In this document: positions 1 to 64,000 of the stretch, piece after piece
Layout of the letters: each line of letters opens with the position of its first letter
How positions within the stretch are numbered: the stretch's first letter is position 1
Source of the DNA: Kiritimatiellia bacterium
GTDB taxonomy: Bacteria; Verrucomicrobiota; Kiritimatiellia; RFP12; UBA1067
Reading direction: 5' to 3'
Assembly: GCA_017463935.1 (NCBI GenBank)
Contig: JAFUEM010000002.1
Location: forward strand, 531 to 64,530
DNA: 64,000 nucleotides
Position numbers and translations under genes: made by a program
The notes under the pieces: generated by a model
The model's database searches: none
What the model was told of the DNA's origin: nothing
Seen by the model: only the letters and a program-made list of their open reading frames with translations

Positions 1-1614
1 CGGATTCGCCGCGCCGCGGATGCGCAGGAAGCCCGCGCACTGCTCGAACGCCTTTTCGCCGAGGCCCTTCACCTTCCGGAGCTCCGCGCGGCTCGTGAAC
101 TTGCCGTGCTCGTTGCGGTAGTCGACGATGGCCTTCGCGAGGGTCGGCGTCACGCCCGAGACGCGCTCCAGAAGCGGCGCGGACGCCGTGTTCAGCTCCA
201 CGCCGACGCCGTTCACGCACGAGACGACGACCTCGTCGAGCTTCGCGCCGAGCAGCGCCTGGTTCACGTCGTGCTGGTACTGTCCCACGCCGATCGCCTT
301 GGGATCGACCTTGACGAGCTCCGCGAGCGGATCCTGGAGACGGCGGCCGATCGAGATCGCGCCGCGCACCGTGAGGTCGAGGTCGGGGAATTCCCTGCGC
401 GCGATCTCCGACGCGGAATAGACCGACGCGCCCGCCTCCGAGACGCTGACGACGATCGGCGTCGGGATTTCGGGATGCTGCGCGGCGAGCTTCTTCAGGG
501 TCGCGCGGCAGAACGCTTCCGTCTCGCGGCCCGCGGTGCCGTTGCCGACCGCGATCGCCTCGGGGCGGAACTTGTTGACGATGAGCGCGAGCGCGCGCGC
601 GGCCTCGTCGGGCTTCTGCTGCGGGAAGATCACCGTCTTGCCGAGATACTTGCCCGTCGCGTCCATCATCGCCACCTTGCAGCCCGTGCGGATGCCGGGG
701 TCGATGGCGAGGACCGCCTTTTCGCCGAGCGGCGCGGCGAGGAGCAGGTGGCGCAGGTTCTCCGCGAACACCTCCACCGCCGCGCGGTCGGCCGCCATCT
801 TCTTGTCGACCGTCACGTCGATTTCGCACGACGGCGCGAGGAGGCGCTTGTAGGCGTCCTGCGCCGCGAGCCGCACCTGCTCGCTGTCGTTGTCCAGAAG
901 GCTCATGATGCCGTCGAGCGCGAGCTCCTTGTCGAGCTCCAGCTTCACCCAGAGGACGTTTTCGTTCTGGCCGCGTTTGATGGCGAGGTAGCGGTGGGAG
1001 GGGATCGTCGCGATGGACTCGGCGAAGTCGTAGTACTGCTCGAACTTGGTCGGCTCCGTCGGCTTCGGCGAGGCGACCTCGCTCTTGACGAGCGCCTTCG
1101 TCGCGAAGAGCTGGCGCACGTACCCGCGCACGTTCGCCTGGTCCGCGATGCGCTCGGCGAGGATGTCGCGTGCGTACTGGAGCTCCTCGTCGCTCCGGCC
1201 GGCGGCGGCCGCGTCGCCGTCGGTCCAGATCGCGTCGGCGAGCGGCTCGAAGCCCTTCTCCTTCGCGACCTGCGCGCGCGTGCGGCGCTTGGGCTTGTAG
1301 GGCTGGTAGAGGTCCTCGAGCGCGGACTTCTGGTAGCAGGACGCGATCTGCGCGGCGAGCTCGTCCGTCAGCTTGCCCTGCGCGTCAATCGTCTTCAGGA
1401 TCGTCTCCTTGCGCGTTTCGAGCTCGGTGTAGTAGGCGAGGCGCTCCTGGATCCTGCCGATCGCGACCTCGTCGAGGTTGCCGTGCATCTCCTTGCGGTA
1501 GCGCGCGATGAACGGCACGGTGCTGCCCTCGCCCAGCAGTTTTTCGACGGCGGCGATTTGGCGGGCGTTCGCGCCCACCTCCGTCTGCATTCTCTCAATG
1601 ATCTCCGGTTTCAT
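1..1614 (-). CDS. tex: Transcription accessory protein Tex (N-terminal ~538 codons; 3' end lies beyond window start)
   Basis: Minus-strand translation from ATG 1614 reads MKPEIIERMQTEVGANARQIAAVEKLLGEGSTVPFIARYRKEMHGNLDEV... and stays open to position 1 through the helix-hairpin-helix region (GVELNTASAPLLERVSGVTPTLAKAIVDYRNEHGKF). It is absent from the ORF track because there is no stop in the window. Track ORF 106..1731(+) is its antisense shadow. Confidence 0.9.
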   Translation of the reverse strand, partial: MKPEIIERMQTEVGANARQIAAVEKLLGEGSTVPFIARYRKEMHGNLDEVAIGRIQERLAYYTELETRKETILKTIDAQGKLTDELAAQIASCYQKSALEDLYQPYKPKRRTRAQVAKEKGFEPLADAIWTDGDAAAAGRSDEELQYARDILAERIADQANVRGYVRQLFATKALVKSEVASPKPTEPTKFEQYYDFAESIATIPSHRYLAIKRGQNENVLWVKLELDKELALDGIMSLLDNDSEQVRLAAQDAYKRLLAPSCEIDVTVDKKMAADRAAVEVFAENLRHLLLAAPLGEKAVLAIDPGIRTGCKVAMMDATGKYLGKTVIFPQQKPDEAARALALIVNKFRPEAIAVGNGTAGRETEAFCRATLKKLAAQHPEIPTPIVVSVSEAGASVYSASEIARREFPDLDLTVRGAISIGRRLQDPLAELVKVDPKAIGVGQYQHDVNQALLGAKLDEVVVSCVNGVGVELNTASAPLLERVSGVTPTLAKAIVDYRNEHGKFTSRAELRKVKGLGEKAFEQCAGFLRIRGAANP

Positions 1615-2276
1615 GCCTCTGCATCTTTCATTCTTCTCACGATCCCTTCGCGCGGTTCGGCTTCGGGCGGAATCTTCAGCGGTTCGAGCGGCGCATCGTC
1701 GGCGGGCAGCGAGCGCCACGCCGCCGAATAGATCGGCAGACCCTCGGCGCGGAAGCCGGCCTCGAACTCGGTCCAGACCTCCGGCGGGCGCGGCATCGGC
1801 TCGACGCGCGCGAAACGCGCGTCCGCGGCGAAGCACGCCTCGACGACCTCGAAATATTCGCGGTGGTCGGTCACGAACTCGATGCGCCCGCCGATCGCGA
1901 GGCGCTTCCAGAGCGCGTTCAGGAAGAGGGGGCCGAAGAGGCGGTGCGAATGGTGCTTCTTCTTCGGCCACGGATCCTGGAAGAGCGCGTAGACCGTCCG
2001 CGCGTGGTGCGCCGGCAGGAGGTAGTGGAAGGTGTAGAGCGCCTCCAGGCGCAGGACCCTGGCGTTCGGAATGCGGCCGCGCACGCACTTGCCCGCGAAG
2101 GAGCGCACGCGCCCGAGCATCCGTTCGATGCCGAGAAAGTCGCAGTCGGGATTCGCCTGGGCGCGGCGCGTCAGGAAGCCGCCCGAACCGCAGCCGACTT
2201 CGATTTCCAGCGGGCGCGACAGGTCGATGTCGAGCGGGCGGCACGGATCGGTGACGCGGAGAATGGGATCGATCAT
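1611..2276 (-). CDS. trmB: tRNA (guanine-N7)-methyltransferase
   Basis: The internal ATG at 2276 of track ORF 1611..2612 gives MIDPILRV... SAM motif EVGCGSGGF and the FQDPWPKKKHHSHRL motif are typical of TrmB. ATGA overlaps occur with the pgpA stop (2273) and the tex start (1611-1614). Confidence 0.85.
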   Translation of the reverse strand: MIDPILRVTDPCRPLDIDLSRPLEIEVGCGSGGFLTRRAQANPDCDFLGIERMLGRVRSFAGKCVRGRIPNARVLRLEALYTFHYLLPAHHARTVYALFQDPWPKKKHHSHRLFGPLFLNALWKRLAIGGRIEFVTDHREYFEVVEACFAADARFARVEPMPRPPEVWTEFEAGFRAEGLPIYSAAWRSLPADDAPLEPLKIPPEAEPREGIVRRMKDAEA

Positions 2277-2761
2277 GCGAAGAAGAGGAGATAGAGGGCC
2301 CAGTTGATCGCCAGCGAGTAGAGGTTGGCGACGAAATCGTCGATCACGATGCCGCGGCCGCCGGGGATCGACTGGAGCGACCGGCACGGCCACGGCTTGA
2401 GGATGTCCACGGCGCGCACGACGACGAAGAAGACGGCCATCGCCCACCACGGCAGCGATGCGAGCGGCAGGCCGATGACGGCGAGCGGGTAGAGCATCCA
2501 TTCGTCGGCGGTGATGCGGCCGTCGTCCTTGATGCCGAGCAGCCGTTCGGCGACGTCGCAGAACGGGATCGCGAGCAGCGTCAGGCCGAGGCACGCGGGC
2601 AGCTGCGCCCACAGCGGCAGGCGCGTCGTCGCGTAGGCGAGCGCGACGCCGGCGGCGCTACCGAACGTGCCGGGCGCGAACGGCACCGCGAGGCCGACGC
2701 CGAATCCCGTCGCCACGAAGAGGCAGAACCTGTCAAATCCACTCCAGTTGTCCTTCATCAT
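2273..2761 (-). CDS. pgpA: Phosphatidylglycerophosphatase A
   Basis: MMKDNWSGFDRFCLFVATGFGVGLAVPFAPGTFGSAAGVAL... is the PgpA-type membrane protein signature. Start is ATG 2761 (alternatives 2758 or 2779). The upstream part of track ORF 2273..2941 is not coding. Confidence 0.75.
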   Translation of the reverse strand: MMKDNWSGFDRFCLFVATGFGVGLAVPFAPGTFGSAAGVALAYATTRLPLWAQLPACLGLTLLAIPFCDVAERLLGIKDDGRITADEWMLYPLAVIGLPLASLPWWAMAVFFVVVRAVDILKPWPCRSLQSIPGGRGIVIDDFVANLYSLAINWALYLLFFA

Positions 2762-2820
2762 GGGCGCATAGTATATCATAATTCCCGCCGCCCCCGCCGC
2801 GCGGACGCGGGCGGCCGGGG

Positions 2821-2855
2821 CCGAGAAACACAAAAGGCCGCCCTTTCGGACGGCC
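2821..2855 (-). terminator. Rho-independent terminator (minus strand)
   Basis: On the minus strand, GGCCGTCC-GAAA-GGGCGGCC (2836-2855; 8-bp stem including one G-U, GNRA loop) is followed by TTTTGTGTTTCT. The core 18-mer GCCGCCCTTTCGGACGGC recurs at 19779-19796. Confidence 0.7.
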
Positions 2856-2860
2856 ATCGA

Positions 2861-2888
2861 CTTCAGACTTCGGACTTCCGACTTCCGG
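2861..2888. repeat. Tandem heptamer block (CTTCNGA x4)
   Basis: Reads cttcaga cttcgga cttccga cttccgg. It starts exactly where homology of the truncated GT2 copy to its intact paralogue ends. Confidence 0.85.
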
Positions 2889-3281
2889 TGACTCAAATGC
2901 GGAGGCGACATGCGCCAGCGTCTCGTCGCTTGCCAGCACATCGTCGGCGTTCAAGATTCCAACGACATCGCCCGTCGCCATCTTGATGCCCTTGTTGATG
3001 GCGTCGTACATGCCCCTGTCCGGCTCGCTGATCCAGCGGAAGGTACACCGCTTGTTTTGAACGCAGAGCCGCAGAGGCGCAGAGTCTTTTAAATGTGCCG
3101 AACACGTAGCAGGCTCAATCTTTGCCGCATACTCCTTTATTACATCGACCGTGCCATCGGACGAGCCGCCGTCAACGACGATGTACTCGACATCTACGCC
3201 CTTCTGCGAAAGGACGCTCTCAATCGCCGTCCCAATCGTCTCCGCGCTGTTGTAGCAAGCGGTTATAAGTGAAATCTTCAT
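2889..3281 (-). pseudogene. Family-2 glycosyltransferase, 5' fragment (truncated paralogue of 23443..24225)
   Basis: MKISLITACYNSAETIGTAIESVLSQKGVDVEYIVVDGGSSDGT... matches the intact copy up to ...TLAHVASAFES, and then homology stops. It carries a ~22-codon insertion containing CGCAGAG repeats. The C-terminal ~130 codons are missing. Confidence 0.8.
3062..3085. repeat. Tandem octamer block (CGCAGAGN x3)
   Basis: Reads cgcagagc cgcagagg cgcagagt, read through in frame as ..APLRLCV.. The same unit recurs at 22030-22062. Confidence 0.85.
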
Positions 3282-4133
3282 TTGCAAATCCTCTCTATCG
3301 CCTTTTTCAGCAACTCCACTCTCTCCGCATCAGTTCCGTCTCGGTACCCCTTCAGGCAAACCAACCGCCCACCGTATGAATTTCCATCTTCCCACGCCGG
3401 AGCACCGTCTGTGGTAATGACTCTCTTCCCGCGCTCGAGGGCTTCGGCGACGACACGTCCGAAGTTCTCAGAAAGCGTTGGTAGCACAAGGACTTCGCAC
3501 CATTGCCACACGCGTTCAAGTTCCTCGCCCTGTGCGTCAGAGACAATCCGCAACTCGACATTAGGTAGACCAGCTACGGCCTGTTCAAGATATTCAATGC
3601 CTTTTAAGGGATGCTTGCGCCCAAGATACAGCAAATGTACTGGATTGGAAATGTACTGGATTGGAAATGATAAAATGGGTCTGACTTGTTTTATCATTTT
3701 GCGGCAGGCAGAAAAAGCGCTTTAGATTTGTGAGTTCAATTTTCCGTGCCCCTGGTTCGTATTCTCTTATCCATTTTGCTTCTGCTTCGCATGTAGCAAG
3801 CAGCACATCAGCCCTTCGTAGCATACGATGTTCAAAGAATGATACAAGTTTCTTCTTCCACCCGTGATATGCTCTACGCACAGGGTCATAGCTACCAGCC
3901 GGACGAATGTACAGCTTTGCGCCAACCGCTTTCGCCTTCTTCGCCACCCGCCACAACACCGGCAGCCACGCGCCATGTATCATTACAACATCGACGCCAG
4001 CAACGATCTGGGCGTGGATATTCGTCAAGCTCGAATCATCACCCCGTGCAAGCTCTTCATTGACAAACTGCCGCGCAGTATTTGCCATCCCGTTCCAGGA
4101 CTGTAATCCTGCGCAAAAGTGGACAACTTTCAT
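3278..4133 (-). pseudogene. GT4 (group 1) glycosyltransferase, frameshifted paralogue of 24222..25112
   Basis: ORFs 3594..4133 and 3278..3697 together align end to end with the intact GT4: MKVVHFCAGLQSWNG vs MRILHICAGWQKWNG, LLYLGRKHPLKG vs LLYLGRRHPLKG, and C-terminus ..ERVELLKKAIERICK in both. The frame breaks inside the 16-nt tandem duplication at 3633-3664. Confidence 0.85.
3633..3664. repeat. 16-nt perfect tandem duplication (AAATGTACTGGATTGG x2)
   Basis: The two units read directly at 3633-3648 and 3649-3664. Removing one unit joins ..HFIISNPVH to LLYLGRKHPLKG.. in one frame. Confidence 0.9.
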
Positions 4134-4604
4134 TCTGCTGCCATATTGTACTTTCGACCGCTCAATCTCATCGAATCAAATTTACGCTTCACCCAACTCC
4201 CATCCAATACCGAAGCTATTCTGGTAAGATTGCGCCAAAAGTGTTCATGTCTAATGCCGAGCTTGCACATCAAGTGCGCTCTCTCCGCCCTATGTTCATC
4301 GCGATTTTTCCCTCCCATCGTCTTTGATTCATCATGTACGCGAAACCCCCATACATAACCGCCTAGCCCGACAAACCTCTCGCCCGCCTTCGCCCAGCGC
4401 GTCCAAAGATCAATGTCCATCACATACTTAAGCTCAGCGTCAAATCCGCCGCGCTTCTCCCAAAGCTCACGGCTGAAAAACGCACTCGGCCCTCCCGTCC
4501 AGACACTCAGATTCTTCCGAACCAACTACGCCACTTCGCATCCGTCCTGACATCCTTCACAATCCCTTGTTCGTCGATATAAACAGTATCTCCTACTACC
4601 CAAT

Positions 4605-4637
4605 TAATCCTGTCAATCCTGTTAATCCGGTCCAAAA
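4605..4637 (+). repeat. 32-nt tri-nonamer element, AATCCTGT family, copy A
   Basis: taatcctgtcaatcctgttaatccggtccaaaa versus consensus cAATCCTGTaAATCCTGTtAATCCTGTcAAAA has 3 mismatches and 1 extra base. It is read in frame as ..LDRINRIDRIN.. Confidence 0.85.
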
Positions 4638-4782
4638 CTTTCTTCAGCGCACCAGGCAGCAGAACATCATCGGCATTCAGCCAGAACAGCCACTCGCCCT
4701 TCGCCTTCTCAAACCCCTTGTTCAGCGCATCGCTCTGTCCGGCATCTGGCTCCCGAATCCATTCCACACCTCGCAAATCCAC

Positions 4783-4812
4783 CACTCCCAACTCCTCCAC
4801 TCCCAACTCCTC
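4783..4812. repeat. 15-nt perfect tandem duplication (CCACTCCCAACTCCT x2)
   Basis: Read directly and encodes EELGVEELGV. It sits at the N-terminal truncation point of the GT2 pseudogene. Confidence 0.85.
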
Positions 4813-4845
4813 CGTCCTGCACAATGATCTCCAAGCCCCTGCGCT

Positions 4846-5313
4846 TTAAGCGAATCGATAGCTTCGCCAAAGAAAGGTCTTCAGCAGCGGCAACGTTGTA
4901 TCCTTCGCATAGTCGCCAGTCGCAATAATCTTACTCGCCTTCCCCGCCTTGAACAATCTTGCCGCCTGCCAGACGCGATCGGCGCTTGTCGCCATCTCTG
5001 CATATGAACTCGTGTTCGTCTCGATGCCCATCGAACCACCCAGCAGCACTATTACGTCCGCTTCGGGGAACGACTCCACCATCGGCACCCTGCCATCCAC
5101 CAGAAACTCCTTCTCCAACGGCACGCCGACAATCCAAGTCATAATCGGCGTCATCCATTGCCACAGCCATGCGACAGTCAGCCAGCCGAGCCACTTCGCC
5201 ACGCGCTGCCGCTTCAGCCGAGCGCAAATCAACGCCCCCGCGCCGCCAATAATCGCAAGCCCGACGGGGCTCACCACACAACCTATTAATTTATGTAGTA
5301 CATATCTGCTCAA
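4846..5313 (-). pseudogene. DUF218 (YdcF/ElyC-like) protein, C-terminally truncated paralogue of 25936..26670
   Basis: TTG start. ..VLLGGS.. and RVWQAARLFKAGKA align with ..VLLGGG.. and RVWYAAKLYNAGKA of the 244-aa copy, but the ORF diverges and stops about 90 codons early. Confidence 0.55.
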
Positions 5314-5447
5314 CTCAAACTGTCACGGCAGATATTTTACCATTTCCTGATGAGTTGGAGCACCGAAAACTGAGGCGTCAAAACCATCCGCGGCACCGGC
5401 TATCACCTCTCCCCAGACTACCTCACACGCGCCCCCCTCGGCACTTG

Positions 5448-6077
5448 CTAATCTTCATGAATTCCAACAAGCCTAATTGTCATCTCCGATGGAAGTCCGT
5501 TTGTCAGCGCATTAACATCCGCGGCCTTGTCAACAGAAAGTAATGCGTCTGCAGCATTGAATCTAAACGCATCCCTCAATGAAATGACGTCAGGAATTTC
5601 CGGGCCGAACAATGCCGACCATACATTTGTGGATCTTTCAAGACCAGATGTCGGTGCAATCGGAATCGTATTCGTGGCAATGGAATAAATCTTCGCATAC
5701 TCTTCACCCAAAGCCAATGACTGCATCAGAACAAGGCGAGCCCCAAAGAACCGCCAGTCTTTTGGCCTGTTTGCATATTCGCGCTCTATAGCCCACAGCA
5801 GATTTGTCGCTTCCACACGAGCCAAAGTGTCGTGTTCCGTTTCCGCACGCTCAAGAAGCACTGCAGACTTAAGCAATCTACACTCAACCAGTTCGTCGCC
5901 ATTGGTTGTTGCCACAATGAGCGCATTGATTTGATTCATGGAGCCCATCCTCTCCAGATAATTTGTAGATGAAAAGTCATGAAGAATGCTAGTCATCTGT
6001 TCGTGATAATTGACCTCTGCAGGCAGCGCGAACACTGCGCAACAAACAGCCAATACTGATAGGAATTTAACTTTCAT
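5448..6077 (-). CDS. Secreted hypothetical protein (accessory protein of envelope module 1)
   Basis: ATG 6077 overlaps the upstream stop (ATGA). Signal peptide MKVKFLSVLAVCCAVFALPA. It shows weak similarity (NYH.., ..ATTNGDELV vs ..AANTNDLV) to 11859..12323 and 12333..12809. Confidence 0.6.
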   Translation of the reverse strand: MKVKFLSVLAVCCAVFALPAEVNYHEQMTSILHDFSSTNYLERMGSMNQINALIVATTNGDELVECRLLKSAVLLERAETEHDTLARVEATNLLWAIEREYANRPKDWRFFGARLVLMQSLALGEEYAKIYSIATNTIPIAPTSGLERSTNVWSALFGPEIPDVISLRDAFRFNAADALLSVDKAADVNALTNGLPSEMTIRLVGIHED

Positions 6078-8599
6078 AGATTTATTTCCTCCACGATCTC
6101 CAGATATTTACTGCGTAGATTCCATCCTCGACCGTCTCTCCTGAAATATCTATACTCGATCTTTCCACCTTGCAGAAGCCGTATTGCACAGGCATTGCGA
6201 CCATTCATATTATCGTTTGCCCGCATCCATGCCGCCACGTCACCAAGTGAACTCCTATTCGCGCACCAGCTATTGATGATTTGCACACCGCCTTGGTTGT
6301 CAAGCGGCGCCTTCCAGCAATATCCGAGAAGCGCACTTGCGCCTGATAATGTTGCCCATTTTAATCCTGGGCTCGCTGAATGACTTGCCGGATTTGAATA
6401 ATGATTTCCCTTGTCGCCGATGTCCAACACCGAACATCCGGCAAAAATGACCGTCTCAACATCCCTCCAATGGTTTGTCACGTCCGCCGGCACCGCAACG
6501 CCGTAAAGCCTTCCGGTGTCATGCTCGCCATGCCCCGAATAGTAGAACACATCGGCCTGCTGCTGGCACTGCTTCTTCGTAGAACAAGACGCTCCGCACG
6601 ATGCCATAAGGCAGCCCGTCCCTGCCGCCTGAACGGTCTTGAGGTTAAACTCGCCCTCGGGTATCTGCGCGTCGGCATTGCCGCCCCATCTTCCGCGCGC
6701 CCGTCCATAAAGTCGACCCGTCGTATTCTCATCAAAGCAGTCGCTGTCTATCCTGTCACTTCCCGCGTCGGGCCCATTTGCCATGTCAACCGAGGTCTTG
6801 GCGACAATTTCATCATCGGCATTGCGAATAATGCCATTCGACTGGAGCCAGGCGGCAGCAACCGACACGCGAAAGACGTTCTGCCCTTGCGAAGTCGTAG
6901 TTGTCGCGCTTATGGGAATCGCCGCACCAGCTATATCGTGCGCTCCGTCAAAATCGACATAATACGATTTGAGCCGGATTCTCCCGCCAAAGAGCCCTAC
7001 AAAGGCGGAGACTGTCATCTCAGAACCGCCGACAGTCGCCTTCACAATGACAGACTCTCCGACTATCACAGGGTATTTCCATTCAATGGCGTTGCCAGAA
7101 GCGTCCAGTATCTCAAGACTGACGCCGCGACTTTCAATCTCGTCAATGCTCGCCTGGTCTTCATAATAGCAACGACATCTCCCCCGCCAGGAGAACGGAT
7201 ACGAATACCCTTCCCATTTTGCGGCACCCGAAAGCGAATGTTCCGAACCGCCGCAGAGACATTGCAGGGAGCAACCCCACGAGAAACCAATCTCGTTCGT
7301 CACGCACGAGCAGCAACCGCCTGCGATGTTAAGGATTCTCGGGCCGACATCTATTGGCGAAGTGTGTGCAACATAGCTGTCGGAACCGCCGCGCATCTGA
7401 ACCCGCTCAAACGGCAACTCCAACGGCAAAGAAACGGTTAATCGGTTCGCGTCGTTTGTCACGATCTCCGCGTATTCGCTCGACACGGCAGAGTAGTCAA
7501 TCGGCAAGTTGCTATCGACTGCGTATGTCGCGCCAGCGAGAAGCGGGATGTGACAGACTTGGTTTGTCCGCGCAATGATCACATGGTCGCCAAGGTCGCT
7601 CGCTCCATCGCAAGTGACGCGGATCGCCGCAACGCCGAGAAGCCCAGTTACCGAAAGATCAAGCCAGTAGTAGGCATCGGGATTCGCGTTTGGTGGCAAG
7701 CCGTTTGCCGCGTCAAAGAAATCTCCGTCGTAGCTTGCCGGGTTCGCGTCTCGCTCGTTATGGATTCCATCATCATCCCAATCGTCGGGGTTGATGCGGC
7801 GGCAGACAGTCTCGACATCGTTGGAGCGTGTCAGGAAATCGCCATTGGGGGAAAGGATGATCTGCGCGTTGACGGGGCAGTTCGTGTCGCCGCCGAGGAA
7901 GAAGCTTTCCCATGTGAGGATGCGGACCCCGTCTTCGCCATCAAGCCGCCACAGTCGGCTTTGTTCTGGAACGGCAGACATTGGAACGCCAACGGCGCAG
8001 ATTTCGTGCGCGGCATCGTGCGGAGCCGGGCGTATGCGACCATCGATGAAATACCAAAACGACGAAAACGCCTCGTCGTTTGTGCCGAGCGGGAACGACC
8101 AATTGGTAGGGACGAGCGTCCCGCTCGTCCGCAAAACGCCGAAATCAACCACATTGTTCCCGAACGACGATGCCGCGCCGTGGATGTGCCAGTTCCCGAC
8201 AAGCGCTGCGTTCGTAGGCATCGCATACGAAACCGCCGCATTAGTCGTAACGCTCTCCACTCGCCACCCGCGCATAATGTCATCAATAGTTGTCTGGACA
8301 GGATTCACAAGGCTTATAAGATTACCAATCCCCACCAATCCTGTCAATCCTGTCAAAAAACTTCCACTAGGTTGCATCTGCGGCTGATTCATATTCGGCG
8401 GCACATTGTTCGTCTTCTGCGCGGTAAGAGTTGCGACAACTGCCGCTGCGGCAAACCCCAGCAAAAGCGAGCGCGGCAACCGGCGAAGTGCCCGCAGACC
8501 AACAACAGCGGCGTATGCAGCCGCAACAGCGAACATCGCCATTACAGTGCAGTAGCCAATATATAACCAATCCACTATCACTTCATTCCCCAAATCCAC
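6074..8599 (-). CDS. Giant membrane-anchored Cys-rich protein with C-terminal CHAT/caspase-like domain (envelope module 1)
   Basis: GTG 8599 lies 8 nt after GGGAGAAG. There are two N-terminal hydrophobic segments. A roughly 370-aa region is shared with 12842..15658 (AMPTNA, HGAxSxFG, SRLW, TWExFFxGGDTNxxVNAQI, NGDFxxRSND, RRINPxDWDxDG, CDGxSxLGD). Then come a Cys cluster (GGCCSCV..CLCGG..GRCRCY) and a C-terminal FYYSGHG-(31 aa)-CSVLD..LLGYCWKAPLD. Confidence 0.7.
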   Translation of the reverse strand: MDLGNEVIVDWLYIGYCTVMAMFAVAAAYAAVVGLRALRRLPRSLLLGFAAAAVVATLTAQKTNNVPPNMNQPQMQPSGSFLTGLTGLVGIGNLISLVNPVQTTIDDIMRGWRVESVTTNAAVSYAMPTNAALVGNWHIHGAASSFGNNVVDFGVLRTSGTLVPTNWSFPLGTNDEAFSSFWYFIDGRIRPAPHDAAHEICAVGVPMSAVPEQSRLWRLDGEDGVRILTWESFFLGGDTNCPVNAQIILSPNGDFLTRSNDVETVCRRINPDDWDDDGIHNERDANPASYDGDFFDAANGLPPNANPDAYYWLDLSVTGLLGVAAIRVTCDGASDLGDHVIIARTNQVCHIPLLAGATYAVDSNLPIDYSAVSSEYAEIVTNDANRLTVSLPLELPFERVQMRGGSDSYVAHTSPIDVGPRILNIAGGCCSCVTNEIGFSWGCSLQCLCGGSEHSLSGAAKWEGYSYPFSWRGRCRCYYEDQASIDEIESRGVSLEILDASGNAIEWKYPVIVGESVIVKATVGGSEMTVSAFVGLFGGRIRLKSYYVDFDGAHDIAGAAIPISATTTTSQGQNVFRVSVAAAWLQSNGIIRNADDEIVAKTSVDMANGPDAGSDRIDSDCFDENTTGRLYGRARGRWGGNADAQIPEGEFNLKTVQAAGTGCLMASCGASCSTKKQCQQQADVFYYSGHGEHDTGRLYGVAVPADVTNHWRDVETVIFAGCSVLDIGDKGNHYSNPASHSASPGLKWATLSGASALLGYCWKAPLDNQGGVQIINSWCANRSSLGDVAAWMRANDNMNGRNACAIRLLQGGKIEYRYFRRDGRGWNLRSKYLEIVEEINL
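8297..8360. repeat. Back-to-back inverted pair of AATCCTGT-family blocks (copy B plus a degenerate partner)
   Basis: gacaggattcacaaggcttataagatt (8297-8323, reverse orientation, degenerate) is followed by caatccccaccaatcctgtcaatcctgtcaaaaaa (8326-8360). Both are read in frame as ..FLTGLTGLVGIGNLISLVNPVQ.. in the linker after the membrane anchor. Confidence 0.8.
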
Positions 8600-8675
8600 C
8601 CATCAATCTTCTCCCTATGTCCCCTGCCCAACCCACCACGCGCAGTTCTTCCGTGTCACCCATTGAAATCACATA

Positions 8676-8717
8676 GTTATCTTCTACGGAAGGAAACGTC
8701 CTTCTGTAGAAGATAAC
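8676..8717. other. 19-bp stem hairpin (possible terminator or insulator)
   Basis: gttatcttctacggaagga-aacg-tccttctgtagaagataac has 18 Watson-Crick pairs plus one G-T and a 4-nt loop. There is no clear U-tail on either strand. It lies between the defence pair and the 841-aa gene. Confidence 0.6.
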
Positions 8718-8772
8718 CCCTTTCATCTGTGGATAAATCCACTTTCGTCGTTAGCCCCGCCAATCTGTGGAA

Positions 8773-9195
8773 TCACGACTTGTCTTCCGGCTTCAATTTC
8801 TCACATGTCTCTTCCACATTCGCATGAACAAGAGTCATGCAACGCGCAAGCACAAGTTCTGCGCCATCCGCCCGGTTGTTACAGCACTCGCATAATGGCG
8901 CTATAAACACCCGCTTATCATCTGAACCCTTTATCATCACATGACATCCTTCTATCTCAGCAAGCTTTCCATTTTTTGTCTTTCCAGTGCAACCAGCAAC
9001 CGCACAATCCCCAGCCCCAGGGGCATTCTTATCGCTTAAAGTCTCCCAATGCCTTATCCATGGACCGCAATTTGGGCATTCCCTGCTTTTCTTTGCCGTT
9101 CCATTTCGATTGATCAATACAGTCCCCGCAGGAACAAATTTCTGCGAGAAAATCTTGATTATCTCGTTAGCAACCTCATCATTTTGATTTTCCAT
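8773..9195 (-). CDS. Small Cys-rich putative zinc-binding His-Me (HNH-like) finger protein
   Basis: ATG 9195 is preceded by GGAGGT. The protein is 140 aa with 10 Cys. The pattern CPNC..CAVAGC..GCHV..(D)KRVFIAPLCECCNNR fits a zinc-stabilised beta-beta-alpha nuclease finger. There is no closer family assignment by eye. Confidence 0.45.
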   Translation of the reverse strand: MENQNDEVANEIIKIFSQKFVPAGTVLINRNGTAKKSRECPNCGPWIRHWETLSDKNAPGAGDCAVAGCTGKTKNGKLAEIEGCHVMIKGSDDKRVFIAPLCECCNNRADGAELVLARCMTLVHANVEETCEKLKPEDKS

Positions 9196-9438
9196 TTGGC
9201 ACCTCCATTTCTTGGATTATTCTTATGTTGTGACCGCACTCGCAGTCAGCGGGAAAGTTAGAAAAGAATTCCTACAAGTTTCTACAAAATCGCAGGAAAT
9301 TTGACAAGACAAGAATTGGTCTTTTATGCTTGCAATGGCAATAGTATCCTATTTGCGCCGACAATATCAATGCAACCTTGCGCTCTTTCTCAAACTCGCG
9401 CCACACGCCTGACATGAAGATTCGGTAGGTCATACAAG

Positions 9439-11787
9439 TTATGCGTGGTGGACAATTTTAAGAGCAAGGTTCACATAAGTTTTCAATTCTATTGGATCTG
9501 GAACATCTGCAGAAACGCCTGTAACCCGATGATGGAAACGCTGAGTATATGCGTTAACATCTTCCAAGTCTGTTACAAGACATTTACAAGGCGCCATTAC
9601 ATCATGTATTTGGGCGTTTTTGATACAGCTTATCATATCACCAAGCCAGACTTTCTCTCCAAAATTCAATGGATACTTATAGTGAAGATATGTTTCCAAT
9701 AGCGGCCTAATCCGTCCAACGACTTCTTTTAGTTTATCATGATAAAGATCTGGATTGTCCGCATAACCTGCTAGTTCCATATAATCCGTTTCATACGATT
9801 TTGATGGCAACTGCGGAAGTTCGCCATGCTTCAACTCTATTGCAGAACCCATTTGAGGAATCTCAAATGCCCGAATCTCATTACGTGCAATACCCTTGTC
9901 GGACATAAACATCTGAACAAATTCAATATTATGTGAGAGCAGGAAGAATTGGGAACACGCGTTTGCTTTCCGCTTTAGCAGACTAATTGTCTGCGATTGT
10001 CTACTACGGTCTTGATCGTGATATGGATCATCAATAACTACAATTGCGGAAGCAAGATTAGAATCCGTTTCCAACTTGGCCAAAAAGAACGCCAAGGCCA
10101 AGGCGCTACAGTCTCCACCACTTAAACTATTTGAAAGAGACAGCCGCGATGGGTCATCAGCCGCCCCAGATGAACAGTCAACTTGTGCTGACTGTCCATT
10201 AGCTGAGATTTTTATAGACAATTGCCCCGACGCCACACCTCCTCTCAAATTGACACCATCGTTTCCAACAGTAAAATTGACTCCAAATACGCCAAGAATT
10301 TCATTAATCTTATCTCCAAATGAATCAAATATCGACTTAGACTCTTCTTTTAGAGCATCATTAGCTTGCGTCTTCGCATCTTGAGCGGCTTGCTTGGCTA
10401 ATAGCGCACTATCATATTCCTGATAAGCGCTAACAACACTTTTCTCATAACGTTTCTTCTGTAGTTCTAACAGACTTAACTCTTTAGTAGAATCGTCAAT
10501 GTTGATGGTAGCAATTGACCGTTGGAACTCCTTTATTTGCGCATTGGCTACATCAATAGCATCGTTATATGCTGTAATACACGATTGCATACTGCCAAGT
10601 GAATCTAATGCAACAATCTCGCTTTCAAGCAGGGGAACTGCAATGGTCAGATTACTTTGCTTCCGCGCTATCGCCGCCAATGCCACACGAAGAACCCGTG
10701 AATAGATCCCTTTAATGGCTTCAACATCAAACGATGGCAATGCAATCGACAAGCCACAGGCATCTTTCCACCATGAAACGTCTCCAGAATTTTGTTTTGC
10801 AACATTAACTAATTCTATTTGTGCCTTATCCCCCATACAACTTTGAAAAGCAGATCTAACACCACTTCGACGATTTTCTTGTTGTTTCAACGCCCCAGAA
10901 AAGAATACTTTATATGTTGTAAATAAATCAACATGAGACATAACCTGCCCACAGTATGGGCATAGTGTCCCAGTTTGAGCCTCATATCCTTGTTTTATCC
11001 AGTCAACAGACAACTTTTTAGGATCTGAACATAGAGCAAGGTGTTCTTTGATTTTTCCTTCCGCAGTCAACGCCGCGTCATCAAGCGTTGTCGACAAAAC
11101 ACTTTCCAAATCACTTTTTGCAATTGACGGCATTGCTATCTTTTGCATCAACCCATGTTTACGAATCTGATCGGCCTTGGACTTTTTATTTTTATCAGCA
11201 GTAATACGCGCCTTGAGTCCCAATATCTTAACATCAACATCATCAACTTTCTCAAGTGTTCTGAAGGTATCTATCTGCTGACCCGCCGGGATCAGAGCTG
11301 AAAGCACAGATGCACATCGCGAAACAGCCTCTGTTGCTCTAGTAAGTTCATCTCCTGCTTTTTGAACAGCCCTATTAAGTTCAATTGCTTTTGGCCCTAA
11401 TGCCAGACTATACACATTTCGCTTCTGCTCAACACCAATTTGGCCACCGACAATCACATTATCCTTGACAAATCGTTGGTCAAAAACAAGAATGTGCGAT
11501 CCATCAAGTGGACAATTCCATTGTCCATTATTAAATACCAGATGCTGATTATTATCGGAAAGCAAGTCAATAAGCGGTTCCGCCTCTCCGCCAATCCTCT
11601 TACGTCCAATAACATACGATGAATTTTGTGTATCCAACGATCTGAGAACGTCGCACAGTGTTGTCTTTCCGCAAGCATTTAGAGCATATATGACATTCAC
11701 CTTGCTAAACTCACCATCATTACCGCTTGATGACCTAAGCTTCTCGAATCGACCAACGTTTTCTAGTTTAATGATTCTTTTTATCAT
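9439..11787 (-). CDS. RloC/AAA_13-like ABC-type ATPase with coiled-coil zinc hook (candidate anticodon nuclease or defence ATPase)
   Basis: ATG 11787 is preceded by AAGGAG. Walker A is ALNACGKTT, with signature LSGGD and Walker B IVVIDDP in the C-terminal third. A long helical insertion contains CPYC (aa 276-279, nt 10951-10962). The C-terminal RPLLETYLHYKYP..QRFHH resembles the PrrC/RloC-type tail. Confidence 0.6.
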   Translation of the reverse strand: MIKRIIKLENVGRFEKLRSSSGNDGEFSKVNVIYALNACGKTTLCDVLRSLDTQNSSYVIGRKRIGGEAEPLIDLLSDNNQHLVFNNGQWNCPLDGSHILVFDQRFVKDNVIVGGQIGVEQKRNVYSLALGPKAIELNRAVQKAGDELTRATEAVSRCASVLSALIPAGQQIDTFRTLEKVDDVDVKILGLKARITADKNKKSKADQIRKHGLMQKIAMPSIAKSDLESVLSTTLDDAALTAEGKIKEHLALCSDPKKLSVDWIKQGYEAQTGTLCPYCGQVMSHVDLFTTYKVFFSGALKQQENRRSGVRSAFQSCMGDKAQIELVNVAKQNSGDVSWWKDACGLSIALPSFDVEAIKGIYSRVLRVALAAIARKQSNLTIAVPLLESEIVALDSLGSMQSCITAYNDAIDVANAQIKEFQRSIATINIDDSTKELSLLELQKKRYEKSVVSAYQEYDSALLAKQAAQDAKTQANDALKEESKSIFDSFGDKINEILGVFGVNFTVGNDGVNLRGGVASGQLSIKISANGQSAQVDCSSGAADDPSRLSLSNSLSGGDCSALALAFFLAKLETDSNLASAIVVIDDPYHDQDRSRQSQTISLLKRKANACSQFFLLSHNIEFVQMFMSDKGIARNEIRAFEIPQMGSAIELKHGELPQLPSKSYETDYMELAGYADNPDLYHDKLKEVVGRIRPLLETYLHYKYPLNFGEKVWLGDMISCIKNAQIHDVMAPCKCLVTDLEDVNAYTQRFHHRVTGVSADVPDPIELKTYVNLALKIVHHA

Positions 11788-11830
11788 TTCATCACTCCTT
11801 CTTAGAGAAAAATTCCATGACCTTTCCTCA

Positions 11831-11861
11831 ATCTACACGTTCTACATGTTCTACACGGCTA
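11831..11861 (-). repeat. Tri-nonamer element, GTGTAGAAC family, solo copy
   Basis: The reverse complement tagccgtgtagaacatgtagaacgtgtagat shares TAGCCGTGTAGAAC.. with the arm at 23411-23442. It abuts and overlaps the stop codon of 11859..12323 and lies 44 nt upstream of the ATPase start. Confidence 0.85.
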
Positions 11862-12323
11862 TTTCTGGAGCGGCGTCCAGAGGCCGGTTTCCGAGATCTG
11901 TTCAAGGATGAAGTCGCAGTCCAAGGGCTTGTGCGAGATCTGGGACTTCGCCCTTTGCTCCTGAAGGACGGCGTCGGTCTGTTGCGGCAGAAATTCGTCG
12001 AGGTAGTACACCCACCCGGACCGAAGGTTGGAGCACAGATTCGTGAGCGACGGCTCGCTTACGGAGTCCAATGCGCAGACAAGGCGCTGTATCGAGTTTG
12101 ACATAGCCTGGTAGTCCGAAAACAATATGTCGTACGAAACCATGAGGTGCGAGGCGACGAGGTCGTTCGTGTTCGCCGCCAGACGCTGCTGCGCCAGCTC
12201 GTAGACGTTCGTCCAGTTGCCCTGATACCAGTCGTTCGTAACAGCGTGATAGTTGTCCGCCGACGGGGCCGCATGCGCGAACGCCGAGAGCGAGAATGCA
12301 ATTGCCGCGATTGTATTCTTCAT
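11859..12323 (-). CDS. Secreted hypothetical protein (tandem paralogue 2, envelope module 2)
   Basis: ATG 12323 follows GAGGGA. Signal peptide MKNTIAAIAFSLSAFAHA. It shares YHAVTNDWYxGNxxNVxELxxxRLAANTNDLV with 12333..12809. Confidence 0.7.
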   Translation of the reverse strand: MKNTIAAIAFSLSAFAHAAPSADNYHAVTNDWYQGNWTNVYELAQQRLAANTNDLVASHLMVSYDILFSDYQAMSNSIQRLVCALDSVSEPSLTNLCSNLRSGWVYYLDEFLPQQTDAVLQEQRAKSQISHKPLDCDFILEQISETGLWTPLQK

Positions 12324-12332
12324 GTCGTTCCC

Positions 12333-12809
12333 TCATTGCTGATTCACCGGCGTCCACATCCCGTTGTCCCAAAGGAGCTTGAGCCACCTTTTTTCGGGGA
12401 TCGGCTTGTGGGGAAGGCTCGCCTTCGGCAGTTCTGCACGCCGCATCTCCTCCGTCACGTTGGGCAGCACCTGGTCGCGGAACGCCACCATGACCGGACG
12501 CAGCCTCTGGAAGTCGTTGCTGAACGCGGCGTTCGTCACGGCGTCGGAGAGGGCTATGGTCCGCGTCACGGAATTGGACAGCGTCGGGATGTCGGCGAAG
12601 CAGATGTCCCAGCTCAGCTTGAGATAAGCCCCCACAAGGTCGTTCGTGTTCGCGGCGAGCCTTGCCGATGAGAGTTCGAGCACGTTCGAGAAGTTCCCGT
12701 TGTACCAGTCGTTCGTAACGGCGTGGTAGCTGTCCTGCGAAGGGGCAGCCGCGGCCACCGCTCCGGCCATCGTGAAGAGCGCCGCCAGCATTGTCGTTTT
12801 TCCAGTCAT
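12333..12809 (-). CDS. Secreted hypothetical protein (tandem paralogue 1, envelope module 2)
   Basis: Internal ATG 12809 (MTGKTTMLAALFTMAGAVAAAAPS.., AGGAA upstream) of track ORF 12333..13322. The 5' extension of that ORF overlaps the 938-aa gene and is rejected. Confidence 0.7.
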   Translation of the reverse strand: MTGKTTMLAALFTMAGAVAAAAPSQDSYHAVTNDWYNGNFSNVLELSSARLAANTNDLVGAYLKLSWDICFADIPTLSNSVTRTIALSDAVTNAAFSNDFQRLRPVMVAFRDQVLPNVTEEMRRAELPKASLPHKPIPEKRWLKLLWDNGMWTPVNQQ

Positions 12810-12841
12810 TTCCTTGTTCCTTTCTTTTCGAGTATCCATTG

Positions 12842-15658
12842 TCAATGCCCGTCCCCGACGCGCTGCGTCGTGAATCCGGGCGAGATGAAGTTGAAGTTGA
12901 AGTCGATGTCGGGCATGAATGTCGTGTGGTTGTCGGTCGGCCTGGCGTTCGGCCACAGCCGCCTTTCCTTCACGTCCGCGCCTGCCCAGACGTTCGTGGC
13001 CATTGCCTGCATCGTCTCGTCGAGGTCGGCTCCATCCGCGACGGCAGTCCCTGCATCCCAGCTCGCCGATCCGGCATCGTCGTCCCATGTGCCGTACCTG
13101 TAGCGGGCAAGCCACCGGGAGAGCGCAAACACATTGATCCTCTCCGTTTCGTATGCAACGAGAAAATTCGAGAGCTTCGCGACGCGCATGGGCACTCCGC
13201 GGAATGTCGCCACGGCACCCATGCCCGAAAGGTCGTTGACCTGGTTGTAGTGCCACACCGTCGGTGCCAAGGCGGAGTCCACTCGCCCGAGGTAGTCGCC
13301 GACGCCGTTGTCGTTGAACCATTCCTCGCCAAATGAAATGGTCTGCCGCTCAAGGTACGTGTAGTGCGAAAGCAGGTGCGCTATCGTCGCGTCCACGTCC
13401 ACCATGCCGGAGGCGAACACGCCGTCGATGCTCGCTCCTGAGAGCGGAAGCACCACGTTGCCCTCCGTCCAAGGGGAGCCGTCGCAGCGGCCCCTGAAGC
13501 GGTATACCCCTCCCTGCGTGGGATTCACGAATTGCGCCGCAAGCCCGCCCCCGTGCGAGAACGCACCGCTCATCTGCGGCTTCGCCTCGATGACCTCCCA
13601 GTCGCAGGGAAGCGACGATCCGTTCACCCCCGTCGGCGCGAGGACAAGGTTCATGTCCACGGTGAAGTTCGTGACGGAGAACCCACTGTCGCCCAGCGCC
13701 GCGACATTGCAGAACGGAACGACGAGATGTCTGTCCGAGGCGAGACTGTTCGTGATTGAAAAAGGACATGCCGTCTCGCCGTTGAACGTAGGCGGGTTGG
13801 GACTTGTCCCTGCGTATGCGCATGTCATGTCAAGATTCGTCACGCAGGCGACAGTGAGGTGCGCCATGTTAGTGTACGACTGTCCGGCGATCTCGCTCAC
13901 AAGCCGAAACTCCACGTCGTCAATCGAATCGCTCAGAACCGCGCCCTTTACCTCCATCCAGCCGCTCCCCTGCGAGAGAACAGTTATCTTGTCCGCCCCT
14001 GCCGTGCATTCAAGCGACATCGACGCCTCAGCGTTCGACGAGCCGGGCGGATCGTACACACCCGAGACGATGTGGCTGTTGCCGCCGCGCATGATCACTC
14101 GCGGCGCGGAGATGGAGACCCACGCCGAAGTGTTCGTCTCGTTCACGCGCTGGCAGCCGCACTGCGACTCCCAGTTGAACAGCCTTGAGTATCCCTCCCA
14201 GAGTGCCGTCACCTGCCACCACTGCGAATAGCCAGAGCAGTGGCAGGTGTCGCAGCAGTTCCACACATAATTGCTCGCATTGCATTCAACAGAGCAGCAG
14301 TTGCCGGTCACCGCGCCGATCACCACGCCTATATCTGGGCTGCTCGTAATGCGTCCGCCGCTCTCGCCTCCCTCAAGATCGATGTCGACCGGCCTCTCGA
14401 CCTCAAAATCGTCGCTCGGCCCAATTCCGCCACCAGCCCCCAGCAAACGCAGTCCTGGCGTCGGCAAATTTGATGGTCGAACTGTGTTCGACCTATCCAC
14501 TATCTCCGCCTCTGAGTCGCTTGCCGCTATGCCATCCACCGGCCAGCTTGCGGTCACGTGGTATCTCGCCCCCATCAGCATCGGCACTTCGCACGCCTGC
14601 CCCTCGTTGGCCAACACGACCATGTCGCCGAGGTTACTCGGCCCGTCACAGGCGATCGTCACCCTCGTCCCGTCATGTGTCGGCGCAAACGCAAGCCAGA
14701 AGTAGGCGTTTTCGTTGGCATCCGCGTTCCACACTATTTCGTATCCGTCGTCCGCATCAGGCACCGCCGACAGCACGCCCCGGCAATTCGCGTTGAGCCA
14801 GTCTAGTCCGGTTCCGAAGCAGTCGCCGTCGGATGCCGTCGGCCATTCGTCGATCAGATTGTCGAGACCGTCTCCGTCCCAGTCGTTCGGGTTGATGCGC
14901 CGGAACACCCTCAGAAAGTCGTTGCTTCTCACTGTAAAGTCGCCGTTCGCGTTCAGGGTAATCTGCGCGTTGACGGCCTCGTTCGTGTCGCCGCCCGCAA
15001 AGAACCGCTCCCACGTGACAGTTCGCGTACCTTCGCTCGCGTGCGCCCACAGGCGGCTTTCTCCTTGCATTGCAAGCGTGTCCCCCAGTTCAGCCGAAGC
15101 CATGAACTCGGAACCACGCAGCGCGTCCTGCAGTCTCCCGTCCATGAACCACCAGAATGCCGAGGTCGTCGCGTTGCTCGGCCCATAGGGAAACGCCCAG
15201 CCTGTCGCCTCTCCTCCGACGGAATCAAGATCAACGACGTGCCTTCCGAAATCAGACCGAGCACCATGCAGGTGAAGCTTTCCGATGTACACGGCGTTCG
15301 TCGGCATGGCAAAAGAATGCCCCGCTTCGTTTGTAACCGATACAAGCCGATATCCTTGCGCTATCTCTTCCGCCGTCACCGTCGGCTCCGGCTCTCCCAC
15401 CCCTGCCAAGCGTAGATTTGATAGCCGAAATATGCTCGACCTGCCGCCACCATTGCCCGGCTTCTGTGCCTCGACCGTGGCAACAACCGCCATAGCAACA
15501 AGCAGAGTCTGCACAAAACGCGGCAGAGCCCTAAGCTGCCCCCACGCCGCCTTGAGCGACCTTCTCATTGTCATTGCGGCGAGCATGCCGTAGAACAGCA
15601 GGCCCGCAGCAAGCGCGACTAAATTCCAGTTAATCTCCATCGAAATCGTTTCACCCAT
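12842..15658 (-). CDS. Giant membrane-anchored Cys-rich protein (envelope module 2), paralogue of 6074..8599 with an unrelated C-terminal half
   Basis: ATG 15658 (alternative 15640). The double hydrophobic N-terminus, shared ~370-aa region and Cys cluster (GNCCSVECN..CCDTCHCSG..SQCGCQ) match module 1. The C-terminal ~450 aa have no counterpart in the 841-aa protein and no recognisable domain. Confidence 0.7.
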   Translation of the reverse strand: MGETISMEINWNLVALAAGLLFYGMLAAMTMRRSLKAAWGQLRALPRFVQTLLVAMAVVATVEAQKPGNGGGRSSIFRLSNLRLAGVGEPEPTVTAEEIAQGYRLVSVTNEAGHSFAMPTNAVYIGKLHLHGARSDFGRHVVDLDSVGGEATGWAFPYGPSNATTSAFWWFMDGRLQDALRGSEFMASAELGDTLAMQGESRLWAHASEGTRTVTWERFFAGGDTNEAVNAQITLNANGDFTVRSNDFLRVFRRINPNDWDGDGLDNLIDEWPTASDGDCFGTGLDWLNANCRGVLSAVPDADDGYEIVWNADANENAYFWLAFAPTHDGTRVTIACDGPSNLGDMVVLANEGQACEVPMLMGARYHVTASWPVDGIAASDSEAEIVDRSNTVRPSNLPTPGLRLLGAGGGIGPSDDFEVERPVDIDLEGGESGGRITSSPDIGVVIGAVTGNCCSVECNASNYVWNCCDTCHCSGYSQWWQVTALWEGYSRLFNWESQCGCQRVNETNTSAWVSISAPRVIMRGGNSHIVSGVYDPPGSSNAEASMSLECTAGADKITVLSQGSGWMEVKGAVLSDSIDDVEFRLVSEIAGQSYTNMAHLTVACVTNLDMTCAYAGTSPNPPTFNGETACPFSITNSLASDRHLVVPFCNVAALGDSGFSVTNFTVDMNLVLAPTGVNGSSLPCDWEVIEAKPQMSGAFSHGGGLAAQFVNPTQGGVYRFRGRCDGSPWTEGNVVLPLSGASIDGVFASGMVDVDATIAHLLSHYTYLERQTISFGEEWFNDNGVGDYLGRVDSALAPTVWHYNQVNDLSGMGAVATFRGVPMRVAKLSNFLVAYETERINVFALSRWLARYRYGTWDDDAGSASWDAGTAVADGADLDETMQAMATNVWAGADVKERRLWPNARPTDNHTTFMPDIDFNFNFISPGFTTQRVGDGH
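12886..12903. repeat. Tandem hexamer block (TGAAGT x3)
   Basis: Read directly. It encodes ..DFNFNF.. nine codons before the stop of the 938-aa gene. Confidence 0.7.
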
Positions 15659-15665
15659 CTACTGC

Positions 15666-16142
15666 CTATCTGAGCCTTATAGAGAAGGTCTTGTTCTCAA
15701 TGATCTCGGAGACCGTCTCCCCAACAGACCCCGGTCCACGTTTGACAACCTTCGCAAGGTCCCAGACCGGATTGAAGTGTCGGTGTCCTATGCTCACCAT
15801 GTCCACCGTTACATCGGCGACAATCCCCTCTTGGTAATCCACGAGGTACCGCTCGCCGCAGTCGTCGCCGAACACGAACGCCGTCTCGTTCTCGGACAGA
15901 TCGCCGTTCTCGTCGGCGTCGCAGCCGACAGCGACCAGCACCTCGCTCGCAGTTGCGTCAGAGACCTGAATCCTCAGGCTGAACACATCAAGCCGCTCTG
16001 CGTTTACCCGCAGCGGGATGTTGGTGGCGACCTCAGTGTCCGGGAGCGTCCCCTCCGGAAGCTGCGGCCAGTCGCACACCTTGACCGCGTATGCACCGAG
16101 CGAAAGCACTGCGGTCATCGCCGTGACAGTAAGTTTCTTCAT
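15666..16142 (-). CDS. Secreted hypothetical protein (first gene of envelope module 2)
   Basis: Internal ATG 16142 (GAAAGGA upstream) gives MKKLTVTAMTAVLSLGAYAV.. with a signal peptide and no recognisable domain. Confidence 0.6.
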   Translation of the reverse strand: MKKLTVTAMTAVLSLGAYAVKVCDWPQLPEGTLPDTEVATNIPLRVNAERLDVFSLRIQVSDATASEVLVAVGCDADENGDLSENETAFVFGDDCGERYLVDYQEGIVADVTVDMVSIGHRHFNPVWDLAKVVKRGPGSVGETVSEIIENKTFSIRLR

Positions 16143-16205
16143 TGCGTCAATCCTTTCACCCTCCCTGCCGGGTCGTCGATAGTATAGCAATTAAGGGGAT
16201 TCTGC

Positions 16206-16225
16206 AACTTGTCACGAACTTGTCA
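16206..16225 (+). promoter_or_regulatory. Direct repeat AACTTGTCA x2 with 11-bp period (candidate OmpR-family operator)
   Basis: aacttgtca occurs at 16206-16214 and 16217-16225, in the 174-bp divergent intergenic region between 15666..16142(-) and the response regulator (+). Confidence 0.55.
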
Positions 16226-16244
16226 AACGCGAAAAAGGAGGCCC

Positions 16245-16270
16245 CGAAGTTGTCATTGCTGACAACTTCG
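16245..16270. promoter_or_regulatory. Perfect 11-bp inverted repeat CGAAGTTGTCA-ttgc-TGACAACTTCG (related half-sites)
   Basis: Read directly. The half-site AAGTTGTCA differs at one base from the direct-repeat unit. It lies 47 nt upstream of the regulator ATG. Confidence 0.55.
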
Positions 16271-16316
16271 CGATTTTGCCTAACCCGCCGGGCCGGATAA
16301 ATGATATAATGTTCTC

Positions 16317-17015
16317 ATGAGAACCTTGAGAGTACTTGTAGCAGAAGACACGACACCCGACTTCGATGCAATCAGATCGCACATCGAATCGATGAAGGTC
16401 GAAGGATGCCGGTTCGAGGTCGTCAGGACGAGCGACGGGCGCGAGGCGCTTTCGCGAATGCGGAACGAGGACTTTGCGCTCGTCGTGCTCGACGTGTGCC
16501 TTCCCCGCATGGACGGCCGCGCCATACTGAAGAGCATCCGGCGTCAGAAGCCGTTCCTGCCGATTGTCGCCGTGAGCTCCTTTCAGGGCGACGCCGGGGA
16601 GTCCGAAACGCTGAACGCTGGTGCCGACGACTTCATCGCGAAGCCGTTCAGCGAGCGGACATTCCAGGCACGGATAAAGAAGGCGCTTTGGCACGGAAGC
16701 CTTGCGTCGATGGAAAAGACCTTCTCCTGGGGGCATGTCCGCATGACCATCGACACGCGCGCCGCCGAATACCGGGGCGAGAGGCTGGATCTCTCGGACC
16801 ACGAGTTCAACATCCTCCTGCAGCTTGTCCAGGCACAGGGGCGCATCGTCGAGGCCAACGCGCTGGAACGCTCCGCATGGGGCGACGTCGAGCGCTTCTC
16901 CATGCGTCTGGCGAACAAGATCAAGACCCTGCGAAACAAGTTCGAGGCGCTTGGCGCGCCCCGAGAGATCATCGACACGAACAGAGGTATGGGATATGTT
17001 CTTCGCGAATACTGA
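16317..17015 (+). CDS. OmpR/PhoB-family response regulator
   Basis: Receiver domain (..ALVVLDVCLPRMDG..KPF) plus a winged-helix output (..LSDHEFNILLQLV..GMGYVL). TATAAT at 16305-16310 ends 6 nt before the ATG and there is no SD, so the transcript may be leaderless. Confidence 0.85.
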   Translation: MRTLRVLVAEDTTPDFDAIRSHIESMKVEGCRFEVVRTSDGREALSRMRNEDFALVVLDVCLPRMDGRAILKSIRRQKPFLPIVAVSSFQGDAGESETLNAGADDFIAKPFSERTFQARIKKALWHGSLASMEKTFSWGHVRMTIDTRAAEYRGERLDLSDHEFNILLQLVQAQGRIVEANALERSAWGDVERFSMRLANKIKTLRNKFEALGAPREIIDTNRGMGYVLREY

Positions 17016-17949
17016 GACAAGTTTCGGCAAGAGGCTCGTCCGCCTCTTCCTGAAAAGCCTTTTGCCGCTTGCCTTCCTTCTCCTGACCGCCGGTTTCCTC
17101 TACACCAGATGGACGGACACTGCAAAGATCAAGCGCCTGCGCGACGCCAGTACACAGACGACGCCAAAGGAATACGTCTTGTCCGTAATGGAGAACGAGG
17201 CGAGGTTCTTCTATGCAGCTCTCGCGCTCGCGGCGGTACTCGCCGTCGTAGTGTTCCGAGCGCTTCGCAGGATGGGGCGTCTGGGGGACGAACTGGAGGG
17301 GCTGACGACAAAGGTCCTGCACAACCAGTCCCGCGCGTTCGGGGACATGGCCAGTGAAGCCAGCGCAATCGTCTCGAACGAGACGCCGCCGGTCCGCGCC
17401 GCCCGGAAAATAGAGGCGATCTGCACAGCGGAGAGGAAGAAAATCTCCGCCTACATGCGCCTCGCGAAAAACTTCGCCGGTTACGACGATTCAAACACCG
17501 AGAACGTAAACGTCTCGGAGGCGGCCTGGCGCATCGCCTCGGAAATGAAGGCGACCATCGACCGGCCGGAGGTGCGCTACACCCCTTCTGAAGCGGACGT
17601 CATAGTGCGCGCGCACCCATTCCTCGTCTTTGAGATAATCGGCAACCTCATGGACAATGCCGTGAAGTACACCGAGTCGGGAGTCGTTGCGCTGTCTGTT
17701 TTCAAACAAAAAGACACGGCGAAAATCGTCGTGTCTGACACAGGATGCGGCATCTCCGCCGCAGACCAAAAGCGGATGTACGAAAGGTTCTACCGCGCGC
17801 CGTCGTCATCCGACAAACCCGGCAGCGGCCTTGGACTCGCCACGGTGTACGAAATCGTCGTCAGGCGATACAAGGGGAAAATCGACTGCCATTCCAAAGT
17901 CGGAAACGGCACGACATTCACAGTGACGCTGCCGCTCGCCACATCATAA
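16996..17949 (+). CDS. Sensor histidine kinase, two TM helices with a ~34-aa loop (intramembrane-sensing type)
   Basis: Internal ATG 16996 (MFFANTETSF..) overlaps the regulator stop by 20 nt. N box NLMDNAVKYT, G1 VSDTGCGI, G2 GSGLGLA. The H-box is divergent (KVLHNQSRAF). There is no extracytoplasmic sensor domain. Confidence 0.8.
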   Translation: MFFANTETSFGKRLVRLFLKSLLPLAFLLLTAGFLYTRWTDTAKIKRLRDASTQTTPKEYVLSVMENEARFFYAALALAAVLAVVVFRALRRMGRLGDELEGLTTKVLHNQSRAFGDMASEASAIVSNETPPVRAARKIEAICTAERKKISAYMRLAKNFAGYDDSNTENVNVSEAAWRIASEMKATIDRPEVRYTPSEADVIVRAHPFLVFEIIGNLMDNAVKYTESGVVALSVFKQKDTAKIVVSDTGCGISAADQKRMYERFYRAPSSSDKPGSGLGLATVYEIVVRRYKGKIDCHSKVGNGTTFTVTLPLATS

Positions 17950-17995
17950 AGAAAAGCCTAAAAGCATCAGCCCCGTTGCGCGCCAAAATGCAAGA

Positions 17996-18024
17996 AGCCC
18001 CGCTCGGTCAAACCGAACGGGGCT
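17996..18024. terminator. Terminator-like hairpin, copy 1 of a duplicated element
   Basis: agccccgctcgg-tcaaa-ccgaacggggct. The minus-strand version is followed by TCTTGCATTTTGG. It sits between the converging kinase gene (+) and the ATPase segment (-). Confidence 0.6.
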
Positions 18025-18253
18025 CCTTATAATACTGCTATCGCTACTCTACGCTACATCTTCACTATGAGTCGGCGCAAACGCTCCTTGATCCGCTCCA
18101 GCTCCTCCAAGTCGCCGTGCGCCTCCGCGTATGCCATCAGCCCTTCAAGGCGACGGATCTGCTCGATGTAGTCATCCCGCTGTGGCATTGCAATAGAATT
18201 ATCTCCCGTTCCTACGCCACGTTCCTATCGTCACAGGCGCTAAGCGGCGCATG

Positions 18254-19624
18254 TCATGCTTCGATCATTCGTCTTTGACTTGACTTCGCTTCCTTGATAA
18301 TGCCGTCAAGAATGGACGTGTCCAGCAAAAAAGGAATCACCCCTACATGCAGGATGCCGTCTTCATCGGGGCGCAACTGACCATATCCATTTTCCACCAC
18401 TATCTTCTGGAAAAAGTCCGCTGTGAGTTTCAAGGATTTGGTTTCCTGTTCCGCCTTGCCCGGGCGGGACATATCGTATGCAGATTGGATATAGACCTTG
18501 TTGAATCCCGCATTGACGATGAAATCGATCTCGTACCGGCAGGAAACCATTTTTCCCTCATCATCCCTGCGGTTTACATCAACCACACCGACATCTACAT
18601 TGTAGCCACGAAGGACAAGTTCATTGTAGATTATGTTCTCCATCAAGTATGTCGGCTCAACCTCCCTAAAATTCAATCTTGCATTGCGAAGACCTACATC
18701 CTCGGCATAGTACTTGCTTGGGTACAGAAGATATTTTCGTCCCCGGACTTCATAGCGTGCGGCTTTTGCAAACAAGAATGAATCGACAAAATAATCGAGA
18801 TATGACTTTACGGTAGGCTCGGACGTCTTCAAGACGCCTCGCGAATTGATCGTATTGGCAAGTTTGTTGGGGTTGGTAAGGGATCCTACAGACGAAGATA
18901 CCACATCCAACACCGATTCGCAGATGGCATCAGTCCGCAAATGGTTGCGTTCAATTATGTCCTTAATGTAAACCTTGGAAAAGAGACTCTTGAGATACTC
19001 TGCCCTCGCGACATCGTCCGCCTCCATGACCGCCACCGGCATTCCGCCCCATATCATATATGCGGAAAGAGCCTCGGATTTGTCGGCATATCCCGTCGCC
19101 TGCAGATATTCCGCGAAGGAGAATGGATGCAACCGAATTTCTACGCCTCTGTCTCTAAAATTGGTTGCAACATCCTTCGACAGAAGTTTTGAATTGGAGC
19201 CAGTCACATATACATCGACGTTCGGCTTTTTGCGCAGGGAATTTAGGATGTCGTAGAAGGTAATATATGCATCCTGTCGGTCTTCGGGCGCAACATCCCG
19301 CAGTTTTACTCCCGACTGGAGAACTTTGCGACACATCTGAACTTCATCTATAAACACATAAGTCCACTTGCCATCATCCGGCAGAAGGGAAACGATGAAG
19401 TCGAAGAGCTTGTTTGGATTGCGCAGATGAACGTTCTCTTTGCTTTCCAAATCCACGCCAATGATATGGCCGGTATCGACACCTTCGGAAATCAGATGCT
19501 CACGGAACAAGTTGAATAGCAGGAACGACTTGCCGCACCGTCGAATGCCAGTGACGATTTTCACGAAACCATCGTGTTTCCTTGCTATCAGTCTCGATAG
19601 ATATCGCTCTCGCCTTACTTTCAT
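18254..19624 (-). CDS. AAA-family ATPase with DUF4143-type C-terminal domain (COG1373-like)
   Basis: MKVRRERYLSRLIARKHDGFVKIVTGIRRCGKSFLLFN.. carries a Walker A motif. The overall 456-aa architecture is typical of AAA_14 plus DUF4143 proteins. Confidence 0.7.
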   Translation of the reverse strand: MKVRRERYLSRLIARKHDGFVKIVTGIRRCGKSFLLFNLFREHLISEGVDTGHIIGVDLESKENVHLRNPNKLFDFIVSLLPDDGKWTYVFIDEVQMCRKVLQSGVKLRDVAPEDRQDAYITFYDILNSLRKKPNVDVYVTGSNSKLLSKDVATNFRDRGVEIRLHPFSFAEYLQATGYADKSEALSAYMIWGGMPVAVMEADDVARAEYLKSLFSKVYIKDIIERNHLRTDAICESVLDVVSSSVGSLTNPNKLANTINSRGVLKTSEPTVKSYLDYFVDSFLFAKAARYEVRGRKYLLYPSKYYAEDVGLRNARLNFREVEPTYLMENIIYNELVLRGYNVDVGVVDVNRRDDEGKMVSCRYEIDFIVNAGFNKVYIQSAYDMSRPGKAEQETKSLKLTADFFQKIVVENGYGQLRPDEDGILHVGVIPFLLDTSILDGIIKEAKSSQRRMIEA

Positions 19625-19734
19625 CCTTTTTCTTCCCCTTCATGTTGCCATACTTTAATGCTCGCGGTGGGTATTTTACTATATTCCCCTGCCGTAAGTC
19701 AATGGTGAATTGAGAAAATCTGCAAAAAGTCGAA

Positions 19735-19761
19735 GCCCCGCTCGGTCAAACCTAACGGGGC
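19735..19761 (-). terminator. Terminator hairpin, copy 2 of the duplicated element
   Basis: gccccgctcgg-tcaaa-cctaacggggc. The minus-strand version is followed by TTCGACTTTTTGCAGATTTTC. It has a 21-nt and an 8-nt identical run with 17996-18024, split by one mismatch. Confidence 0.65.
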
Positions 19762-19778
19762 CACTTGATACTGCATAA

Positions 19779-19796
19779 GCCGCCCTTTCGGACGGC
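19779..19796 (-). terminator. Terminator-like GNRA hairpin at the end of the glycan operon
   Basis: On the minus strand GCCGTCC-GAAA-GGGCGGC, the same 18-mer as 2838-2855. It lies 73 nt downstream of the last operon ORF (stop at 19869). Confidence 0.55.
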
Positions 19797-19868
19797 CCTA
19801 TTGAGTAATCAGGCGACTATCACACCACTCTCAAACTCCAACCCAAACCACCAACTCATCACTCGAAC

Positions 19869-20069
19869 TCACGTTTCCATCTGCTGCGCCTTGTACAGCC
19901 GATCCTGTTCCTTGCGCTGCTCGTCGGGTGGCAATGCACCGAAGCGCTTGCGCCAGCGGCGATAAACAACCTTGCTCCATATCTCAAAACAAACAGCAAG
20001 GACGGCGATAATCCCGACAACTATCAATATTATCTTCACTTCGTTTCTCCGATGATTAATATATACCAT
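19869..20069 (-). CDS. Small single-pass membrane protein (hypothetical)
   Basis: ATG 20069 overlaps the end of the sugar transferase gene by 14 nt. It has a hydrophobic core IILIVVGIIAVLAVCF followed by a basic tail. Confidence 0.4.
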   Translation of the reverse strand: MVYINHRRNEVKIILIVVGIIAVLAVCFEIWSKVVYRRWRKRFGALPPDEQRKEQDRLYKAQQMET

Positions 20070-20733
20070 CGCGCTTAGGGAGACTTGGGAATACTCGATT
20101 CATAAGTTTGCTTTTAGGGAACAAAATTACCCATGCGGTAAGAAAGATTAGCATTGCATCAGTCCAGAGCCCAATGTGCTTCTGATACCACATTTCCAAT
20201 GCGCCCTTGTACGGCGAGACGATCTTGGCGTAAGCCTCGTCGATGTCCATGCCCTTCTTCGCGCACTCCGACAATAACGTTTCCTCGTCGCGGAAGACGA
20301 CCGAGCCGATACCGGTCAGCCCCGGCTTCACGTTGTAGATGTTCGCCTTCACTTCGTCCGAGTAGGGTGCGAAGGTCTTGTCCACCAGCGGACGCGGGCC
20401 GACAATCGACATGTCGCCCAGGAAGATGTTGAAGAGCTGCGGCAGCTCGTTGATCTTCGTTTTGCGGAGGAAGCGACCGAACGGCAGCACGCGCGGATCG
20501 CCATGCGTCGTATGAAGTCCGCCAGCCATGTTCGGGCTGTTGCGCAACATCGTCGCGAACTTCAGAATCTTGAAATGCTTGTTCTTGTAGCCGATACGAT
20601 CCTGCCCGTAGAATATATCATGCTCGCCAGTGCATTTGAGAATTATCATGACAGGCACCAGCAATGGCGACAGCATGATGATTGCGAGACCTGAGAGGAG
20701 GATATCAAAGAAACGTTTGAGGGGTTTATACAT
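20056..20733 (-). CDS. Polyprenyl-phosphate sugar-phosphate transferase (PglC/WbaP-type initiating enzyme)
   Basis: MYKPLKRFFDILLSGLAIIMLSPLL.., KILKFATM, GDPRVLPFGRFLRKTKINELPQLFN and SIVGPRP are bacterial sugar transferase family hallmarks. Confidence 0.85.
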   Translation of the reverse strand: MYKPLKRFFDILLSGLAIIMLSPLLVPVMIILKCTGEHDIFYGQDRIGYKNKHFKILKFATMLRNSPNMAGGLHTTHGDPRVLPFGRFLRKTKINELPQLFNIFLGDMSIVGPRPLVDKTFAPYSDEVKANIYNVKPGLTGIGSVVFRDEETLLSECAKKGMDIDEAYAKIVSPYKGALEMWYQKHIGLWTDAMLIFLTAWVILFPKSKLMNRVFPSLPKRDGIY

Positions 20734-20746
20734 AGAGAGATCTTTC

Positions 20747-20778
20747 TTTTGACAGGATTAACAAGATTGACAGGATTA
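20747..20778 (-). repeat. 32-nt tri-nonamer element, AATCCTGT family, copy E (intergenic)
   Basis: ttttgacaggattaacaagattgacaggatta matches the arm at 24650-24681 at 29 of 32 positions. It ends 14 nt upstream of the sugar transferase start codon. Confidence 0.85.
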
Positions 20779-20784
20779 TGTTTT

Positions 20785-20865
20785 AACCACTAAATACACG
20801 AAATACACGAAAGATAAAGAAATGTTCAGATAAGGTATTTCGTGTATTTAGTGTATTTCGTGGTT
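20785..20865. repeat. 28-bp-stem inverted repeat of (N)AAATACAC nonamers with a 25-nt loop
   Basis: The left arm aaccactaaatacacgaaatacacgaaa (20785-20812) pairs with the right arm tttcgtgtatttagtgtatttcgtggtt (20838-20865) at 26 of 28 positions. The right arm encodes the last five codons (NHEIH) and the TAA of the epimerase gene. Confidence 0.85.
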
Positions 20866-21732
20866 TAGAAAACTCTTTAATGTTTCGCGCAGACCGTCTT
20901 CGGCGCGGACGGGCATCGCCGCCCAACCAAGGTGCGCCTTCAGCGCTGCATTGTCCACAAAGCTGTCCTCGGTCAGTTTGCCGAGGCGCTCCGTGTTGAG
21001 CGGCAGATGGAGGACGTCGCCCACTCTGGCGGCCAGCCGCATCAGTCCCTTCGGCAGTCGCCAGAGTCGCGGCTTGCGCCCACAGACCTCCGCCATCAAC
21101 TCTATAAGGCGGTTTGTCGAAAGCATCTCGTCATCGGCAATCGGGTAGACTCCATTTTTTCCGCGTTCGCACAGAGCCTCGACAGCGGCGCAGATGTTGC
21201 CGATGCTCGTGAACGAGCGTCTGTTCGCGAACGCCGCCAAAGGCCAGGGGAAGCCGCGCCGCGCAATGCCCCAGAGAAGATTCAAATTGCCCTTGTTCCC
21301 TGGACCGTGAATCATCGCCGGACGCAGCACGATGGCGCGCCCGGCCAGAAATTTCTCCGCCGCCAGCTTCGACTGTCCGTAGGGTGTATCGGCATCCGCC
21401 GCCTTGCTGCTGGAGAAGTAGATGAAGCGCGACACCTTGCCGTTAGCGGCATTGAATATCTTCTCCGTAAGGCCTACATTGATGTCGAAGTAGCTCTGCG
21501 GATCGCTCACGTTCTTGAGGTCATGCGCCTTGCCCGCAAGGTGAACGACAGCATCCATGCCAGCCCAGTCGATATTGCTGAGCTCGTCCCACGTATGAAA
21601 CGCCGCATACGGCACATCGTCGCACTTCGCCTTTGGAATGTCGAGTGCAACGCACTCGTGCCCCCTGCCGACAAGGTAGCGGCAGAGATTCGTGCCTACA
21701 AATCCATAGGCTCCAGAGATAAGGATACGCAT
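20848..21732 (-). CDS. NAD-dependent sugar epimerase/dehydratase family protein
   Basis: Internal ATG 21732 gives MRILISGAYGFVGTNL (Rossmann GxxGxxG). It belongs to the SDR extended family. Confidence 0.8.
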   Translation of the reverse strand: MRILISGAYGFVGTNLCRYLVGRGHECVALDIPKAKCDDVPYAAFHTWDELSNIDWAGMDAVVHLAGKAHDLKNVSDPQSYFDINVGLTEKIFNAANGKVSRFIYFSSSKAADADTPYGQSKLAAEKFLAGRAIVLRPAMIHGPGNKGNLNLLWGIARRGFPWPLAAFANRRSFTSIGNICAAVEALCERGKNGVYPIADDEMLSTNRLIELMAEVCGRKPRLWRLPKGLMRLAARVGDVLHLPLNTERLGKLTEDSFVDNAALKAHLGWAAMPVRAEDGLRETLKSFLNHEIH

Positions 21733-21736
21733 ATTA

Positions 21737-22978
21737 TTACATCCTCGAATCAAGCGACTTGCCCTTCTCGATGTGCTGGAAGTTGGGGAGGTATTCTTTC
21801 AGAACCTCTATGACATCCGCCTTCTCTGCGCCGGGCTTCCTGAACACAGCGCGCAGGTTTGCGAAGATCGCCTCTACCTCCTCTACGGGGCGCTTCTTGG
21901 AATTTTTGACCGCGCCAAGATTGATGAAGGTCGTCTCGTCTTTGATGTCCGTATCCGTATAGAACTCCTCAAACGTCTTCTCGCCACTCGTGTCGCTGCC
22001 GAAGAACTCGCACGGGTAGCCATTTTTAACGCAGAGGCGCAGAGACGCAGAGTTCGCAGAGATTTCCCTCATGGATTCTTTAGCTTCAATGGAACTGGAG
22101 CAAACCTTGCACCCGAACCCCATGTCATTCAGCATATCCTTCACCACAGCATCGAACGGGATCATGTCCTTCTCTGGATCAAGCTTTGGATAGACGATAT
22201 CGCCACTCTCAGCCATGACGCTTGCAAACAGGCACAGCTCACCCGACTCTGTCGGGCTCACGAAGAACCTGCGAATCCCAAGCGGACAACTCAGTGGCTG
22301 CTTCTTCTGTATGCGGTTTAGCCAGCCGATGGGAAGCGATCCGTTGGAGAACGCGACATTGGCAAACCGCGCCGTCTTGATCGGAAGCCTATCGGAGTAC
22401 GCCATGATAGTCTCCTCCATCAACTTTTTCGTCGCGCCCATAACGTTTACAGGATTCGCCGCCTTATCCGTCGAGACGCAGAAGAACGCCTCAGGCGGAT
22501 TCTCCAACAGCAAATCCAACAACTTCTTCGCCATAAACACATTTGTCTCGCACATCGCCTCGATGGAGAAGACGTCACGCTCCGCCCGCACGTGCTTCCT
22601 TGCCGCGAAGTTCGCGACAATATCGAACGGCCCCTTTGCCTTGAAGAATCGGTCAAACAAGTCGCTACCAAGGTCGATAGGTTCGGTAATATACTCTTCA
22701 GGGACATTGTAGTCGCCTGCCCTCAGTTCACGCGTCAGTTCCGTCAGTGAGTTTTCATCAATGTCGACGACGAACATCGCCGCCGGCTTGAATCCGCGCA
22801 ACGCCGCCTTGATGTAGTTGCTACCGATTGTCCCAGCGCCGCCGATGACAAGCATCCGCTTGCCGTCGATTCGCCAGTGCATCTCGTCACGGCACTTCTC
22901 AAAGTCAGCCGCCAAAAGCGACTCCGCCCGCTTGGTCATGTACTTGCGGACAAATGATTCAATGTCAAAGTCGATCAT
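21737..22978 (-). CDS. CapD/PglF-like nucleotide-sugar dehydratase (polysaccharide biosynthesis protein)
   Basis: ..MLVIGGAGTIGSNYIK.., ..FFCVSTDKAANPVNVMGATKKLME.. It contains an in-frame CGCAGAG block (..SASLRLCVKNG..). Confidence 0.75.
   Translation of the reverse strand: MIDFDIESFVRKYMTKRAESLLAADFEKCRDEMHWRIDGKRMLVIGGAGTIGSNYIKAALRGFKPAAMFVVDIDENSLTELTRELRAGDYNVPEEYITEPIDLGSDLFDRFFKAKGPFDIVANFAARKHVRAERDVFSIEAMCETNVFMAKKLLDLLLENPPEAFFCVSTDKAANPVNVMGATKKLMEETIMAYSDRLPIKTARFANVAFSNGSLPIGWLNRIQKKQPLSCPLGIRRFFVSPTESGELCLFASVMAESGDIVYPKLDPEKDMIPFDAVVKDMLNDMGFGCKVCSSSIEAKESMREISANSASLRLCVKNGYPCEFFGSDTSGEKTFEEFYTDTDIKDETTFINLGAVKNSKKRPVEEVEAIFANLRAVFRKPGAEKADVIEVLKEYLPNFQHIEKGKSLDSRM
22030..22062. 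repeat. Tandem block (CGCAGAGN x4)
   Basis: Reads cgcagagg cgcagaga cgcagagtt cgcagaga, in the same orientation and with the same T-rich flanks as 3062-3085. Confidence 0.85.
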
Positions 22979-22991
22979 AGAAGGACCTTTC

Positions 22992-23442
22992 TTAACCGTG
23001 TAGAACGTGTAGAAACGTGTAGATTTATGCCGTGATGGTACGACGCTCGAATTTGTAAGAACCGAAATTTATCAGAAGTCCAACTGGTGAATGCGTTATC
23101 TTTAGATAGTTGAGAATTTGTGCGAAATGCTCAGGCGCGAGTGTCTTGACCGCTTTCAGTTCAACTATCAATCTATCATTAACAAGCATATCCACGAAGT
23201 AGTCTCCAACACAATATTCATCTTCATCAAACACTTTTAATGGCTGTTGCCGTTCGACCTTGAACCCAGCCTTTACAAGTCTGTGTTCAAGCGCAGACTC
23301 ATACACTTTTTCAAGCAAGCCGTTACCAAAGTATTCGTGTACGCCATATGCGATTTGCCCAACCTTAGAAGCAAGTTCCCTCAACTCATCAGCGCAATCC
23401 ATCTCTCTCCTTCTACACGATCTGCACGTTCTACACGGCTAA
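22992..23442 (-). mobile_element. 451-bp cassette: GxxExxY gene bounded by 32-nt terminal inverted repeats of GTGTAGAAC nonamers (candidate miniature mobile element)
   Basis: The left arm is ttaaccgtgtagaacgtgtagaaacgtgtaga (22992-23023). The reverse complement of the right arm (23411-23442) is ttagccgtgtagaacgtgcagatcgtgtagaa. The outer 22 nt match at 20 positions and the inner nonamer realigns with a 1-nt indel. The cassette fills the gap between the GT2 stop (23443) and the CapD-like start (22978). Confidence 0.55.
23025..23402 (-). CDS. GxxExxY protein (PD-(D/E)XK nuclease-like superfamily)
   Basis: The protein is 125 aa. ..VHEYFGNGLLEKVYESALEHRL.. contains the eponymous G-L-L-E-K-V-Y motif. 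..DMLVNDRLIVELKAV.. is a D..E-x-K-like core. Confidence 0.8.
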   Translation of the reverse strand: MDCADELRELASKVGQIAYGVHEYFGNGLLEKVYESALEHRLVKAGFKVERQQPLKVFDEDEYCVGDYFVDMLVNDRLIVELKAVKTLAPEHFAQILNYLKITHSPVGLLINFGSYKFERRTITA

Positions 23443-24225
23443 TCACTTTATCCCCAGCCTCGGTAGGATGAACTCAAACACCTTGAAGAAATATTTAGGC
23501 AGCAGCATCGGGAAGCAACAGAAATACCCATTCTCCAAGTTGCCGCGAACAATCTCCCTATTGAGAGTCTTGAAACTTTTCCAACCACGCGTCGACTTGC
23601 CGCCCATCCGCATCCTAACCAAGCATTCGTTCAAGTAGCGCGTATTGAGCTTGGCCATACGTAGGTATCGTATAAGCAACTCATAATCAGCCGCGATATC
23701 ATAGCCCAGCTTGTACAACCCATACTGATCAAACAATTCTCGCCTGATATACACACTCGGATGCGGCGGCATCTTCCCCCATTGCAGCATCCACGGCTTC
23801 CAATGCTTCGCAGAATAATAGCGGCTCGTTGTCTGCAAATCATCCTTCACAAATCGAATATCGGCGTAGACACAATCAACTCTCTCACCCACTCCTCCAC
23901 TACTAAAAGCCTCCACGACATGTGCAAGCGTATTCTCCGACTCAAACATGTCGTCCGCATTAAGAATCCCTACAATATCGCCCGTTGCCATCTTGATTCC
24001 CTTGTTGATGGCGTCGTACATGCCCGCGTCAGACTCGCTTATCCAGCGCATAAGCCCATTGAAACACGGCTCGTATTCTTTGAAGATTGCAATGCTGTCG
24101 TCCGTGGACGCCCCATCCACAACGATGTATTCGACATCTACACCCTTTTGTGAAAGGACGCTCTCAATCGCAGTCCGTATTGTTCCCGCACTGTTGTAAC
24201 ACGCTGTTATAAGCGAAATCTTCAT
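23443..24225 (-). CDS. Family-2 glycosyltransferase
   Basis: ATG 24225 forms an ATGA overlap with the GT4 stop; the track start at 24231 is TTG. MKISLITACYNSAGTIRTAIESVLSQKGVDVEYIVVDGASTDDS.. with an NADD (DxD-type) motif. Confidence 0.85.
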   Translation of the reverse strand: MKISLITACYNSAGTIRTAIESVLSQKGVDVEYIVVDGASTDDSIAIFKEYEPCFNGLMRWISESDAGMYDAINKGIKMATGDIVGILNADDMFESENTLAHVVEAFSSGGVGERVDCVYADIRFVKDDLQTTSRYYSAKHWKPWMLQWGKMPPHPSVYIRRELFDQYGLYKLGYDIAADYELLIRYLRMAKLNTRYLNECLVRMRMGGKSTRGWKSFKTLNREIVRGNLENGYFCCFPMLLPKYFFKVFEFILPRLGIK

Positions 24226-25112
24226 TTGCAAATCCTCTCTATCGCCTTTTTCAGCAACTCCACTCTCTCCTCATCCGTCCCGTCCCGATACCCCTTCAGA
24301 TAAATCAACCGTCCGCCATAGCCCGAATACAATCCTGTAAATCCTGTTAATCCTGTCAAAACCTCTCCCCATGCTGGTGCGCCGTCGGTGGTGATGACGC
24401 GCCTACCGCGCTCGAGAGCTTCGGCTATGACAAGCCCGAAATTGTCGGAGAGGGTCGGGAGAACGAGCACGTCGCACCAGTCCCAAATTTTTTCGAGCTC
24501 TTCGCCAAAGGCATTGGAGACAACTTTCAGTTGCGGGGTAACAGGTAACAGGGAACTGGGAACAGATGAGAGTTGTTGTACGGCGGCTTCGAGATAGTTG
24601 AGGCCCTTGAGCGGATGGCGGCGGCCAAGGTAGAGGAGGTGGAGGTCTTTTTTGACAGGATTAACAGGATTTACAGGATTGAGATTGGCGAGATTGAAGA
24701 ACCGCTTGATGTCGGTGACTTCAACAGGCGGGCAGCGGCGACCAAGATAGGCGCGAATCCAGTCGGCCTCGGCTTCGCATGTGGCAACAAGCACCTTAGC
24801 ACGGCGGAGGCAAAAGCGCTCGATGGGGCCGACAAGAGTCTTCTTCCAACCATGATAGGCCCGCCGGATTGGATCATAACACGCCTCTGGCATCCAACGG
24901 ACGTTCCGACCCCACAATGCCGCCCACCAGAGGCAGGGCAACCATCCACAATGAATCCATATCTCGTCAGCGGATCGAAGTTGGCGAATCGATGCCCACG
25001 TGCGGAATGAGACGGCGTGCCCCTGCTGCACCTGCTCACCCATAATGAGCCGAGCAATATTAGCCGCGCCATTCCACTTTTGCCAACCAGCGCAAATGTG
25101 AAGAATTCTCAT
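24222..25112 (-). CDS. GT4 (group 1) glycosyltransferase, intact, carrying an internal perfect inverted repeat
   Basis: MRILHICAGW.. The C-terminal half has ..VLVLPTLSDNFGLVIAEALERGRRVITT.. (EX7E-type). The ORF is open through both 32-nt arms and the heptamer block. Confidence 0.85.
   Translation of the reverse strand: MRILHICAGWQKWNGAANIARLIMGEQVQQGHAVSFRTWASIRQLRSADEIWIHCGWLPCLWWAALWGRNVRWMPEACYDPIRRAYHGWKKTLVGPIERFCLRRAKVLVATCEAEADWIRAYLGRRCPPVEVTDIKRFFNLANLNPVNPVNPVKKDLHLLYLGRRHPLKGLNYLEAAVQQLSSVPSSLLPVTPQLKVVSNAFGEELEKIWDWCDVLVLPTLSDNFGLVIAEALERGRRVITTDGAPAWGEVLTGLTGFTGLYSGYGGRLIYLKGYRDGTDEERVELLKKAIERICK
24330..24361 (+). repeat. 32-nt tri-nonamer element, AATCCTGT family, copy C (left arm of perfect IR)
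   Basis: caatcctgtaaatcctgttaatcctgtcaaaa, read in frame as ..LTGLTGFTGL.. Confidence 0.95.
24537..24564. repeat. Tandem heptamer block (GGTAACA GGTAACA GGGAACT GGGAACA)
   Basis: Read directly. It encodes part of ..SSVPSSLLPVTPQ.., an insertion relative to ..GLPNVE.. in the paralogue at 3278..4133. Confidence 0.8.
24650..24681 (-). repeat. 32-nt tri-nonamer element, AATCCTGT family, copy D (right arm of perfect IR)
   Basis: ttttgacaggattaacaggatttacaggattg is the exact reverse complement of 24330-24361 (32 of 32). It is read in frame as ..NPVNPVNPVK.. Confidence 0.95.
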
Positions 25113-25939
25113 TTAACACCTTTAACCACGATACTCACCAAATGCGCACATGACAAAATCGCCGCTGCTATGCCATGATAGCGGTAGCGGATAAGCCAAA
25201 GGTCATGAAGATTCCAGTAACCTGGTTGCCAAAGAAGCTTGATGCGCTGACGAAGTGATTTGCCGCGCATCTTTTCACCAAAATCATTGTGGCAGACGCC
25301 TATATACTTGGATGAACAGTAGAATGGTATATTCGCAGCCTTTAGACGTTCAGCATAATCGTAGTCTGCACGAGCATGAGAGTAATCGCCTGAAATCATG
25401 CCGACTTTCTCATATACTGCCTTTGGAACAAGAACAAAATTTCCATTGAACCAACCGTCTGCCAATTGCGGAGTACCATTTGGCACAATCAGTTCGTCCC
25501 TGTGGTTCTTGGCACCATACGAGCACTTAGTCTCTATAATATCCTCAAAACAAGCACCTATGAGGACAAGAGTTCCGTTTGCAGGTAATCGTTGGTTGTT
25601 AGTTGTTAGTAATGCATAGTCGGCGAGGATGTTTGCAATGGCATCCGACTTGAGCGCGACATCATCGTTCAACCACAAATAGAAGTCATATTCACCGCTC
25701 TTTGTTGCCGCCTCCCATGCAAGGCGCATTCCCTTGGCCCAATAGAGTCGTCCCGTCCCATTTATGACATGCACATTCGGAAAGTGTTCACGGGCCTTCA
25801 ACCCTGTCCCGTCTGGGGATGCATCATCGACAAGAAACACATCATGCTCAATTCCGTCCGCCGCCGCTGCCAATCCCCCCAATGCGCGAAGCGTTGTTTC
25901 CGCACGGTTATAGCATGTCATTAGAACCGCAATTTTCAT
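25109..25939 (-). CDS. Family-2 glycosyltransferase (rhamnosyltransferase-like)
   Basis: Internal ATG 25939 forms an ATGA overlap with the DUF218 stop. MKIAVLMTCYNRAETT..FLVDDASPDGT..WLNDDV.. Confidence 0.8.
   Translation of the reverse strand: MKIAVLMTCYNRAETTLRALGGLAAAADGIEHDVFLVDDASPDGTGLKAREHFPNVHVINGTGRLYWAKGMRLAWEAATKSGEYDFYLWLNDDVALKSDAIANILADYALLTTNNQRLPANGTLVLIGACFEDIIETKCSYGAKNHRDELIVPNGTPQLADGWFNGNFVLVPKAVYEKVGMISGDYSHARADYDYAERLKAANIPFYCSSKYIGVCHNDFGEKMRGKSLRQRIKLLWQPGYWNLHDLWLIRYRYHGIAAAILSCAHLVSIVVKGVK
25591..25611. repeat. Tandem heptamer block (GTTGGTT GTTAGTT GTTAGTA)
   Basis: Read directly and in frame (..LLTTNNQ..). The units resemble those at 41131-41151. Confidence 0.7.
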
Positions 25940-26670
25940 CGACGAAACAACCGATAGCCCCAATAGCCGATTATTTCTTTGAACATGGCCACATTGCTTG
26001 CTAACGCCCCCGCATCCGGCACAAAATCTCTCCACGACAGGTTACTGTCATATCCTGTAAGTGTCTCGTAGTCCGTCGCAGCAGGTAGAATCTCAATGCC
26101 TGGCGCATACTTTTGGAACATGAATACAGAACGCCTCATGTGCCACGCACTCGTCACCAGCAATATCTTCTTGCCTTGTCCAAGCATGGCAGCAACGAGT
26201 TTCGCATTCTCCTCCGTATTTCGTGCGGATGTTTCCAGCTTGATTGCGGCCTCTGGCACCCCAAGATCCATCAAAAGAATGTTGTCGCACCTCTCCGCAT
26301 TGATATTCGATGGAATTACAATCGGAGCCTTACCTGCGTTGTAAAGCTTTGCGGCATACCAAACCCTGTCTGCGCCCTGCTTCAGGTCGGGCGTGGGAAA
26401 GCCCTCGCGTTGCGGCGTAATCCCGCCGCCAAGCAGAACGATAGCATCCGCAGTCGGCTGGTCTTCCGCTGCCACGACTGGCCACTCACGCTCTAGCGGC
26501 AGCGCTATGATTCGCCCAGCAATTCCAGCCGACCAAAACCACAACCACACAAACGTTCCTACGATTATCCATCTGCATCGTTTCTTTGTTATGAAAGAAA
26601 CAAACATACCTACAAACGTAAGAACGAGCGGGTTGACCCCCAAAAACAGCAATTTGTTTATCAGATTCAC
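25936..26670 (-). CDS. DUF218 (YdcF/ElyC-like) membrane-associated protein
   Basis: GTG start 26670. N-terminal TM segments, then ..AIVLLGGG..RVWYAAKLYNAGKAP..SARNTEENA..LLVTSAWHMRRS.. Confidence 0.75.
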   Translation of the reverse strand: MNLINKLLFLGVNPLVLTFVGMFVSFITKKRCRWIIVGTFVWLWFWSAGIAGRIIALPLEREWPVVAAEDQPTADAIVLLGGGITPQREGFPTPDLKQGADRVWYAAKLYNAGKAPIVIPSNINAERCDNILLMDLGVPEAAIKLETSARNTEENAKLVAAMLGQGKKILLVTSAWHMRRSVFMFQKYAPGIEILPAATDYETLTGYDSNLSWRDFVPDAGALASNVAMFKEIIGYWGYRLFRR

Positions 26671-26677
26671 AATTGCA

Positions 26678-26842
26678 TTACCTTGTAGCTTTCATCTTCG
26701 CTATCTCCCGGTCAACAATCCACCGATACCATAGCCCCTGCCAAAAGTGCCAACGCCAACCGGCAACACCATCAAGGAAGCCGAGTTTTAGAAAGTAGCG
26801 AATGCAGAAGTAAGCGAAGGCGCGGAAGTATGGCGGGAGGCG
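26678..26842 (-). pseudogene. Orphan 3' remnant (54 codons) of a GT2 gene
   Basis: The minus-strand frame RLPPYFRAFAYFCIRYFLKLGFLDGVAGWRWHFWQGLWYRWIVDREIAKMKATR* parallels the C-terminus of 27887..28690 (..[24 protein letters not shown]..). It is bounded upstream by an in-frame TAG. Confidence 0.65.
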
Positions 26843-26892
26843 CTAGCAACTGACATTACCAAGTGAGAATATAAGTCAGACCTAAATTCCCA

Positions 26893-27882
26893 CTATGCTG
26901 CTACAAAGCCTCTGAAGTATTCGATAGTCTTGGCGAGGCCTTCTTGCAGAGGCACTTTTGGTTCCCAGCCGAGGAGTTCTTTGGCCAAGGTGATGTCGGG
27001 CTTGCGACGCTTGGGATCATCGGAAGGAATCGGACGATAGACGAGCTGCGACTTTGAATCCGGCAACTGGCGCAAGGTCTCTTCGGCCAACTGCTTGATG
27101 GTGTACTCGCCTGGGTTGCCTGTGTTGATGACCGGCGCGCCGAGCTTGTGCTTTGCGCAGAACGCATCTATCGTCTCGCGCGGCAGCTCCATATATCGGC
27201 GCATTGCCTCTATGAGGTCATCGCAGTACTGGAAGCTACGAGTCTGCAGACCATCGCCAAACAAAGTAATATCCTCGTTGTTCAACGCCTGCATGATGAA
27301 GTTTGAAATCACGCGGCCATCCTTAGGGTGCATGTGTGGTCCGTAGGTGTTGAAGATGCGCACCATGCGAACATCAACGCCATACTCGCGGCGATAGTCG
27401 GCGGCAAGCGTCTCGGCACAACGCTTGCCCTCATCGTAGCAAGAGCGAATGCCAATCGTGTTCACATTGCCCCAATAGCTCTCAACCTGAGGATGCACGA
27501 GCGGATCACCATAGACTTCGCTGGTAGAGGTGTGAAGAATCTTCGCCTTGGTCTTGAGCGCCAAATCCAACATGTTCATCATACCGAGAACGCTGGACTT
27601 CATCGTCTCGACAGGGTTATGCTGATAGTGAATCGGGCTCGCGGGACACGCAAGGTTGTATATCTCGTCGAACTGCCCCCAATATGGCTGCGTCACATCG
27701 TGTAGGACAAACGAGAAGCGCCGATTGTCCAACAACGCCTCGATGTTGCGCTTTGTCCCCGTAAAGAGATTATCCAACGCCGTAACCTCGTATCCTTCAT
27801 CAAGCAGCCTCTTGCAAAGATGGCTCCCTAAGAATCCAGCGGCTCCAGTAACAAGAGCTTTCCTTGGCAATTTTAGTTCCAT
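26893..27882 (-). CDS. UDP-glucuronate decarboxylase (UDP-xylose synthase)
   Basis: ..[39 protein letters not shown].., ..SCYDEGKR.. (YxxxK). The overall 329 aa are UXS-like. Confidence 0.85.
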
Positions 27883-27886
27883 ATTA

Positions 27887-28690
27887 TTATATCTCCGAGA
27901 TTTTCTTTCTTATGTTTGCAAAATACTTCCACTTCCCTCTTGCGAACACATAACCGGGCTTGCCATCAAGAATGCCAAGTTTCAAGAAATAGCAGACACA
28001 GAAATAGGCGAAGCCAAACCATCCCTCCTGAATGAGCCTGTATTTCGTCCGCTGCCTATCCGTCAACTTAGAAAAGTCGCCCTTAAGCGCCTTATACCTA
28101 TTAGCCTCCCAATTTGCGTATTCCTCATGCTTCTTGTAGTAATTTGCAAGGCTCCGTTTGTCGTGATGCTCAAGCCTTGCCTTAATTACCCCAATTTCAC
28201 CTTTCACCTGAAGTTGCTCATGAATCTCCATATCTAAACTTGACCACCCATTCTCGTCAATATTCTCATATTCGCCAGCCCCAAGGCGCAAAATAGCAGT
28301 CTTGCGCATTGCATCACCATGCCGCAACATTCGCCCCATAAACCAGTTGTCATAGAAGCAGATAAACGCATTGCACTTTGTCGTAGGCAATACACGTTCC
28401 AATTCATTGCAGAATTCTGACGTAATTCGCTCGTCAGCATCAAGGAACATAACCCAAGGAGTTTTAAAACTGTAGTTACGCAAAAGCCAGTTACGTTTCT
28501 TAGGGAATTCGCCGTTCCACTTGAACTGCACGACCTCGCGCCCATATTCGGCGGCTATTCCAGGCGTCCTGTCAGTACTGCCAGAATCCACAACCACGAC
28601 ATGCCGAAACGCCTTGATGTTTTCTAGACACGCCGGAAGGTTCTTTTCCTCATTCTTAACAGGAATCACAATTGTCAATAATTCATTCAT
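27887..28690 (-). CDS. Family-2 glycosyltransferase (LPS-core type)
   Basis: Internal ATG 28690 follows [48 protein letters not shown].. Confidence 0.8.
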
Positions 28691-28706
28691 GCGAACATGC
28701 CTCCCT

Positions 28707-28838
28707 CTAATCTCTTTGGTTGATGAATTTTGCCGGATTACCACAGACTATAGTCAACGGTTCGACATTTCTAGACGCAACTGCCCATAACACGACAAAT
28801 GCGCCGTCCCCAATGGTTATGCTTGGAATGACGATTGA
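28707..28838 (-). pseudogene. Orphan 3' remnant (43 codons) of a hexapeptide-repeat acetyltransferase
   Basis: The minus-strand frame SIVIPSITIGDGAFVVLWAVASRNVEPLTIVCGNPAKFINQRD* is a typical LbH acyltransferase C-terminus (..GNPAK.I..). It is bounded upstream by an in-frame TGA. Confidence 0.6.
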
Positions 28839-28869
28839 TCATGCTACAACCCAAGCAGTGCTGCCTCTA

Positions 28870-29925
28870 TCATTTTCCTTGCAAGACTTCTTTGTAGCAT
28901 TCAAGCATACTACTTGCAGCTGAGGTCCACGTATATTTATCTGCAACTAGCTTACGGCCTCTTTGCCCCATTCTCGCTCGCCCAGAATCACCCAACCTCA
29001 TAGCTACACTCAATGTTCTTGCTATTGTTTCAACATCATTCTCGATCCACCAACCACACCTTGATTCTTCAATCTCCGCCCAAGGCGTGCCTTTGGTCGC
29101 AATAACTGTAACTCCGTATGAAAGAGCCTCGACCACAACGCTTCCAAAGTTTTCCGCGTATGAGGGAAGAATAAACAAATCTGCACTTCGATACGCCTTG
29201 TCTTTTGCTTCACCTATCACTGCGCCGATAAACTCTACGCCTACAATTCCCTCATCAGTAACTTTGCGCTTCAACTCTTCCAAATACCCCCTCCAGCTAG
29301 GCCCAGCCACTACGAGTCGCCATCCCGTTGGTGGAAGTCGTTTCCATGCATCAAGCAGGATCTCAACCCCCTTCTCTCTGGAAACCCTGGATAAGAACAA
29401 AACCGTCCGGGTCCTTGTTCCTAGGGTGTTGATAGCGCGGACATCCGGCATCGTCACCCCCAATGGAACAATCCCATACTTGCATTTGAGCCCTAACTTC
29501 TCGCAGGCGATTCTTTCCGCATCAGTAGTGACATGCAAACAAGATGCCTTACGCATCAATGATTTAAGCAAGAAATGAAAGAACAAAAACTTCTTAACTC
29601 TGCCGTTCCTCATTGCCCACGGCATCAAGCAACCATGCGGTGAAACAACATATGGGACTTTATTCTTCAAGCACCAATACAACGCTTGCACATTGAATAG
29701 CGACCACAACCCATGCACATGCACAACATCAGGCCGTTCTTCAATGACATCAAGCTTTGTGCCTTGAACCACTTGCACCCCGTCGTTCGGCTTGTATTCA
29801 TACCTACATTTATGCAACAATGTTACCATATGCCCTTGCTTAACCTGCCGATTACACATTTCAACACAAAAGAGCGAAACTCCTGATGTAAGGTCCAAAC
29901 CTTCTATGACATGAAGGATTCGCAT
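28870..29925 (-). CDS. GT4 (group 1) glycosyltransferase
   Basis: MRILHVIEGLD.. starts at ATG 29925 (TAATG overlap with the upstream stop; the track start 29931 is also possible). ..LPSYAENFGSVVVEALSYGVTVIAT.. Confidence 0.85.
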   Translation of the reverse strand: MRILHVIEGLDLTSGVSLFCVEMCNRQVKQGHMVTLLHKCRYEYKPNDGVQVVQGTKLDVIEERPDVVHVHGLWSLFNVQALYWCLKNKVPYVVSPHGCLMPWAMRNGRVKKFLFFHFLLKSLMRKASCLHVTTDAERIACEKLGLKCKYGIVPLGVTMPDVRAINTLGTRTRTVLFLSRVSREKGVEILLDAWKRLPPTGWRLVVAGPSWRGYLEELKRKVTDEGIVGVEFIGAVIGEAKDKAYRSADLFILPSYAENFGSVVVEALSYGVTVIATKGTPWAEIEESRCGWWIENDVETIARTLSVAMRLGDSGRARMGQRGRKLVADKYTWTSAASSMLECYKEVLQGK

Positions 29926-30779
29926 TACCATTCCTCCGCATACAAAGACCTCTTGAGGATGTCGCCCATCGTAACCTTTCGCCGCGCCAAATCGTCAACC
30001 GCTTCCATAGCCATAGCCCTTGTTGATGCGTTGCATCCATACTTAGATTTGACCATTTCCATAACCTGTTCAATCGATTTGTGCTGCCAATAATATGCAA
30101 GACCACACTCCAGACATATTTCGTCCCCCAAGCAATTTTTCGCTTGCCGCATCTCTTCCCAATCCAATATCCATAACTTTTCTCCTGCCGCCCTAAAATT
30201 ATGCCAAGCGAAATCTCCATGTATGTAACCGGCGGCTTCAATCTGCCGCCGCGCATCCCTAGCCCGCGCAATCCAGTCATCCGTCAGCGGACAAACATGC
30301 GCGTCTTCGGGAAGCGGCTGGTATCTAACCGCAAAGGCCTCGCCATATTCATGAACGCCAAGAACCCTAGGTACTCGAAACAAGTGATTTGCTATCGCAC
30401 CTGCATGTATTGTGTTCTTGGCCTCCCTTTCAAGAGTCAAGCGCTCTGCTTCGCCCATTGCGAACTTAATATACTCGACCACTTTCCCATCTTTTACTCC
30501 ATATCCGTAGAAGCGAGATGTGGAGCGAATCCTAGACGGCCAAAAAAATGCAACTTCAAATCCAAATTGCGACGCTATCGTTGGCGGCGCAACCCTCTTC
30601 AATATAAACTTATCCATTCCCATCCTGTGCAGCCAATATAAAGCCCTCGATACGACACCTCTCCCTCGAAACGGATAGTTTCTGTCAAAGCTTCGAGGGA
30701 ACCGCATCCTAGAAGGATAAGACACCCATTTTTCGCCCTTGATTTCCAAGGCCAAGTTATTAGCCGCACTATCCGCCAT
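29925..30779 (-). CDS. Protein-kinase-like/APH-fold phosphotransferase (sugar or LPS kinase-like)
   Basis: The catalytic-loop motif YIHGDFAWHNF is followed by LWILDWEE, the HGDxxxxN..iDWe pattern of the APH/choline-kinase/Kdo-kinase fold. Confidence 0.65.
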   Translation of the reverse strand: MADSAANNLALEIKGEKWVSYPSRMRFPRSFDRNYPFRGRGVVSRALYWLHRMGMDKFILKRVAPPTIASQFGFEVAFFWPSRIRSTSRFYGYGVKDGKVVEYIKFAMGEAERLTLEREAKNTIHAGAIANHLFRVPRVLGVHEYGEAFAVRYQPLPEDAHVCPLTDDWIARARDARRQIEAAGYIHGDFAWHNFRAAGEKLWILDWEEMRQAKNCLGDEICLECGLAYYWQHKSIEQVMEMVKSKYGCNASTRAMAMEAVDDLARRKVTMGDILKRSLYAEEW

Positions 30780-32163
30780 AATTCATGATCCACTTCTCAA
30801 TCTCACTATTCACCATTCCTATCGTAGACTCCACCCCTTTGCTGGCGTCAATAAACCTCGCCCTCCTATCCTTGCCAAGACAGTCTCGTATTGCCTGTTG
30901 TTGCCGCTTAATCTCATCAATCTCAAGTTCTGGCTTCTGACGATATATATCCTCTGCCGGGCGTTCAAGGATAAACACCAAATCAGGCTTGGGGACTATC
31001 AGCCAGACCATGTCTTTCCACCACTTGGGGCACTTCATGTGCCCTCGCATATAGTAATAATCATAATAATATCTATCGGCAAGTAGCAACCCAGAAAAGG
31101 TTCGCCATCTAAAAAGGACTATCCTTCCTAGCGCTAGGTTTATTCCATAATACAATACATATGCCATTGAGCGCAATCGCCCAAGCGGGGGCTTCATCCC
31201 CATTCCTCTTGTGCCAGGTGGAGGTTCTGGATCAAATTCTATTTTTCGACCAAACAATCCCATAATCCACTTATAAATGTCACGCAACATCACAACTCCT
31301 GGGAAATGCGAATGAATACGCATCAAACCGCACAAAGGCCTATGGTCGAAGTGAGCGACAACGGCATCGGCTATTGTAGTCTTCCCGCAGCCATCCGGCC
31401 CTACAAGAGCCACAAATGGACGCAAGAACGGGAATAGCCGCAATCTTATGTTGTCAAACATGTAGATCAATATCCCACAGACATTGCAGAGCCTAGGGCA
31501 CAAAACTTTCCTCCTAAACTCTGGCGCAAGCTTAGGAAGCAAATCCCAATCCTTCTTCTCAACAATACCGACAACCTTCTCAGTAAAATCAGCATCTCCT
31601 TTGAACGCCTCGGTCAGCAAGGCGACAAACCCATCCCTGTCTTTTGCGACACCGTCATAGACTTGCGCACGCCTCGCCTCGCGCCCCAGTCGGGAATTGG
31701 CGATTACCTCCTTGAGCAAAACAGATGCCGCCGAATAGGAATACGGCATGCACCATATCCCCTTTTCGTTCCGCCATCGGTTCTTCAAAGGCTTTACGCT
31801 GGAGAAGAATAGGATACCCCTCAGGCTGGCCTCAAGGAAGATATCAATCTGGAAATAGGATATCTCTTCTCCAGGTAGCAATATCCAGTATGAATGCAGG
31901 TTAGAAGACTTGAAGTGGCAGTAGTTTATCCACCCTGTCTCCTTGGCGACCTTCTTCAATATGGAGACCATAGCTTTGAGGTGTCTCCTGCTTGTCACTA
32001 GGTCAACATCGTGGCGGGCATACGTCGGTAAGCCTTCCCAGCCGTGCGCGACGGCCCACTCAATAGTGGCAGCATCAAGCGCATTAAAGAACGGCGTCAG
32101 GAATGTCGCTATCACTTCAGGGTGATATCCGACAAGACTATCATTATTCATTGAACCCTCCAT
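30769..32163 (-). CDS. Two-domain protein: unknown N-terminal domain plus P-loop nucleoside/nucleotide-kinase-like C-terminal domain
   Basis: Walker A is VALVGPDGCGKTTIADAV. ..LLLADRYYYDYY.. resembles Walker B. No confident family assignment. Confidence 0.5.
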   Translation of the reverse strand: MEGSMNNDSLVGYHPEVIATFLTPFFNALDAATIEWAVAHGWEGLPTYARHDVDLVTSRRHLKAMVSILKKVAKETGWINYCHFKSSNLHSYWILLPGEEISYFQIDIFLEASLRGILFFSSVKPLKNRWRNEKGIWCMPYSYSAASVLLKEVIANSRLGREARRAQVYDGVAKDRDGFVALLTEAFKGDADFTEKVVGIVEKKDWDLLPKLAPEFRRKVLCPRLCNVCGILIYMFDNIRLRLFPFLRPFVALVGPDGCGKTTIADAVVAHFDHRPLCGLMRIHSHFPGVVMLRDIYKWIMGLFGRKIEFDPEPPPGTRGMGMKPPLGRLRSMAYVLYYGINLALGRIVLFRWRTFSGLLLADRYYYDYYYMRGHMKCPKWWKDMVWLIVPKPDLVFILERPAEDIYRQKPELEIDEIKRQQQAIRDCLGKDRRARFIDASKGVESTIGMVNSEIEKWIMNYGG

Positions 32164-33340
32164 CTTCCAAATACTCGCACAACGCCTTTGCTCCAGCCTC
32201 TGCCGTCCATAACGAAGCGCAGTTCCCGTTTACATGATTCTCCATGGTTTTACATGAAATCCCCGACAGCAACTTCTTCAATGCTCGCCAATCTCCGGCA
32301 TGGAAAAGGCATCCTTCCGGCAGAATAGTTGCGCTTGAACCGGCTTCGTATGTTCCGAGAACCGTCATACCCTCTTCCAACGCTTCACTGACAACCGCCC
32401 CCCACCCCTCGTATCCGTTGCTGGCGAGAACATAGACGCCATGTTCGCGCATAAGCCTGCGCACTTCTTCTATCGGCACCGGAGGATAGAACTTCACGGC
32501 ATCGCCATACTGCGCAGCCATCTTTTTAAGGATCTTCTCTGCAGGGCCGCTACCATAGATGTCCAAGGTGATTTCAGGCAGCGAATTATCCACGCGCTTC
32601 AAGTTCACGTGCTCGCCTACGGCTCGCACGATTGTATCCACGCGCTTCAAGTTCAGGAGGCGACCAACCCAAAGAACTTTTATTGCATGCGGCTTTGACT
32701 TGCTCGCCTCCTGAACTGGAAGCGCGTCTTTTTTGGAAGGTGCAACATAATACCCCCACATACGCATTTTGTCAAGAAGGACCTCACTCCTACCCAATGC
32801 GCTCAATCTCCCCATAGGATGCTTTTCAAAAGCGATTCTGCGATTGCGCAATCCCCCGATTACATCCAACTTTGTATAGCAGGCTATTCTCAATGCGTCC
32901 ACTGCTGCATGTGGGCCAATAGGCAAATACAAAAATTTATTGTAACTTCTCAAGAGCGACGCAAACTCCATCGCCCTGCGCACAAAAGATTTCTTTATGA
33001 ATCTTATTGCGCCAAATGGCGGTTTAAGCCATCGCTCAGATGCATACAGTATTCTCTTGCCTCTTTTCCTGAAACACTCTATCACCTTCGGCTCGAACTC
33101 CGAAACAAAAAGAACATCAAACTTATCTGCGTACACCTCTAACACATCACAAGGCGGCACTCCGTCATATCTTACAATCCATTCCCTCTCTGCTTCCTTC
33201 CATCCCAGTTTCGACCTCTCCTGCCGCATCCGCAACGTTGCGCAGTAGAGGAAATTCCCGGGCCCAAGACGCGCATACAGACTGTCGCACAATGGAATCA
33301 TGTGCGGCGAAACTATTCCTGCATAGACAAGAACCTTCAT
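32144..33340 (-). CDS. GT4 (group 1) glycosyltransferase
   Basis: ..VLASNGYEGWGAVVSEALEEGMTVLGT.. is an EX7E-type motif in the C-terminal Rossmann domain. Confidence 0.8.
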   Translation of the reverse strand: MKVLVYAGIVSPHMIPLCDSLYARLGPGNFLYCATLRMRQERSKLGWKEAEREWIVRYDGVPPCDVLEVYADKFDVLFVSEFEPKVIECFRKRGKRILYASERWLKPPFGAIRFIKKSFVRRAMEFASLLRSYNKFLYLPIGPHAAVDALRIACYTKLDVIGGLRNRRIAFEKHPMGRLSALGRSEVLLDKMRMWGYYVAPSKKDALPVQEASKSKPHAIKVLWVGRLLNLKRVDTIVRAVGEHVNLKRVDNSLPEITLDIYGSGPAEKILKKMAAQYGDAVKFYPPVPIEEVRRLMREHGVYVLASNGYEGWGAVVSEALEEGMTVLGTYEAGSSATILPEGCLFHAGDWRALKKLLSGISCKTMENHVNGNCASLWTAEAGAKALCEYLEDGGFNE

Positions 33341-33365
33341 ACACGAATACTCAATGGCATTGCTT

Positions 33366-33866
33366 TCAGATGTCTGTGATCACCTTGGCTGGGATGCCCG
33401 CTACAATTTTGCGTTCTCCCACATCGCGGTTGATCAGCGCACCAGCGGCGATGACGCTTTTCCCGCCTATCGTTACTCCCGGCAGTATAGTGCTTCTTGC
33501 GCAAAGCCATGCACCATCGCCAATCGTAACGTCTATATTGCAACCTTTCCCGGCAGTATGTGCACCAGAAGCATCAATCTCATGAGTACCCGTGAATATG
33601 CACACCTCTGGAGCGATATCCACACACGCACCTATGCGCACCGTCGCAGGCGACATTGCAATAATGGTTGCATAGTGTCCTATCCAAGTATCATCGCCAA
33701 TCTCAATATGCCCAACGCCGAGAATCCTTACAGATGAACATATCCTGACGTTTCGCCCGATTTTGGCACCGCACCAGCGAAGCAACGCCCGCTTGACGCC
33801 AAAGAACTTTGTTTCCGGCAGCAGGCGGACGATTTGAGCATAAAAATATATCTTCCAGGATCTCAT
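33366..33866 (-). CDS. Hexapeptide-repeat (LbH) O-acetyltransferase
   Basis: Repeated [LIV]-G-x4 turns: ..IEIGDDTWIGHYATII..VTIGDGAWLCARSTILPGVTIGGKSVIAAGALI.. Confidence 0.85.
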   Translation of the reverse strand: MRSWKIYFYAQIVRLLPETKFFGVKRALLRWCGAKIGRNVRICSSVRILGVGHIEIGDDTWIGHYATIIAMSPATVRIGACVDIAPEVCIFTGTHEIDASGAHTAGKGCNIDVTIGDGAWLCARSTILPGVTIGGKSVIAAGALINRDVGERKIVAGIPAKVITDI

Positions 33867-35059
33867 TTTGCAAGTCTCATCCTAAGCTTATCTCCGATTA
33901 CACCCACATTAAAGTTCTGCCTGGCATATTCAAGTGCCGCCAGGCGCTTTACATTCGCAGCATCTTGTGTCAGCGACGCCAGAATAGCCGCAAGCGTTTC
34001 GGCACTGTATGGCCGCAGATGGCAGCACACCTTGTCTGGCAATTCCCCGAAGTCGCCAATATCAGAAACAATTAACAGCTTACCTGAACAAAGTGCCTCA
34101 TAGCCTTTCGATGGCGTCTTGAACTGCCCATGTCTCCCATAGGGATTCTGTATCGCAAAGCAAGCATCCGTTTCCTTGTAAAGTGAAACGAACGCATCGC
34201 TATCAAGGAATCCCAACACAGTTGCATCTATATTTACGAGTTCTTTGGCGCGATCTTCTGCCCATTCTTTTCTGCACCCCATGCCGCAAATCGACACCTT
34301 GAGATTCCGCTTTTGCCCGTCCAGTCTTTTCAAAGCATCAAAAAGAAGAACTATCCCGTTTTCTTCTGTTATGCCGCCACTAAAAAGCAGCCGAATTCCC
34401 CCATCACTCGGCTTGATGGCATCGTCTGGTGATACATTCTGGCAACCGGATATCACAAGTCTTTTCTTTTCTGGCACCACCGGGGAGAACTTCGCGGTGG
34501 GCATTATCACCATGTCCGCAAGCCAAACGGATAACTTCATCAAACACCAGCCCCAGAGCTGAAGCACAGGACGCGTCTCAGAACCGGGCTTCCAATCCGC
34601 AAGCCGTGGCCGGCAAATATCCTCAAGATCCAAAACCACCTTGCTACCATAGGCAATCTTGCACCAAAGAGAGAACAAAAACGCATCTGGAAAATAACAA
34701 TACTGGACAACTGTTTTAATCTTTCGGCGCCTGGCTAGTACAACTGCTGCGGCTATGGCTGTAAATGGCGTCAAAATATAGCCTATGTACCGACGCCTCA
34801 GTTGCCTGATTGAAAGGACTGGCACTCCCGACACCCTCTGGGCAATAGAACACATCCAGCCGCCGCCAGATATACGCGGCATTATGGCTGGCGACAATAT
34901 CGCGCAACGCTCTCCGGCAGCATTGAATGCACCGGCAATACGCAACATGCGGTTTGTTGTCGCCGGATTGATAAGCGGCAGATTGCGTACGCGCTTTGCC
35001 CGAGTCGTTATCGCCGCCCCATAGTAAAGGCAGCAATCCCTTTTACCCATTTCACGCAT
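33863..35059 (-). CDS. GT4-like glycosyltransferase
   Basis: Two-Rossmann architecture, ..LLFSGGITEENGI.. and ..FKTPSKGYEALCSGKLLIVSD.. ATGA overlap with the downstream acetyltransferase gene. Confidence 0.65.
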   Translation of the reverse strand: MREMGKRDCCLYYGAAITTRAKRVRNLPLINPATTNRMLRIAGAFNAAGERCAILSPAIMPRISGGGWMCSIAQRVSGVPVLSIRQLRRRYIGYILTPFTAIAAAVVLARRRKIKTVVQYCYFPDAFLFSLWCKIAYGSKVVLDLEDICRPRLADWKPGSETRPVLQLWGWCLMKLSVWLADMVIMPTAKFSPVVPEKKRLVISGCQNVSPDDAIKPSDGGIRLLFSGGITEENGIVLLFDALKRLDGQKRNLKVSICGMGCRKEWAEDRAKELVNIDATVLGFLDSDAFVSLYKETDACFAIQNPYGRHGQFKTPSKGYEALCSGKLLIVSDIGDFGELPDKVCCHLRPYSAETLAAILASLTQDAANVKRLAALEYARQNFNVGVIGDKLRMRLAK

Positions 35060-36335
35060 TATGTGTTGCTATCTCCCTATAGACTCTCAGCGTATCTTCA
35101 GCATTTTTACGGCCATTGTGGCGGGCAAGCGCGGTGACGCGTGCCGCATCGATACACGCCTCGGCTTCCTCGGGATGCAGGAACCATCGGCGTATCGCAC
35201 CAGCCAATGCAGCTGGATCGCCACTTGGAACGAGCTTACCTTCAACTCCGTCTTTCATGATGCTTGGCGTTCCACCGACAAAAGTCGCTATTGCAGGAGT
35301 GCCGACGAGCATTGCTTCGCCCAATGAATTTGGACTGTTCTCGCACAATGAAGGGAGGACGAACAGCTCTGCATTCTTTAGTTCTTCAGCCACGCCATCT
35401 GCAGGTAACGCAGGCAGCGCAACAACATTATTTTCTATTCCCAAATCCCGCACAAGCCGCCGCAGGTACATCCCGTATGCGTCGTCCTTCAGCTTTGCGA
35501 TAAACAAACGATTCTTGTCTAGTTTATCCTTGGCGGCAACAATGCGGAGCTGAATATCCGGGAATTCCCCCTTGAGCGCTGCAACCGCCCGCAACAGCCA
35601 ATGCGCACCTTTCAATGCGTAGCCAGCCGCTGCACTGCAATATATCGTATGTGGCTTTATTGACTTTCGGTTTCGACGGACACGATAAAATGGCTCGCGC
35701 AAAGTTTCGTTCACATGGAAATATTGCGCCTTCGGGTTGAAATACCGCACCCAGGCCTCGTCCCATTCCGTACGACCTATGAAATATCTTTGTTGACGAA
35801 AAACCCTTTCTTCTTGTGTTGCCCGTTTCTCGCGCCAAAATGTCTGTTCTCGCCAAAACGTAGATCCATACCTCAGCAACCGAAGATTATATTTCGTCCA
35901 CCATGTCTCTTTAGGCGATAACCCCCCGGTGAACTGAACATGACATGCCGAGAGCACTCCTTGAATAGAGACTACAACCGGTTTGCCGCAATATACATCC
36001 TCGCTCATGCAACCATAGAAGTATTCCGTCCCCTGAACATGTATAATATCAGGATTAAACTCTTCTATTACTTTCTTGCACTGAAGTTCTATCTTGCTCG
36101 GCACTTTTTTATACCACGTCTTGCCCCTCTCGCCAAACGAAACGTAGCGGACCCTACCAACCTTTAGATCACAGGGGCGGTGGTCAAGGCACAATGCACA
36201 CATTTCAAGTGAAGGGTCTATCTCAAACAAGGCATCCTGCATCGAGCCAAGCCAACCTGATGTCACGCTTTTCGCCCCACCTATTGCCTCGACAGCCCGT
36301 GGAAGCAACTTAGCGTTTATCCACAAAACCCTCAT
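35052..36335 (-). CDS. GT4 (group 1) glycosyltransferase
   Basis: Internal ATG 36335 forms an ATGA overlap with the upstream stop. MRVLWINAKLLP.., ..LPSLCENSPNSLGEAMLVGTPAIAT.. The track 5' extension overlaps the Wzy-like gene. Confidence 0.8.
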   Translation of the reverse strand: MRVLWINAKLLPRAVEAIGGAKSVTSGWLGSMQDALFEIDPSLEMCALCLDHRPCDLKVGRVRYVSFGERGKTWYKKVPSKIELQCKKVIEEFNPDIIHVQGTEYFYGCMSEDVYCGKPVVVSIQGVLSACHVQFTGGLSPKETWWTKYNLRLLRYGSTFWREQTFWREKRATQEERVFRQQRYFIGRTEWDEAWVRYFNPKAQYFHVNETLREPFYRVRRNRKSIKPHTIYCSAAAGYALKGAHWLLRAVAALKGEFPDIQLRIVAAKDKLDKNRLFIAKLKDDAYGMYLRRLVRDLGIENNVVALPALPADGVAEELKNAELFVLPSLCENSPNSLGEAMLVGTPAIATFVGGTPSIMKDGVEGKLVPSGDPAALAGAIRRWFLHPEEAEACIDAARVTALARHNGRKNAEDTLRVYREIATHNA

Positions 36336-37756
36336 CCGCCTAGACTCCAATGCATCTCGCGACGACACTGCCATACGCCATATATTATTCCGGGGAATAC
36401 CATTGTAACCAATGCATTCCCACAAAAATTTGCATTTAATACTGTCTGTCCCGTCAAACCCACAGGAATAAACACTGCCGCAGATGGAGCTAAAAGAACA
36501 CACAAGGACACCTTATCCCATACCATATCCGCCGCAACGATAAATGCTCGAACATGAGTCCACCACAAAAACAAAACCATAAAAAGCCCCATCCACCAAC
36601 CATTTCTAACCAACTGTGTCAATACTTGGTTATGTGGTGGAACTGCTGGCATGTATTCAAATGCACACGACTCAGGATTGTAGCGCATCTGCAACTGAAG
36701 CCTAGGCTCTCTAAAAACCAAAGGCTCTTTTAGCGCCTCTTCAATTGAGGCCTTCCATAATTGTCCACGATCTCCAATAAGTTTATGTTCAAAGCGCTCA
36801 AAAATAGTTCGACTCTCTTGATTAGTCAATGCATAATCAACAACGGTTGTACTAGCACGGGAAACCGAGTAAACGAATACACTGACACAAAACACAAGCG
36901 CGAAATAGGGGATTCTTCTAATAATGTCTCTATTTGCATTATTCATCCAGAAATAACATGAAAATACTATGCCAAATATAGCAACCATAACTGTCGTAAA
37001 TGAACTTCCAAGATCAACTAGACTAGCGTAACCATGCGCATCCATTGCACCAAGATACCGCGAAAATAATACATTCAATAGCGACGAGAACGTGCCTAGT
37101 GTGCCCAGGATCGCATATATTATACCTACTTTCAATATTATGGCACCAACAAGTAATGCAAGAGTCATTACAAAAGGAGCGAAGGAAAACATATAGAACA
37201 TTCCTAGAAAACTTAGTATATCTAAGATAGTGCAAAGTATAATCATACGCTTTATAAAGTATTCTTTCCCATTATCCCATGTTCTAGCAACGCCTATACC
37301 CCAAAAGTATAAAGCAGGGGTTAGGAAATCAACTAGTGACACTTGCCAGACAGACGTCAATCCATCACTTCTTGCCGATAGTGCGATTGCAAACGCAGGC
37401 ACAATACATGACATCCAAGGAATAAGCCAAGGCATCGTTCTACTATCATACCATCTCTTAAATACCCCAATAAGGCACAAGAAAAAGCACACAATTAAAA
37501 ATACATTCTGTGGGCTAACAGCAAAACCTATATTAAACTTTATTGCATTGGCTTCAAGATAGGTAAAATTGGATTTATCAAGCATCAGCAGATACATCCC
37601 TGGGAAGAGTCTTATATCGCTCTTGATTACTGCATATGTCAAAAGGACGCACTGCAACGGGAATGCCGCAACTTGCGAAATAAGATTCACCAAAAGCACC
37701 GCAATAGAAAGAAACAAAAATCTATCGCCAGACTTACTATTGTTATAGTTTGACAT
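36332..37756 (-). CDS. Polytopic membrane protein, O-antigen polymerase/ligase-like (Wzy candidate)
   Basis: The protein is 474 aa with at least 10 hydrophobic segments and a larger loop near the C-terminal third. It is located in a Wzx-containing cluster. Assignment is by context and topology only. Confidence 0.5.
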   Translation of the reverse strand: MSNYNNSKSGDRFLFLSIAVLLVNLISQVAAFPLQCVLLTYAVIKSDIRLFPGMYLLMLDKSNFTYLEANAIKFNIGFAVSPQNVFLIVCFFLCLIGVFKRWYDSRTMPWLIPWMSCIVPAFAIALSARSDGLTSVWQVSLVDFLTPALYFWGIGVARTWDNGKEYFIKRMIILCTILDILSFLGMFYMFSFAPFVMTLALLVGAIILKVGIIYAILGTLGTFSSLLNVLFSRYLGAMDAHGYASLVDLGSSFTTVMVAIFGIVFSCYFWMNNANRDIIRRIPYFALVFCVSVFVYSVSRASTTVVDYALTNQESRTIFERFEHKLIGDRGQLWKASIEEALKEPLVFREPRLQLQMRYNPESCAFEYMPAVPPHNQVLTQLVRNGWWMGLFMVLFLWWTHVRAFIVAADMVWDKVSLCVLLAPSAAVFIPVGLTGQTVLNANFCGNALVTMVFPGIIYGVWQCRREMHWSLGG

Positions 37757-37776
37757 TTTATATAACTATGCAATGG

Positions 37777-38544
37777 TCAATTCGCTACGCACTTCCCAAT
37801 ATCCCACGTTATTATCTTTTTTATAAGAGTCTTGGGTTCAACAAGAACATAATACACTAATGCTCCCATACGGATGCCTAGTTTCTTTCTGACAACCCAT
37901 GCAAGTCTTGCACCTTTTGGCACCCAAGATCCAGCAAAATGGTGAATTACGTAACTGTTTTCAGTCAAACTTATTTGATTTGAAGCGCCTGATTTAGGGC
38001 AAAAGAAATCTTGCGGGAAAATGGTAACATACCCAGGCATCTCAATTTTATGACCATCTACTATCGCTCCCTTACGCCGCATTAGATTTGTAGTGTATAC
38101 AACATTTGTAGTAGTATCTAATCGACCATCCTCAAGGACAAATCGCCTATTGACATACTCTGCGAGCAAATCTCCTACCCACACTCCACCCTTTTCGGAG
38201 CCCATCAAGCCAGTAATACAACCATTGGACGTCTCATATCCAGTAAAAGCAGGCAGGGACAAGAAACTATCAAGCGGCCTTAAGACTTCCACATCGCTAT
38301 CCATATAAATTCCGCCTTCGCTAAAAAGCGCGTAAAGGCGAACATAATCTGTCACAAAAGCAAACTTCTTTGCACCATATGCTTCTTTTGTGTATTGGCA
38401 AGAGTTTACATCAAAGTTATTTTCATTCCACAATTTTATTTCATATTCCGGCAATATTCTGCGCCAAGAATCTATGCACTTGCATGCAAGCGGCGGAAGC
38501 TTACCCTTGCCAAACCAACAATAATGTATTACTTTTGGTATCAT
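37777..38544 (-). CDS. GT32-family glycosyltransferase (Och1/capsular sugar transferase-like)
   Basis: [17 protein letters not shown].., ..[25 protein letters not shown].. (DxD). Confidence 0.8.
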
Positions 38545-39665
38545 ACTCCCTCCAGAACTTTTACTATGCGATCTACGGCCTTTCCATCACCATACGGATT
38601 CACAGCAGCAGCCATTTTAGCATATTCCTTTTCATTCATAAGAAGCAATGCAGCTTCACGCTCTATCACTTCACGTTCAGTTCCAATAAGTTTTACTGTC
38701 CCTGACGCAACAGCCTCAGGACGCTCTGTCGTGTCGCGCATCACAAGAATCGGCTTGCCAAGCGACGGCGCCTCCTCCTGAACACCACCAGAATCAGTCA
38801 GTATGAGATATGCCCGATTCATCAATGCTACAAATGGAAGATAACTTTGTGGTTCAATCAAGTGGACATTCTTGCCGCAGTGATGTCCAAGTATCCTTCC
38901 TACTGGCTCGCGCACATTCGGGTTGAGATGGACAGGATAAACAAAATGGACATCCGGGAATCTCTCGGCGAGATTGCGAATCGCCGTGCAGATATTCTCA
39001 AATCCATCGCCAAAGTTCTCTCTTCGGTGTCCGGTAACCAAGACCATGCGCACTTCGGACTGCATCAGATCTGGCGGAAGGCCATCAATGGTTGGTGGAT
39101 TCTTCCGAACCATCTCCTTCGCCATAAGCAAAGCGTCTATCACAGTGTTACCAGTCACAAAAATATTCGCATCAGGAACCCCCTCTTTGAGAAGATTCGC
39201 TTTGTTGTTCTCCGTCGGGCAGAAATGCCATTTGGCAAGGCGCGTCGTCAAAACGCGGTTTGCCTCTTCCGGCCAAGGACTTTGCATGTTCCAAGTACGA
39301 AGTCCCGCTTCAACATGAGCAACAGGGATGTGATGATAGAAAGCCGCCAACGCGCCTGCAAGCACGGTCGTAGTATCCCCCTGCACCATCACGACATCCG
39401 GTTTCTCTTCTGCAAGGTAATCATCAATAGCGGCAATCGCACGACTCGTCAATCCGCCAAGCGTTTGATTCGGGCGCATCAACGCTAAATCCTTATCTGG
39501 CGTGACTCCAAACACATCCAAGACTTGCTGCAGCATCTCTCGATGCTGGCCTGTCACGCAGACCTTGCAATCAAAGGCTGGGTCGGCCTTTAACGTCAAC
39601 ACAACTGGGCAAAGCTTTATCGCCTCTGGCCGAGTGCCGAATATAACTGCAATTTTTCGTTTCAT
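38541..39665 (-). CDS. wecB: UDP-N-acetylglucosamine 2-epimerase (non-hydrolysing)
   Basis: Internal ATG 39665 gives [21 protein letters not shown].., ..HVEAGLRT.., ..[24 protein letters not shown].. Confidence 0.9.
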
Positions 39666-41119
39666 TAGATGTCCTTCAAGCCCGACGTGACAAATGCTGC
39701 CGCATACAATGGCCACATAACATGCAAAAGCACCGTGTATCTTTCACCCACTTCGGCAACGGCAAGAATTGCGAAATTCATTCCTAACATAATCGCCGGG
39801 GCGAACAAAACAAAACTACATTTAAATGAACTTCTGTTAAAATTTGCAAAGAACATTACAGCCAACAATACGATTGCGGCAGGGAACAAAATTCCTCCCA
39901 GTCGCGCTACACAGTGTCCAATTAGCGAGACATCCCATGAGATGTCATACCCGATAGGATTCCCCCACCAAACCATTTCCTTCTTTATGAACAGCATTAC
40001 CATATCGCCAAACGACATGGATTTCCATCTGCGAGTTGTTTCTTCTCTGACATATGGCGCAATCTCTTTGGGGCAGTGCCCCACAATCCTGAATGGGACA
40101 CCAGTCGGAGATGTCAACGGCCAGTCGCAATCTGGATGGTCAACTTTATAGCGTTGCCATATCATCTGGCAATCTTCTTTATTCATTCTGCCATTATGTT
40201 CCAATGATGCGCCGAACAATCTTGGCCACAGATTGTCGTTCGAACTGAATATCGTCACACCATTGCCAGTTTTGAAATTTACAGAAACAGCGATAGCACA
40301 TACAAATGCAATACCAACAAGCATTCCCAATAATCCACATACTGTTCTGACGTGGCGTGAAAAGTAGTCCACAACAAACACTATAGGCAATACAATAAGT
40401 AACATGACACCTTCACCGCGAGACCACATTGCAGCGAAGGAAACAAGCGCGCAAGCAAAAGCGAGCACAAATGTGGAGACTCGACTCTTAACGGTACTGA
40501 CTAAAGTAGCCGCCCACAAGGCCAAAAGCGTGAAAAACACATATGTGTGCTCGGTTGCGACATTGCCGCAATGTCCGGAAAGAAACGGCGACAAGAATAT
40601 AAATGCCGCTGTAATCAAACCAGCTTTCTTATTGAACCAGCGTTTTGCCAAATCAAATGCTACGAGAGCAGAACATGCGCTCAGCAATGAAGCAAAAGCA
40701 AATGCAGCAACTAGACTATCTCCGAAAAGTTTCGCCACAAAACCAAAGAATACAACTGTCGTCCAGGATTTGGATTCAGGCCATGTCCCCCTAGCAAAAT
40801 CCTTTGCTTGACCCCACAATAGCGTATAGTCACCCGTCGGGAGCTGGTGATGCGCCCCCAGCACGCCAGGATTGATCAGAACATAGGCCAATCGCATCAC
40901 ACAACCAACTGCCAGCACAAATGCAAGTGACTTGTCAGGGTTCGCCTCCAATGTCTTATCCAGCCACTGGATGACATCATTCACCCATTGTTTCTTTCTC
41001 AGGGCAAAGAACAAACCTACAAGCACCAATTCTATCGGCAAACGGCTTGGTGCAATGGCGAACCAGAGCGATATCGCCAATCCTACAATCCCGGCAAAAC
41101 AATAAATCTTTCTATACAT
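39665..41119 (-). CDS. GT-C fold glycosyltransferase (ArnT/PMT-like, GT39/GT83-type)
   Basis: The protein is 484 aa and polytopic. The N-terminal third resembles PMT_2/ArnT family proteins (..[10 protein letters not shown]..; many TM helices). It probably uses a polyprenyl-phosphate sugar donor. Confidence 0.6.
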
Positions 41120-41130
41120 GATGAATAGGC

Positions 41131-41151
41131 GTTAGGGATTGGTTGTTAGGA
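41131..41151. repeat. Tandem heptamer block (GTTAGGG ATTGGTT GTTAGGA)
   Basis: Read directly. It spans the stop codon of the TagF-like gene (41146-41148) and most of the 26-nt gap to the next start. Confidence 0.65.
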
Positions 41152-42330
41152 GCCGATTCCAAACCAATCGCAAATCTTTTTGCATGCATCGCCATCAGGT
41201 GCCGAGTGAAACTTCTCGCGCATCTCTCGGCGCTCGGTTTTGCATTCATCCTTACCAGCAACAACATCGCGCACAAATGCTTTAAGTCCTTCAACATCGT
41301 AAACATGGCGGCCAGGCATAAGTTTCTTAACCTCGTCAAGCCCTTCAACTATAAAGCCCCGACCGGAAGAATACTCCTCGATATCATCTAGTATATAAGC
41401 CTGCGGCTTGTCGGTAAGAAGATAGTCGTATCCAATAGATGAATAGTCGGTTATCAACGCATCGGTCTTTCCAACCATCTCATAAAGCTGAATATTACGC
41501 TTGCGCAAATCCCCATCTGTCACAATCATAATGTTTGAGAACTTCTCTGAAAAAACCGGCTTGTCCGCCTGAAGATGGTGGATTTTCAATAAAATCGCTA
41601 CGTTTATAGACCCAAGAAATTCATCAAATGCTGAAAGTGCGCTTTTGGTTGAAAGGAGAGGGATCCCCGTTTCATTGTCACAAGCCGCCTCCGATATGGC
41701 CACATTCCCCGACTTCCTAAAGGTAGGCATCCAAAGCAACACTTTATCGTATTTCACGGAGGCAAACGGATTTTCGCTACCAGGCTCCATGTTGGAGACC
41801 AAGATGTCATTTCTAGGATATCCAAGGGGTAGCGTATTATCTGGTGTACCTTTACCCATGAATTTTATATTGAGAGGAACGGCGGCATTGCCTATCACCG
41901 TCGAATAGTCGTAATAATCTTCGTTGACGTACTTATTGCCCTTTATCGGCGCGCCATGCCACAATGCAACGACGATCTGGCCATTCCGCGGCAACCAAGG
42001 GCGCATAGTGCCATGCGTATGGAAACTAAATCTAGCCGTAGAGTAATGATATAACGCACAAAAATGCACGCCGCGTCCAAACCTACTAGTGAAGACTGTA
42101 TCTTTTGATCGCTTGAAGTCTTCTGGATGCCTAACGATCCATATATACTTAAAGCCAGGACAATGCTTACGCATATACATATAAAGTGCCCAAGAGTTGT
42201 CACAAAAATCCCCCTCGCTCTCAAAAATAACTTTCTTCGTATCAATGGGGAATATCTGCATAATACGCCAGATACAGGATACAATTGCACTTTCTAAATG
42301 CAATACAACTTGCACAATAATTTTTCTCAT
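41146..42330 (-). CDS. CDP-glycerol glycerophosphotransferase family protein (TagB/TagF-like)
   Basis: ATG 42330; the track start 42339 is TTG. ..VLLWMPTFRKSG.., ..LLKIHHLQ.., ..TDALITDYSSIGYDYLLTDKPQAYILDD.. Confidence 0.8.
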   Translation of the reverse strand: MRKIIVQVVLHLESAIVSCIWRIMQIFPIDTKKVIFESEGDFCDNSWALYMYMRKHCPGFKYIWIVRHPEDFKRSKDTVFTSRFGRGVHFCALYHYSTARFSFHTHGTMRPWLPRNGQIVVALWHGAPIKGNKYVNEDYYDYSTVIGNAAVPLNIKFMGKGTPDNTLPLGYPRNDILVSNMEPGSENPFASVKYDKVLLWMPTFRKSGNVAISEAACDNETGIPLLSTKSALSAFDEFLGSINVAILLKIHHLQADKPVFSEKFSNIMIVTDGDLRKRNIQLYEMVGKTDALITDYSSIGYDYLLTDKPQAYILDDIEEYSSGRGFIVEGLDEVKKLMPGRHVYDVEGLKAFVRDVVAGKDECKTERREMREKFHSAPDGDACKKICDWFGIGS

Positions 42331-42351
42331 ATATCGCAATAAATTATCTCA

Positions 42352-42751
42352 TCATTTGTTTGAGAGTTTCTCTTTAATTTCAGACGATGATATTGAAGGG
42401 GTGCGTTTAAGATAAATTACAGTGCAAATATCTTTTAGAAAATCAAATTTCCCTCGCCAATCATCTCCCATCACAAAAATATCAATTTTATTATTGATGA
42501 CATCTTGCCGTTTTTGCTCCCATGAATCTTCAAAAAGCACCTTGTCAACGCACTTGAGCGAACCGACAATCTCTGCTCGCTGCACATCTGGGATCACACA
42601 CTTCTTTTGCTTCTCCTCCCAGTTGAAACGATCGCTAGATACGACTACTGTTAGCGTACCATCTGCCCCCCAATTCTCTTGCCTTCTGCAACAACTTCTG
42701 ATGCCCAATATGAAACAAATCAAATGTCCCGTATGTTATTACATTTGCCAT
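42352..42751 (-). pseudogene. tagD: Glycerol-3-phosphate cytidylyltransferase, frameshifted in a G6/C6 tract
   Basis: ATG 42751 gives MANVITYGTFDLFHIGHQKLLQKARELGG, then stops at 42635. The rest (..GADGTLTVVVSSDRFNWEEKQKK..DIFVMGDDWRGKFDFLKD..YLKRTPSISSSEIK) is in the frame of ORF 42352..42723. Deleting one C from 42666-42671 fuses them. Confidence 0.85.
42666..42671. repeat. Homopolymeric C6 (G6 on coding strand) at the tagD frameshift
   Basis: Counted directly in ..atctgccccccaattc.. Confidence 0.9.
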
Positions 42752-42755
42752 AAGC

Positions 42756-43772
42756 CTACTCCTTAATTTTCTTTGTTAACCCTAAAAGGTTTAGGCGATT
42801 AATTAGCAGCAACCTTCCCAAGCCTGTCATGAGATAAAGTCTCCAACGTAAAGCATCAAATCTTGTTCCATCAATATTATTTGAAATAGCTCCCATGTGA
42901 AGCAGTTTACGCACAAGGTTCCACACCTTACACGTATCGCCCAATGTTCTATCTGGACAAAAGGCAAACCATTGGCAGACATCTTTATGCACCCAGAAAG
43001 TTGATGCCTTTACAATAGATTCACGCTCAACACGGCCATCAATCTTGGATGACAAACTTTCACATATCTCAATGTACTTGGCTAAAAGATTAATCGTATC
43101 ATTACGTCGTCTATACGAAAGCGTCGCACTCCCAAAGCGTTCTCGTTTTAAATAACTAGTCTGCAAACTGATTTTTAATCCCCGTGAGACAGCTGCTACC
43201 GCATAGCCAAACAATGCATCCTCTCTAAACCTAATCCCATCCGCAAAGCGTAAGCCACTCAACATTACACGACGATAAAAATTTAAGAAAGGGAAGGCGC
43301 ACGTCGAAATCAGTTGCCAACCTACAGATATGACGTTCTGTTTAAAAACATTGCCAGTAATACCCTTTGGTTTGCTTTGATATTTTACTTTTTCATTACC
43401 ATTAATATACCAATCTGTCCACCCAGTCCTAATCCAATCAATTTCAGGTTCTATTGAAAGAGCAATCGTCTTCAACCAATCCATTTCAACAACATCATCA
43501 GCATCCAAAAAACCTACCCAAGCCCCGTTTGCCACGTCCAACGCGATATTCCTCGTCACACTTACGCCAGCATTTTTCTGATGGATTACTTTATACCGCC
43601 TGTCTTTCGCGGCATACTCGTCGAGAATCGCACCAGAGCCATCCGTTGACCCATCATCAACACAAATCGCTTCCCAATCGGTGAATGTCTGCGCCAAGAC
43701 ACTGTCTAGACACTCGCGCAAATACGGTGCGACATTGTATACAGGAATTATAATAGAGAAGAAAGGTGTCAT
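42756..43772 (-). CDS. Family-2 glycosyltransferase
   Basis: MTPFFSIIIPVYNVAPYLRECLDSVLAQTFTDWEAICVDDGSTDGS.. and ..FLDADD.. Confidence 0.85.
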   Translation of the reverse strand: MTPFFSIIIPVYNVAPYLRECLDSVLAQTFTDWEAICVDDGSTDGSGAILDEYAAKDRRYKVIHQKNAGVSVTRNIALDVANGAWVGFLDADDVVEMDWLKTIALSIEPEIDWIRTGWTDWYINGNEKVKYQSKPKGITGNVFKQNVISVGWQLISTCAFPFLNFYRRVMLSGLRFADGIRFREDALFGYAVAAVSRGLKISLQTSYLKRERFGSATLSYRRRNDTINLLAKYIEICESLSSKIDGRVERESIVKASTFWVHKDVCQWFAFCPDRTLGDTCKVWNLVRKLLHMGAISNNIDGTRFDALRWRLYLMTGLGRLLLINRLNLLGLTKKIKE

Positions 43773-44929
43773 TCCAAATTATCCTGCAACCACTTTTTGC
43801 TATAGGCGCAACGAGAATTAATCCACGCGTAGTCAAAAGCAGTCTTCTCGCCTCCTTCGAATGAGTCAAGTGCGGCGGACACAGAATCCTCCACCAATGG
43901 ACCATTCGTATGTTCGGCAAATTCCGATATTCGAGCAAACATTCTTTGCCGAGATGCCGTGCGTGGCCTTATAATTCGTGCATTGCTACCATTGCAGATA
44001 GAGAACATCAGCGCATGGAACGAATCGCCGACAACCCAGCTGGCGGTCTTGAACGCCCTGTAAAATTCTTCTGGACCGGCAGAGTCCATTACCTCGACGT
44101 GTGCCGACAGTCGACGCTTCCATGTCTTAAGTAGGTTCTTGACTCGCACTAGGTTTGAAGGTGCGGCCACAAACCATGTGCTACCCATAAAAACCTTCAC
44201 CTTGCAGTCGTGCGCTTTGGCAAAGGAGTTCAATTCATCAATATGATCCTCAATATTTTCGGAAAGGAAGTAGCAAACAAGCTCCCGTTTTTTCGGTTCC
44301 TTAGACTTTTCTTCCGCCCCCGCTCCCCATGCGAGCAAAGTTGGGTCCACTACATGCGCCGCCTCAAAGCCCATCTTGCGGCAAATATCAACCCCTTCTT
44401 TCTCTCGGCAACTTATGGCGCTGAATCGAGACAGCCCGCGCTTGTAAAGCTCAACGAAATCTTGCGGCAACTCGGTCATTCCAAATGATGCAGCATACGC
44501 AATCGCAGGAATCTTCGGTGCGCCCTCTAGCAAATATGCCCTAGGATCGCCCCAGTCGCCACAATGCCAGACTTGATCGGAACCGACAACAAGCTTATCA
44601 ACACCAAGGTCTTTTGGCGCCCCTTTCCAATCCACAAAATGGCACTTGGTCAAGTGCAATAATGATTTCAGCCACTTTTTAGTTTTTCTAACACGAAGCC
44701 AATCGTTCAAGTCACCCAACCCTAGCACGGCTCTAAACCCAAAGCGTACCCATTGCCGCCACTCCATCCTATCATATATCGTGTCATTAATGTTGCGACC
44801 ATCTTCCAACCATCGGTCAATTACAACAACCTCATGCCCCATTTTCTCCAGCACGGTCTGCAATGCCCAGCACTGCAGCACCCCGCCGTAATTCAATTGC
44901 GAATGGAATGTAAGTATGCCGATTTTCAT
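43769..44929 (-). CDS. Polysaccharide pyruvyl transferase family protein
   Basis: MKIGILTFHSQLNYGGVLQCWALQTVLEKMGHEVVVIDRW.. is the characteristic PS_pyruv_trans N-terminus. Confidence 0.75.
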   Translation of the reverse strand: MKIGILTFHSQLNYGGVLQCWALQTVLEKMGHEVVVIDRWLEDGRNINDTIYDRMEWRQWVRFGFRAVLGLGDLNDWLRVRKTKKWLKSLLHLTKCHFVDWKGAPKDLGVDKLVVGSDQVWHCGDWGDPRAYLLEGAPKIPAIAYAASFGMTELPQDFVELYKRGLSRFSAISCREKEGVDICRKMGFEAAHVVDPTLLAWGAGAEEKSKEPKKRELVCYFLSENIEDHIDELNSFAKAHDCKVKVFMGSTWFVAAPSNLVRVKNLLKTWKRRLSAHVEVMDSAGPEEFYRAFKTASWVVGDSFHALMFSICNGSNARIIRPRTASRQRMFARISEFAEHTNGPLVEDSVSAALDSFEGGEKTAFDYAWINSRCAYSKKWLQDNLE

Positions 44930-44941
44930 GATACCATTAAA

Positions 44942-46474
44942 TTATGCGCCAGCGACAATTAAAGAAATTTTGCGTCTCGCTACATTAAATAACTTTATGC
45001 GCTCTGTCTTGTCAATCCCAATATAGAGTGCCGAAAGTCCGACAGACAATGTTGTCAGCATGCCAGTCCACAGCACTCGCACAAATGAAGGACTGAATAT
45101 TGAATATCCAAAGTAAGGAACCACAAATGAAACAATCGTAACAGCAATACAACGAAGATACACGGTTCCTATATAATCCAGAATAGAGTAATTGTAATAC
45201 ATCTTAAGAATAACAAGTCCTGAAATCTCAGAACAAATCATTACTATGTTTGTTGCATGAAATACCGATTCTGGTTCACAACCCGTCCGCAAAGCAATAT
45301 ATGCAAGCGGAAATGACATGCAAAGTATTGTGCCGCTTATCATGTTAGGTACAAAAAGCTTACCTATGGCGTGAAACACTGCGCTCCTCGGTGTCTTAAG
45401 CGATTGTATGAGACAGGCAACAAGAATAAGCCTGAAAAAACTAAGTGTATGCTCGGGATAACTTCCCAACCATAATTTCAGCACATAGTCGGCCTCCAAC
45501 AAAAATGGCAACGCCAATATCCATATGAGATAATACGAATAGCAACCACTTCTTTTAACAAGACGCCACATTCCCTCAGTGTCACCGGCCGCATATGACT
45601 TTATAATCTGAGGACGAACCGCTGTCATGAAGTTGCCCGAGAACTGCGTGGTCTGCCCTTGAACCGCATACGCGATACCTCTTGCCGCATTGATCACTGG
45701 GCCAAAGAATGTATTAAGTAGCATGTTCACACCCTGTCCTTGCAACAAAACAGATGTGCAACCAATCAAATCACTTCCTGCAAAGCGGAACATCTCGCCG
45801 TACATTTTCCAATCAACACATAGTCTCAACCTTGTCTCGTCATACTTACGCTTACAGTAAACACGATAGAATATCATAGTGGCAACGCTCCATGAAGTAC
45901 CAAGCACAGCAAGCGTTATAAGTTTGTCGAAAGGCGAAACCAGTAAAAGATAGATAGTCAGCAACCGTACAACGGCATCCGCAACACTGACATAGGCAAA
46001 TATCGTCATATTCTCATGAGCAATTATCACGGCACCATACGGCACTTGTGTAAGACTCAATGGGACAGTCAAAATTGAAAGCTGCAACACCCAAAATGCG
46101 GCCGATACTCTTTCCGCAGGTATTATCATCTTGTTGTAGAAAAACCACAGACCAATCGTCTCCGACAAAATAACAATCAAAACGCCAAGGGCTAAATGTA
46201 TTACGAGAGATGCATTAAACACATGATTAAGTCTATCCTTATCTCCTCTGCCGAGTTCAAATGTTATGAATCTTGAGGCTGCGCCACTTAAAGAGCCGTT
46301 CAGAAACGAAAACATAGCCACAATACCGCCAAGAACGGCATTTATGCCGTAATCGACGCTACCGAGAACTCGCAAAGTAACACCCGCCGTGGCTAGGGAT
46401 ATACCCATGACCACGAACATCCTGAAATAAAGCATCAGGGTGTTCTTTGCAATCCTTCTATTATCTACGCCCAT
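44942..46474 (-). CDS. wzx: Oligosaccharide flippase (MOP/Wzx family)
   Basis: The protein is 510 aa and polytopic. MGVDNRRIAKNTLMLYFRMFVVMGISLATAGVTLRVLG.. is typical of the polysaccharide biosynthesis protein (Wzx) family. Confidence 0.75.
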   Translation of the reverse strand: MGVDNRRIAKNTLMLYFRMFVVMGISLATAGVTLRVLGSVDYGINAVLGGIVAMFSFLNGSLSGAASRFITFELGRGDKDRLNHVFNASLVIHLALGVLIVILSETIGLWFFYNKMIIPAERVSAAFWVLQLSILTVPLSLTQVPYGAVIIAHENMTIFAYVSVADAVVRLLTIYLLLVSPFDKLITLAVLGTSWSVATMIFYRVYCKRKYDETRLRLCVDWKMYGEMFRFAGSDLIGCTSVLLQGQGVNMLLNTFFGPVINAARGIAYAVQGQTTQFSGNFMTAVRPQIIKSYAAGDTEGMWRLVKRSGCYSYYLIWILALPFLLEADYVLKLWLGSYPEHTLSFFRLILVACLIQSLKTPRSAVFHAIGKLFVPNMISGTILCMSFPLAYIALRTGCEPESVFHATNIVMICSEISGLVILKMYYNYSILDYIGTVYLRCIAVTIVSFVVPYFGYSIFSPSFVRVLWTGMLTTLSVGLSALYIGIDKTERIKLFNVARRKISLIVAGA

Positions 46475-46477
46475 GTC

Positions 46478-47395
46478 TCAGAAGCCAATATCCTTTAGCA
46501 CCCGTCTAGTAAACAGTAGCCCCCCTCGCTTATTAAGGAATAAGCTATTAACGAAAAGCGCAGCGTCATTAAAATCCGGACAATCAAGGTAATCAAGAAG
46601 CATATCATCCAACACTCCACATTCGCGGGCAAAGGAATAAATATAATTTTCTCGGAAAGTTGATGATAGCCGCTTAGAAAGCGCTGATGTAACAGGCGGA
46701 AGCACCACGAAAACACGGAACTCCCTATCTATGCAGAATCTTATTAGCTCGATTAGTGTTTCGACACGCTTCTTACGGCCTGCCCTTATATGCACAGGAA
46801 GTGGAGCCTCCACATCATCTATCTTGAATTGCCTCTTCCATCCGTCGATGAAACCCTGCGCATCACTTTCCAGAGCCTCCCTACAGAACTGTTGCACATC
46901 AAGATCAAGGCCGTCCTCAATGCCTTGCAGTCGCTGTTTAATCGACTGTACGCATCCATGCGACATCGGTCGCAGCGCCACTCGAAATGGATGGTCTTTC
47001 CACCTGTACGCCAACTTCTGCTGTTCAATGGAAAAATCCTCCATCACACCTGGGTGGACAATTGTGTAATATTTCAGCCATTCTGTGCCCGTATAGTTCT
47101 TGAGACAAGAACTATACGGGCACAGAGGAACCAAAATGGTCCCTCTGGGCCGTATATAACTTGAGTAAGTCTTTAGAATCATTAGATCTTGATTCAAAGA
47201 CTGAGGTCCAAGAGCCCAATTCGCCGCCTTAACCGGCAATCCGTCATAACGAAAACCATACAGTCCTGTATTGCTGCCAAGGTTGACAACATCAAGATTA
47301 CTCGCAACTCCTTCCCAAAATTTGTAGCTATAGCCAAAAATCGACTTATAGCACGGATTGCTGTAATATAGCAGATTATAGAACCAATTAATCAT
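46478..47395 (-). CDS. Hypothetical protein, paralogue of 47388..48356
   Basis: It shares ..VNLGSNTGLYGFRYDG..QSLNQDLMILKTYSSYIRPRGTILVPLCPY.. with ..VNLGSAPSHYAFTYEA..QSLGTDLEILRNYHSFIKKGGFVILGLSPY.. The NLGS motif is reminiscent of DltD/SGNH-type proteins but is not diagnostic. Confidence 0.55.
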   Translation of the reverse strand: MINWFYNLLYYSNPCYKSIFGYSYKFWEGVASNLDVVNLGSNTGLYGFRYDGLPVKAANWALGPQSLNQDLMILKTYSSYIRPRGTILVPLCPYSSCLKNYTGTEWLKYYTIVHPGVMEDFSIEQQKLAYRWKDHPFRVALRPMSHGCVQSIKQRLQGIEDGLDLDVQQFCREALESDAQGFIDGWKRQFKIDDVEAPLPVHIRAGRKKRVETLIELIRFCIDREFRVFVVLPPVTSALSKRLSSTFRENYIYSFARECGVLDDMLLDYLDCPDFNDAALFVNSLFLNKRGGLLFTRRVLKDIGF

Positions 47396-48356
47396 TCACA
47401 CTCTTAACTGAAAGACTAGACAACACATGTGCAGTAAAGTCTTTTGCCGTAGTTTTCGTCATTATTAACGGTCTTATAAAGTCTGATGCAGCCCATGCTT
47501 TATATCCCTGGGAAAGAATAACTTTACAGCACTTGCCATATGTCCCCAGCACCCAGTTGGAAAAAGCCTCAGTTTTTGCATTTACCAAGGAATTCTCTAC
47601 CGGCAAGACAACTATAACTGGCGTGTACTCACGATCCTTGCAAAATTGGATATATGAGAATACAATCTCGGCATCATGAGTTCCCAATGATTCACGCGCA
47701 GACATACAACACTTAGGCCAATTGCTTCGACCAATTGACTCGACTGGCAAATCCTTGTTAATATCTGCGAACAAAGAGTAAATTACCTCGAAAGGCTTAT
47801 ATCGAATTGGATATCGCATAAACCTCATCGGAACAATGTGACTCTTTGATGGCAGGAGATATGAATAATTGGCATAGTAGCCGCGATATTCATCTGGGCG
47901 CCCAGGAACCTTCCTAATAAAGCGCGACCAATACGCAACATCCTCCTTGAAGTCTATTTGATATGGCGAAAGGCCAAGAATTACAAACCCACCCTTTTTA
48001 ATAAAGCTATGATAATTGCGTAATATCTCTAAATCTGTTCCAAGGGATTGACAACCGCTAGAAAGATTAAGCCCTTGAAAAGCTTCATATGTGAATGCAT
48101 AGTGAGAAGGCGCAGACCCTAGATTAACCACTCCGAAATTTCGGCGCTCATCACTTCTAAAGAATGGCGACGCCAAGAAATCGTTCACCGCGAGATATCT
48201 ATTATTCCAATAGTTTGTGGAGAACACCTTCCTGTTGCAGCAGTAGAAAAACAATAGCACCAAAACAACAGCTACTAGTGCTAGAAATCCAAGGCACAAG
48301 CCTATGGTTGACAGCAAGCCAATTGCTGCAATAAATAAGCAGATCTTTCGTCTCAT
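47388..48356 (-). CDS. Hypothetical membrane-anchored protein, paralogue of 46478..47395
   Basis: ATG 48356 lies 2 nt after the AKR stop; the track start 48374 is TTG. The N-terminal TM segment is ICLFIAAIGLLSTIGLCLGFLALVAVVLVLLFF. Confidence 0.55.
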   Translation of the reverse strand: MRRKICLFIAAIGLLSTIGLCLGFLALVAVVLVLLFFYCCNRKVFSTNYWNNRYLAVNDFLASPFFRSDERRNFGVVNLGSAPSHYAFTYEAFQGLNLSSGCQSLGTDLEILRNYHSFIKKGGFVILGLSPYQIDFKEDVAYWSRFIRKVPGRPDEYRGYYANYSYLLPSKSHIVPMRFMRYPIRYKPFEVIYSLFADINKDLPVESIGRSNWPKCCMSARESLGTHDAEIVFSYIQFCKDREYTPVIVVLPVENSLVNAKTEAFSNWVLGTYGKCCKVILSQGYKAWAASDFIRPLIMTKTTAKDFTAHVLSSLSVKSVND

Positions 48357-48358
48357 TT

Positions 48359-49195
48359 TCAATATCCCGGACAATGAAGCGACTCAGGGATGAACTTATA
48401 ATCCTCGTCCAATGTCGCAATCCTATTCATGTCGTCCTCGTCTAGAACAAAATCAAAGATTTTAGCGTTTTCCGCAAAACGAGTTGCCTTTTCAGATCTG
48501 AAAACAGGCAACACTCCCCGCTGCACATGCCACCGCAGCACAATCTGTCCAACAGATTTACCATATTTACATCCAAGTTCTACAAGCAGAGGACTGTGCT
48601 TCAGGCGATCAATCATAAAGCAAAGCGGCGAGTATGCTGCAACTTGAATTTTATGCATTTTGCAAAAGGAAAGCAATTCTGGAACTTGTCGAAACGGGTG
48701 AAGCTCTATCTGGATCACTTGCGGGAGAAGCCCTGTCGTATCATATAATTCCTGCAAATGGCGAATACGAGGATTGGCAAGGCCTATTGATTTTACTCGC
48801 CCGCTCGCCAGTAAATCAGCCATTTGCCTAAAGTTATCTATAAAATAGTCGGGATATGGCCAGTGTTGCAGCCATAAATCAACATAATCCATCTGCAGTT
48901 GTTGGAGAGAGCGATCAAGCTCCTTGCGCATATCACGCCCAATTTGCTTGGAATTATCTACCTTGGTAGTAATAAACACTTCGCTACGGGTTAGCCCACT
49001 TGCCTCCATCGCACCCCTGAGCGCCGCCCCAACAAGGCCCTCATTCCCGTATGCTTGGGCAGAATCAAAGAACCGAAATCCAGCGTTTATGGCTGCGGGA
49101 ATAACCGCATCAAGCAATTGGCGATCCATCCTATTCGTACCTACGCAAAGCGACGGCAAGACAGCACCATTACTTAACCTATAAGTTGAAATCAT
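48359..49195 (-). CDS. Aldo/keto reductase
   Basis: ..FRFFDSAQAYGNE.., ..LQMDYVDLWLQHWP.., ..VAAYSPL.. are AKR family motifs. Confidence 0.85.
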   Translation of the reverse strand: MISTYRLSNGAVLPSLCVGTNRMDRQLLDAVIPAAINAGFRFFDSAQAYGNEGLVGAALRGAMEASGLTRSEVFITTKVDNSKQIGRDMRKELDRSLQQLQMDYVDLWLQHWPYPDYFIDNFRQMADLLASGRVKSIGLANPRIRHLQELYDTTGLLPQVIQIELHPFRQVPELLSFCKMHKIQVAAYSPLCFMIDRLKHSPLLVELGCKYGKSVGQIVLRWHVQRGVLPVFRSEKATRFAENAKIFDFVLDEDDMNRIATLDEDYKFIPESLHCPGY

Positions 49196-49199
49196 CTAT

Positions 49200-49421
49200 T
49201 CACCCAAACACTACTTTGTACACATCACCTATGGTCTCTGACGCCTTGAAATCTGGTATCGACAACTCCTTGCCATACTTGGACTTGAGTCGCATCATTA
49301 TGTCAAGGCCTGTAAGAGAGCTCCATTCATCAAGATAACGAAACTCAGTATCCGCATCAATGGATGATGCGTCAATATCCAGCACTGATGCGAAGAAGTC
49401 AACAAATTCCTGCTCTGTCAT
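49200..49421 (-). CDS. Acyl carrier protein (phosphopantetheine-binding)
   Basis: ATG 49421 follows AAAGGAAA; the track start 49454 overlaps the upstream gene. MTEQEFVDFFASVLDID..LDEWSSLTGLDIMMRLK.. is an ACP-like D/E-x-S-L helix II. Confidence 0.7.
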   Translation of the reverse strand: MTEQEFVDFFASVLDIDASSIDADTEFRYLDEWSSLTGLDIMMRLKSKYGKELSIPDFKASETIGDVYKVVFG

Positions 49422-49437
49422 TTCATTATTTCCTTTG

Positions 49438-51249
49438 TTAATGTTTCCATGCAATATCTGTTCCTATTATCTGCGCCGGGTGACCTGTGACCAATACCCT
49501 AGCCGGCAACGGAGTGATGACAACTGAATTTGAGCCAACTACTGTTCCGTCGCCAATCTTTACGCCCGTCATGATTTTACATTCAGAGCAAAGCCATACA
49601 AAATCACCAATAATCACTGGGTTGGTATTCTTGAAGCCTTGCATCGCAATAACATGACCGCCATTAGTGTCACGAATAGAAACCTCTCGGCCCCAGAATG
49701 TGTGGGATCCGATGGAAATCTTTTCGCCACAGATAACCGTAAGGGCTACATTGCCGCCGCAGTCCGACCCGAAAGTTAGGTGCGCATTGCGGAACACCTC
49801 GACATCGGAACCGTAGCCAAAGCGAGCCGGGCCAAGAAATTCAAGTCTCCCTTTCGGATCCACAAGGAGCCGTGTCTCCAGCTTACTACCCTTTATTCGC
49901 TTTACGCCAAAGCGAACAGGGCCTTTAATGATGACACTTGCCGTCTTGTCGATATCAAAGACACAATTAGCCGTAGGGTAAATCAATGCGTTGCTTCGCC
50001 AGTCCGTATGTATTGCCGGATGGAGAAAATTAAGTTTGACAAACTGCAAGATGGCTTTAGGATTGAAACTGGTCTCCTTAATCAACTGCCTAACTATCTG
50101 ATAAACCGTGCCAAGGACCGGATGCCTACGCCTTGGTGCAACGATAGGAAAGTATTTGTTGCTTAATTCGTCAAACCGCAAAGCATCCATGTCTTTGAAG
50201 AACTGGACGCGATCATAATTTGGCATTGCAGCAACCGTTGTAAGAGGTCTGTTCCCTTTTGCGATGTCTGCAATCGAGACTTCCTTCTTTATTATTCGCT
50301 TCGATGTAGACAAAAACAATGACTTGCCTTTTTCAGAGTGCACGATAACAGCTGAGGTACCGACATTATCGTCTAACTCCTTCGCATACTTCTCGGCGCC
50401 CCAAAAGTCGGCAAGAGTTATATCAGAGTCGCGGGCAATCCCCTTAAACTTGCAACTGTAACAACTTGGACGGTCAATCATTCCGCTATGGTATGCCCTG
50501 GAATAGCAATCTTTTCCACGAACGCCGTAATGGGATCTTCCGTTCGCAAATATTGTCTTCTTGGTCAATGAACGCCATCCAAGCTCCTTATTCTTTGCCT
50601 TGAAGTAAACCGCTTTTGATCCAAAGACCTCCTCCAGATAGTCAAAATACTTTCTATGCGCTTTGGGGGAAGCTACGCTGTGGCAAATGAAATCAACTGT
50701 TGTAAGATTCGAATAGTCCTTGCCTAGATAAAGTTTCAAAGCCGATATCTGGCACGGTGTTCCACAAACAAGAACAGGGCGACCGGTCTCGCAACAATCC
50801 TTAACCTTGCGATAGAAACCTTGCGCATCACTCTGAAGATATTTGCTGCTGCGAATGCGCGCCAAATCGGCCTTTTCGTCTGAAATAAAATGGCGAGCCG
50901 AAAAATCTTCATTGTAGATTGCGCCTCCGACAAAACCCTTCTTCCGGTATATTTCTTCGGCAAGCGCTGAGAACATGCCGCCAGAAGTCGAATCAAAACG
51001 AATCTCGAGATTCTTGTGATTTACGGCGAAGCAGCTGACAGCTTCAGAGGGATCGACTTGCTTCCGGTTTGATACTGCCTGTACAGGACAGACTTTATCG
51101 CACATTCCGCAACCAGAACAAATCGTCTTATCCACAGTCGGATACAAGAACCCCTCTTCATCCGCTTCAAAGCGAATTGCATTTGCTGGGCACGCATCTC
51201 CGCATGCGTTGCATCCACAACAGAGCGACTTGTCTTTTATTTCAATCAT
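49438..51249 (-). CDS. Fusion: 2x[4Fe-4S] ferredoxin plus F420 hydrogenase/dehydrogenase beta (FrhB)-like domain plus C-terminal hexapeptide acyltransferase
   Basis: CCGCNACGDACP and CSGCGMCDKVCP clusters, an FrhB-like middle region, and a C-terminal ..VIIGDFVWLCSECKIMTGVKIGDGTVVGSNSVVI.. LbH repeat. Confidence 0.7.
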   Translation of the reverse strand: MIEIKDKSLCCGCNACGDACPANAIRFEADEEGFLYPTVDKTICSGCGMCDKVCPVQAVSNRKQVDPSEAVSCFAVNHKNLEIRFDSTSGGMFSALAEEIYRKKGFVGGAIYNEDFSARHFISDEKADLARIRSSKYLQSDAQGFYRKVKDCCETGRPVLVCGTPCQISALKLYLGKDYSNLTTVDFICHSVASPKAHRKYFDYLEEVFGSKAVYFKAKNKELGWRSLTKKTIFANGRSHYGVRGKDCYSRAYHSGMIDRPSCYSCKFKGIARDSDITLADFWGAEKYAKELDDNVGTSAVIVHSEKGKSLFLSTSKRIIKKEVSIADIAKGNRPLTTVAAMPNYDRVQFFKDMDALRFDELSNKYFPIVAPRRRHPVLGTVYQIVRQLIKETSFNPKAILQFVKLNFLHPAIHTDWRSNALIYPTANCVFDIDKTASVIIKGPVRFGVKRIKGSKLETRLLVDPKGRLEFLGPARFGYGSDVEVFRNAHLTFGSDCGGNVALTVICGEKISIGSHTFWGREVSIRDTNGGHVIAMQGFKNTNPVIIGDFVWLCSECKIMTGVKIGDGTVVGSNSVVITPLPARVLVTGHPAQIIGTDIAWKH

Positions 51250-51579
51250 ACGCGAAACCGATTTCTCTGTTCGTATTATTTATTGAGCCTTAAAAAGCGC
51301 AATCACAATCTGCGCATTCTTCTCGTCAGTGTAATAATGTTTTTGATCGCTCATAAATTCACTCAAAATTCTTATTCAAGTTCCACAGTTACGATACATA
51401 TGAATTATATATGTTCCTCTGAGCCCCTAAAATGCACATTAAGTTCATGCAACGGCGCAAGAAGCGTTCCCATTGAAGCCCATTGCGTCATCTTGGCGAA
51501 CGCATTAACATCCTTGGGGAAGCACTTCCCGCCGTCGCCAAGTTTGCCATTCAGTCCAGTAACATGTGTATGCGTGTCA

Positions 51580-52290
51580 TTAATATAGCCCGAAAGAAAA
51601 AAGAATTGTTTGCCAAAAACTCTTTGCCGCAGCCTTTAGAAGCTTCCACTTCTTGATTGAAACCTCGCCCGTGGTACGATCATGTTGAGGGACCCGAGTC
51701 TCAAAGCAGCGCAACTTATGACGCGCAGCAAGACCACTCAGAATAACATTCGGCGCGAATGTCGTCATTGGGATTGCCTCATAGAAGGAACTGAAAGCAG
51801 TAACTCGCATAAGACGATAGGGCGTATTAACATCCCAAACACTCTTGCCGTAGAACATTCGAACACAAAGACGTGACACAAAGCTAATGATCTTACGCGG
51901 TAACGCCTGAACACGCCCATCACGAATGCCGACAAGGAAATCATAGTCATTTCGCCGCGACCAAAGCGCATTGAACTTCTCCGGCCCCATCTCATCATCT
52001 GAGTCTATCTGGAACACCCAATCAAAACCATCTTTTGCCGCTTCTCGGTAACCGGTTAGGATAGTATTCCCATGCCCACCATTAGGCTTATCTTTAACTT
52101 TAACACCCCCTAGCTTTTCTGCGACATTTCTCATTACAGAGAGGGAGTTGTCTTTCGAACCATCGTTGTATGGGCGAATTTCGTAGTCAATGCAAAGACC
52201 CTTAAGTGCAGCATCCCACTTCTCCAGCACGGGACCTATTGCATCCTGCTCATTATAAACCGGCATTACGACACAAAGTCTATCAGACAT
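51580..52290 (-). CDS. GT2 polyprenyl-phosphate glycosyltransferase (GtrB/DPM1-like)
   Basis: MSDRLCVVMPVYNEQDAIGPVLEKW..YNDGSKDNS..QIDSDDE.. It lies adjacent to the GtrA-like gene. Confidence 0.8.
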   Translation of the reverse strand: MSDRLCVVMPVYNEQDAIGPVLEKWDAALKGLCIDYEIRPYNDGSKDNSLSVMRNVAEKLGGVKVKDKPNGGHGNTILTGYREAAKDGFDWVFQIDSDDEMGPEKFNALWSRRNDYDFLVGIRDGRVQALPRKIISFVSRLCVRMFYGKSVWDVNTPYRLMRVTAFSSFYEAIPMTTFAPNVILSGLAARHKLRCFETRVPQHDRTTGEVSIKKWKLLKAAAKSFWQTILFSFGLY

Positions 52291-52299
52291 AGTAGCTCC

Positions 52300-52692
52300 T
52301 TACTTTCTAAATGTAATGAACTTGTTTAGGCAGAACTGTACGACGGTAACAAAGAATATCGTACCCAGCTTGGCGACTAGCGTATTCAACCCCATTACCG
52401 CTATTAAAAGCCAGAGACTTCCAGCACTCAACGCCCAGCCGAACATACCGACCGAATAGAAACTGGCAAGACGCCGCAATATCCTGTCTTTCGTCTTGAA
52501 ATTGAAATAGCAGTTCCAAAAGAAATTGTTGATTATTCCAAAACTGACGCTGAGAAAATTTGCGATCTGATAATGCATGCCCATTGCGTTCGTCAAGATT
52601 GCATAGACGAGAAAATCAAACGTCGCTCCTGTGCAACCTATAATGCAGTACACAATCAGTTGCCGGTATTTTTCAAACATTAATTTTATCAT
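52300..52692 (-). CDS. gtrA: GtrA-family membrane protein
   Basis: Internal ATG 52692 (or 52680). ..YRQLIVYCIIGCTGATFDFLVYAIL..ANFLSVSFGIINNFFWNCYFNFK.. has four TM helices. Confidence 0.8.
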   Translation of the reverse strand: MIKLMFEKYRQLIVYCIIGCTGATFDFLVYAILTNAMGMHYQIANFLSVSFGIINNFFWNCYFNFKTKDRILRRLASFYSVGMFGWALSAGSLWLLIAVMGLNTLVAKLGTIFFVTVVQFCLNKFITFRK

Positions 52693-52715
52693 AAAGCCTC
52701 GACAACTATTAAGCA

Positions 52716-54062
52716 TTAAACGTTGCACCTCGCAGCAAGCAGCAATTTTAGCAGAGCTAACGAATCGGACGCTCCCCATACCGCAAGCTTCTGTCCCGAT
52801 GCGATTGCACCTACAAACTCCGCCAATTCGTACCGCAATCCATCTCCGATAAATGGACAATAAACACGGCGGACGGTTTGTCCCATATCGTTGCGGATTT
52901 CAAAGTATTCCGTCTTCCACCAAGGACTCGGCACGTAAACATAACCTGTCGATCCAGCTACGGCGAGACTGCCCTCGGTTTTACCCCCAAGTCCAACCGT
53001 AAAAACACCCGTCGATGCTGAGTATTTGATAATGCCAGTAGCAAACGTCTCCACGCGGTCTCCCTGGTCTCGCAAGGAATGCGTTACCATCTGCGATGGA
53101 TCCGCCGCACCAAGTAGTTTTATTATAGGGCAAAGGACATAAGAAGCCAATTCGGACAAAGCCCCCCCCCCCATTTCCGGGTCGTATTCACGCAAGCTCT
53201 TGTCCGGAGTAAGTCGAGTAAAAGCGGCATTCACTTGTCGCACCTTACCGACAATGCCGCTTTTCACCAGATTTACGAGCCTTTTAAAACAAGGAGCAAA
53301 GGCCGTTTTCAAAGCTTCTTGGAGAATAACTCCGTTCTCTTCCGCCAGCGAATAAAGCGCCTTTGCTTCTTCATAGTCAAGTGTCAACGGTTTTTCGCAA
53401 AGAACATGCTTCTTCGCTTTAAGGGCCCGCCTGACATATTCCGAATGAAAGGGATGTGGCGTGGCGACGTATACCACATCGACTTTATCAAGCAATGTGT
53501 CGAAATCCGCGAAAACGTCCTTTATTGAATGCTTTTGAGAAAACTCCTCTGCAAGTCGAAGTTCTGGATTGCAAACAGCATCAAATACAATACCTGACAC
53601 AAATCGGCTCTCTACCATAAAACGATTGGCAATACGACCGCACCCGACAATTCCACCGCGCAATATATGCCGTGCATCATTTCTAATCATTGTAGAACTG
53701 ATTCCTTTTGTCCGAGGAAGGTATACGACCTTGCACCATTCCTTCAGATACTCGTACTTCCCAAGCCAGTCATCACCAATAACAAATATGTCTATATTAT
53801 AACGTTGAACATCTTCGATTTTCTGACCTTCATATTCCTCGACAAACAGCTCATCCGCGAGTCCGCTTCCCTTGACTTGTTCCATCCTATCCGCTAGGCT
53901 TTGAACCACATTCAATTTGCCACGTTCCCTATCATAATTCTCGCTGGTCACGCCGACAAAAAGCTTGCCGCCCTCACCACAAAACTCTTTGGCCCTTTCC
54001 AAAATGCGCCTATGTCCATCATGGAAGAAATCAAAAGTTCCGTATGTTATTACATTTGCCAT
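52716..54062 (-). CDS. Fusion protein: TagD-like cytidylyltransferase plus Gfo/Idh/MocA oxidoreductase
   Basis: The N-terminus MANVITYGTFDFFHDGHRRILERAK..DIFVIGDDWLGKYEYLKEW..YLPRTKGISST has its first 23 nt identical to tagD at 42751. Next comes ..GIVGCGRIANRF.. (Rossmann) and ..LCEKPL.., the Gfo/Idh/MocA signature. Confidence 0.8.
   Translation of the reverse strand: MANVITYGTFDFFHDGHRRILERAKEFCGEGGKLFVGVTSENYDRERGKLNVVQSLADRMEQVKGSGLADELFVEEYEGQKIEDVQRYNIDIFVIGDDWLGKYEYLKEWCKVVYLPRTKGISSTMIRNDARHILRGGIVGCGRIANRFMVESRFVSGIVFDAVCNPELRLAEEFSQKHSIKDVFADFDTLLDKVDVVYVATPHPFHSEYVRRALKAKKHVLCEKPLTLDYEEAKALYSLAEENGVILQEALKTAFAPCFKRLVNLVKSGIVGKVRQVNAAFTRLTPDKSLREYDPEMGGGALSELASYVLCPIIKLLGAADPSQMVTHSLRDQGDRVETFATGIIKYSASTGVFTVGLGGKTEGSLAVAGSTGYVYVPSPWWKTEYFEIRNDMGQTVRRVYCPFIGDGLRYELAEFVGAIASGQKLAVWGASDSLALLKLLLAARCNV
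53162..53172. repeat. Homopolymeric C11 (G11 on coding strand) inside the fusion gene, currently in frame
   Basis: Counted directly in ..caaagcccccccccccatttcc.. It encodes ..PEMGGGALS.. Confidence 0.9.
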
Positions 54063-54101
54063 ATGTCAAGTATTCTTATAAGAGCAATTTTCTTTTTTAT
54101 A

Positions 54102-55184
54102 CTAATCGAGAGCCACTTTCAATGATGCCTCTATTGACCTGTCCATGTCGTAGTATTTGTATCCGCCCAATCTGCCACCAACAACCAGTTTTTCCACTTT
54201 TACCGCCTCACTCTGATACTTCGCGAGAAGTTCGCGCGATTCAGCATTGTCAATAGGGTAGTATGGTTCGTCCCCAAGTTTCCAACTTGCTGAATATTCA
54301 CGCATAATGATCGTATTCTCGCATTCCATCACATCCTTCTGCTCAGGATGATAATGCTTGAACTCATGTATGCGAGTATAGGGCACATTAGCTTCGGTGT
54401 AGTTCACGACCGAGGTGCCTTGGTAATCCTTGACGGCGAGTTTTTCCGTCTCAAGGCGGAGTGTGCGCCATGGGAGATGCCCAAATCTGTAATCAAATAG
54501 AGCATCAATGGGGCCCGAATAGTAAACCGGCACATTCGGCAGGTCGTCGCCGCCAACCTTGAGGTCGTTCCCTTCAAGCCTGATTTCAGCGTTGCATCGC
54601 ACCTCGATGTTCGGGTGGTCCAAAAGGCGCTCAAAGAGCGAATTATAGCCAGTCAATGGAATGCCCTGGTTATAGTCGTTGAAGTAGTTTACATCGTAGT
54701 TTGAGCGAACAGGGACTCGCTTGATGATCGAGGGGTCGATTTCTTCAGGCGGCTTGCCCCACTGCTTCGAAGTGTAGCCACGGAAGAATGCATCGAATAT
54801 CGCCTTTGAGTGCGCTTCGTCCGCCATAAAGTCAGCTACTTCACCCGGCTTCAGTTCGATGCCGAAGAACTTGTTTATGAGCGCGAGGCCCAGCGGCAGG
54901 AAGTATGTCTTGCCTTGATACCACGCCAGAACTTTATGCTGATATCCATTGAACTTCACAAAGCGATTCACAAACTCCCACACTTCGGGAATGTGTGTAT
55001 GGAAAATGTGCGAGCCGTACTTATGAATCTCTATGCCGGTTTCTTCGTCAATTTCGCAGCGAACATTACCGCCGACAACAGGCCGCTTCTCCAGCACCAG
55101 CACCTTACGCCCAGCCTCAGCCAGCCGCCTCGCCACCGTGCATCCCCAAATGCCCGCGCCTGCTACTATGGAATCTACTGTCAT
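54102..55184 (-). CDS. glf: UDP-galactopyranose mutase
   Basis: MTVDSIVAGAGIWGCTVARRLAEAGRKVLVLEKRPVVGGN..YGSHIFHT.. It is the first gene of the co-directional operon. Confidence 0.9.
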   Translation of the reverse strand: MTVDSIVAGAGIWGCTVARRLAEAGRKVLVLEKRPVVGGNVRCEIDEETGIEIHKYGSHIFHTHIPEVWEFVNRFVKFNGYQHKVLAWYQGKTYFLPLGLALINKFFGIELKPGEVADFMADEAHSKAIFDAFFRGYTSKQWGKPPEEIDPSIIKRVPVRSNYDVNYFNDYNQGIPLTGYNSLFERLLDHPNIEVRCNAEIRLEGNDLKVGGDDLPNVPVYYSGPIDALFDYRFGHLPWRTLRLETEKLAVKDYQGTSVVNYTEANVPYTRIHEFKHYHPEQKDVMECENTIIMREYSASWKLGDEPYYPIDNAESRELLAKYQSEAVKVEKLVVGGRLGGYKYYDMDRSIEASLKVALD

Positions 55185-55595
55185 ATTTTAGATGTTGTGT
55201 TCACTTGTATGCCAATGTTCGTGAGTATTGATAGCCACTCTGGAAAATGTGTCATTCCGCATATATTATCGTCTAATATGCCAACATTTGTGTCCGTATG
55301 TATCGCTGAAAATCCGTTTTCAAGTCTTCCAACCGCCCCGCGACAGTTCAGAAATCGCCATTTTCTGCAAGTTATAGGTTGTGTTGGTGAGTATTGATTT
55401 GCACTCCGAAAAACCGCGTTTTCCCATTGAGTTCGTCGATACGTATTCGATTCATTCGCTCCCACCGCCATCACGCCGCGCCCAACAAATACAGCCCTTT
55501 CCTCAAAGTGGTGCTGATGTGAGTCCGCCTCGTTGTCCCGCGATCATCAACTTAGCAATTGCAAGACTTTTTACATGTAGCGTCTGGGTGTGTCA

Positions 55596-56108
55596 TCATC
55601 GTCTATACTCCTTAATCCTGTATTCACATTTGTTCCATAAATCTCTCACATTATATTCAGACCACTTACTGGCAAGGCAATCTACAACAGCGTATTTCCC
55701 GTTGAAACTATTTACGCCAACATTATCATATCCAAGATTATCAAATAGCGTTCCGTCCGCCCACATTTCATCCTCTGCGACCAGCACCCTGCCATATTTA
55801 CTTAGCAAATCCTCTGCCAGAAGTCTTTGCCCTTCTGCGTTACTATTGGGAACAATATCTATATATGGCTGCCTCAAAAGCAGCCCTGCAATATCGTGCC
55901 ATTGCACGTTGCCAAGTATCTCGTAGCCTGTTGTGTCGCCAAAATACTTATTATGCAACTCTATACGTTCTACATCTATACCCGAGCAACGCAACTTATA
56001 AACCCAATCGCCAACACGGACGACTTTTGCAGTCTCCATGCCATGCTGTAATTCCACTATCAGAAGCCCATTGGCCACAGATTCAATACATCTATCAAAA
56101 TCAATCAT
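55596..56108 (-). CDS. Hypothetical protein
   Basis: A 170-aa ORF with ATG 56108, ordinary composition and no recognisable motif. Confidence 0.4.
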   Translation of the reverse strand: MIDFDRCIESVANGLLIVELQHGMETAKVVRVGDWVYKLRCSGIDVERIELHNKYFGDTTGYEILGNVQWHDIAGLLLRQPYIDIVPNSNAEGQRLLAEDLLSKYGRVLVAEDEMWADGTLFDNLGYDNVGVNSFNGKYAVVDCLASKWSEYNVRDLWNKCEYRIKEYRR

Positions 56109-56394
56109 TTCAAACCATTTAACGCATTAATATGATTGATTATAGCCGCCACAAGGCCAACTGAGGCGAGTGTGATGTTTGCCGCTCTATTCGGATTCTG
56201 CTCCTGATTGATAGATTCTCCAGACGCAAGCAAGACTCAACCACATCATGAGAGGATTTCAAAGACGCACTCTGCGGAGCCCTTGCTGCTAGGGCAGCAA
56301 AGAACCCATTCACAAACGCATGAGCATCATCGAACTCGCTCATATATCCTGCTCGCCTTTTTGTTTTCTCAAGCCCGCGCGCCGCCACCATCAA

Positions 56395-57417
56395 TCACGT
56401 CGCGAACAACGGTTCGCCGTAGCGGATGCTTTTGGCGATTCCTTCGAGACCGGGGAACAGGCTCTGCGCCGACACGTTCGCTTGATCCAGCATATTCCAG
56501 ACCGCATGCTCCGGCAACCTGTTTCGATCAAAGACCAGCTTGATGCATGAGGCCGCGCGAAGTTTCGTTGTCACGCCAGATTTCAGCGGATCGGTCACGA
56601 CCTCGCCTGGATTGCGGATTTCCTGCGCGGACAAACCGAGCGACAGGGCGAGGTTGCTTTCGAAGCTGCTGAAGCTGCGCGGCAAAAGGAACAATCCTGA
56701 TTGCGCGACCAGCCTGTCATTTGCACCCGGCACATGGACCGGAATCACGCCTTCGCCCCTGCTTCCGCAGCGAATGACCTCGTCTGCAAGGCGAACAAGC
56801 GTATTCTGCAGTTCAAGCTGATTCTTGTAATATGACTTCTTGAGAAACATCATCCTGCGTTCATACGCAGGCCCCTTCGCGTCCCCGCTTTTGTCAAGGT
56901 CTTCCGCCAGGACGCTGATCAAATCATGCCGTATCGTGTCGTTGTGAATCAGGTCCTTGAACCGGATGGCATAGATTGCGCGCGTTGTCGTGGCCTGGCG
57001 GTTTTCAAACGCGAAATAGAGCGCCACATAGATCGATCGTGTAAAGTCGACGAGCCTTGTATGCGTTCCATAGTGCTGCATCGCGGCCAGCCATTCGACC
57101 TCATGGGTTTGTGGCACCATCTTGCCCTGTGAAAGTCGCTTGAACAGCTCAATCGCATAGCACTCGTCAGACTTGCCGAATTCAGGGGCGGCGACTTGCT
57201 GATTGTGCCCGTCTGCCTTCGGGGCAACCAGAAACTCCCGCTCCAGACTGCTCGACAACGGCCAGTCAGATGACGCATGCCCCCTGAAAATCCAGCCGCC
57301 GGTACCCAGCGCCCGAATCACCTTGCTGAGATGGCTCAGCTGATGGATCTCAACCTGAACAGCCTTCGGCTGCCGAGCTGTCCCGTCGTCTGGCGGCTCT
57401 ATGCGATTATCGTGCAT
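56395..57417 (-). CDS. FRG-domain protein
   Basis: Internal ATG 57417 (MHDNRIEPPDD..). ..GGWIFRGHASSDWPLSSSLER.. and ..AAMQHYGTHTRLVDFTRSIYVALYFA.. are FRG-domain hallmarks. The track 5' extension is R/A-rich and rejected. Confidence 0.75.
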   Translation of the reverse strand: MHDNRIEPPDDGTARQPKAVQVEIHQLSHLSKVIRALGTGGWIFRGHASSDWPLSSSLEREFLVAPKADGHNQQVAAPEFGKSDECYAIELFKRLSQGKMVPQTHEVEWLAAMQHYGTHTRLVDFTRSIYVALYFAFENRQATTTRAIYAIRFKDLIHNDTIRHDLISVLAEDLDKSGDAKGPAYERRMMFLKKSYYKNQLELQNTLVRLADEVIRCGSRGEGVIPVHVPGANDRLVAQSGLFLLPRSFSSFESNLALSLGLSAQEIRNPGEVVTDPLKSGVTTKLRAASCIKLVFDRNRLPEHAVWNMLDQANVSAQSLFPGLEGIAKSIRYGEPLFAT

Positions 57418-57526
57418 TGAAGTTTGAAGATTTCGGGGGCTGTCCCCACTGGCGAAACGAGCGCACTGAGCGGGCTTTGCATACTGCTTTTCGCGAACAT
57501 GTGTTCTCCATTTCGCGCACCGCCGC

Positions 57527-58372
57527 TCAGCCCAGCCGCTCGCGGAGGGCGTGGCCCTGCGCGTCCTTCCAGTCGGTAAGGCCGTTGGACATGCGCCCGC
57601 AGACAACCGACGACGCGGCGGACGGCGAGGCGAACTCGTAGTCGCGCGTGAAGACGTGCCGCCGGATCGTCCCGTTCGCCTCCAGCTCGCCGCGCAGGCG
57701 GAAGTACCGCCCGCCGACCCGCACAAACGACGGCACCGTCGCCTCAGTGGTGCGCGACCCCTTGAGCACCATGAACCCCGTCTTCGTCAGGAACCCCTTC
57801 GCGTCGGCGCCCGACGCCTTGCAGCAGAAACAATCCGTCGGCCCGCCCGCCTGCGGCTTCGGCAGCAGCACGCGATAGCCGAGCACGCCCATCAGCACGC
57901 GCGCATTCTCGATGAACTCCTCCATCGCTGCGCACTGCCATTCCTTCATGACGGTCTTGCCGTAGGTCTTCTTGGTCAGCGGCCGGGCGCGGTCGCACGC
58001 CTTCATGATCCCCACGAACCGGTGCTCCAGATAGCGGATCAGCGTCTTGTTCAGGTCGCGCCCCAGGAAGCAGACCGCCGTGTTCCAGTAGTAGGTCTCC
58101 TTCCCCGTCTTCGCATCGCGGATGTGCTGGAGCAGACGATCGCGCACATTCTCGGCCTCGCCGACGTAGACGCCTTCATCGCCGTCCTCGCCGTTGCCGC
58201 AGAAAAGGAAATAGACGCCGGCCCCCTGGATGTCCGCGCGCGCGCATCCCGCAACGTCATCGCGTGCGATTTTGAGGGCCTTGCCGTTCCAGTTGGACAG
58301 TTCGGCCACCACCAATCCGCCAACGGTTCCGTCGGCGAGGTAAAGTTCAATGCTCTTGCCGTGATTTGCCAT
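57527..58372 (-). CDS. GIY-YIG nuclease-family protein with DUF4357-type C-terminal domain
   Basis: ..GAGVYFLFCG..GVYVGEAENVRDRLLQH.. is GIY-YIG-like. The C-terminal ..GFMVLKGS..RLRGELEANGTI.. resembles DUF4357. Confidence 0.7.
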   Translation of the reverse strand: MANHGKSIELYLADGTVGGLVVAELSNWNGKALKIARDDVAGCARADIQGAGVYFLFCGNGEDGDEGVYVGEAENVRDRLLQHIRDAKTGKETYYWNTAVCFLGRDLNKTLIRYLEHRFVGIMKACDRARPLTKKTYGKTVMKEWQCAAMEEFIENARVLMGVLGYRVLLPKPQAGGPTDCFCCKASGADAKGFLTKTGFMVLKGSRTTEATVPSFVRVGGRYFRLRGELEANGTIRRHVFTRDYEFASPSAASSVVCGRMSNGLTDWKDAQGHALRERLG

Positions 58373-58618
58373 GTGTCAGTTCCTCATGCGCATCAGTTCG
58401 ACAACAGTATACCATTTCCGGCAAGACCGAGTCAATATCGCTTCATTCGGGGTCTGTCACCAGGGGTTTCCCAGGGATTGTTTTCACACCAGAGGCTGTT
58501 AAAAAAAACACTCCGTGCGCGTGGGGTATGCAGAATTTACCTCACGTACACGCTTAAGCAACCACAATATCTAGAAGATGCCAGAAGCATCTTGGTTGGT
58601 AGTGTATCATATTTTGCC

Positions 58619-58646
58619 CGCCGTGAACAGTCCGCACGGCGTTTTT
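58619..58646 (+). terminator. Plus-strand intrinsic-terminator-like hairpin with T5 tail, no annotated plus-strand gene upstream
   Basis: cgccgtg-aacagtccg-cacggcg is followed by ttttt (58642-58646). On the minus strand the tail would be A-rich. Confidence 0.45.
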
Positions 58647-58660
58647 GGGGGTCTGTCCCC
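58647..58660. repeat. GGGGTCTGTCCCC motif copy
   Basis: gggggtctgtcccc lies 5 nt from the HAD gene stop. A degenerate copy ggggtctgtcacc is at 58449-58461. Confidence 0.7.
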
Positions 58661-58664
58661 GCGC

Positions 58665-59312
58665 TCAGTCCTCGGCCTTCAGGAAGCGCAGCAGCTCGTT
58701 CATCCGGTTGATGCGCACCGTCGCGCGCGTATCGCCCGCCCGGCCGAACCCGAACGTACAGAACGCCCCCTTGACGCCCGCGTTCGTCGCACACGCCATG
58801 TCCGTCCAGTTGTCGCCGACCATCCAGTCGTGCGACGACAGCCGGTGAGCGCCCATCCGCGCCGCGCATTCCCTCAGCGGCAGCGCGCTCGGCTTCATCT
58901 CCGCGCAGTCGCCGCCCGCCACCACCGCGTTGCCGAAGTAGCGCGTCAGCCCGAAATGCTCCAGGATCGCCATCGTCGCGAACCGCGGCTTGGCGGTGTT
59001 GACGCCGAGCCGCCACCCGCGCGCGTGCAGCTCCGCCAGCGTCTCGCGCACGGTCGGATACAGCGTCACCGATTCGAGCGCGTGCTCTGCGTAGTGCGAC
59101 CGGAAAATCTCCCACAGCTTCTCCACCTCGCCCGCCCGCTCCGGGATCGCGTGCGCGAGCAGATATTTCGCGCCCTGCCCCACGTGAACGAGCACGTCCG
59201 CCTGCGGCAGGTCGGCGAGCCCCAGATCGCGCCGCGTATGGTTGACGGTCGCCGCCAGGTCGGCGCGCGTATCGGCGAGCGTTCCGTCGAGATCGAAAAA
59301 GCACGCGTTCAT
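58665..59312 (-). CDS. HAD-family phosphatase (phosphoglycolate phosphatase-like)
   Basis: Internal ATG 59312 gives MNACFFDLDGTLADT.. (DxDGT). ..GVNTAKP.. and ..MVGDNWTDMACATNAG.. are HAD motifs III/IV. Confidence 0.8.
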   Translation of the reverse strand: MNACFFDLDGTLADTRADLAATVNHTRRDLGLADLPQADVLVHVGQGAKYLLAHAIPERAGEVEKLWEIFRSHYAEHALESVTLYPTVRETLAELHARGWRLGVNTAKPRFATMAILEHFGLTRYFGNAVVAGGDCAEMKPSALPLRECAARMGAHRLSSHDWMVGDNWTDMACATNAGVKGAFCTFGFGRAGDTRATVRINRMNELLRFLKAED

Positions 59313-59325
59313 CTGCGTCCCTCCG

Positions 59326-60120
59326 CTAGTCCAGGATGCGCACCGTCGGCCCCGCACCCGAATACGAATCGAGCCCGCCCGTCGCGCCGCCGTCACCGTC
59401 CGTCTCGCCGACGGCCGCGCGCACGGCCTTCACCTTCGGCCGCTCGCCGAACAGCACCGTCCCGAGCCGCACCCACGTCGCGCCCTCCTCCACGGCCACC
59501 TCGTAGTCGCCGCTCATGCCCATCGACAGGCGCGGCAGCTTCACGCCGAGCGCCGCCTCCGTCGCGTCGCGCACCTCGCGCAGCCGCCGGAAGTACGGCC
59601 GCGCGTCCTCGGGGTTCTCGCTGAACGGCGCCATCGTCATCAGCCCCTCCACCGTCACGCGCGGGCAGTCGCGGCAGATGTGTTCGACCGTCGGCGCCAC
59701 ATCCTCGGGCTTCATGCCGTTCTTCGACTTCTCGCCCGACACGTTGACCTCGAGGAGGATGTGCGGCTGCGCACCGATCGCATCGGCGATCAGGTTGATG
59801 CGGTCGGCCAGCTTGACGGAATCGACGGAGTGGATGAAGTCGAAGATCTCCAGCGCCGGGCGCACCTTGTTCGACTGCAGATGACCGATCAGGTGCCAGT
59901 CCATCCCGCCGACGGCGGCCGCCTTCTTCCACGCCGCCTCCTGCACCTTGTTCTCGCCGACAATCCGCAGCCCCGCGTCGCGCGCCTCGCGCACGACATC
60001 CTCGCCGTGCGTCTTGGTGACGGCGATGATCTCGACCTCGGCGGGGTCGCGCCCCGCCCGTTTCGCGGCCGCGGCGATTCTGCCGCGCACCTCTTCCAGA
60101 ATTTCGCTCAATGGTTTCAT
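59326..60120 (-). CDS. yggS: PLP-binding homeostasis protein YggS
   Basis: Internal ATG 60120 gives MKPLSEILEEV..IIAVTKTHG..WHLIGHLQSNK..LSMGMSGDYEVAVEEGATWVRLGTVLFG. The track ORF 59326..62544 (1072 aa) is an out-of-frame artefact upstream of this start. Confidence 0.85.
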   Translation of the reverse strand: MKPLSEILEEVRGRIAAAAKRAGRDPAEVEIIAVTKTHGEDVVREARDAGLRIVGENKVQEAAWKKAAAVGGMDWHLIGHLQSNKVRPALEIFDFIHSVDSVKLADRINLIADAIGAQPHILLEVNVSGEKSKNGMKPEDVAPTVEHICRDCPRVTVEGLMTMAPFSENPEDARPYFRRLREVRDATEAALGVKLPRLSMGMSGDYEVAVEEGATWVRLGTVLFGERPKVKAVRAAVGETDGDGGATGGLDSYSGAGPTVRILD

Positions 60121-60201
60121 GATCCGTCCGCGCCTTTCGCGCTTCGATTTGTCCGCGCGTAGTATATCACATCCGCCGCGATTTATGTTATACTCTCGCC
60201 C

Positions 60202-60828
60202 ATGGACAGATTCACCGTTTCCGTCGGCTCCTACGAAGTCAACTGCTCGCTCGTGAGCACGGCCGGCCGCGCGCTCGTCGTCGATCCCGGCAGCGAAGGC
60301 GCGCGCCTCGTCCGCCTGCTCGCGCAAAAGGGCCTCGAGCCCGCCGCGATCCTGCTGACCCACGGCCACTTCGACCACATCGGCGGCGTGCACGAGCTGC
60401 AGGCCGCCTTCCCCGACCTGCCCGTCTACATCCATCCCGACGACACCGTCATGTTCGGCCACCCCTTCAACCAGTCGCCGCCCGACTATCCGCTCGCGCC
60501 CCGCCCGGCGAACATCCGCGACGCGCGCCAACTCGCGGCCGACGCGCCCGCGCTCGGCTTCACCGCGCCCGTCGAGACGATCCATACGCCCGGCCACACG
60601 CCCGGCGGCGTCTGCTACCACTTTCCCGCCGACGCGCTGCTCCTCTCGGGCGACACGCTCTTCGCGGGCTCGGCCGGCCGCACCGATTTCCCGGGCGGCA
60701 GCATGAACCGCCTGATGGCCTCGCTCAAGGCGCTGACCGCGCTCCCCGACGCGACGCTCGTCATCCCGGGCCACGGGCCGCACACGACGATCGCCGCCGA
60801 AAAGGCGACGAATCCGTTTCTGATCTGA
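60202..60828 (+). CDS. MBL-fold metallo-hydrolase (GloB-like)
   Basis: ..LLTHGHFDHIGG.. (HxHxDH), ..HTPGHTPGG.., ..GDTLFAGSAGRTDFPGG.. Confidence 0.85.
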   Translation: MDRFTVSVGSYEVNCSLVSTAGRALVVDPGSEGARLVRLLAQKGLEPAAILLTHGHFDHIGGVHELQAAFPDLPVYIHPDDTVMFGHPFNQSPPDYPLAPRPANIRDARQLAADAPALGFTAPVETIHTPGHTPGGVCYHFPADALLLSGDTLFAGSAGRTDFPGGSMNRLMASLKALTALPDATLVIPGHGPHTTIAAEKATNPFLI

Positions 60829-60863
60829 CCGCCCGCGCCGCCGCACCGTGCGCGGCCCGGCCG

Positions 60864-62501
60864 CTACCACAGGCCCAGCTTGAGGTAGGGCAGAATCTGC
60901 TTTTCGAGCGTCGTGTCGAGATCGAAGAGCGCGACGCCCGGGAAGTCGTACTTGCGCGCGAGCCGGATCTGGTCGATGACCTGCCGCGGTCCGAGCCGCG
61001 ATTCGTTCGCCGTCACGCCGATGCCGATGATCGTCTTGCGCGCGTGCGCCTTCATCATCGCATGCTGCCGGAGGAAGGACTCGAACTTCGCGAAATCCTC
61101 GGTGTAGTCCATCGGCACGACGAAATCCACCAGGTTGGCGTTGAGCCAGCTGTCCCAGTCCTGCCCCACGGACGCGATGCACATCGGATACTTGCCGAGC
61201 ACCGCCGTCGTCAGCCACGCCGGCCGGTGCACGTGCCGCCGCGCCGCGGCGACGAAGCCGGAGATGACCGCCGCCGCATTCGCCGGCCGGACGCTGCGCT
61301 CGTACCAGCGCACAAAATCGAGGTGGATGCCGTCGACCTTGTAGAGCGCCTGAATCTCGTCGACCGCACTCAGGATGTAGCTCTGCACCGCCGTGTTCGA
61401 CGGATCGAGGTACTCGCTCAGGCTGCCGTCCGCCGTCTTCAGCCGCCAGCCCGCCGCCGCGAACTTCTTCAGCCGCTCGGGCGTCGCGCGCGTCGCGTTG
61501 AAGCAGAGAATCCACGCGTGGACGCGAATGCCCCGCCCCGCCGCCGCCGCGAGGCACGCCTTGAGCTGGTCGCCCTCCTGCTCGAAGATGCGCGAGCGCG
61601 GCAGCACCTTCGACGGGTAGTGCGCGAACCCCGCGCCCGCGACGTTGAGGAAGAGATCGGTGACGCGCGCCTCCTGAAGCACCTTCATCGTCCGCGGCCA
61701 GTCGCCGGGGTAGAGCCCGCAGCCGGTGTGGTCCCACACGGCGTGAATCTCCCCCTTGCGCGGAATCTGCCGGAGCGCGTAGGCGCGCAGGCGCTGGTGC
61801 TCCGCCTCCGCCTTCGTGACGAAATCCTTGAAGTTCCAGAGCTGCGGCGCGGCCGCGCCCACGAACGCCGCAACGAGCTGCGCCTTGAGGTTCTCGTCGC
61901 CGTCGGCCAAAAGGACGTGCGTCATCCACCAGCCGCCCGCCGTCGCGATCCACGCCGCCTCGCCCGTCGACCGGCCCGTGCGGTCGCACCACGTCGCGAG
62001 CACCTGCCCCTTGCCCGCGACCGGCGTCGCGCGCTGGAGGACGGTCGACGTCTGCCGGATCGCCGCCGGCACGCCGGGCGGATTGCGCACGGTGAACTTC
62101 ATCGAGCTCCACTGGCCGGGATACTGCGCCGTCGTGTAGCCGAGCGGCTTCACGTCCATCAGCGCGGCGAGGCGCGGCGAGGCGGAATAGAAGACGACGA
62201 GCTTGCCGCCGCGCTTGCGGTAGGCCGCAAGCGTGTCGAGCTCCGCCGCCGTCGGTTCGTTGAAGCCGACGAGAAACGCGATTTTCGCGGAGGTGAGCGC
62301 GGCGGCCATGTCCTTCGGCGTCGCGAAATCCGCCGCGATCGACTGCTGCTTGAGCCAGCGTTCGAGGTGGCGCGCGAGCGACGTGTAGTAGCCGGGCTCG
62401 TGGCTCACGACCGCGACCTCCGCGGCGGAAACGTCCGCGGTGAACACGGCGAGCGCGAGCGACAGCGCGAGTGTCAGGCCGTTGGCAAGGTGAATGTGCA
62501 T
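60864..62501 (-). CDS. Secreted glycoside hydrolase-like protein (GHL10/DUF187-type TIM barrel)
   Basis: ATG 62501 gives MHIHLANGLTLALSLALAVFTADVSA (signal peptide). ..GIRVHAWILCFN.., ..VDGIHLDFVRW.., ..VVPMDY.. Confidence 0.65.
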   Translation of the reverse strand: MHIHLANGLTLALSLALAVFTADVSAAEVAVVSHEPGYYTSLARHLERWLKQQSIAADFATPKDMAAALTSAKIAFLVGFNEPTAAELDTLAAYRKRGGKLVVFYSASPRLAALMDVKPLGYTTAQYPGQWSSMKFTVRNPPGVPAAIRQTSTVLQRATPVAGKGQVLATWCDRTGRSTGEAAWIATAGGWWMTHVLLADGDENLKAQLVAAFVGAAAPQLWNFKDFVTKAEAEHQRLRAYALRQIPRKGEIHAVWDHTGCGLYPGDWPRTMKVLQEARVTDLFLNVAGAGFAHYPSKVLPRSRIFEQEGDQLKACLAAAAGRGIRVHAWILCFNATRATPERLKKFAAAGWRLKTADGSLSEYLDPSNTAVQSYILSAVDEIQALYKVDGIHLDFVRWYERSVRPANAAAVISGFVAAARRHVHRPAWLTTAVLGKYPMCIASVGQDWDSWLNANLVDFVVPMDYTEDFAKFESFLRQHAMMKAHARKTIIGIGVTANESRLGPRQVIDQIRLARKYDFPGVALFDLDTTLEKQILPYLKLGLW

Positions 62502-63451
62502 GTCGCCCCCTTGTTTTCCAGCGTGTTGAGCCGCCACAGTTCAAGGTCGGCGCCGGGCTCCGGCGAATCCTTGATCGGGAACCAGAAGTCGCGCTGGCGC
62601 AGCGACACCCTGGCCTGGCCGCCGCGCGTGCGCAGGAGCGCCCAGCCGATGTCGCCCCAGTGCCCGGTCGAGGGCAGGCAGAGCGTTTTGACGATGCGCG
62701 GGCTCTTCCAGTTCAGGTGCACGAAATCCTTGCGCCAGCGGTGGTCGTGGCCATGGATGTAGCCGGCCACCATGGGCGATTCGACCAGCAGTTCGCTCAG
62801 TTTCCGCCCGCCGACGTCAATGCACCACGTCGCGTAGTGCGAACAGACGAACACCGGCTTCTTCCACCGGGGCAGCGCCTCGGCGAGCCAGTCCTGCTGC
62901 GCCCTGGAGAGGCACGAGCCATCCGTCTTCCGGTCGCCGCCGAGGATGTCCAGCATGATGAAATCGACCGCGCCCGCATCGACGGTGAAAACGACTTCGC
63001 CGGGCACGCGCGTCAACCGCCCGTATTCGGGGAACACCTCGAAAAACGGATTGTGCGCGTCATGATTGCCCATGCCGAGGTGCAGCGCGATTCCGGCGTC
63101 GACGAGCGGCTGCAGGCACTGCCGCGCCAGCGTGTAATCCGCCACGCAGCCGTTCGACCGCGCCAGGTCGCCGAAGAACACCACGCGCGCCGGAAGCGGA
63201 TCGAGCGTCAGGATTTCCTCGATCGTCTTGCGGAGCTCGCCCGGCTGGTAGTGTTCGCCGTCCTTCTTTCCGTTGATATGGATGTCCGCGAGCAGCACCG
63301 TCAGGTCCGGGTCGTGCCGCAACCGCTCAACGGACCGCGCGACCGCCGCCGGAGCGACCGCCGCCGCCGCACCCGTCGCGATGCCGAGGAGGAAACTCCG
63401 CCGCGTCAAGGTCGGGGTCGGACCCCAATCAACATTTATATTTTTACGCAT
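62474..63451 (-). CDS. Tat-exported metallophosphoesterase
   Basis: Twin-arginine signal ..LTRRSFLLGIATGAAAA.. Motifs are LADIH, FFGDLA, GMGNHD and GHDH. Confidence 0.85.
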   Translation of the reverse strand: MRKNINVDWGPTPTLTRRSFLLGIATGAAAAVAPAAVARSVERLRHDPDLTVLLADIHINGKKDGEHYQPGELRKTIEEILTLDPLPARVVFFGDLARSNGCVADYTLARQCLQPLVDAGIALHLGMGNHDAHNPFFEVFPEYGRLTRVPGEVVFTVDAGAVDFIMLDILGGDRKTDGSCLSRAQQDWLAEALPRWKKPVFVCSHYATWCIDVGGRKLSELLVESPMVAGYIHGHDHRWRKDFVHLNWKSPRIVKTLCLPSTGHWGDIGWALLRTRGGQARVSLRQRDFWFPIKDSPEPGADLELWRLNTLENKGATCTFTLPTA

Positions 63452-63488
63452 TCAAGCTCCTTTCTGACTCATGATCGCCTTTTCAACC

Positions 63489-63525
63489 GGGGTCTGTCCC
63501 CACAAGTCCCAGGGTCTGTCCCCAC
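63489..63525. repeat. Two tandem-spaced copies of GGGTCTGTCCCCAC
   Basis: ggggtctgtccccac (63489-63503) and gggtctgtccccac (63512-63525), between the EEP gene stop and the metallophosphoesterase start. Confidence 0.75.
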
Positions 63526-63538
63526 GCATCCGGGCGAA

Positions 63539-64000
63539 TTACAGCTCGACCGTGGCGACGACGGGGAAGTGGTCGCTCGGATAGAGCTTCCTGCCGGGCC
63601 GCGGATCGGCGACCGTCGCGTAATCCAGCACGGTAACATCCGGCGAGACGTAGATGTAGTCGATCCGCGCGCCGAAATCCTCCCACGTGTAGCCGCCGTT
63701 CTTCAGCTTGTCGGCGTCAGGCGAGCCATACAGGGCGTTCCGGACATTCACCGGCGTCCCCAGCGCCTCCGCCGTGGACCGCTCGGTGTCGCGCCAGTGC
63801 CATCCGTTGAAGGTGCGCCACGGGCCGACCGGCGGGGTTTTCGTCGCGTACAGCGCGTTCTTGAGCAGCGCCGCGACGGCGACCGCCGGCGCCTCGGTCT
63901 CGCGGCAGTTGTGATCGCCCGTGAAAATGATCGGCGCGCCGTCGCCGAACGCCTTCATGCGGTCGATCACCAGCAGCATCCCCTTCTCGCGCGCCAGCGC
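63539..64000 (-). CDS. Endonuclease/exonuclease/phosphatase (EEP) family protein, C-terminal part (5' end beyond window)
   Basis: ..IIFTGDHNC.., ..RIDYIYVSPD.., ..YPSDHFPVVATVEL*. The frame stays open to the window end. Confidence 0.8.
   Translation of the reverse strand, partial: ALAREKGMLLVIDRMKAFGDGAPIIFTGDHNCRETEAPAVAVAALLKNALYATKTPPVGPWRTFNGWHWRDTERSTAEALGTPVNVRNALYGSPDADKLKNGGYTWEDFGARIDYIYVSPDVTVLDYATVADPRPGRKLYPSDHFPVVATVEL

Follow-up and report, generated by a model that had tools for sequence, protein, structure and literature searches.

RloC proteins, studied in Geobacillus kaustophilus and Acinetobacter baylyi (PMC2610378, PMC3458546, PMC3874168), are 658-897 residues long and combine ABC ATPase motifs and a coiled-coil insert bearing a CX2C motif with a C-terminal anticodon nuclease (ACNase), the triad of which was defined as Arg-X3-Glu-X36-52-His (PMC2610378) and which has been assigned to the HEPN type (PMC3710099). 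PrrC of E. coli, from the EcoprrI type Ic restriction-modification (R-M) locus, is also an ABC ATPase with a HEPN-type ACNase, of 341-416 aa, lacking a coiled-coil or zinc-hook insert and always located in a type I R-M locus. Septu has the gene order of an ATPase (PtuA) followed by a small HNH nuclease (PtuB), as a conserved co-occurring pair. Herein we describe a locus within a 64,000-nt stretch of a Kiritimatiellia bacterium genome (contig JAFUEM010000002.1; the window), in which an initial annotation had proposed a two-gene anti-phage module composed of an RloC-like zinc-hook ATPase and a small HNH-like protein. The two open reading frames, of 782 and 140 aa and both on the minus strand, are indeed present (Table 1), and both are under purifying selection (dN/dS of 0.08-0.18 in the ATPase gene, 0.13-0.32 in the small one). 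We consider it probable that the locus contains a solitary RloC-type gene, which reached an exchange slot on a piece of a restriction operon, and that the small gene is an independent resident neighbor, in which case it would be wrong to list the pair as a new two-gene defense system.

Table 1. Features of the locus in window coordinates, and domains of the 782-aa protein
Feature	Residues	Position	Strand	Basis or remark
RloC-type ATPase gene, 782 aa		9439..11787	-	ORF, Pfam AAA_13, PADLOC PDC-S06
ABC head lobe I	1-130			AF2 model
Helical insert	132-501			AF2 model
ABC head lobe II	505-652			AF2 model
C-terminal all-alpha domain	661-781			AF2 model
Walker A, NACGKTT	37-43	11659..11679	-	G40, K41, T43 invariant
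Zinc-hook motif, CPYC	276-279	10951..10962	-	C276, P277, C279 invariant
LSGGD signature and Walker B/D-loop VVIDDP	555-559, 583-588	10024..10125	-	S556, G558, D586, D587, P588 invariant
Switch His	H619	9931-9933	-	Invariant
C-terminal HEPN-type ACNase domain		9445..9807	-	All-alpha in model
ACNase triad	R694, E698, H753	9706-9708, 9694-9696, 9529-9531	-	Invariant
Small Cys/His-rich gene, 140 aa, unannotated family		8773..9195	-	ORF, homologue alignments
hsdS 3'-end relic (…KGHGIFL*EGVMK*)		11788..11834	-	Translation matches hsdS C-termini of L021/L022
Left slot boundary, conserved, TAGCCGTGTAGAACATGTAGAACGTGTAG		11833..11861	-	Immediately after 154-aa gene; 29 nt 100% identical in L089
DUF4062 relic, first ~22 codons, MTYRIFMSGVWREFEKERKVAL		9368..9433	-	Matches N-termini of post-ATPase genes in L021/L022
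Spacer, DUF4062 relic to backbone		9284..9367	-	Common to L088-L090
Native upstream region of small gene (backbone), with GGAGGT		9196..9283	-	Homologous to L001-L004
Hairpin, 19-bp stem, 3' of small gene		8676..8717	-	MFE -42.6 kcal/mol, z = -4.8
Repeat GGAATT-N4-TCTAA, left copy, within hsdS relic		11802..11816	-
Repeat GGAATT-N4-TCTAA, right copy, backbone		9258..9272	-	Single copy at empty site of L001/L002

The RloC-type ATPase

Judged from its sequence, the large protein is a genuine Rad50-like ATPase of the RloC type, and within this known family it is unremarkable, a further well-preserved example. The ABC/SMC-type head previously read from the Walker A, LSGGD and VVIDDP motifs is borne out, as all three are present with invariant key residues, and the catalytic and hook residues are invariant across 51 ATPase homologues with identities down to 24%. 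The comparison with RloC on the basis of a putative zinc hook was equally well founded, since CPYC lies within the helical insert with its Cys residues invariant, and two profile scans support an RloC-type ATPase, with 110.6 bits for Pfam AAA_13 (cut-off 36, E 1.3e-31) and 201 bits for the PADLOC class PDC-S06 (best model PDLC04895, E = 8.4e-60, residues 1-705 of 782). PDC-S06 is a single-gene computational candidate class for which the accessible part of the literature yielded no experimental validation. The AF2 model of the ATPase has a pLDDT of 83.3, with a low-confidence apex (residues 257-294) that holds the CPYC motif, and Foldseek matches it to the heads of SMC, Rad50, LmuB and PtuA, the best matches being SMC/Rad50 heads with coiled coils. 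Relatives of the protein carry the JGI name 'wobble nucleotide-excising tRNase'.

The C-terminal tail, with the motifs RIRPLLETYLH (692-702) and RFHH (750-753), had been likened to an ACNase through the pattern R-x3-E-x3-H..FHH, and the proposal stands for R694, E698 and H753 and fails for H702, which is not conserved. The triad spacing, X54, is two residues outside the published X36-52, which counts against the RloC assignment, and it is H752 rather than Ser that precedes the catalytic His, so that in both respects the protein differs from described RloC enzymes. It shares with them the ABC motifs, the CX2C coiled-coil insert, the R-X3-E...H triad, the AAA_13 match and a length within their range, a likeness of features. 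PrrC, in contrast, lacks the 370-residue insert of the 782-aa ATPase, and the PADLOC PrrC model gave no match to it.

We propose that the protein would function as a Rad50/SMC-like ABC ATPase, in which the head lobes are split by a CxxC-tipped coiled coil, fused to a HEPN-type ACNase. On the model of the homologous RloC enzymes that have been studied, the nuclease would be held silent by the ATPase/hook region and might be activated by a phage-linked cue, either DNA ends or damage or the loss of type I restriction activity, after which it could cleave tRNA anticodon loops, leading to a halt in translation and an aborted infection.

Restriction-operon relics and the cargo slot

Unlike most RloC genes, the closest relatives of the ATPase (84, 68, and 42% identity) lie within type I restriction operons, flanked by hsdS and hsdR, and in this the usual place of the subfamily is PrrC-like. 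Type I R-M genes had been named as the usual RloC context and as absent here, and each statement needs qualification. The first does not apply to RloC in general, where 8 of 73 genes have such a context (PMC2610378), but it does apply to the subfamily of the present ATPase. The second is correct for intact genes in the window, but directly at the start of the ATPase gene lies an hsdS 3' relic, which now provides the Shine-Dalgarno sequence of that gene. The ORFs of L021 and L022 that match this relic are Methylase_S, and the 85% nucleotide homology to these two loci extends beyond the ATPase ORF into the relic. A DUF4062 gene comes next after the ATPase in L021 and L022, and in every locus compared the ATPase has a GC content of ~0.42 against 0.55-0.61 in its flanks. 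Because the relatives sit between hsdS and hsdR, the homology enters both relics and the GC content contrasts with the flanks, we infer a restriction-operon origin, in which the ATPase copy would be a ~2.4-kb low-GC piece of an hsdS-rloC-DUF4062-hsdR operon that kept the end of hsdS and the beginning of the DUF4062 gene. The relics recall the hsdR relic adjoining rloC of G. kaustophilus, and the window ATPase is likewise solitary with type I R-M loci (at least three), which could serve as partners in trans, elsewhere in the genome, whereas PrrC retains the R-M linkage of which only the hsdS relic remains here. The history of this gene thus appears to illustrate how restriction-linked anticodon nucleases turn solitary, by the movement of an operon fragment to an exchange slot. 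The ATPase and small genes have GC contents of 41.4 and 46.1%, respectively, rather than the 37% previously reported, and they are not the lowest in the window, as still lower values occur in the 1-kb bins at 37-38 kb (38.9%) and 42-43 kb (39.5%).

The slot has fixed ends, at ~11833 and 9433 in the window, where the ATPase is its cargo, and it sits between two paralogous large-protein gene modules. Most of the loci compared are short metagenome contigs, and among related ones the slot is empty, or it contains a different RloC or a HerA-like ATPase, with the small gene on its right flank in all states seen. The right boundary is the ATG of the DUF4062 relic at 9433, since the homology of L088, L089 and L090 begins exactly there in spite of their different cargo, and on the left the 29-nt junction is conserved in L089 despite the other cargo to its right. 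The empty state is seen in L001, L003 and L004, in which a 150-aa gene abuts the upstream region of the small gene (the region matching 9196..9283 lies directly 3' of the 150-aa gene in L001-L004). No homology to L021-L023 or L001-L004 was found for the spacer between the DUF4062 relic and this upstream region. Taken over all contexts, the alternative cargos around the small gene comprise RloC types, a HerA-like ATPase, a reverse transcriptase (RT) gene and an E1-E2/JAB/PDC-M48 set. The locus therefore resembles defense hotspots and islands in its fixed flanks and alternative defense cargos, but it differs in being tiny, with single-gene cargos, and in its position between paralogous large-protein modules; neither an integrase nor a tRNA gene was observed there.

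Three candidate features of the locus were rejected. An '84-aa gene' of L089, considered as a third component, results from reading through the DUF4062 relic and the spacer. Contig C166, considered as a second genomic copy of the pair, duplicates C222:3351-14200, flanks included, as a redundant assembly (99.99%) and so provides no evidence of mobility. The short repeat GGAATT-N4-5-TCTAA, found on both sides of the ATPase and at no other place in the genome, is not an att-like duplication, as its left copy belongs to the hsdS relic and thus represents at most junction microhomology.

One module or two independent genes

That the ATPase is a sensor and the small protein a His-Me/HNH DNase effector of a single defense system, after the manner of Septu PtuA-PtuB, appears to us very unlikely indeed, although several observations favor it. 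The two genes are adjacent on the same strand, each with a strong SD-like sequence (AAGGAG and GGAGGT, 6-7 nt ahead of the ATGs), as had been noted. No terminator-like structure was found between them, so that co-transcription is possible, and the only strong hairpin, probably a terminator or regulatory hairpin and kept in L086-L090, lies 3' of the small gene. A 3.26-kb block with both genes is 99-100% identical between the window and L086, within flanks that are 86-94% identical, and hence the pair has moved together at least once. AAA_13 genes also adjoin small-family genes in the window clade, in L089/L090 and in L065, which is somewhat above naive chance, and the small protein resembles Endonuclease VII at the motif level (CxxxxC...H...CxxCN).

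The module is nevertheless not supported by the sequence comparisons and is largely refuted by the distribution of the two genes. None of the ATPase homologues at 84, 68, 54 and 42% identity is accompanied by the small gene, the small gene occurs at the syntenic site without any ATPase, and the cargo beside it varies, such that an identical small protein (P0010) lies next to the HerA-like ATPase in L088 and next to an unrelated RloC in L089. In a co-occurrence survey, an AAA_13 gene adjoined the small family in 2 of 40 lineages, and no recurrent partner emerged from 68 loci. The mosaic of L088, where the allele of the small gene was replaced without its upstream region, also speaks for independence. 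Moreover, the intergenic gap of 243 nt is made of a gene relic and spacer, and therefore the two genes are not tightly coupled. The earlier remarks on Septu hold for the gene order and for the ATPase being of another type (PADLOC PtuA, E = 0.059), with a fold that resembles PtuA/SMC heads, but not for the partner, which has no PtuB or HNH match. The window pair differs from Septu further in that it does not co-occur across genomes and in that the ATPase carries its own nuclease domain.

The 140-aa protein

The small protein has the CxxC (40-43), CxxxxC (64-69), GCHV (83-86) and PLCECCN (100-106) motifs exactly as first quoted, and across the wide family C40, C43, H49, C64, C69, G83, H85, P100, C102, N106 and C131 are invariant. 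The family is rare, with 884 unannotated clusters and members in 2 of 400 genomes of a phylum-wide survey. As far as the sequence tells, the protein, with two putative zinc sites, is distributed independently of the ATPase rather than being dedicated to it. The assignment as an HNH or His-Me finger nuclease found no support in the searches made. The AF2 model is confident (pLDDT 91.3, pTM 0.85) and shows strands at 81-88 and 97-102 followed by a short helix (103-106), but Foldseek found no match to it in PDB or BFVD (best E 1.5 and 0.29), PDB sequence searches returned only noise, and there was no significant match in Pfam, PADLOC, NCBIfam or PHROG. When 45 family members were compared with the Pfam families of the His-Me clan, only insignificant matches were obtained (RecA_dep_nuc in one member at 0.0077 and DUF968 in two at 0.14), and hhalign of the family with an Endonuclease VII protein (Endonuclease_7) gave a probability of 2.5%, in a non-significant alignment that places H85 and N106 on DHxH and CxxCN. 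A search for Endonuclease VII members yielded one in 301 genomes and none from viral contigs. The remaining leads for HNH are the motif pattern and the packaging-module context of phage members. Distant members are encoded next to the portal gene, with TerL or the head protease on the other side, or adjoin a GIY-YIG homing endonuclease, and the terminase/portal neighborhoods of the phage members recall packaging-associated phage HNH proteins (e.g., PMC12967558). Our best guess is a small protein, His-Me-finger-like, that binds or cuts DNA.

It could be argued that the small protein is instead the active element of the hotspot, a homing-type or site-specific nuclease that cuts nearby and promotes cassette exchange on both sides, with the phage members acting in the packaging module or close to it. 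Its gene alone stays constant amid variable cargos, which lie on the left-hand side in the window and in L088-L090 but on the right-hand side in L001-L004, the slot boundaries are sharp with short repeats at the junctions, and there is a mosaic recombination pattern around the gene, as in L088, in which its allele was exchanged separately from its upstream region. In addition, the invariant H85 and N106 remain after eight Cys/His residues are assigned to fill two zinc sites, and the L065 member has lost C40, C43, H49 and C131 together but keeps the C..C / AHV / PLCxxCN core; the phage packaging/head neighborhoods of distant members and the adjacent homing endonuclease fit such a role as well. 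We regard this as improbable, however, given that neither nuclease homology nor a fold match was found, that no target site is defined, and that tblastn found nothing of the family in 50,697 GenBank phage records and 72,556 plasmids. A hotspot can turn over with no resident nuclease, and the hsdS relic accounts for the left copy of the repeat, as microhomology and not a cut site. Equally improbable is the more ambitious proposal that the protein is the first of a hitherto undescribed family of small two-zinc nucleases, His-Me-finger-like, of phage packaging modules and bacterial defense hotspots, which at the present locus would be the anchor whose cutting drives the exchange of single-gene defense cassettes on either side.

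A non-catalytic zinc-ribbon or treble-clef protein that binds DNA or RNA and regulates its neighbors, for example the downstream 841-aa module, with the defense adjacency incidental, is a little less improbable but still unlikely. The only profile matches, all weak, are to zinc-ribbon or zinc-finger families, the closest lineage always places the small gene between two large-protein modules, and the gene comes with a conserved upstream region and an SD of its own. On the other hand, distant members are found in phage packaging modules and also with IS91 and polysaccharide genes, and such unrelated contexts are a poor fit to a dedicated local regulator; nor would a purely structural zinc fold have an obvious need for the invariant H85 and N106.

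An independent resident neighbor of the RloC-type gene, possibly a His-Me-finger-like protein, remains our preferred view of the small gene. With ~884 clusters, a confident model without a PDB or viral structure match, and recurrence in both phage head/packaging and defense neighborhoods, the family would be a cheap biochemical target. The protein appears to share with T4 endonuclease VII and HNH proteins a Cys pair, a His on a beta-strand, a hairpin and a C-x-x-C/H-N motif, but it differs from them in an extra putative zinc module formed by C40, C43, H49 and C131.

Identity of the RloC-type ATPase

The ATPase and the small Cys/His-rich protein are encoded by two minus-strand ORFs, as initially described, separated by a gap of 243 nt. 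SD-like AAGGAG and GGAGGT sequences precede the start codons and the motifs quoted for both proteins were all found. The GC content of the block is indeed low (41.4% in the ATPase gene, 46.1% in the small gene, versus a genome value of 62.2%), but the value of 37% and its rank as the window minimum do not hold, as two other 1-kb bins are lower. Both genes are maintained by purifying selection, as shown by their low dN/dS relative to homologues (0.08–0.18 for the ATPase and 0.13–0.32 for the small gene).

The proposed RloC-like zinc-hook ABC ATPase is borne out by matches to Pfam AAA_13 (110.6 bits; cut-off 36) and to PDC-S06, a single-gene candidate in PADLOC (201 bits, residues 1–705), and by hook cysteines and ABC motif residues that do not vary among the 18 and 51 homologues aligned, the most distant of them at 24% identity. 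The PADLOC PrrC model gave no match and PtuA barely any, and JGI names some homologues 'wobble nucleotide-excising tRNase'. In the C-terminal tail, previously read as R-x3-E-x3-H..FHH, R694, E698, and H753 are invariant but H702, the histidine of 'E-x3-H', varies. The AlphaFold2 model (pLDDT 83) comprises head lobes I (1–130) and II (505–652), a 370-residue helical insert with a low-confidence apex near the CxxC, and an all-alpha C-terminal domain (661–781). In Foldseek it matches the coiled-coil-bearing heads of SMC and Rad50 as well as Lamassu LmuB and retron/Septu PtuA; PrrC and RloC structures are absent from the matches. RloC is defined by ABC motifs, a CX2C coiled-coil insert, R-X3-E-X36-52-H, and a length of 658–897 aa (Davidov and Kaufmann, 2008; PMC2610378), and the C-terminal domain of RloC and PrrC is of the HEPN class (PMC3710099). 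The window ATPase shares all of the defining features save the triad spacing, which is X54. It is a further member of the known RloC family, with a clear relocation history.

Features of the window and invariant residues of the ATPase (18- and 51-homologue alignments)
Feature	Position	Strand	Details
ATPase ORF	9439..11787	-	782 aa
Small-protein ORF	8773..9195	-	140 aa
Hairpin 3' of small gene	8676-8717		19-bp stem; MFE -42.6 kcal/mol, z = -4.8
841-aa gene	6074-8599		
Tandem paralogues	11859-12323 and 12333-12842	-	~155 aa, signal peptide
PDC-S01-matching protein	18254-19624	-	456 aa; 351 bits
ATPase, Walker A	G40, K41, T43		invariant
ATPase, hook	C276-P277-x-C279		invariant
ATPase, signature	S556, G558		invariant
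ATPase, Walker B	D586, D587, P588		invariant
ATPase, switch	H619		invariant
ATPase, C-terminal triad	R694-x3-E698 and H753		invariant

Origin of the ATPase copy

Homologues of the ATPase at 84% (L021–L023), 68% (L007, L008), and 42% identity (L012, Microbulbifer) are found inside type I R-M operons, with hsdS (or hsdM) on one side and hsdR on the other and often with a DUF4062 or Fic gene next, and a 54%-identical homologue is solitary among RHS genes. The ATPase gene is an island of ~42% GC between flanks of 55–61% in every locus; it seems to move between restriction operons as a cassette in its own right. The 85% nucleotide homology of the window to L021–L023 extends past the ATPase ORF: translation of the 47 nt upstream gives '…KGHGIFL*EGVMK*', the counterpart of the hsdS C-terminus '…NGHGIFLKEGAMK*', and that of the 66 nt downstream gives 'MTYRIFMSGVWREFEKERKVAL', which corresponds to the N-terminus of the DUF4062 gene located 3' of the ATPase in those operons. 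Homology running into both an hsdS tail and a DUF4062 start marks the window copy as a fragment of an hsdS-rloC-DUF4062-hsdR operon. The host genome has three or more type I R-M loci at other sites, so regulation of the ATPase in trans, as proposed for solitary RloC genes, is possible.

Two observations concern the operons themselves. In L021, L022, L007, L009, and L012 the ATPase gene is a ~42–48% GC island even inside the type I R-M operon. The L007 operon is heavily loaded with cargo, as it also has two Peptidase_C14 (caspase-like) genes and a Fic gene matching PADLOC PDC-S04 (545 bits), these genes mapping to L007:1427-3832 and 7449-8324.

The small-protein family

The small protein has no match in Pfam, PADLOC, NCBIfam, or PHROGs. 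A profile search retrieved 884 representative clusters (E ≤ 1e-3), mostly of 95–140 aa; some members are two tandem ~95-residue Cys/His cores in one chain, and in others an unrelated segment extends the N-terminus (P0091, P0097, and P0098 exemplify these variants). By tblastn, GenBank phage and plasmid records yielded no member of the family, which is also rare in genomes, occurring in 4 of 41 related genomes (including the window's own) and in 2 of 400 genomes of another phylum. Among 45 diverse members, C40, C43, H49, C64, C69, G83, H85, P100, C102, N106, and C131 are invariant, position 105 is Cys or His, and C84 is not conserved. The eight Cys/His, including position 105, could fill two zinc sites and leave H85 and N106 spare. 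The divergent L065 member has lost C40, C43, H49, and C131 together and kept the rest of the conserved set, which fits two separate sites.

For the small protein, AlphaFold2 gave a confident model (pLDDT 91.3, pTM 0.85), and Foldseek found nothing similar to it in either the PDB or BFVD (best E values 1.5 and 0.29, respectively). Against Pfam, the 45 members gave no more than zinc-ribbon noise, plus RecA_dep_nuc and DUF968 matches below significance. In an hhalign alignment of 2.5% probability to one Endonuclease VII protein, C64/C69, H85, and C102-x-x-C105-N106 fall on the corresponding elements of that enzyme. The HNH assignment of the initial annotation is a lead at the level of motif and context.

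Cargo slot and the question of a two-gene module

The initial annotation proposed a candidate two-gene anti-phage module of ATPase and small protein. We surveyed 68 small-family loci, from metagenome contigs, 25 IMG/VR contigs, and 28 reference genomes, representing 40 lineages at 70% identity. An AAA_13 neighbor occurs in 2 of these lineages, that of L065, where the gene order is opposite, and the window's own, where it is present at 5 of 10 loci and represents two unrelated RloC subfamilies. Clustering of all neighbors across the 68 loci gave no repeated partner outside groups of related contigs; the contexts include phage head/packaging modules, an IS91 transposase, and E1-like, HEC-01, and polysaccharide genes. 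Distant members (L024, L026, L070, L034–L048) are those in phage modules, where the positions are the TerL-portal interval, the head protease-portal interval, and near TerL adjoining a GIY-YIG homing endonuclease.

At the syntenic site in L001, L003, and L004, whose small protein is 81% identical, the ATPase is absent, and no more than ~5 nt separate the homologue of the 154-aa gene from that of window 9283-8791, a segment made up of the small gene plus its own upstream sequence. L086 and L087, from the same species, have the arrangement of the window. L088–L090 share one identical small protein (75% versus the window), and their homology to the window starts exactly at 9433, the ATG of the DUF4062 relic. 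To the left lies, in L089/L090, a 768-aa AAA_13 protein that is 22% identical to the window ATPase and a canonical RloC (CQFC hook, R669-x3-E673-x39-S-H713) and, in L088, the end of a HerA-like ATPase. L089 retains with 100% identity the 29 nt (11861-11833) that follow the 154-aa gene. The common boundary, the conserved left junction, and the differing cargos delineate a ~2.4-kb slot with fixed ends and alternative single-gene cargos, the small gene being its constant right flank. In L001–L004 variable cargo lies on the opposite side of the small gene, either an RT gene or an E1-E2/JAB/PDC-M48 set.

What speaks for linkage of the two genes is a 3.26-kb block, bounded by the left junction and the beginning of the 841-aa gene and so spanning both genes, that is 99–100% identical between the window and L086 while flanking genes differ by 6–14%. 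Co-transcription is also plausible, as the intergenic gap has no terminator-like structure and a strong hairpin, kept in L086–L090 at ~86%, follows the small gene. However, identity to L088 is uneven across window 5355-9433: 100% in the 209-aa gene and 98% in the 88 nt upstream of the small gene but only 81% in the small gene itself, with the 841-aa gene falling from 99% to 96% to 89%, 3' to 5'. This mosaic, in which recombination tracts of widely differing length evidently run across the region, points to frequent recombination with breakpoints within and around the small gene. Moreover, one small-protein allele stands beside two different cargos (L088; L089/L090), and the small protein is absent beside ATPase homologues at 84, 68, 54, and 42% identity, including the closely similar 84% ones in R-M operons. 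A two-gene module is therefore not supported, and the slot with exchangeable cargo is the reading we retain.

A 456-aa protein matches PADLOC candidate PDC-S01. About 6.5 kb separate this second single-gene defence candidate from the RloC-type gene, which gives that part of the window a defence-island-like character. The flanking-module proteins (938, 841, 174, 209, and 154 aa) have no Pfam match, and the tandem signal-peptide paralogues lie 3' of the 938-aa gene. Contig C166 (10,850 bp) was rejected as a second locus, as it is a 99.99% copy of C222:3351-14200 on the window's contig, that is, assembly redundancy. In the related strain L086 the 841-aa gene has shrunk to a 142-aa ORF (7618-8046) that fuses the first ~72 and last ~73 residues of the protein, a large internal deletion.

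Follow-up and report, generated by a model that had tools for sequence, protein, structure and literature searches.

The intervening sequences (IVSs) of 23S rRNA, which are found in Coxiella, Leptospira, Salmonella and others and contain an S23p (PF05635) ORF, are a close precedent for the cassette described here. In Coxiella, the terminal inverted repeats of the IVS form a 28-bp stem, imperfect at one mismatch and one bulge, a small ORF is accompanied by tandem heptamers, and RNase III excises the IVS; IVSs have long been suspected to be former mobile elements (PMC4990558). The cassette lies in a 64,000-nucleotide stretch of DNA from a Kiritimatiellia bacterium, which is called the window below. 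Both the IVSs and the cassette are about 430–450 nt long, end in inverted repeats of ~28–32 nt that pair with a single mismatch and a single bulge, have short tandem repeats beside the start of an ORF of ~120 aa, and lie inside a transcript (presumed for the cassette) without destroying it. Moreover, in orthologous loci the very junction that contains the cassette in the window is taken by S23p cassettes whose arms are built of tandem 8-mers. However, IVSs are located in rRNA helix 25 or 45, whereas the cassette lies between protein-coding genes of an mRNA operon. The IVS ORF encodes a four-helix bundle (S23p/PF05635), that of the cassette a PD-(D/E)XK protein (PF13366), and the arms of the cassette are members of large, dispersed families that include solo arms and hairpins.

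A second group of comparable systems consists of the REP-associated tyrosine transposases (RAYTs) and their REP doublets (REPINs), in which the repeat covaries with the enzyme clade and is mostly intergenic. The cassette shares with RAYT/REPIN an enzyme gene between inverted repeat copies, a repeat that is commoner without the gene (as singlets or doublets), a repeat sequence that follows the enzyme clade, and a mostly intergenic location. The RAYT enzyme is of the HUH/Y1 (IS200-like) type and its repeat is a GTAG-headed palindrome, whereas the cassette protein has a PD-(D/E)XK fold and each cassette arm is built from three direct units of ~9 nt. RAYT genes are single-copy and vertically inherited, whereas the cassette gene appears to be multi-copy, probably with several pairs of paralogue and arm in a genome, and cassette-type arms are found in-frame within coding genes as well.

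The ends of IS/MITE elements and of Tn7, Mu and IS21 are similar to those of the cassette in having terminal inverted repeats with several direct repeats per end, each the size of a binding site. IS/MITE pairs also resemble the cassette in their short derivatives without a gene, in insertions nested within one another and in sites that are occupied in some orthologous loci and empty in others, and TnsA of Tn7 is itself a PD-(D/E)XK nuclease. In contrast, the cassette has no recognised transposase family and no clear target-site duplication, and its copies are anciently diverged; the 125-aa GxxExxY protein is far smaller than any transposase known to us. PD-(D/E)XK homing endonucleases such as I-Ssp6803I are small enzymes of the restriction-endonuclease fold, encoded in selfish inserts that are harmless to the host gene region. 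Unlike these, the cassette has no intron or intein and occupies many unrelated contexts rather than one cognate target, and we know of no homing endonuclease genes with flanking arms like those of the GxxExxY cassette. An integron gene cassette was considered and rejected, since the repeats on both sides are mutual inverted copies and not a single 3' attC; no attC-type imperfect palindrome was present, and the neighbours are a glycosyltransferase and an epimerase, with no integrase.

The cassette and its host operon

The GxxExxY gene is contained in a discrete 451-bp unit at 22992–23442 between two sugar-pathway genes, all genes here being on the minus strand (Table 1). An earlier sequence-only reading had described a GxxExxY gene between inverted arms, added to the operon with its neighbours untouched; the layout and the repeat search confirmed this arrangement, and the distances given in that reading were correct within 1 nt. 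The TGA stop codon of the GT2 gene occupies 23443–23445, and the 5' arm adjoins it directly, beginning at the next base. This arm has a TTAGCC head followed by three units of ~9 nt, CGTGTAGAA, CGTGCAGAT and CGTGTAGAA, and an arm of the same kind was located upstream of every close homologue. A purine-rich AGAG/GGAG block is found in homologous cassettes at the spot equivalent to the Shine-Dalgarno-like spacer. The 3' end of the ORF is separated by 1 nt from the downstream arm, which is conserved in homologous cassettes and is followed after 13 nt by the ATG of the CapD-like gene. The native leader of the latter, GAAAGGTCCTTCT-ATG, is intact, and the insertion point lies between the GT2 stop codon and the CapD-like ribosome-binding site.

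Table 1. Features of the cassette, its host genes and related elements, in window coordinates
Feature	Position	Strand	Sequence	Source or remark
GT2 (family-2 glycosyltransferase) ORF, host gene upstream of insertion	23443–24231	minus		Pfam/NCBIfam
Upstream (5') arm	23411–23442	minus	TTAGCCGTGTAGAACGTGCAGATCGTGTAGAA (minus strand)	
Spacer of 8 nt from arm to ATG, Shine-Dalgarno-like, the cassette's own	23403–23410	minus	GGAGAGAG	Read from sequence
GxxExxY ORF, 125 aa	23025–23402	minus		Pfam and NCBIfam
Downstream (3') arm, inverted copy of the 5' arm	22992–23023	minus	TCTACACGTTTCTACACGTTCTACACGGTTAA (minus strand)	
CapD/FlaA1-like NDP-sugar dehydratase or epimerase, host gene downstream of insertion	21737–22978	minus		Pfam/NCBIfam
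ORF-less hairpin element, sister arm family	20783–20867	minus	AACCACGAAATACACTAAATACACGAAATA, 23-nt loop, inverted copy	
Solo arm, GACAGGATT family, 3'-arm orientation	20749–20777	minus	ATAATCCTGTCAATCTTGTTAATCCTGTCAAAAG	Adjoins the Bac_transf start, upstream
Solo arm, the cassette's arm family, 5'-arm orientation	11831–11861	minus	TAGCCGTGTAGAACATGTAGAACGTGTAGA	17-mer scan

The two inverted arms are ~32 nt each and consist of three ~9-nt units with a TTA(A/G)CC head, spaced at 9–10 nt. According to the repeat search, their outer 22 nt are 91% complementary, which equals the 20 of 22 matching positions counted previously; this 22-nt core extends to a pairing of about 31 nt in all, with one bulge. 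The terminal letters of the unit are TTAG...TTAA, of which TTAA is palindromic and belongs to the inverted repeat. No unambiguous target-site duplication was identified, the terminal TTAA being palindromic and missing from some arm families. The GC content of the cassette was 43%, lower than that of the neighbours (48–54%) and of the window ends (about 68%). Both neighbouring genes have the orientation of the cassette, and neither a sigma-70-type promoter nor an intrinsic terminator was found in a scan of 22700–23700; hence, the cassette is presumably read in the operon transcript. A search of 20500–25500 against Rfam with permissive E-values gave no rRNA or other family, most of the sub-threshold matches being plant miRNA models that fell on the hairpin (20783–20867).

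The 125-aa protein matched TIGR04256 (GxxExxY) with 6.6e-36 and 123.2 bits against a curated cut-off of 35, and PF13366 (PDDEXK_3) with 6.7e-35 and 120.4 bits against a curated cut-off of 22. In two homologue alignments, E31, D71, E81-x-K83 and Q95...Y99 were invariant. The AF2 model had a pLDDT of 92.4, and the top Foldseek matches were Cas4 SSO0001 (E 2e-4, TM 0.55–0.59), MGME1, AdnAB and lambda exonuclease; a PDB sequence search found no relative, and the fold search alone was informative. The protein combines the alpha-beta-beta-beta-alpha-beta core with D...(D/E)xK and QxxxY, by which the RecB/Cas4-like branch of PD-(D/E)XK enzymes is defined, and it is predicted to be a minimal nuclease of this class of the RecB/Cas4 type. 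The dN/dS value of the gene was about 0.03, with dS saturated, and the predicted catalytic motifs were retained. No transposase match was obtained for this only ORF of the cassette in Pfam and NCBIfam, no PADLOC anti-phage defence model matched the protein at E <= 0.001, and no relative was found in viral contigs. At E <= 0.001, a representative library clustered at 50% identity contained 11,611 clusters of the GxxExxY/PDDEXK_3 family, the function of which was given as 'Unknown' in a 2012 survey of the superfamily (PMC3424549).

Recurrence of the arms and the orthologous junction

The arm-gene-arm design was explored in 44 diverse GxxExxY ORFs from Kiritimatiellia, Pontiella, Lentisphaeria, Akkermansia, Opitutaceae, Planctomycetota, Desulfobacteraceae and Bacteroidales; metagenome assemblies were the source of most related sequences. 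A flanking inverted repeat with a score of >=29 (99th percentile of shuffles, 24) was present at 35/44 of these ORFs, compared with 3/162 other ORFs of the same loci. Cassettes of this design were also found in cultured Bacteroides finegoldii (between radA and an FAD protein gene) and in cultured Sphingomonas parapaucimobilis (between fabD and fabG), and the cassette occurred in at least 8 distinct gene contexts, fabD|fabG among them. The proposal that paralogues should carry flanking inverted arms was thus borne out for most copies. Copies lacking them, which the sequence-only reading had named as evidence against itself, do exist: no repeat was detectable at 9/44 genes, and the arms were outward-facing in three loci (L044, L069 and L071) and direct in another (L046). 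Arm autocorrelation had its peaks at lags of 9 and 10, with values of 0.50 and 0.39, and elsewhere it was about 0.27. The 451-bp unit belongs to a widespread and apparently undescribed class of insertion-type cassettes. The literature searched, largely outside the subscription journals, contained no account of this arrangement for GxxExxY, PDDEXK_3/PF13366, PF05635 or the arm sequences; the novelty supposed earlier stands to that extent, but is reduced by the precedent of the 23S rRNA IVS.

The arm sequence was specific to the protein clade. The GxxExxY clade of the window had CGTGTAGAA arms without exception, and did so in at least three contexts; a 44%-identical clade always had GACAGGATT arms, also in an unrelated polyamine operon. 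Cassettes with GACAGGATT and CGTGTAGAA arms were observed together on one contig, as with the two paralogues of differing arms in L019. Arm similarity followed protein identity with a Spearman coefficient of 0.64, which was reached in 0/2000 permutations; such covariation could nevertheless come from co-inheritance of the whole cassette alone. Between cassettes, the 5' arms were 84–96% identical and the 3' arms 70–96%, whereas codon position 3 was only 33–53% identical. Synonymous sites were saturated between cassettes from different contexts, which indicates that the spread was ancient; no recent movement was documented.

A two-unit 17-mer was scanned over the window with up to 3 mismatches, and 6 matches were obtained against 0.06 expected, a number that no shuffle reached. 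They lay only in the two cassette arms, in the solo arm (11832–11857) and at one weak site at 55960. The solo arm at 11831–11861 precedes a gene of 41% GC at 9439–11787 and overlaps and supplies the TAG stop of the ORF at 11859–12323, in agreement with the earlier remark that an arm of the same family abuts a stop codon there. A degenerate candidate at about 9268–9290 was rejected as its partner because both have the same orientation. The ORF-less hairpin is situated between the epimerase and Bac_transf genes, and the arm family of the neighbouring solo arm at 20749–20777 is the one that flanks the second GxxExxY clade. At least 4 arm families coexist in the window, and tandem arrays suggest a few more.

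The junction upstream of ATGATCGACT was compared among orthologous loci whose CapD-like gene was 86–96% identical to that of the window; the leader is shared by these orthologues, and the element in front of it differs or is missing. The junction is occupied by the GxxExxY cassette in the window, by an S23p ("23S rRNA IVS protein", four-helix) cassette with GGGAGTGA arms in L216–219, and by an ORF-less hairpin with TTAACGCAGAG arms in L220/221. It is empty in L215, and in L214 a truncated arm comes after an orthologous GT2 gene, at the equivalent point. The empty sites that had been sought in close relatives were thus represented at the orthologous junction, empty or otherwise occupied; exact-protein look-ups with the cassette protein and the CapD-like protein returned only contigs of the same strain and no empty site.

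Mechanism and competing explanations

The 451-bp unit is probably, although far from certainly, a selfish insertion-type cassette that resembles both the rRNA intervening sequences and the RAYT/REPIN systems. A small RecB/Cas4-like PD-(D/E)XK gene with its own putative ribosome-binding site, enclosed by two inverted arms, would have landed between the GT2 stop codon and the CapD-like ribosome-binding site. The arms would serve as sequence-specific recognition sites, three per arm, proper to the protein clade of the cassette, and arms of the same kind appear to have spread in related genomes, where they are far commoner as ORF-less hairpins and solo copies. This excess of gene-less arms makes the system resemble a RAYT/REPIN or IS/MITE pair, and the trans-acting factor for gene-less copies would then come from the copy that has the gene. 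The GxxExxY protein may bind and cut or recombine its own arms, and this action may move or copy the elements. The cassette would likewise resemble a 23S rRNA IVS relocated into an mRNA operon: the arms may pair in the transcript into a stem of ~30 bp, a candidate substrate for processing by RNase III, so that the host operon would tolerate the insert. The sequence-only reading had proposed a selfish nuclease mini-element, either of the homing type or mobilised in trans; a discrete, recurrent cassette at a variable orthologous site agrees with it, and the nuclease may or may not drive the movement of the element.

A wider claim is advanced tentatively and is possible rather than probable: GxxExxY proteins may be the sequence-specific nucleases of a phylum-spanning repeat system, each paralogue specific for one kind of arm of three ~9-nt units, copying or recombining cassettes, hairpins and solo arms, with S23p and the IVSs as sister branches. 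If so, gene junctions, the loops of hairpins and even in-frame sites within genes would be the places where such elements land; the large families PF13366 and PF05635 would gain a role, and the origin of the rRNA intervening sequences would be explained.

The arms may instead be independent repeats of the REP/BIME or MITE type that are spread or maintained by another factor, with the GxxExxY and S23p genes as passengers, which may benefit from the arms in expression, RNA stability or hitch-hiking without acting on them. This explanation is rather unlikely, but several observations agree with it. The arm was present in at least 120 metagenome stretches, counted across metagenome contigs and not in one closed genome, and a GxxExxY gene lay beside it in only 2 of 120, among the matches listed; the remainder were solo arms, short-loop hairpins and concentric nests of different arm families, and tandem and concentric mosaics of several families were BIME-like. 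Arms that occur independently and at random had been regarded as contrary to a selfish element; independent copies do exist, but they are patterned as solo and hairpin forms, as in MITE/REPIN. Moreover, cassettes built in this way, both at the orthologous junction and at other sites, contained S23p (PF05635) genes, which do not encode nucleases, so the architecture can exist without a nuclease. Host epimerase genes were sometimes bracketed by arms too, and the outward-facing or direct arms at some GxxExxY genes fit passengers equally. RAYT-like Y1 transposase genes occurred on the same metagenome contigs; however, they were flanked by GGGTCTGAC-type palindromes and not by these arms, and membership of the cassette in the REP/RAYT system was rejected for this reason. 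Each GxxExxY clade also retained its own arm family in unrelated contexts and within one contig, and the three arm families of S23p had no overlap with those of GxxExxY in a small sample. Furthermore, each of the arm families in the window would need its own specificity factor, and the GxxExxY family, with its multiple paralogues, suggests itself for this role.

A decidedly unlikely explanation is confined to RNA: the paired arms would be an RNase III site as in the rRNA intervening sequences, in a cassette that is fixed, used by the host and non-mobile, and cleavage would free a stable monocistronic GxxExxY mRNA or uncouple the neighbouring cistrons. In RNA folding, the two arms were predicted to pair into a terminal stem of ~30 bp in the MFE structure and in the centroid structure alike (z = -2.5). 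The Coxiella precedent, the co-orientation without a promoter or terminator and the ancient divergence of the copies are consistent with such a role. However, G:U-compatible arm mismatches numbered 35 in the sense and 32 in the antisense direction, beside 54 transversions; there was no wobble bias, and RNA pairing is therefore unsupported as a constraint. Pairing would need far less conservation than is seen in the primary sequence and the 9-nt periodicity, most arms are solo and thus unable to pair, and the occupancy of the orthologous junction is variable. A chance or local palindrome, for example an autoregulatory operator without wider meaning, has next to no probability: small genes often have palindromic operators and a single locus could not rule this out, but it is refuted by the match count in the window, the identical arms that flank homologues in other contexts, the control ORFs and the arm-bearing metagenome stretches.

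For the favoured cassette reading, the presence of a conserved arm-gene-arm unit in most members provides the GxxExxY family with a concrete and testable substrate, with clade-specific arms conserved as tightly as the protein. The design ties GxxExxY genes to the rRNA intervening sequences, whose origin has been an open question since about 1990, and indicates a third kind of bacterial gene-plus-repeat partnership beside IS/MITE and RAYT/REPIN. In Kiritimatiellia, Verrucomicrobiota and Bacteroidota, it would explain small genes wedged in conserved operons such as fabD–fabG, peptide motifs within enzymes, such as NPVNPVNPV or LTGLTG, and assembly breaks in polysaccharide loci. Several assemblies end exactly at an arm.

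Inverted arms around GxxExxY genes

The 451-bp cassette and related features of the window are listed in the table.

Features of the GxxExxY cassette, its neighbouring genes and gene-less arms in the window
Feature	Position	Strand	Remarks
Family-2 glycosyltransferase (GT2) ORF	23443-24231	minus	stop TGA at 23443-23445
5' arm, 32 nt	23411-23442	minus	TTAGCCGTGTAGAACGTGCAGATCGTGTAGAA; begins at the base right after the GT2 stop
Spacer, 8 bases		minus	GGAGAGAG; between 5' arm and GxxExxY ATG
GxxExxY ORF, 125 codons	23025-23402	minus	clear GxxExxY/PDDEXK_3 family match
3' arm	22992-23023	minus	TCTACACGTTTCTACACGTTCTACACGGTTAA; one base past the GxxExxY TAA
CapD/FlaA1-like ORF	21737-22978	minus	ATG 13 bases beyond the 3' arm
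ORF-less hairpin	20783-20867		gene-less arm pair
Solo arm	11831-11861		
Solo arm	20749-20777		

The inverted arms that the sequence-only reading had placed around the GxxExxY gene, wedged between the GT2 and CapD-like ORFs, were confirmed, with spacings of 1, 8 and 13 bases. The arms were complementary at 20 of the outer 22 nt, and each contained three units spaced by 9-10 nt. All genes around the cassette were on the minus strand. The window comes from a metagenome contig of Kiritimatiellia. The GC content was 43% for the cassette, 48-54% for the neighbour genes and about 68% at the window ends. The two-unit arm pattern (up to three mismatches) had six matches in the window versus 0.06 expected, confined to the cassette arms, one weak site and 11832-11857, where the proposed solo arm of the same family was thus recovered.

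Proteins 80-94% identical to the window GxxExxY protein were frequent in gut and rumen metagenomes. Gene contexts were examined for three of these homologues, and the identical arm pair was present in the same register in every copy. At least three further contexts were obtained: ADH/GFO oxidoreductase and heparinase II/III-like genes, PseB/CapD-like and FdtA-like genes, and a duplicated FdtA 5' fragment and FdtA. The flanking genes were co-oriented with the cassette on both sides in nearly all gene calls, apart from two short, incomplete ORFs at the ends of contigs (L008 and L013). Many of these cassettes had a second 3' arm 14 nt beyond the first, and in several contigs the assembly breaks fell exactly within an arm. 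In two loci (L036:2400-3180 and L030:185-735), the 5' arm was present twice in tandem and the 3' arm two or three times; this pattern looks like a cassette within older empty elements, because the spacers between the tandem arms differ.

The family was scanned in one genome per species with a GxxExxY alignment as query, which gave 47 loci from Kiritimatiellia, Pontiella, Lentisphaeria, Victivallales, Akkermansia, other Verrucomicrobiota, Planctomycetota, Desulfobacteraceae, Cloacimonadota and Bacteroidales. For 44 usable ORFs, the reverse complement of the 3' flank was compared by alignment with the 100 nt preceding the ORF. A score of at least 29 (shuffled flanks had their 99th percentile at 24) was reached by 35 of the 44 GxxExxY ORFs versus 3 of 162 other ORFs of the same loci, so that other copies of the gene carry flanking inverted arms as well. 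The autocorrelation of the arms was 0.50 at lag 9, 0.39 at lag 10 and about 0.27 elsewhere, denoting units of about 9 nt. Their sequences varied by clade (CGTGTAGAA, GGTGGAGAG, CGCAAAGAA/CGCAGAGAA, CACAGAGAA, ACAGAATT, ATTAGTGAT), with TT(A/C)(A/G)CC as the usual head. The arm-gene-arm design also occurred in cultured Bacteroides finegoldii, between radA and a gene for a FAD-dependent protein, and in cultured Sphingomonas parapaucimobilis, between fabD and fabG; the latter two are ordinarily adjacent, and hence the GxxExxY gene is an insert there. The arms faced outward (...GGTTAA, ORF, TTAACC...) in three loci (L044, L069 and L071) and, unlike the usual inverted layout, were direct repeats in L046. 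In an Akkermansia MAG (L054:2504-3441) and a metagenome chromosome (L045:2483-3424), the conserved yraN/UPF0102 gene lay directly downstream of the cassette; it encodes another small PD-(D/E)XK protein, and one more arm follows it.

Occupied, replaced and empty sites

CapD-like orthologues (86-96% identical) retained the start ATGAT(C/A/T)GACT and a purine-rich leader, and the position immediately upstream of this leader was compared. The GxxExxY cassette occupied it in the window. In L216-L219 (91%), a 120-aa PF05635 '23S rRNA IVS protein' (S23p) ORF lay there between GGGAGTGA-unit arms, and in L220/L221 (86%) an ORF-less element was found, composed of a TTAACGCAGAG... arm, a loop of about 75 nt and an inverted arm. 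L214 (96%) had a truncated CGTGTAGAA arm directly after the stop of the orthologous GT2, with unrelated small genes beyond the arm. L215 (95%) was without any element, which provided the empty site sought in close relatives. One site is therefore polymorphic for presence, absence and replacement. Beside the S23p cassette of L216-L219, an Abi_2 gene and a gene for a 1034-aa protein with a reverse-transcriptase domain were located among sugar genes; defence-type genes seem to accumulate in polysaccharide loci of this type.

Arms did occur independently of the gene, in patterned and not in random copies. An exact-pattern scan of metagenome contigs gave at least 120 stretches, and among the matches listed a GxxExxY gene lay beside the arm in two, most arms being gene-less; about six matched two units by chance in GC-rich coding sequence. 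The remainder fell into four groups: solo arms whose left edge was sharply conserved (tttTTAGCCGTGTAGAAC...), hairpins with a short loop, mosaics in which several arm families stood in tandem, and concentric nests, where arm pairs of different families enclosed each other around a central palindrome. The nests suggest that elements were inserted into hairpin loops repeatedly or copied by fold-back. Examples with two to three families and a GC-rich centre (GGGGCTCCGCCCC...) were L086:3068-3369, L152:3153-3497, L081:12983-13277 and L092:2969-3131.

Cognate arms, the nuclease and rival explanations

The AF2 model of the window GxxExxY protein was confident (pLDDT 92.4), and its best structural matches were Cas4 SSO0001, MGME1, the AdnAB nuclease domain, lambda exonuclease, tRNA-splicing endonucleases and Hjc. 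Residues E31, D71, E81-x-K83 and Q95...Y99, the RecB/Cas4-type motif set, were invariant over two clades. Judged by model and motifs, it resembles an active nuclease. The protein had no match in PADLOC and no relative in a PDB sequence search.

A second GxxExxY clade, 44% identical and with GACAGGATT arms, occurred on one contig (L019) with a CGTGTAGAA cassette. Its relatives (70-98% identical) always had GACAGGATT arms, also between arginase and saccharopine dehydrogenase genes. Over 38 cassettes, arm similarity rose with protein identity (Spearman 0.64; none of 2000 permutations was as high), so arms track the paralogue. In L019:1-1831, about 250 nt of an FdtA-like 5' part were duplicated on either side of the second-clade cassette, both copies ending at one shared codon, where an arm starts.

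For clade-A cassettes (the window's clade) in different contexts, third codon positions were 33-53% identical, 5' arms 84-96% and 3' arms 70-96%, and the dN/dS of GxxExxY was about 0.03. Hence, selection acts on the sequence of the protein and of the non-coding arms alike. Synonymous sites were saturated; the compared copies are therefore old.

The cassettes were established as a discrete insertion-type class whose arms are cognate and constrained and which has abundant relatives without a gene. The claim of a selfish mini-element was supported to this extent, together with the variably occupied junction; as to mobilisation, we infer that the nuclease acts on its own arms and moves them, because each of several coexisting arm families needs a specificity factor of its own, paralogues are clade-specific, the layout of three sites per arm recalls transposon ends, and the catalytic site is intact. 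The main rival treats GxxExxY and S23p genes as passengers in an independent repeat system. A role of the arms in RNA only is less likely: they were predicted to pair in the transcript by RNA folding, but their mismatches (35 G:U-compatible in sense, 32 in antisense, 54 transversions) had no sense-strand bias, so pairing alone is insufficient for the constraint. A simple transposon was weighed against by the age of the copies, the lack of a clear target duplication, the same design in non-nuclease S23p cassettes, the few members with outward-facing or direct arms, and the ordinary genes also bracketed by arms. A chance origin of the arms was excluded.

Strong flanking inverted repeats were found for 53 ORFs in all fetched loci, of which 35 were GxxExxY and two were PF05635, the latter with arms of tandem 8-mers; such arms flanked three of the four S23p-like ORFs in the data set. 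[quoted passage not shown] The window cassette matches this anatomy, but has another ORF and lies in mRNA. It was rated as a variant of the IVS, RAYT/REPIN and IS/MITE kinds, not as a separate category. A PD-(D/E)XK superfamily survey gave the function of PF13366 as 'Unknown' (PMC3424549). In the literature searched, whose coverage was incomplete, GxxExxY was named in one paper solely as a domain label, the papers mentioning it were by title on other subjects, and nothing relevant was returned for the arm sequences and related concepts. No description of the arrangement was found within that coverage, and an earlier one elsewhere is possible.

In-frame arms and adjoining blocks

Arms of at least four families were present in the window, some in frame within ORFs. 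The GT4/GT1 glycosyltransferase ORF 24222-25112 (minus) contained two GACAGGATT-family arms (24331-24357 and 24654-24680), which encode NPVNPVNPVKK and LTGLTGFTGL. These look like tolerated in-frame insertions, judged by sequence comparison, because a degraded paralogue (3278-3697) has a single NPV and GNS in their places. A GACAGGATT hairpin pair (8296-8356) in the 841-aa ORF 6074-8599 encodes LTGLTGL...LVNPV, and a three-unit GACAGGATT arm (4607-4632) in ORF 4507-4824 encodes DRINRIDRIN. Three-to-four-unit ACGCAGAG arrays (peptide ...SASLRLCV...) were located within coding sequence at 22029-22061, in the CapD-like ORF, and at 3061-3084; this unit also makes up the L220/L221 hairpin.

On an arm-bearing metagenome contig, an ORF (L096:1621-2709) had weak matches to Y1_Tnp (IS200-like) and a C-terminal HTH. 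Two other arm-bearing metagenome contigs had a near-identical ORF (L193) and one similar by look (L093), the ORFs being 351-369 aa. They were bracketed by their own palindromes, with a common GGTCTGACC core in L096 and L193 and another repeat in L093. These ORFs may belong to a separate RAYT/REP-like system that exists alongside the arm families.

A 41%-GC block (8773-11787) directly after the solo arm at 11831-11861 encodes a 782-aa AAA_13 ATPase that matches PDC-S06 (8e-60), a candidate defence family of PADLOC, and then has a Cys-rich ORF of 140 aa without a family match; the block looks like an inserted defence module. A second, truncated and partly frame-shifted copy of the GT4-GT2 pair (2733-4133; cf. 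23443-25112) was located at the boundary between the low-GC variable region and the backbone of about 67% GC, and had a 16-nt tandem duplication at 3633-3669.
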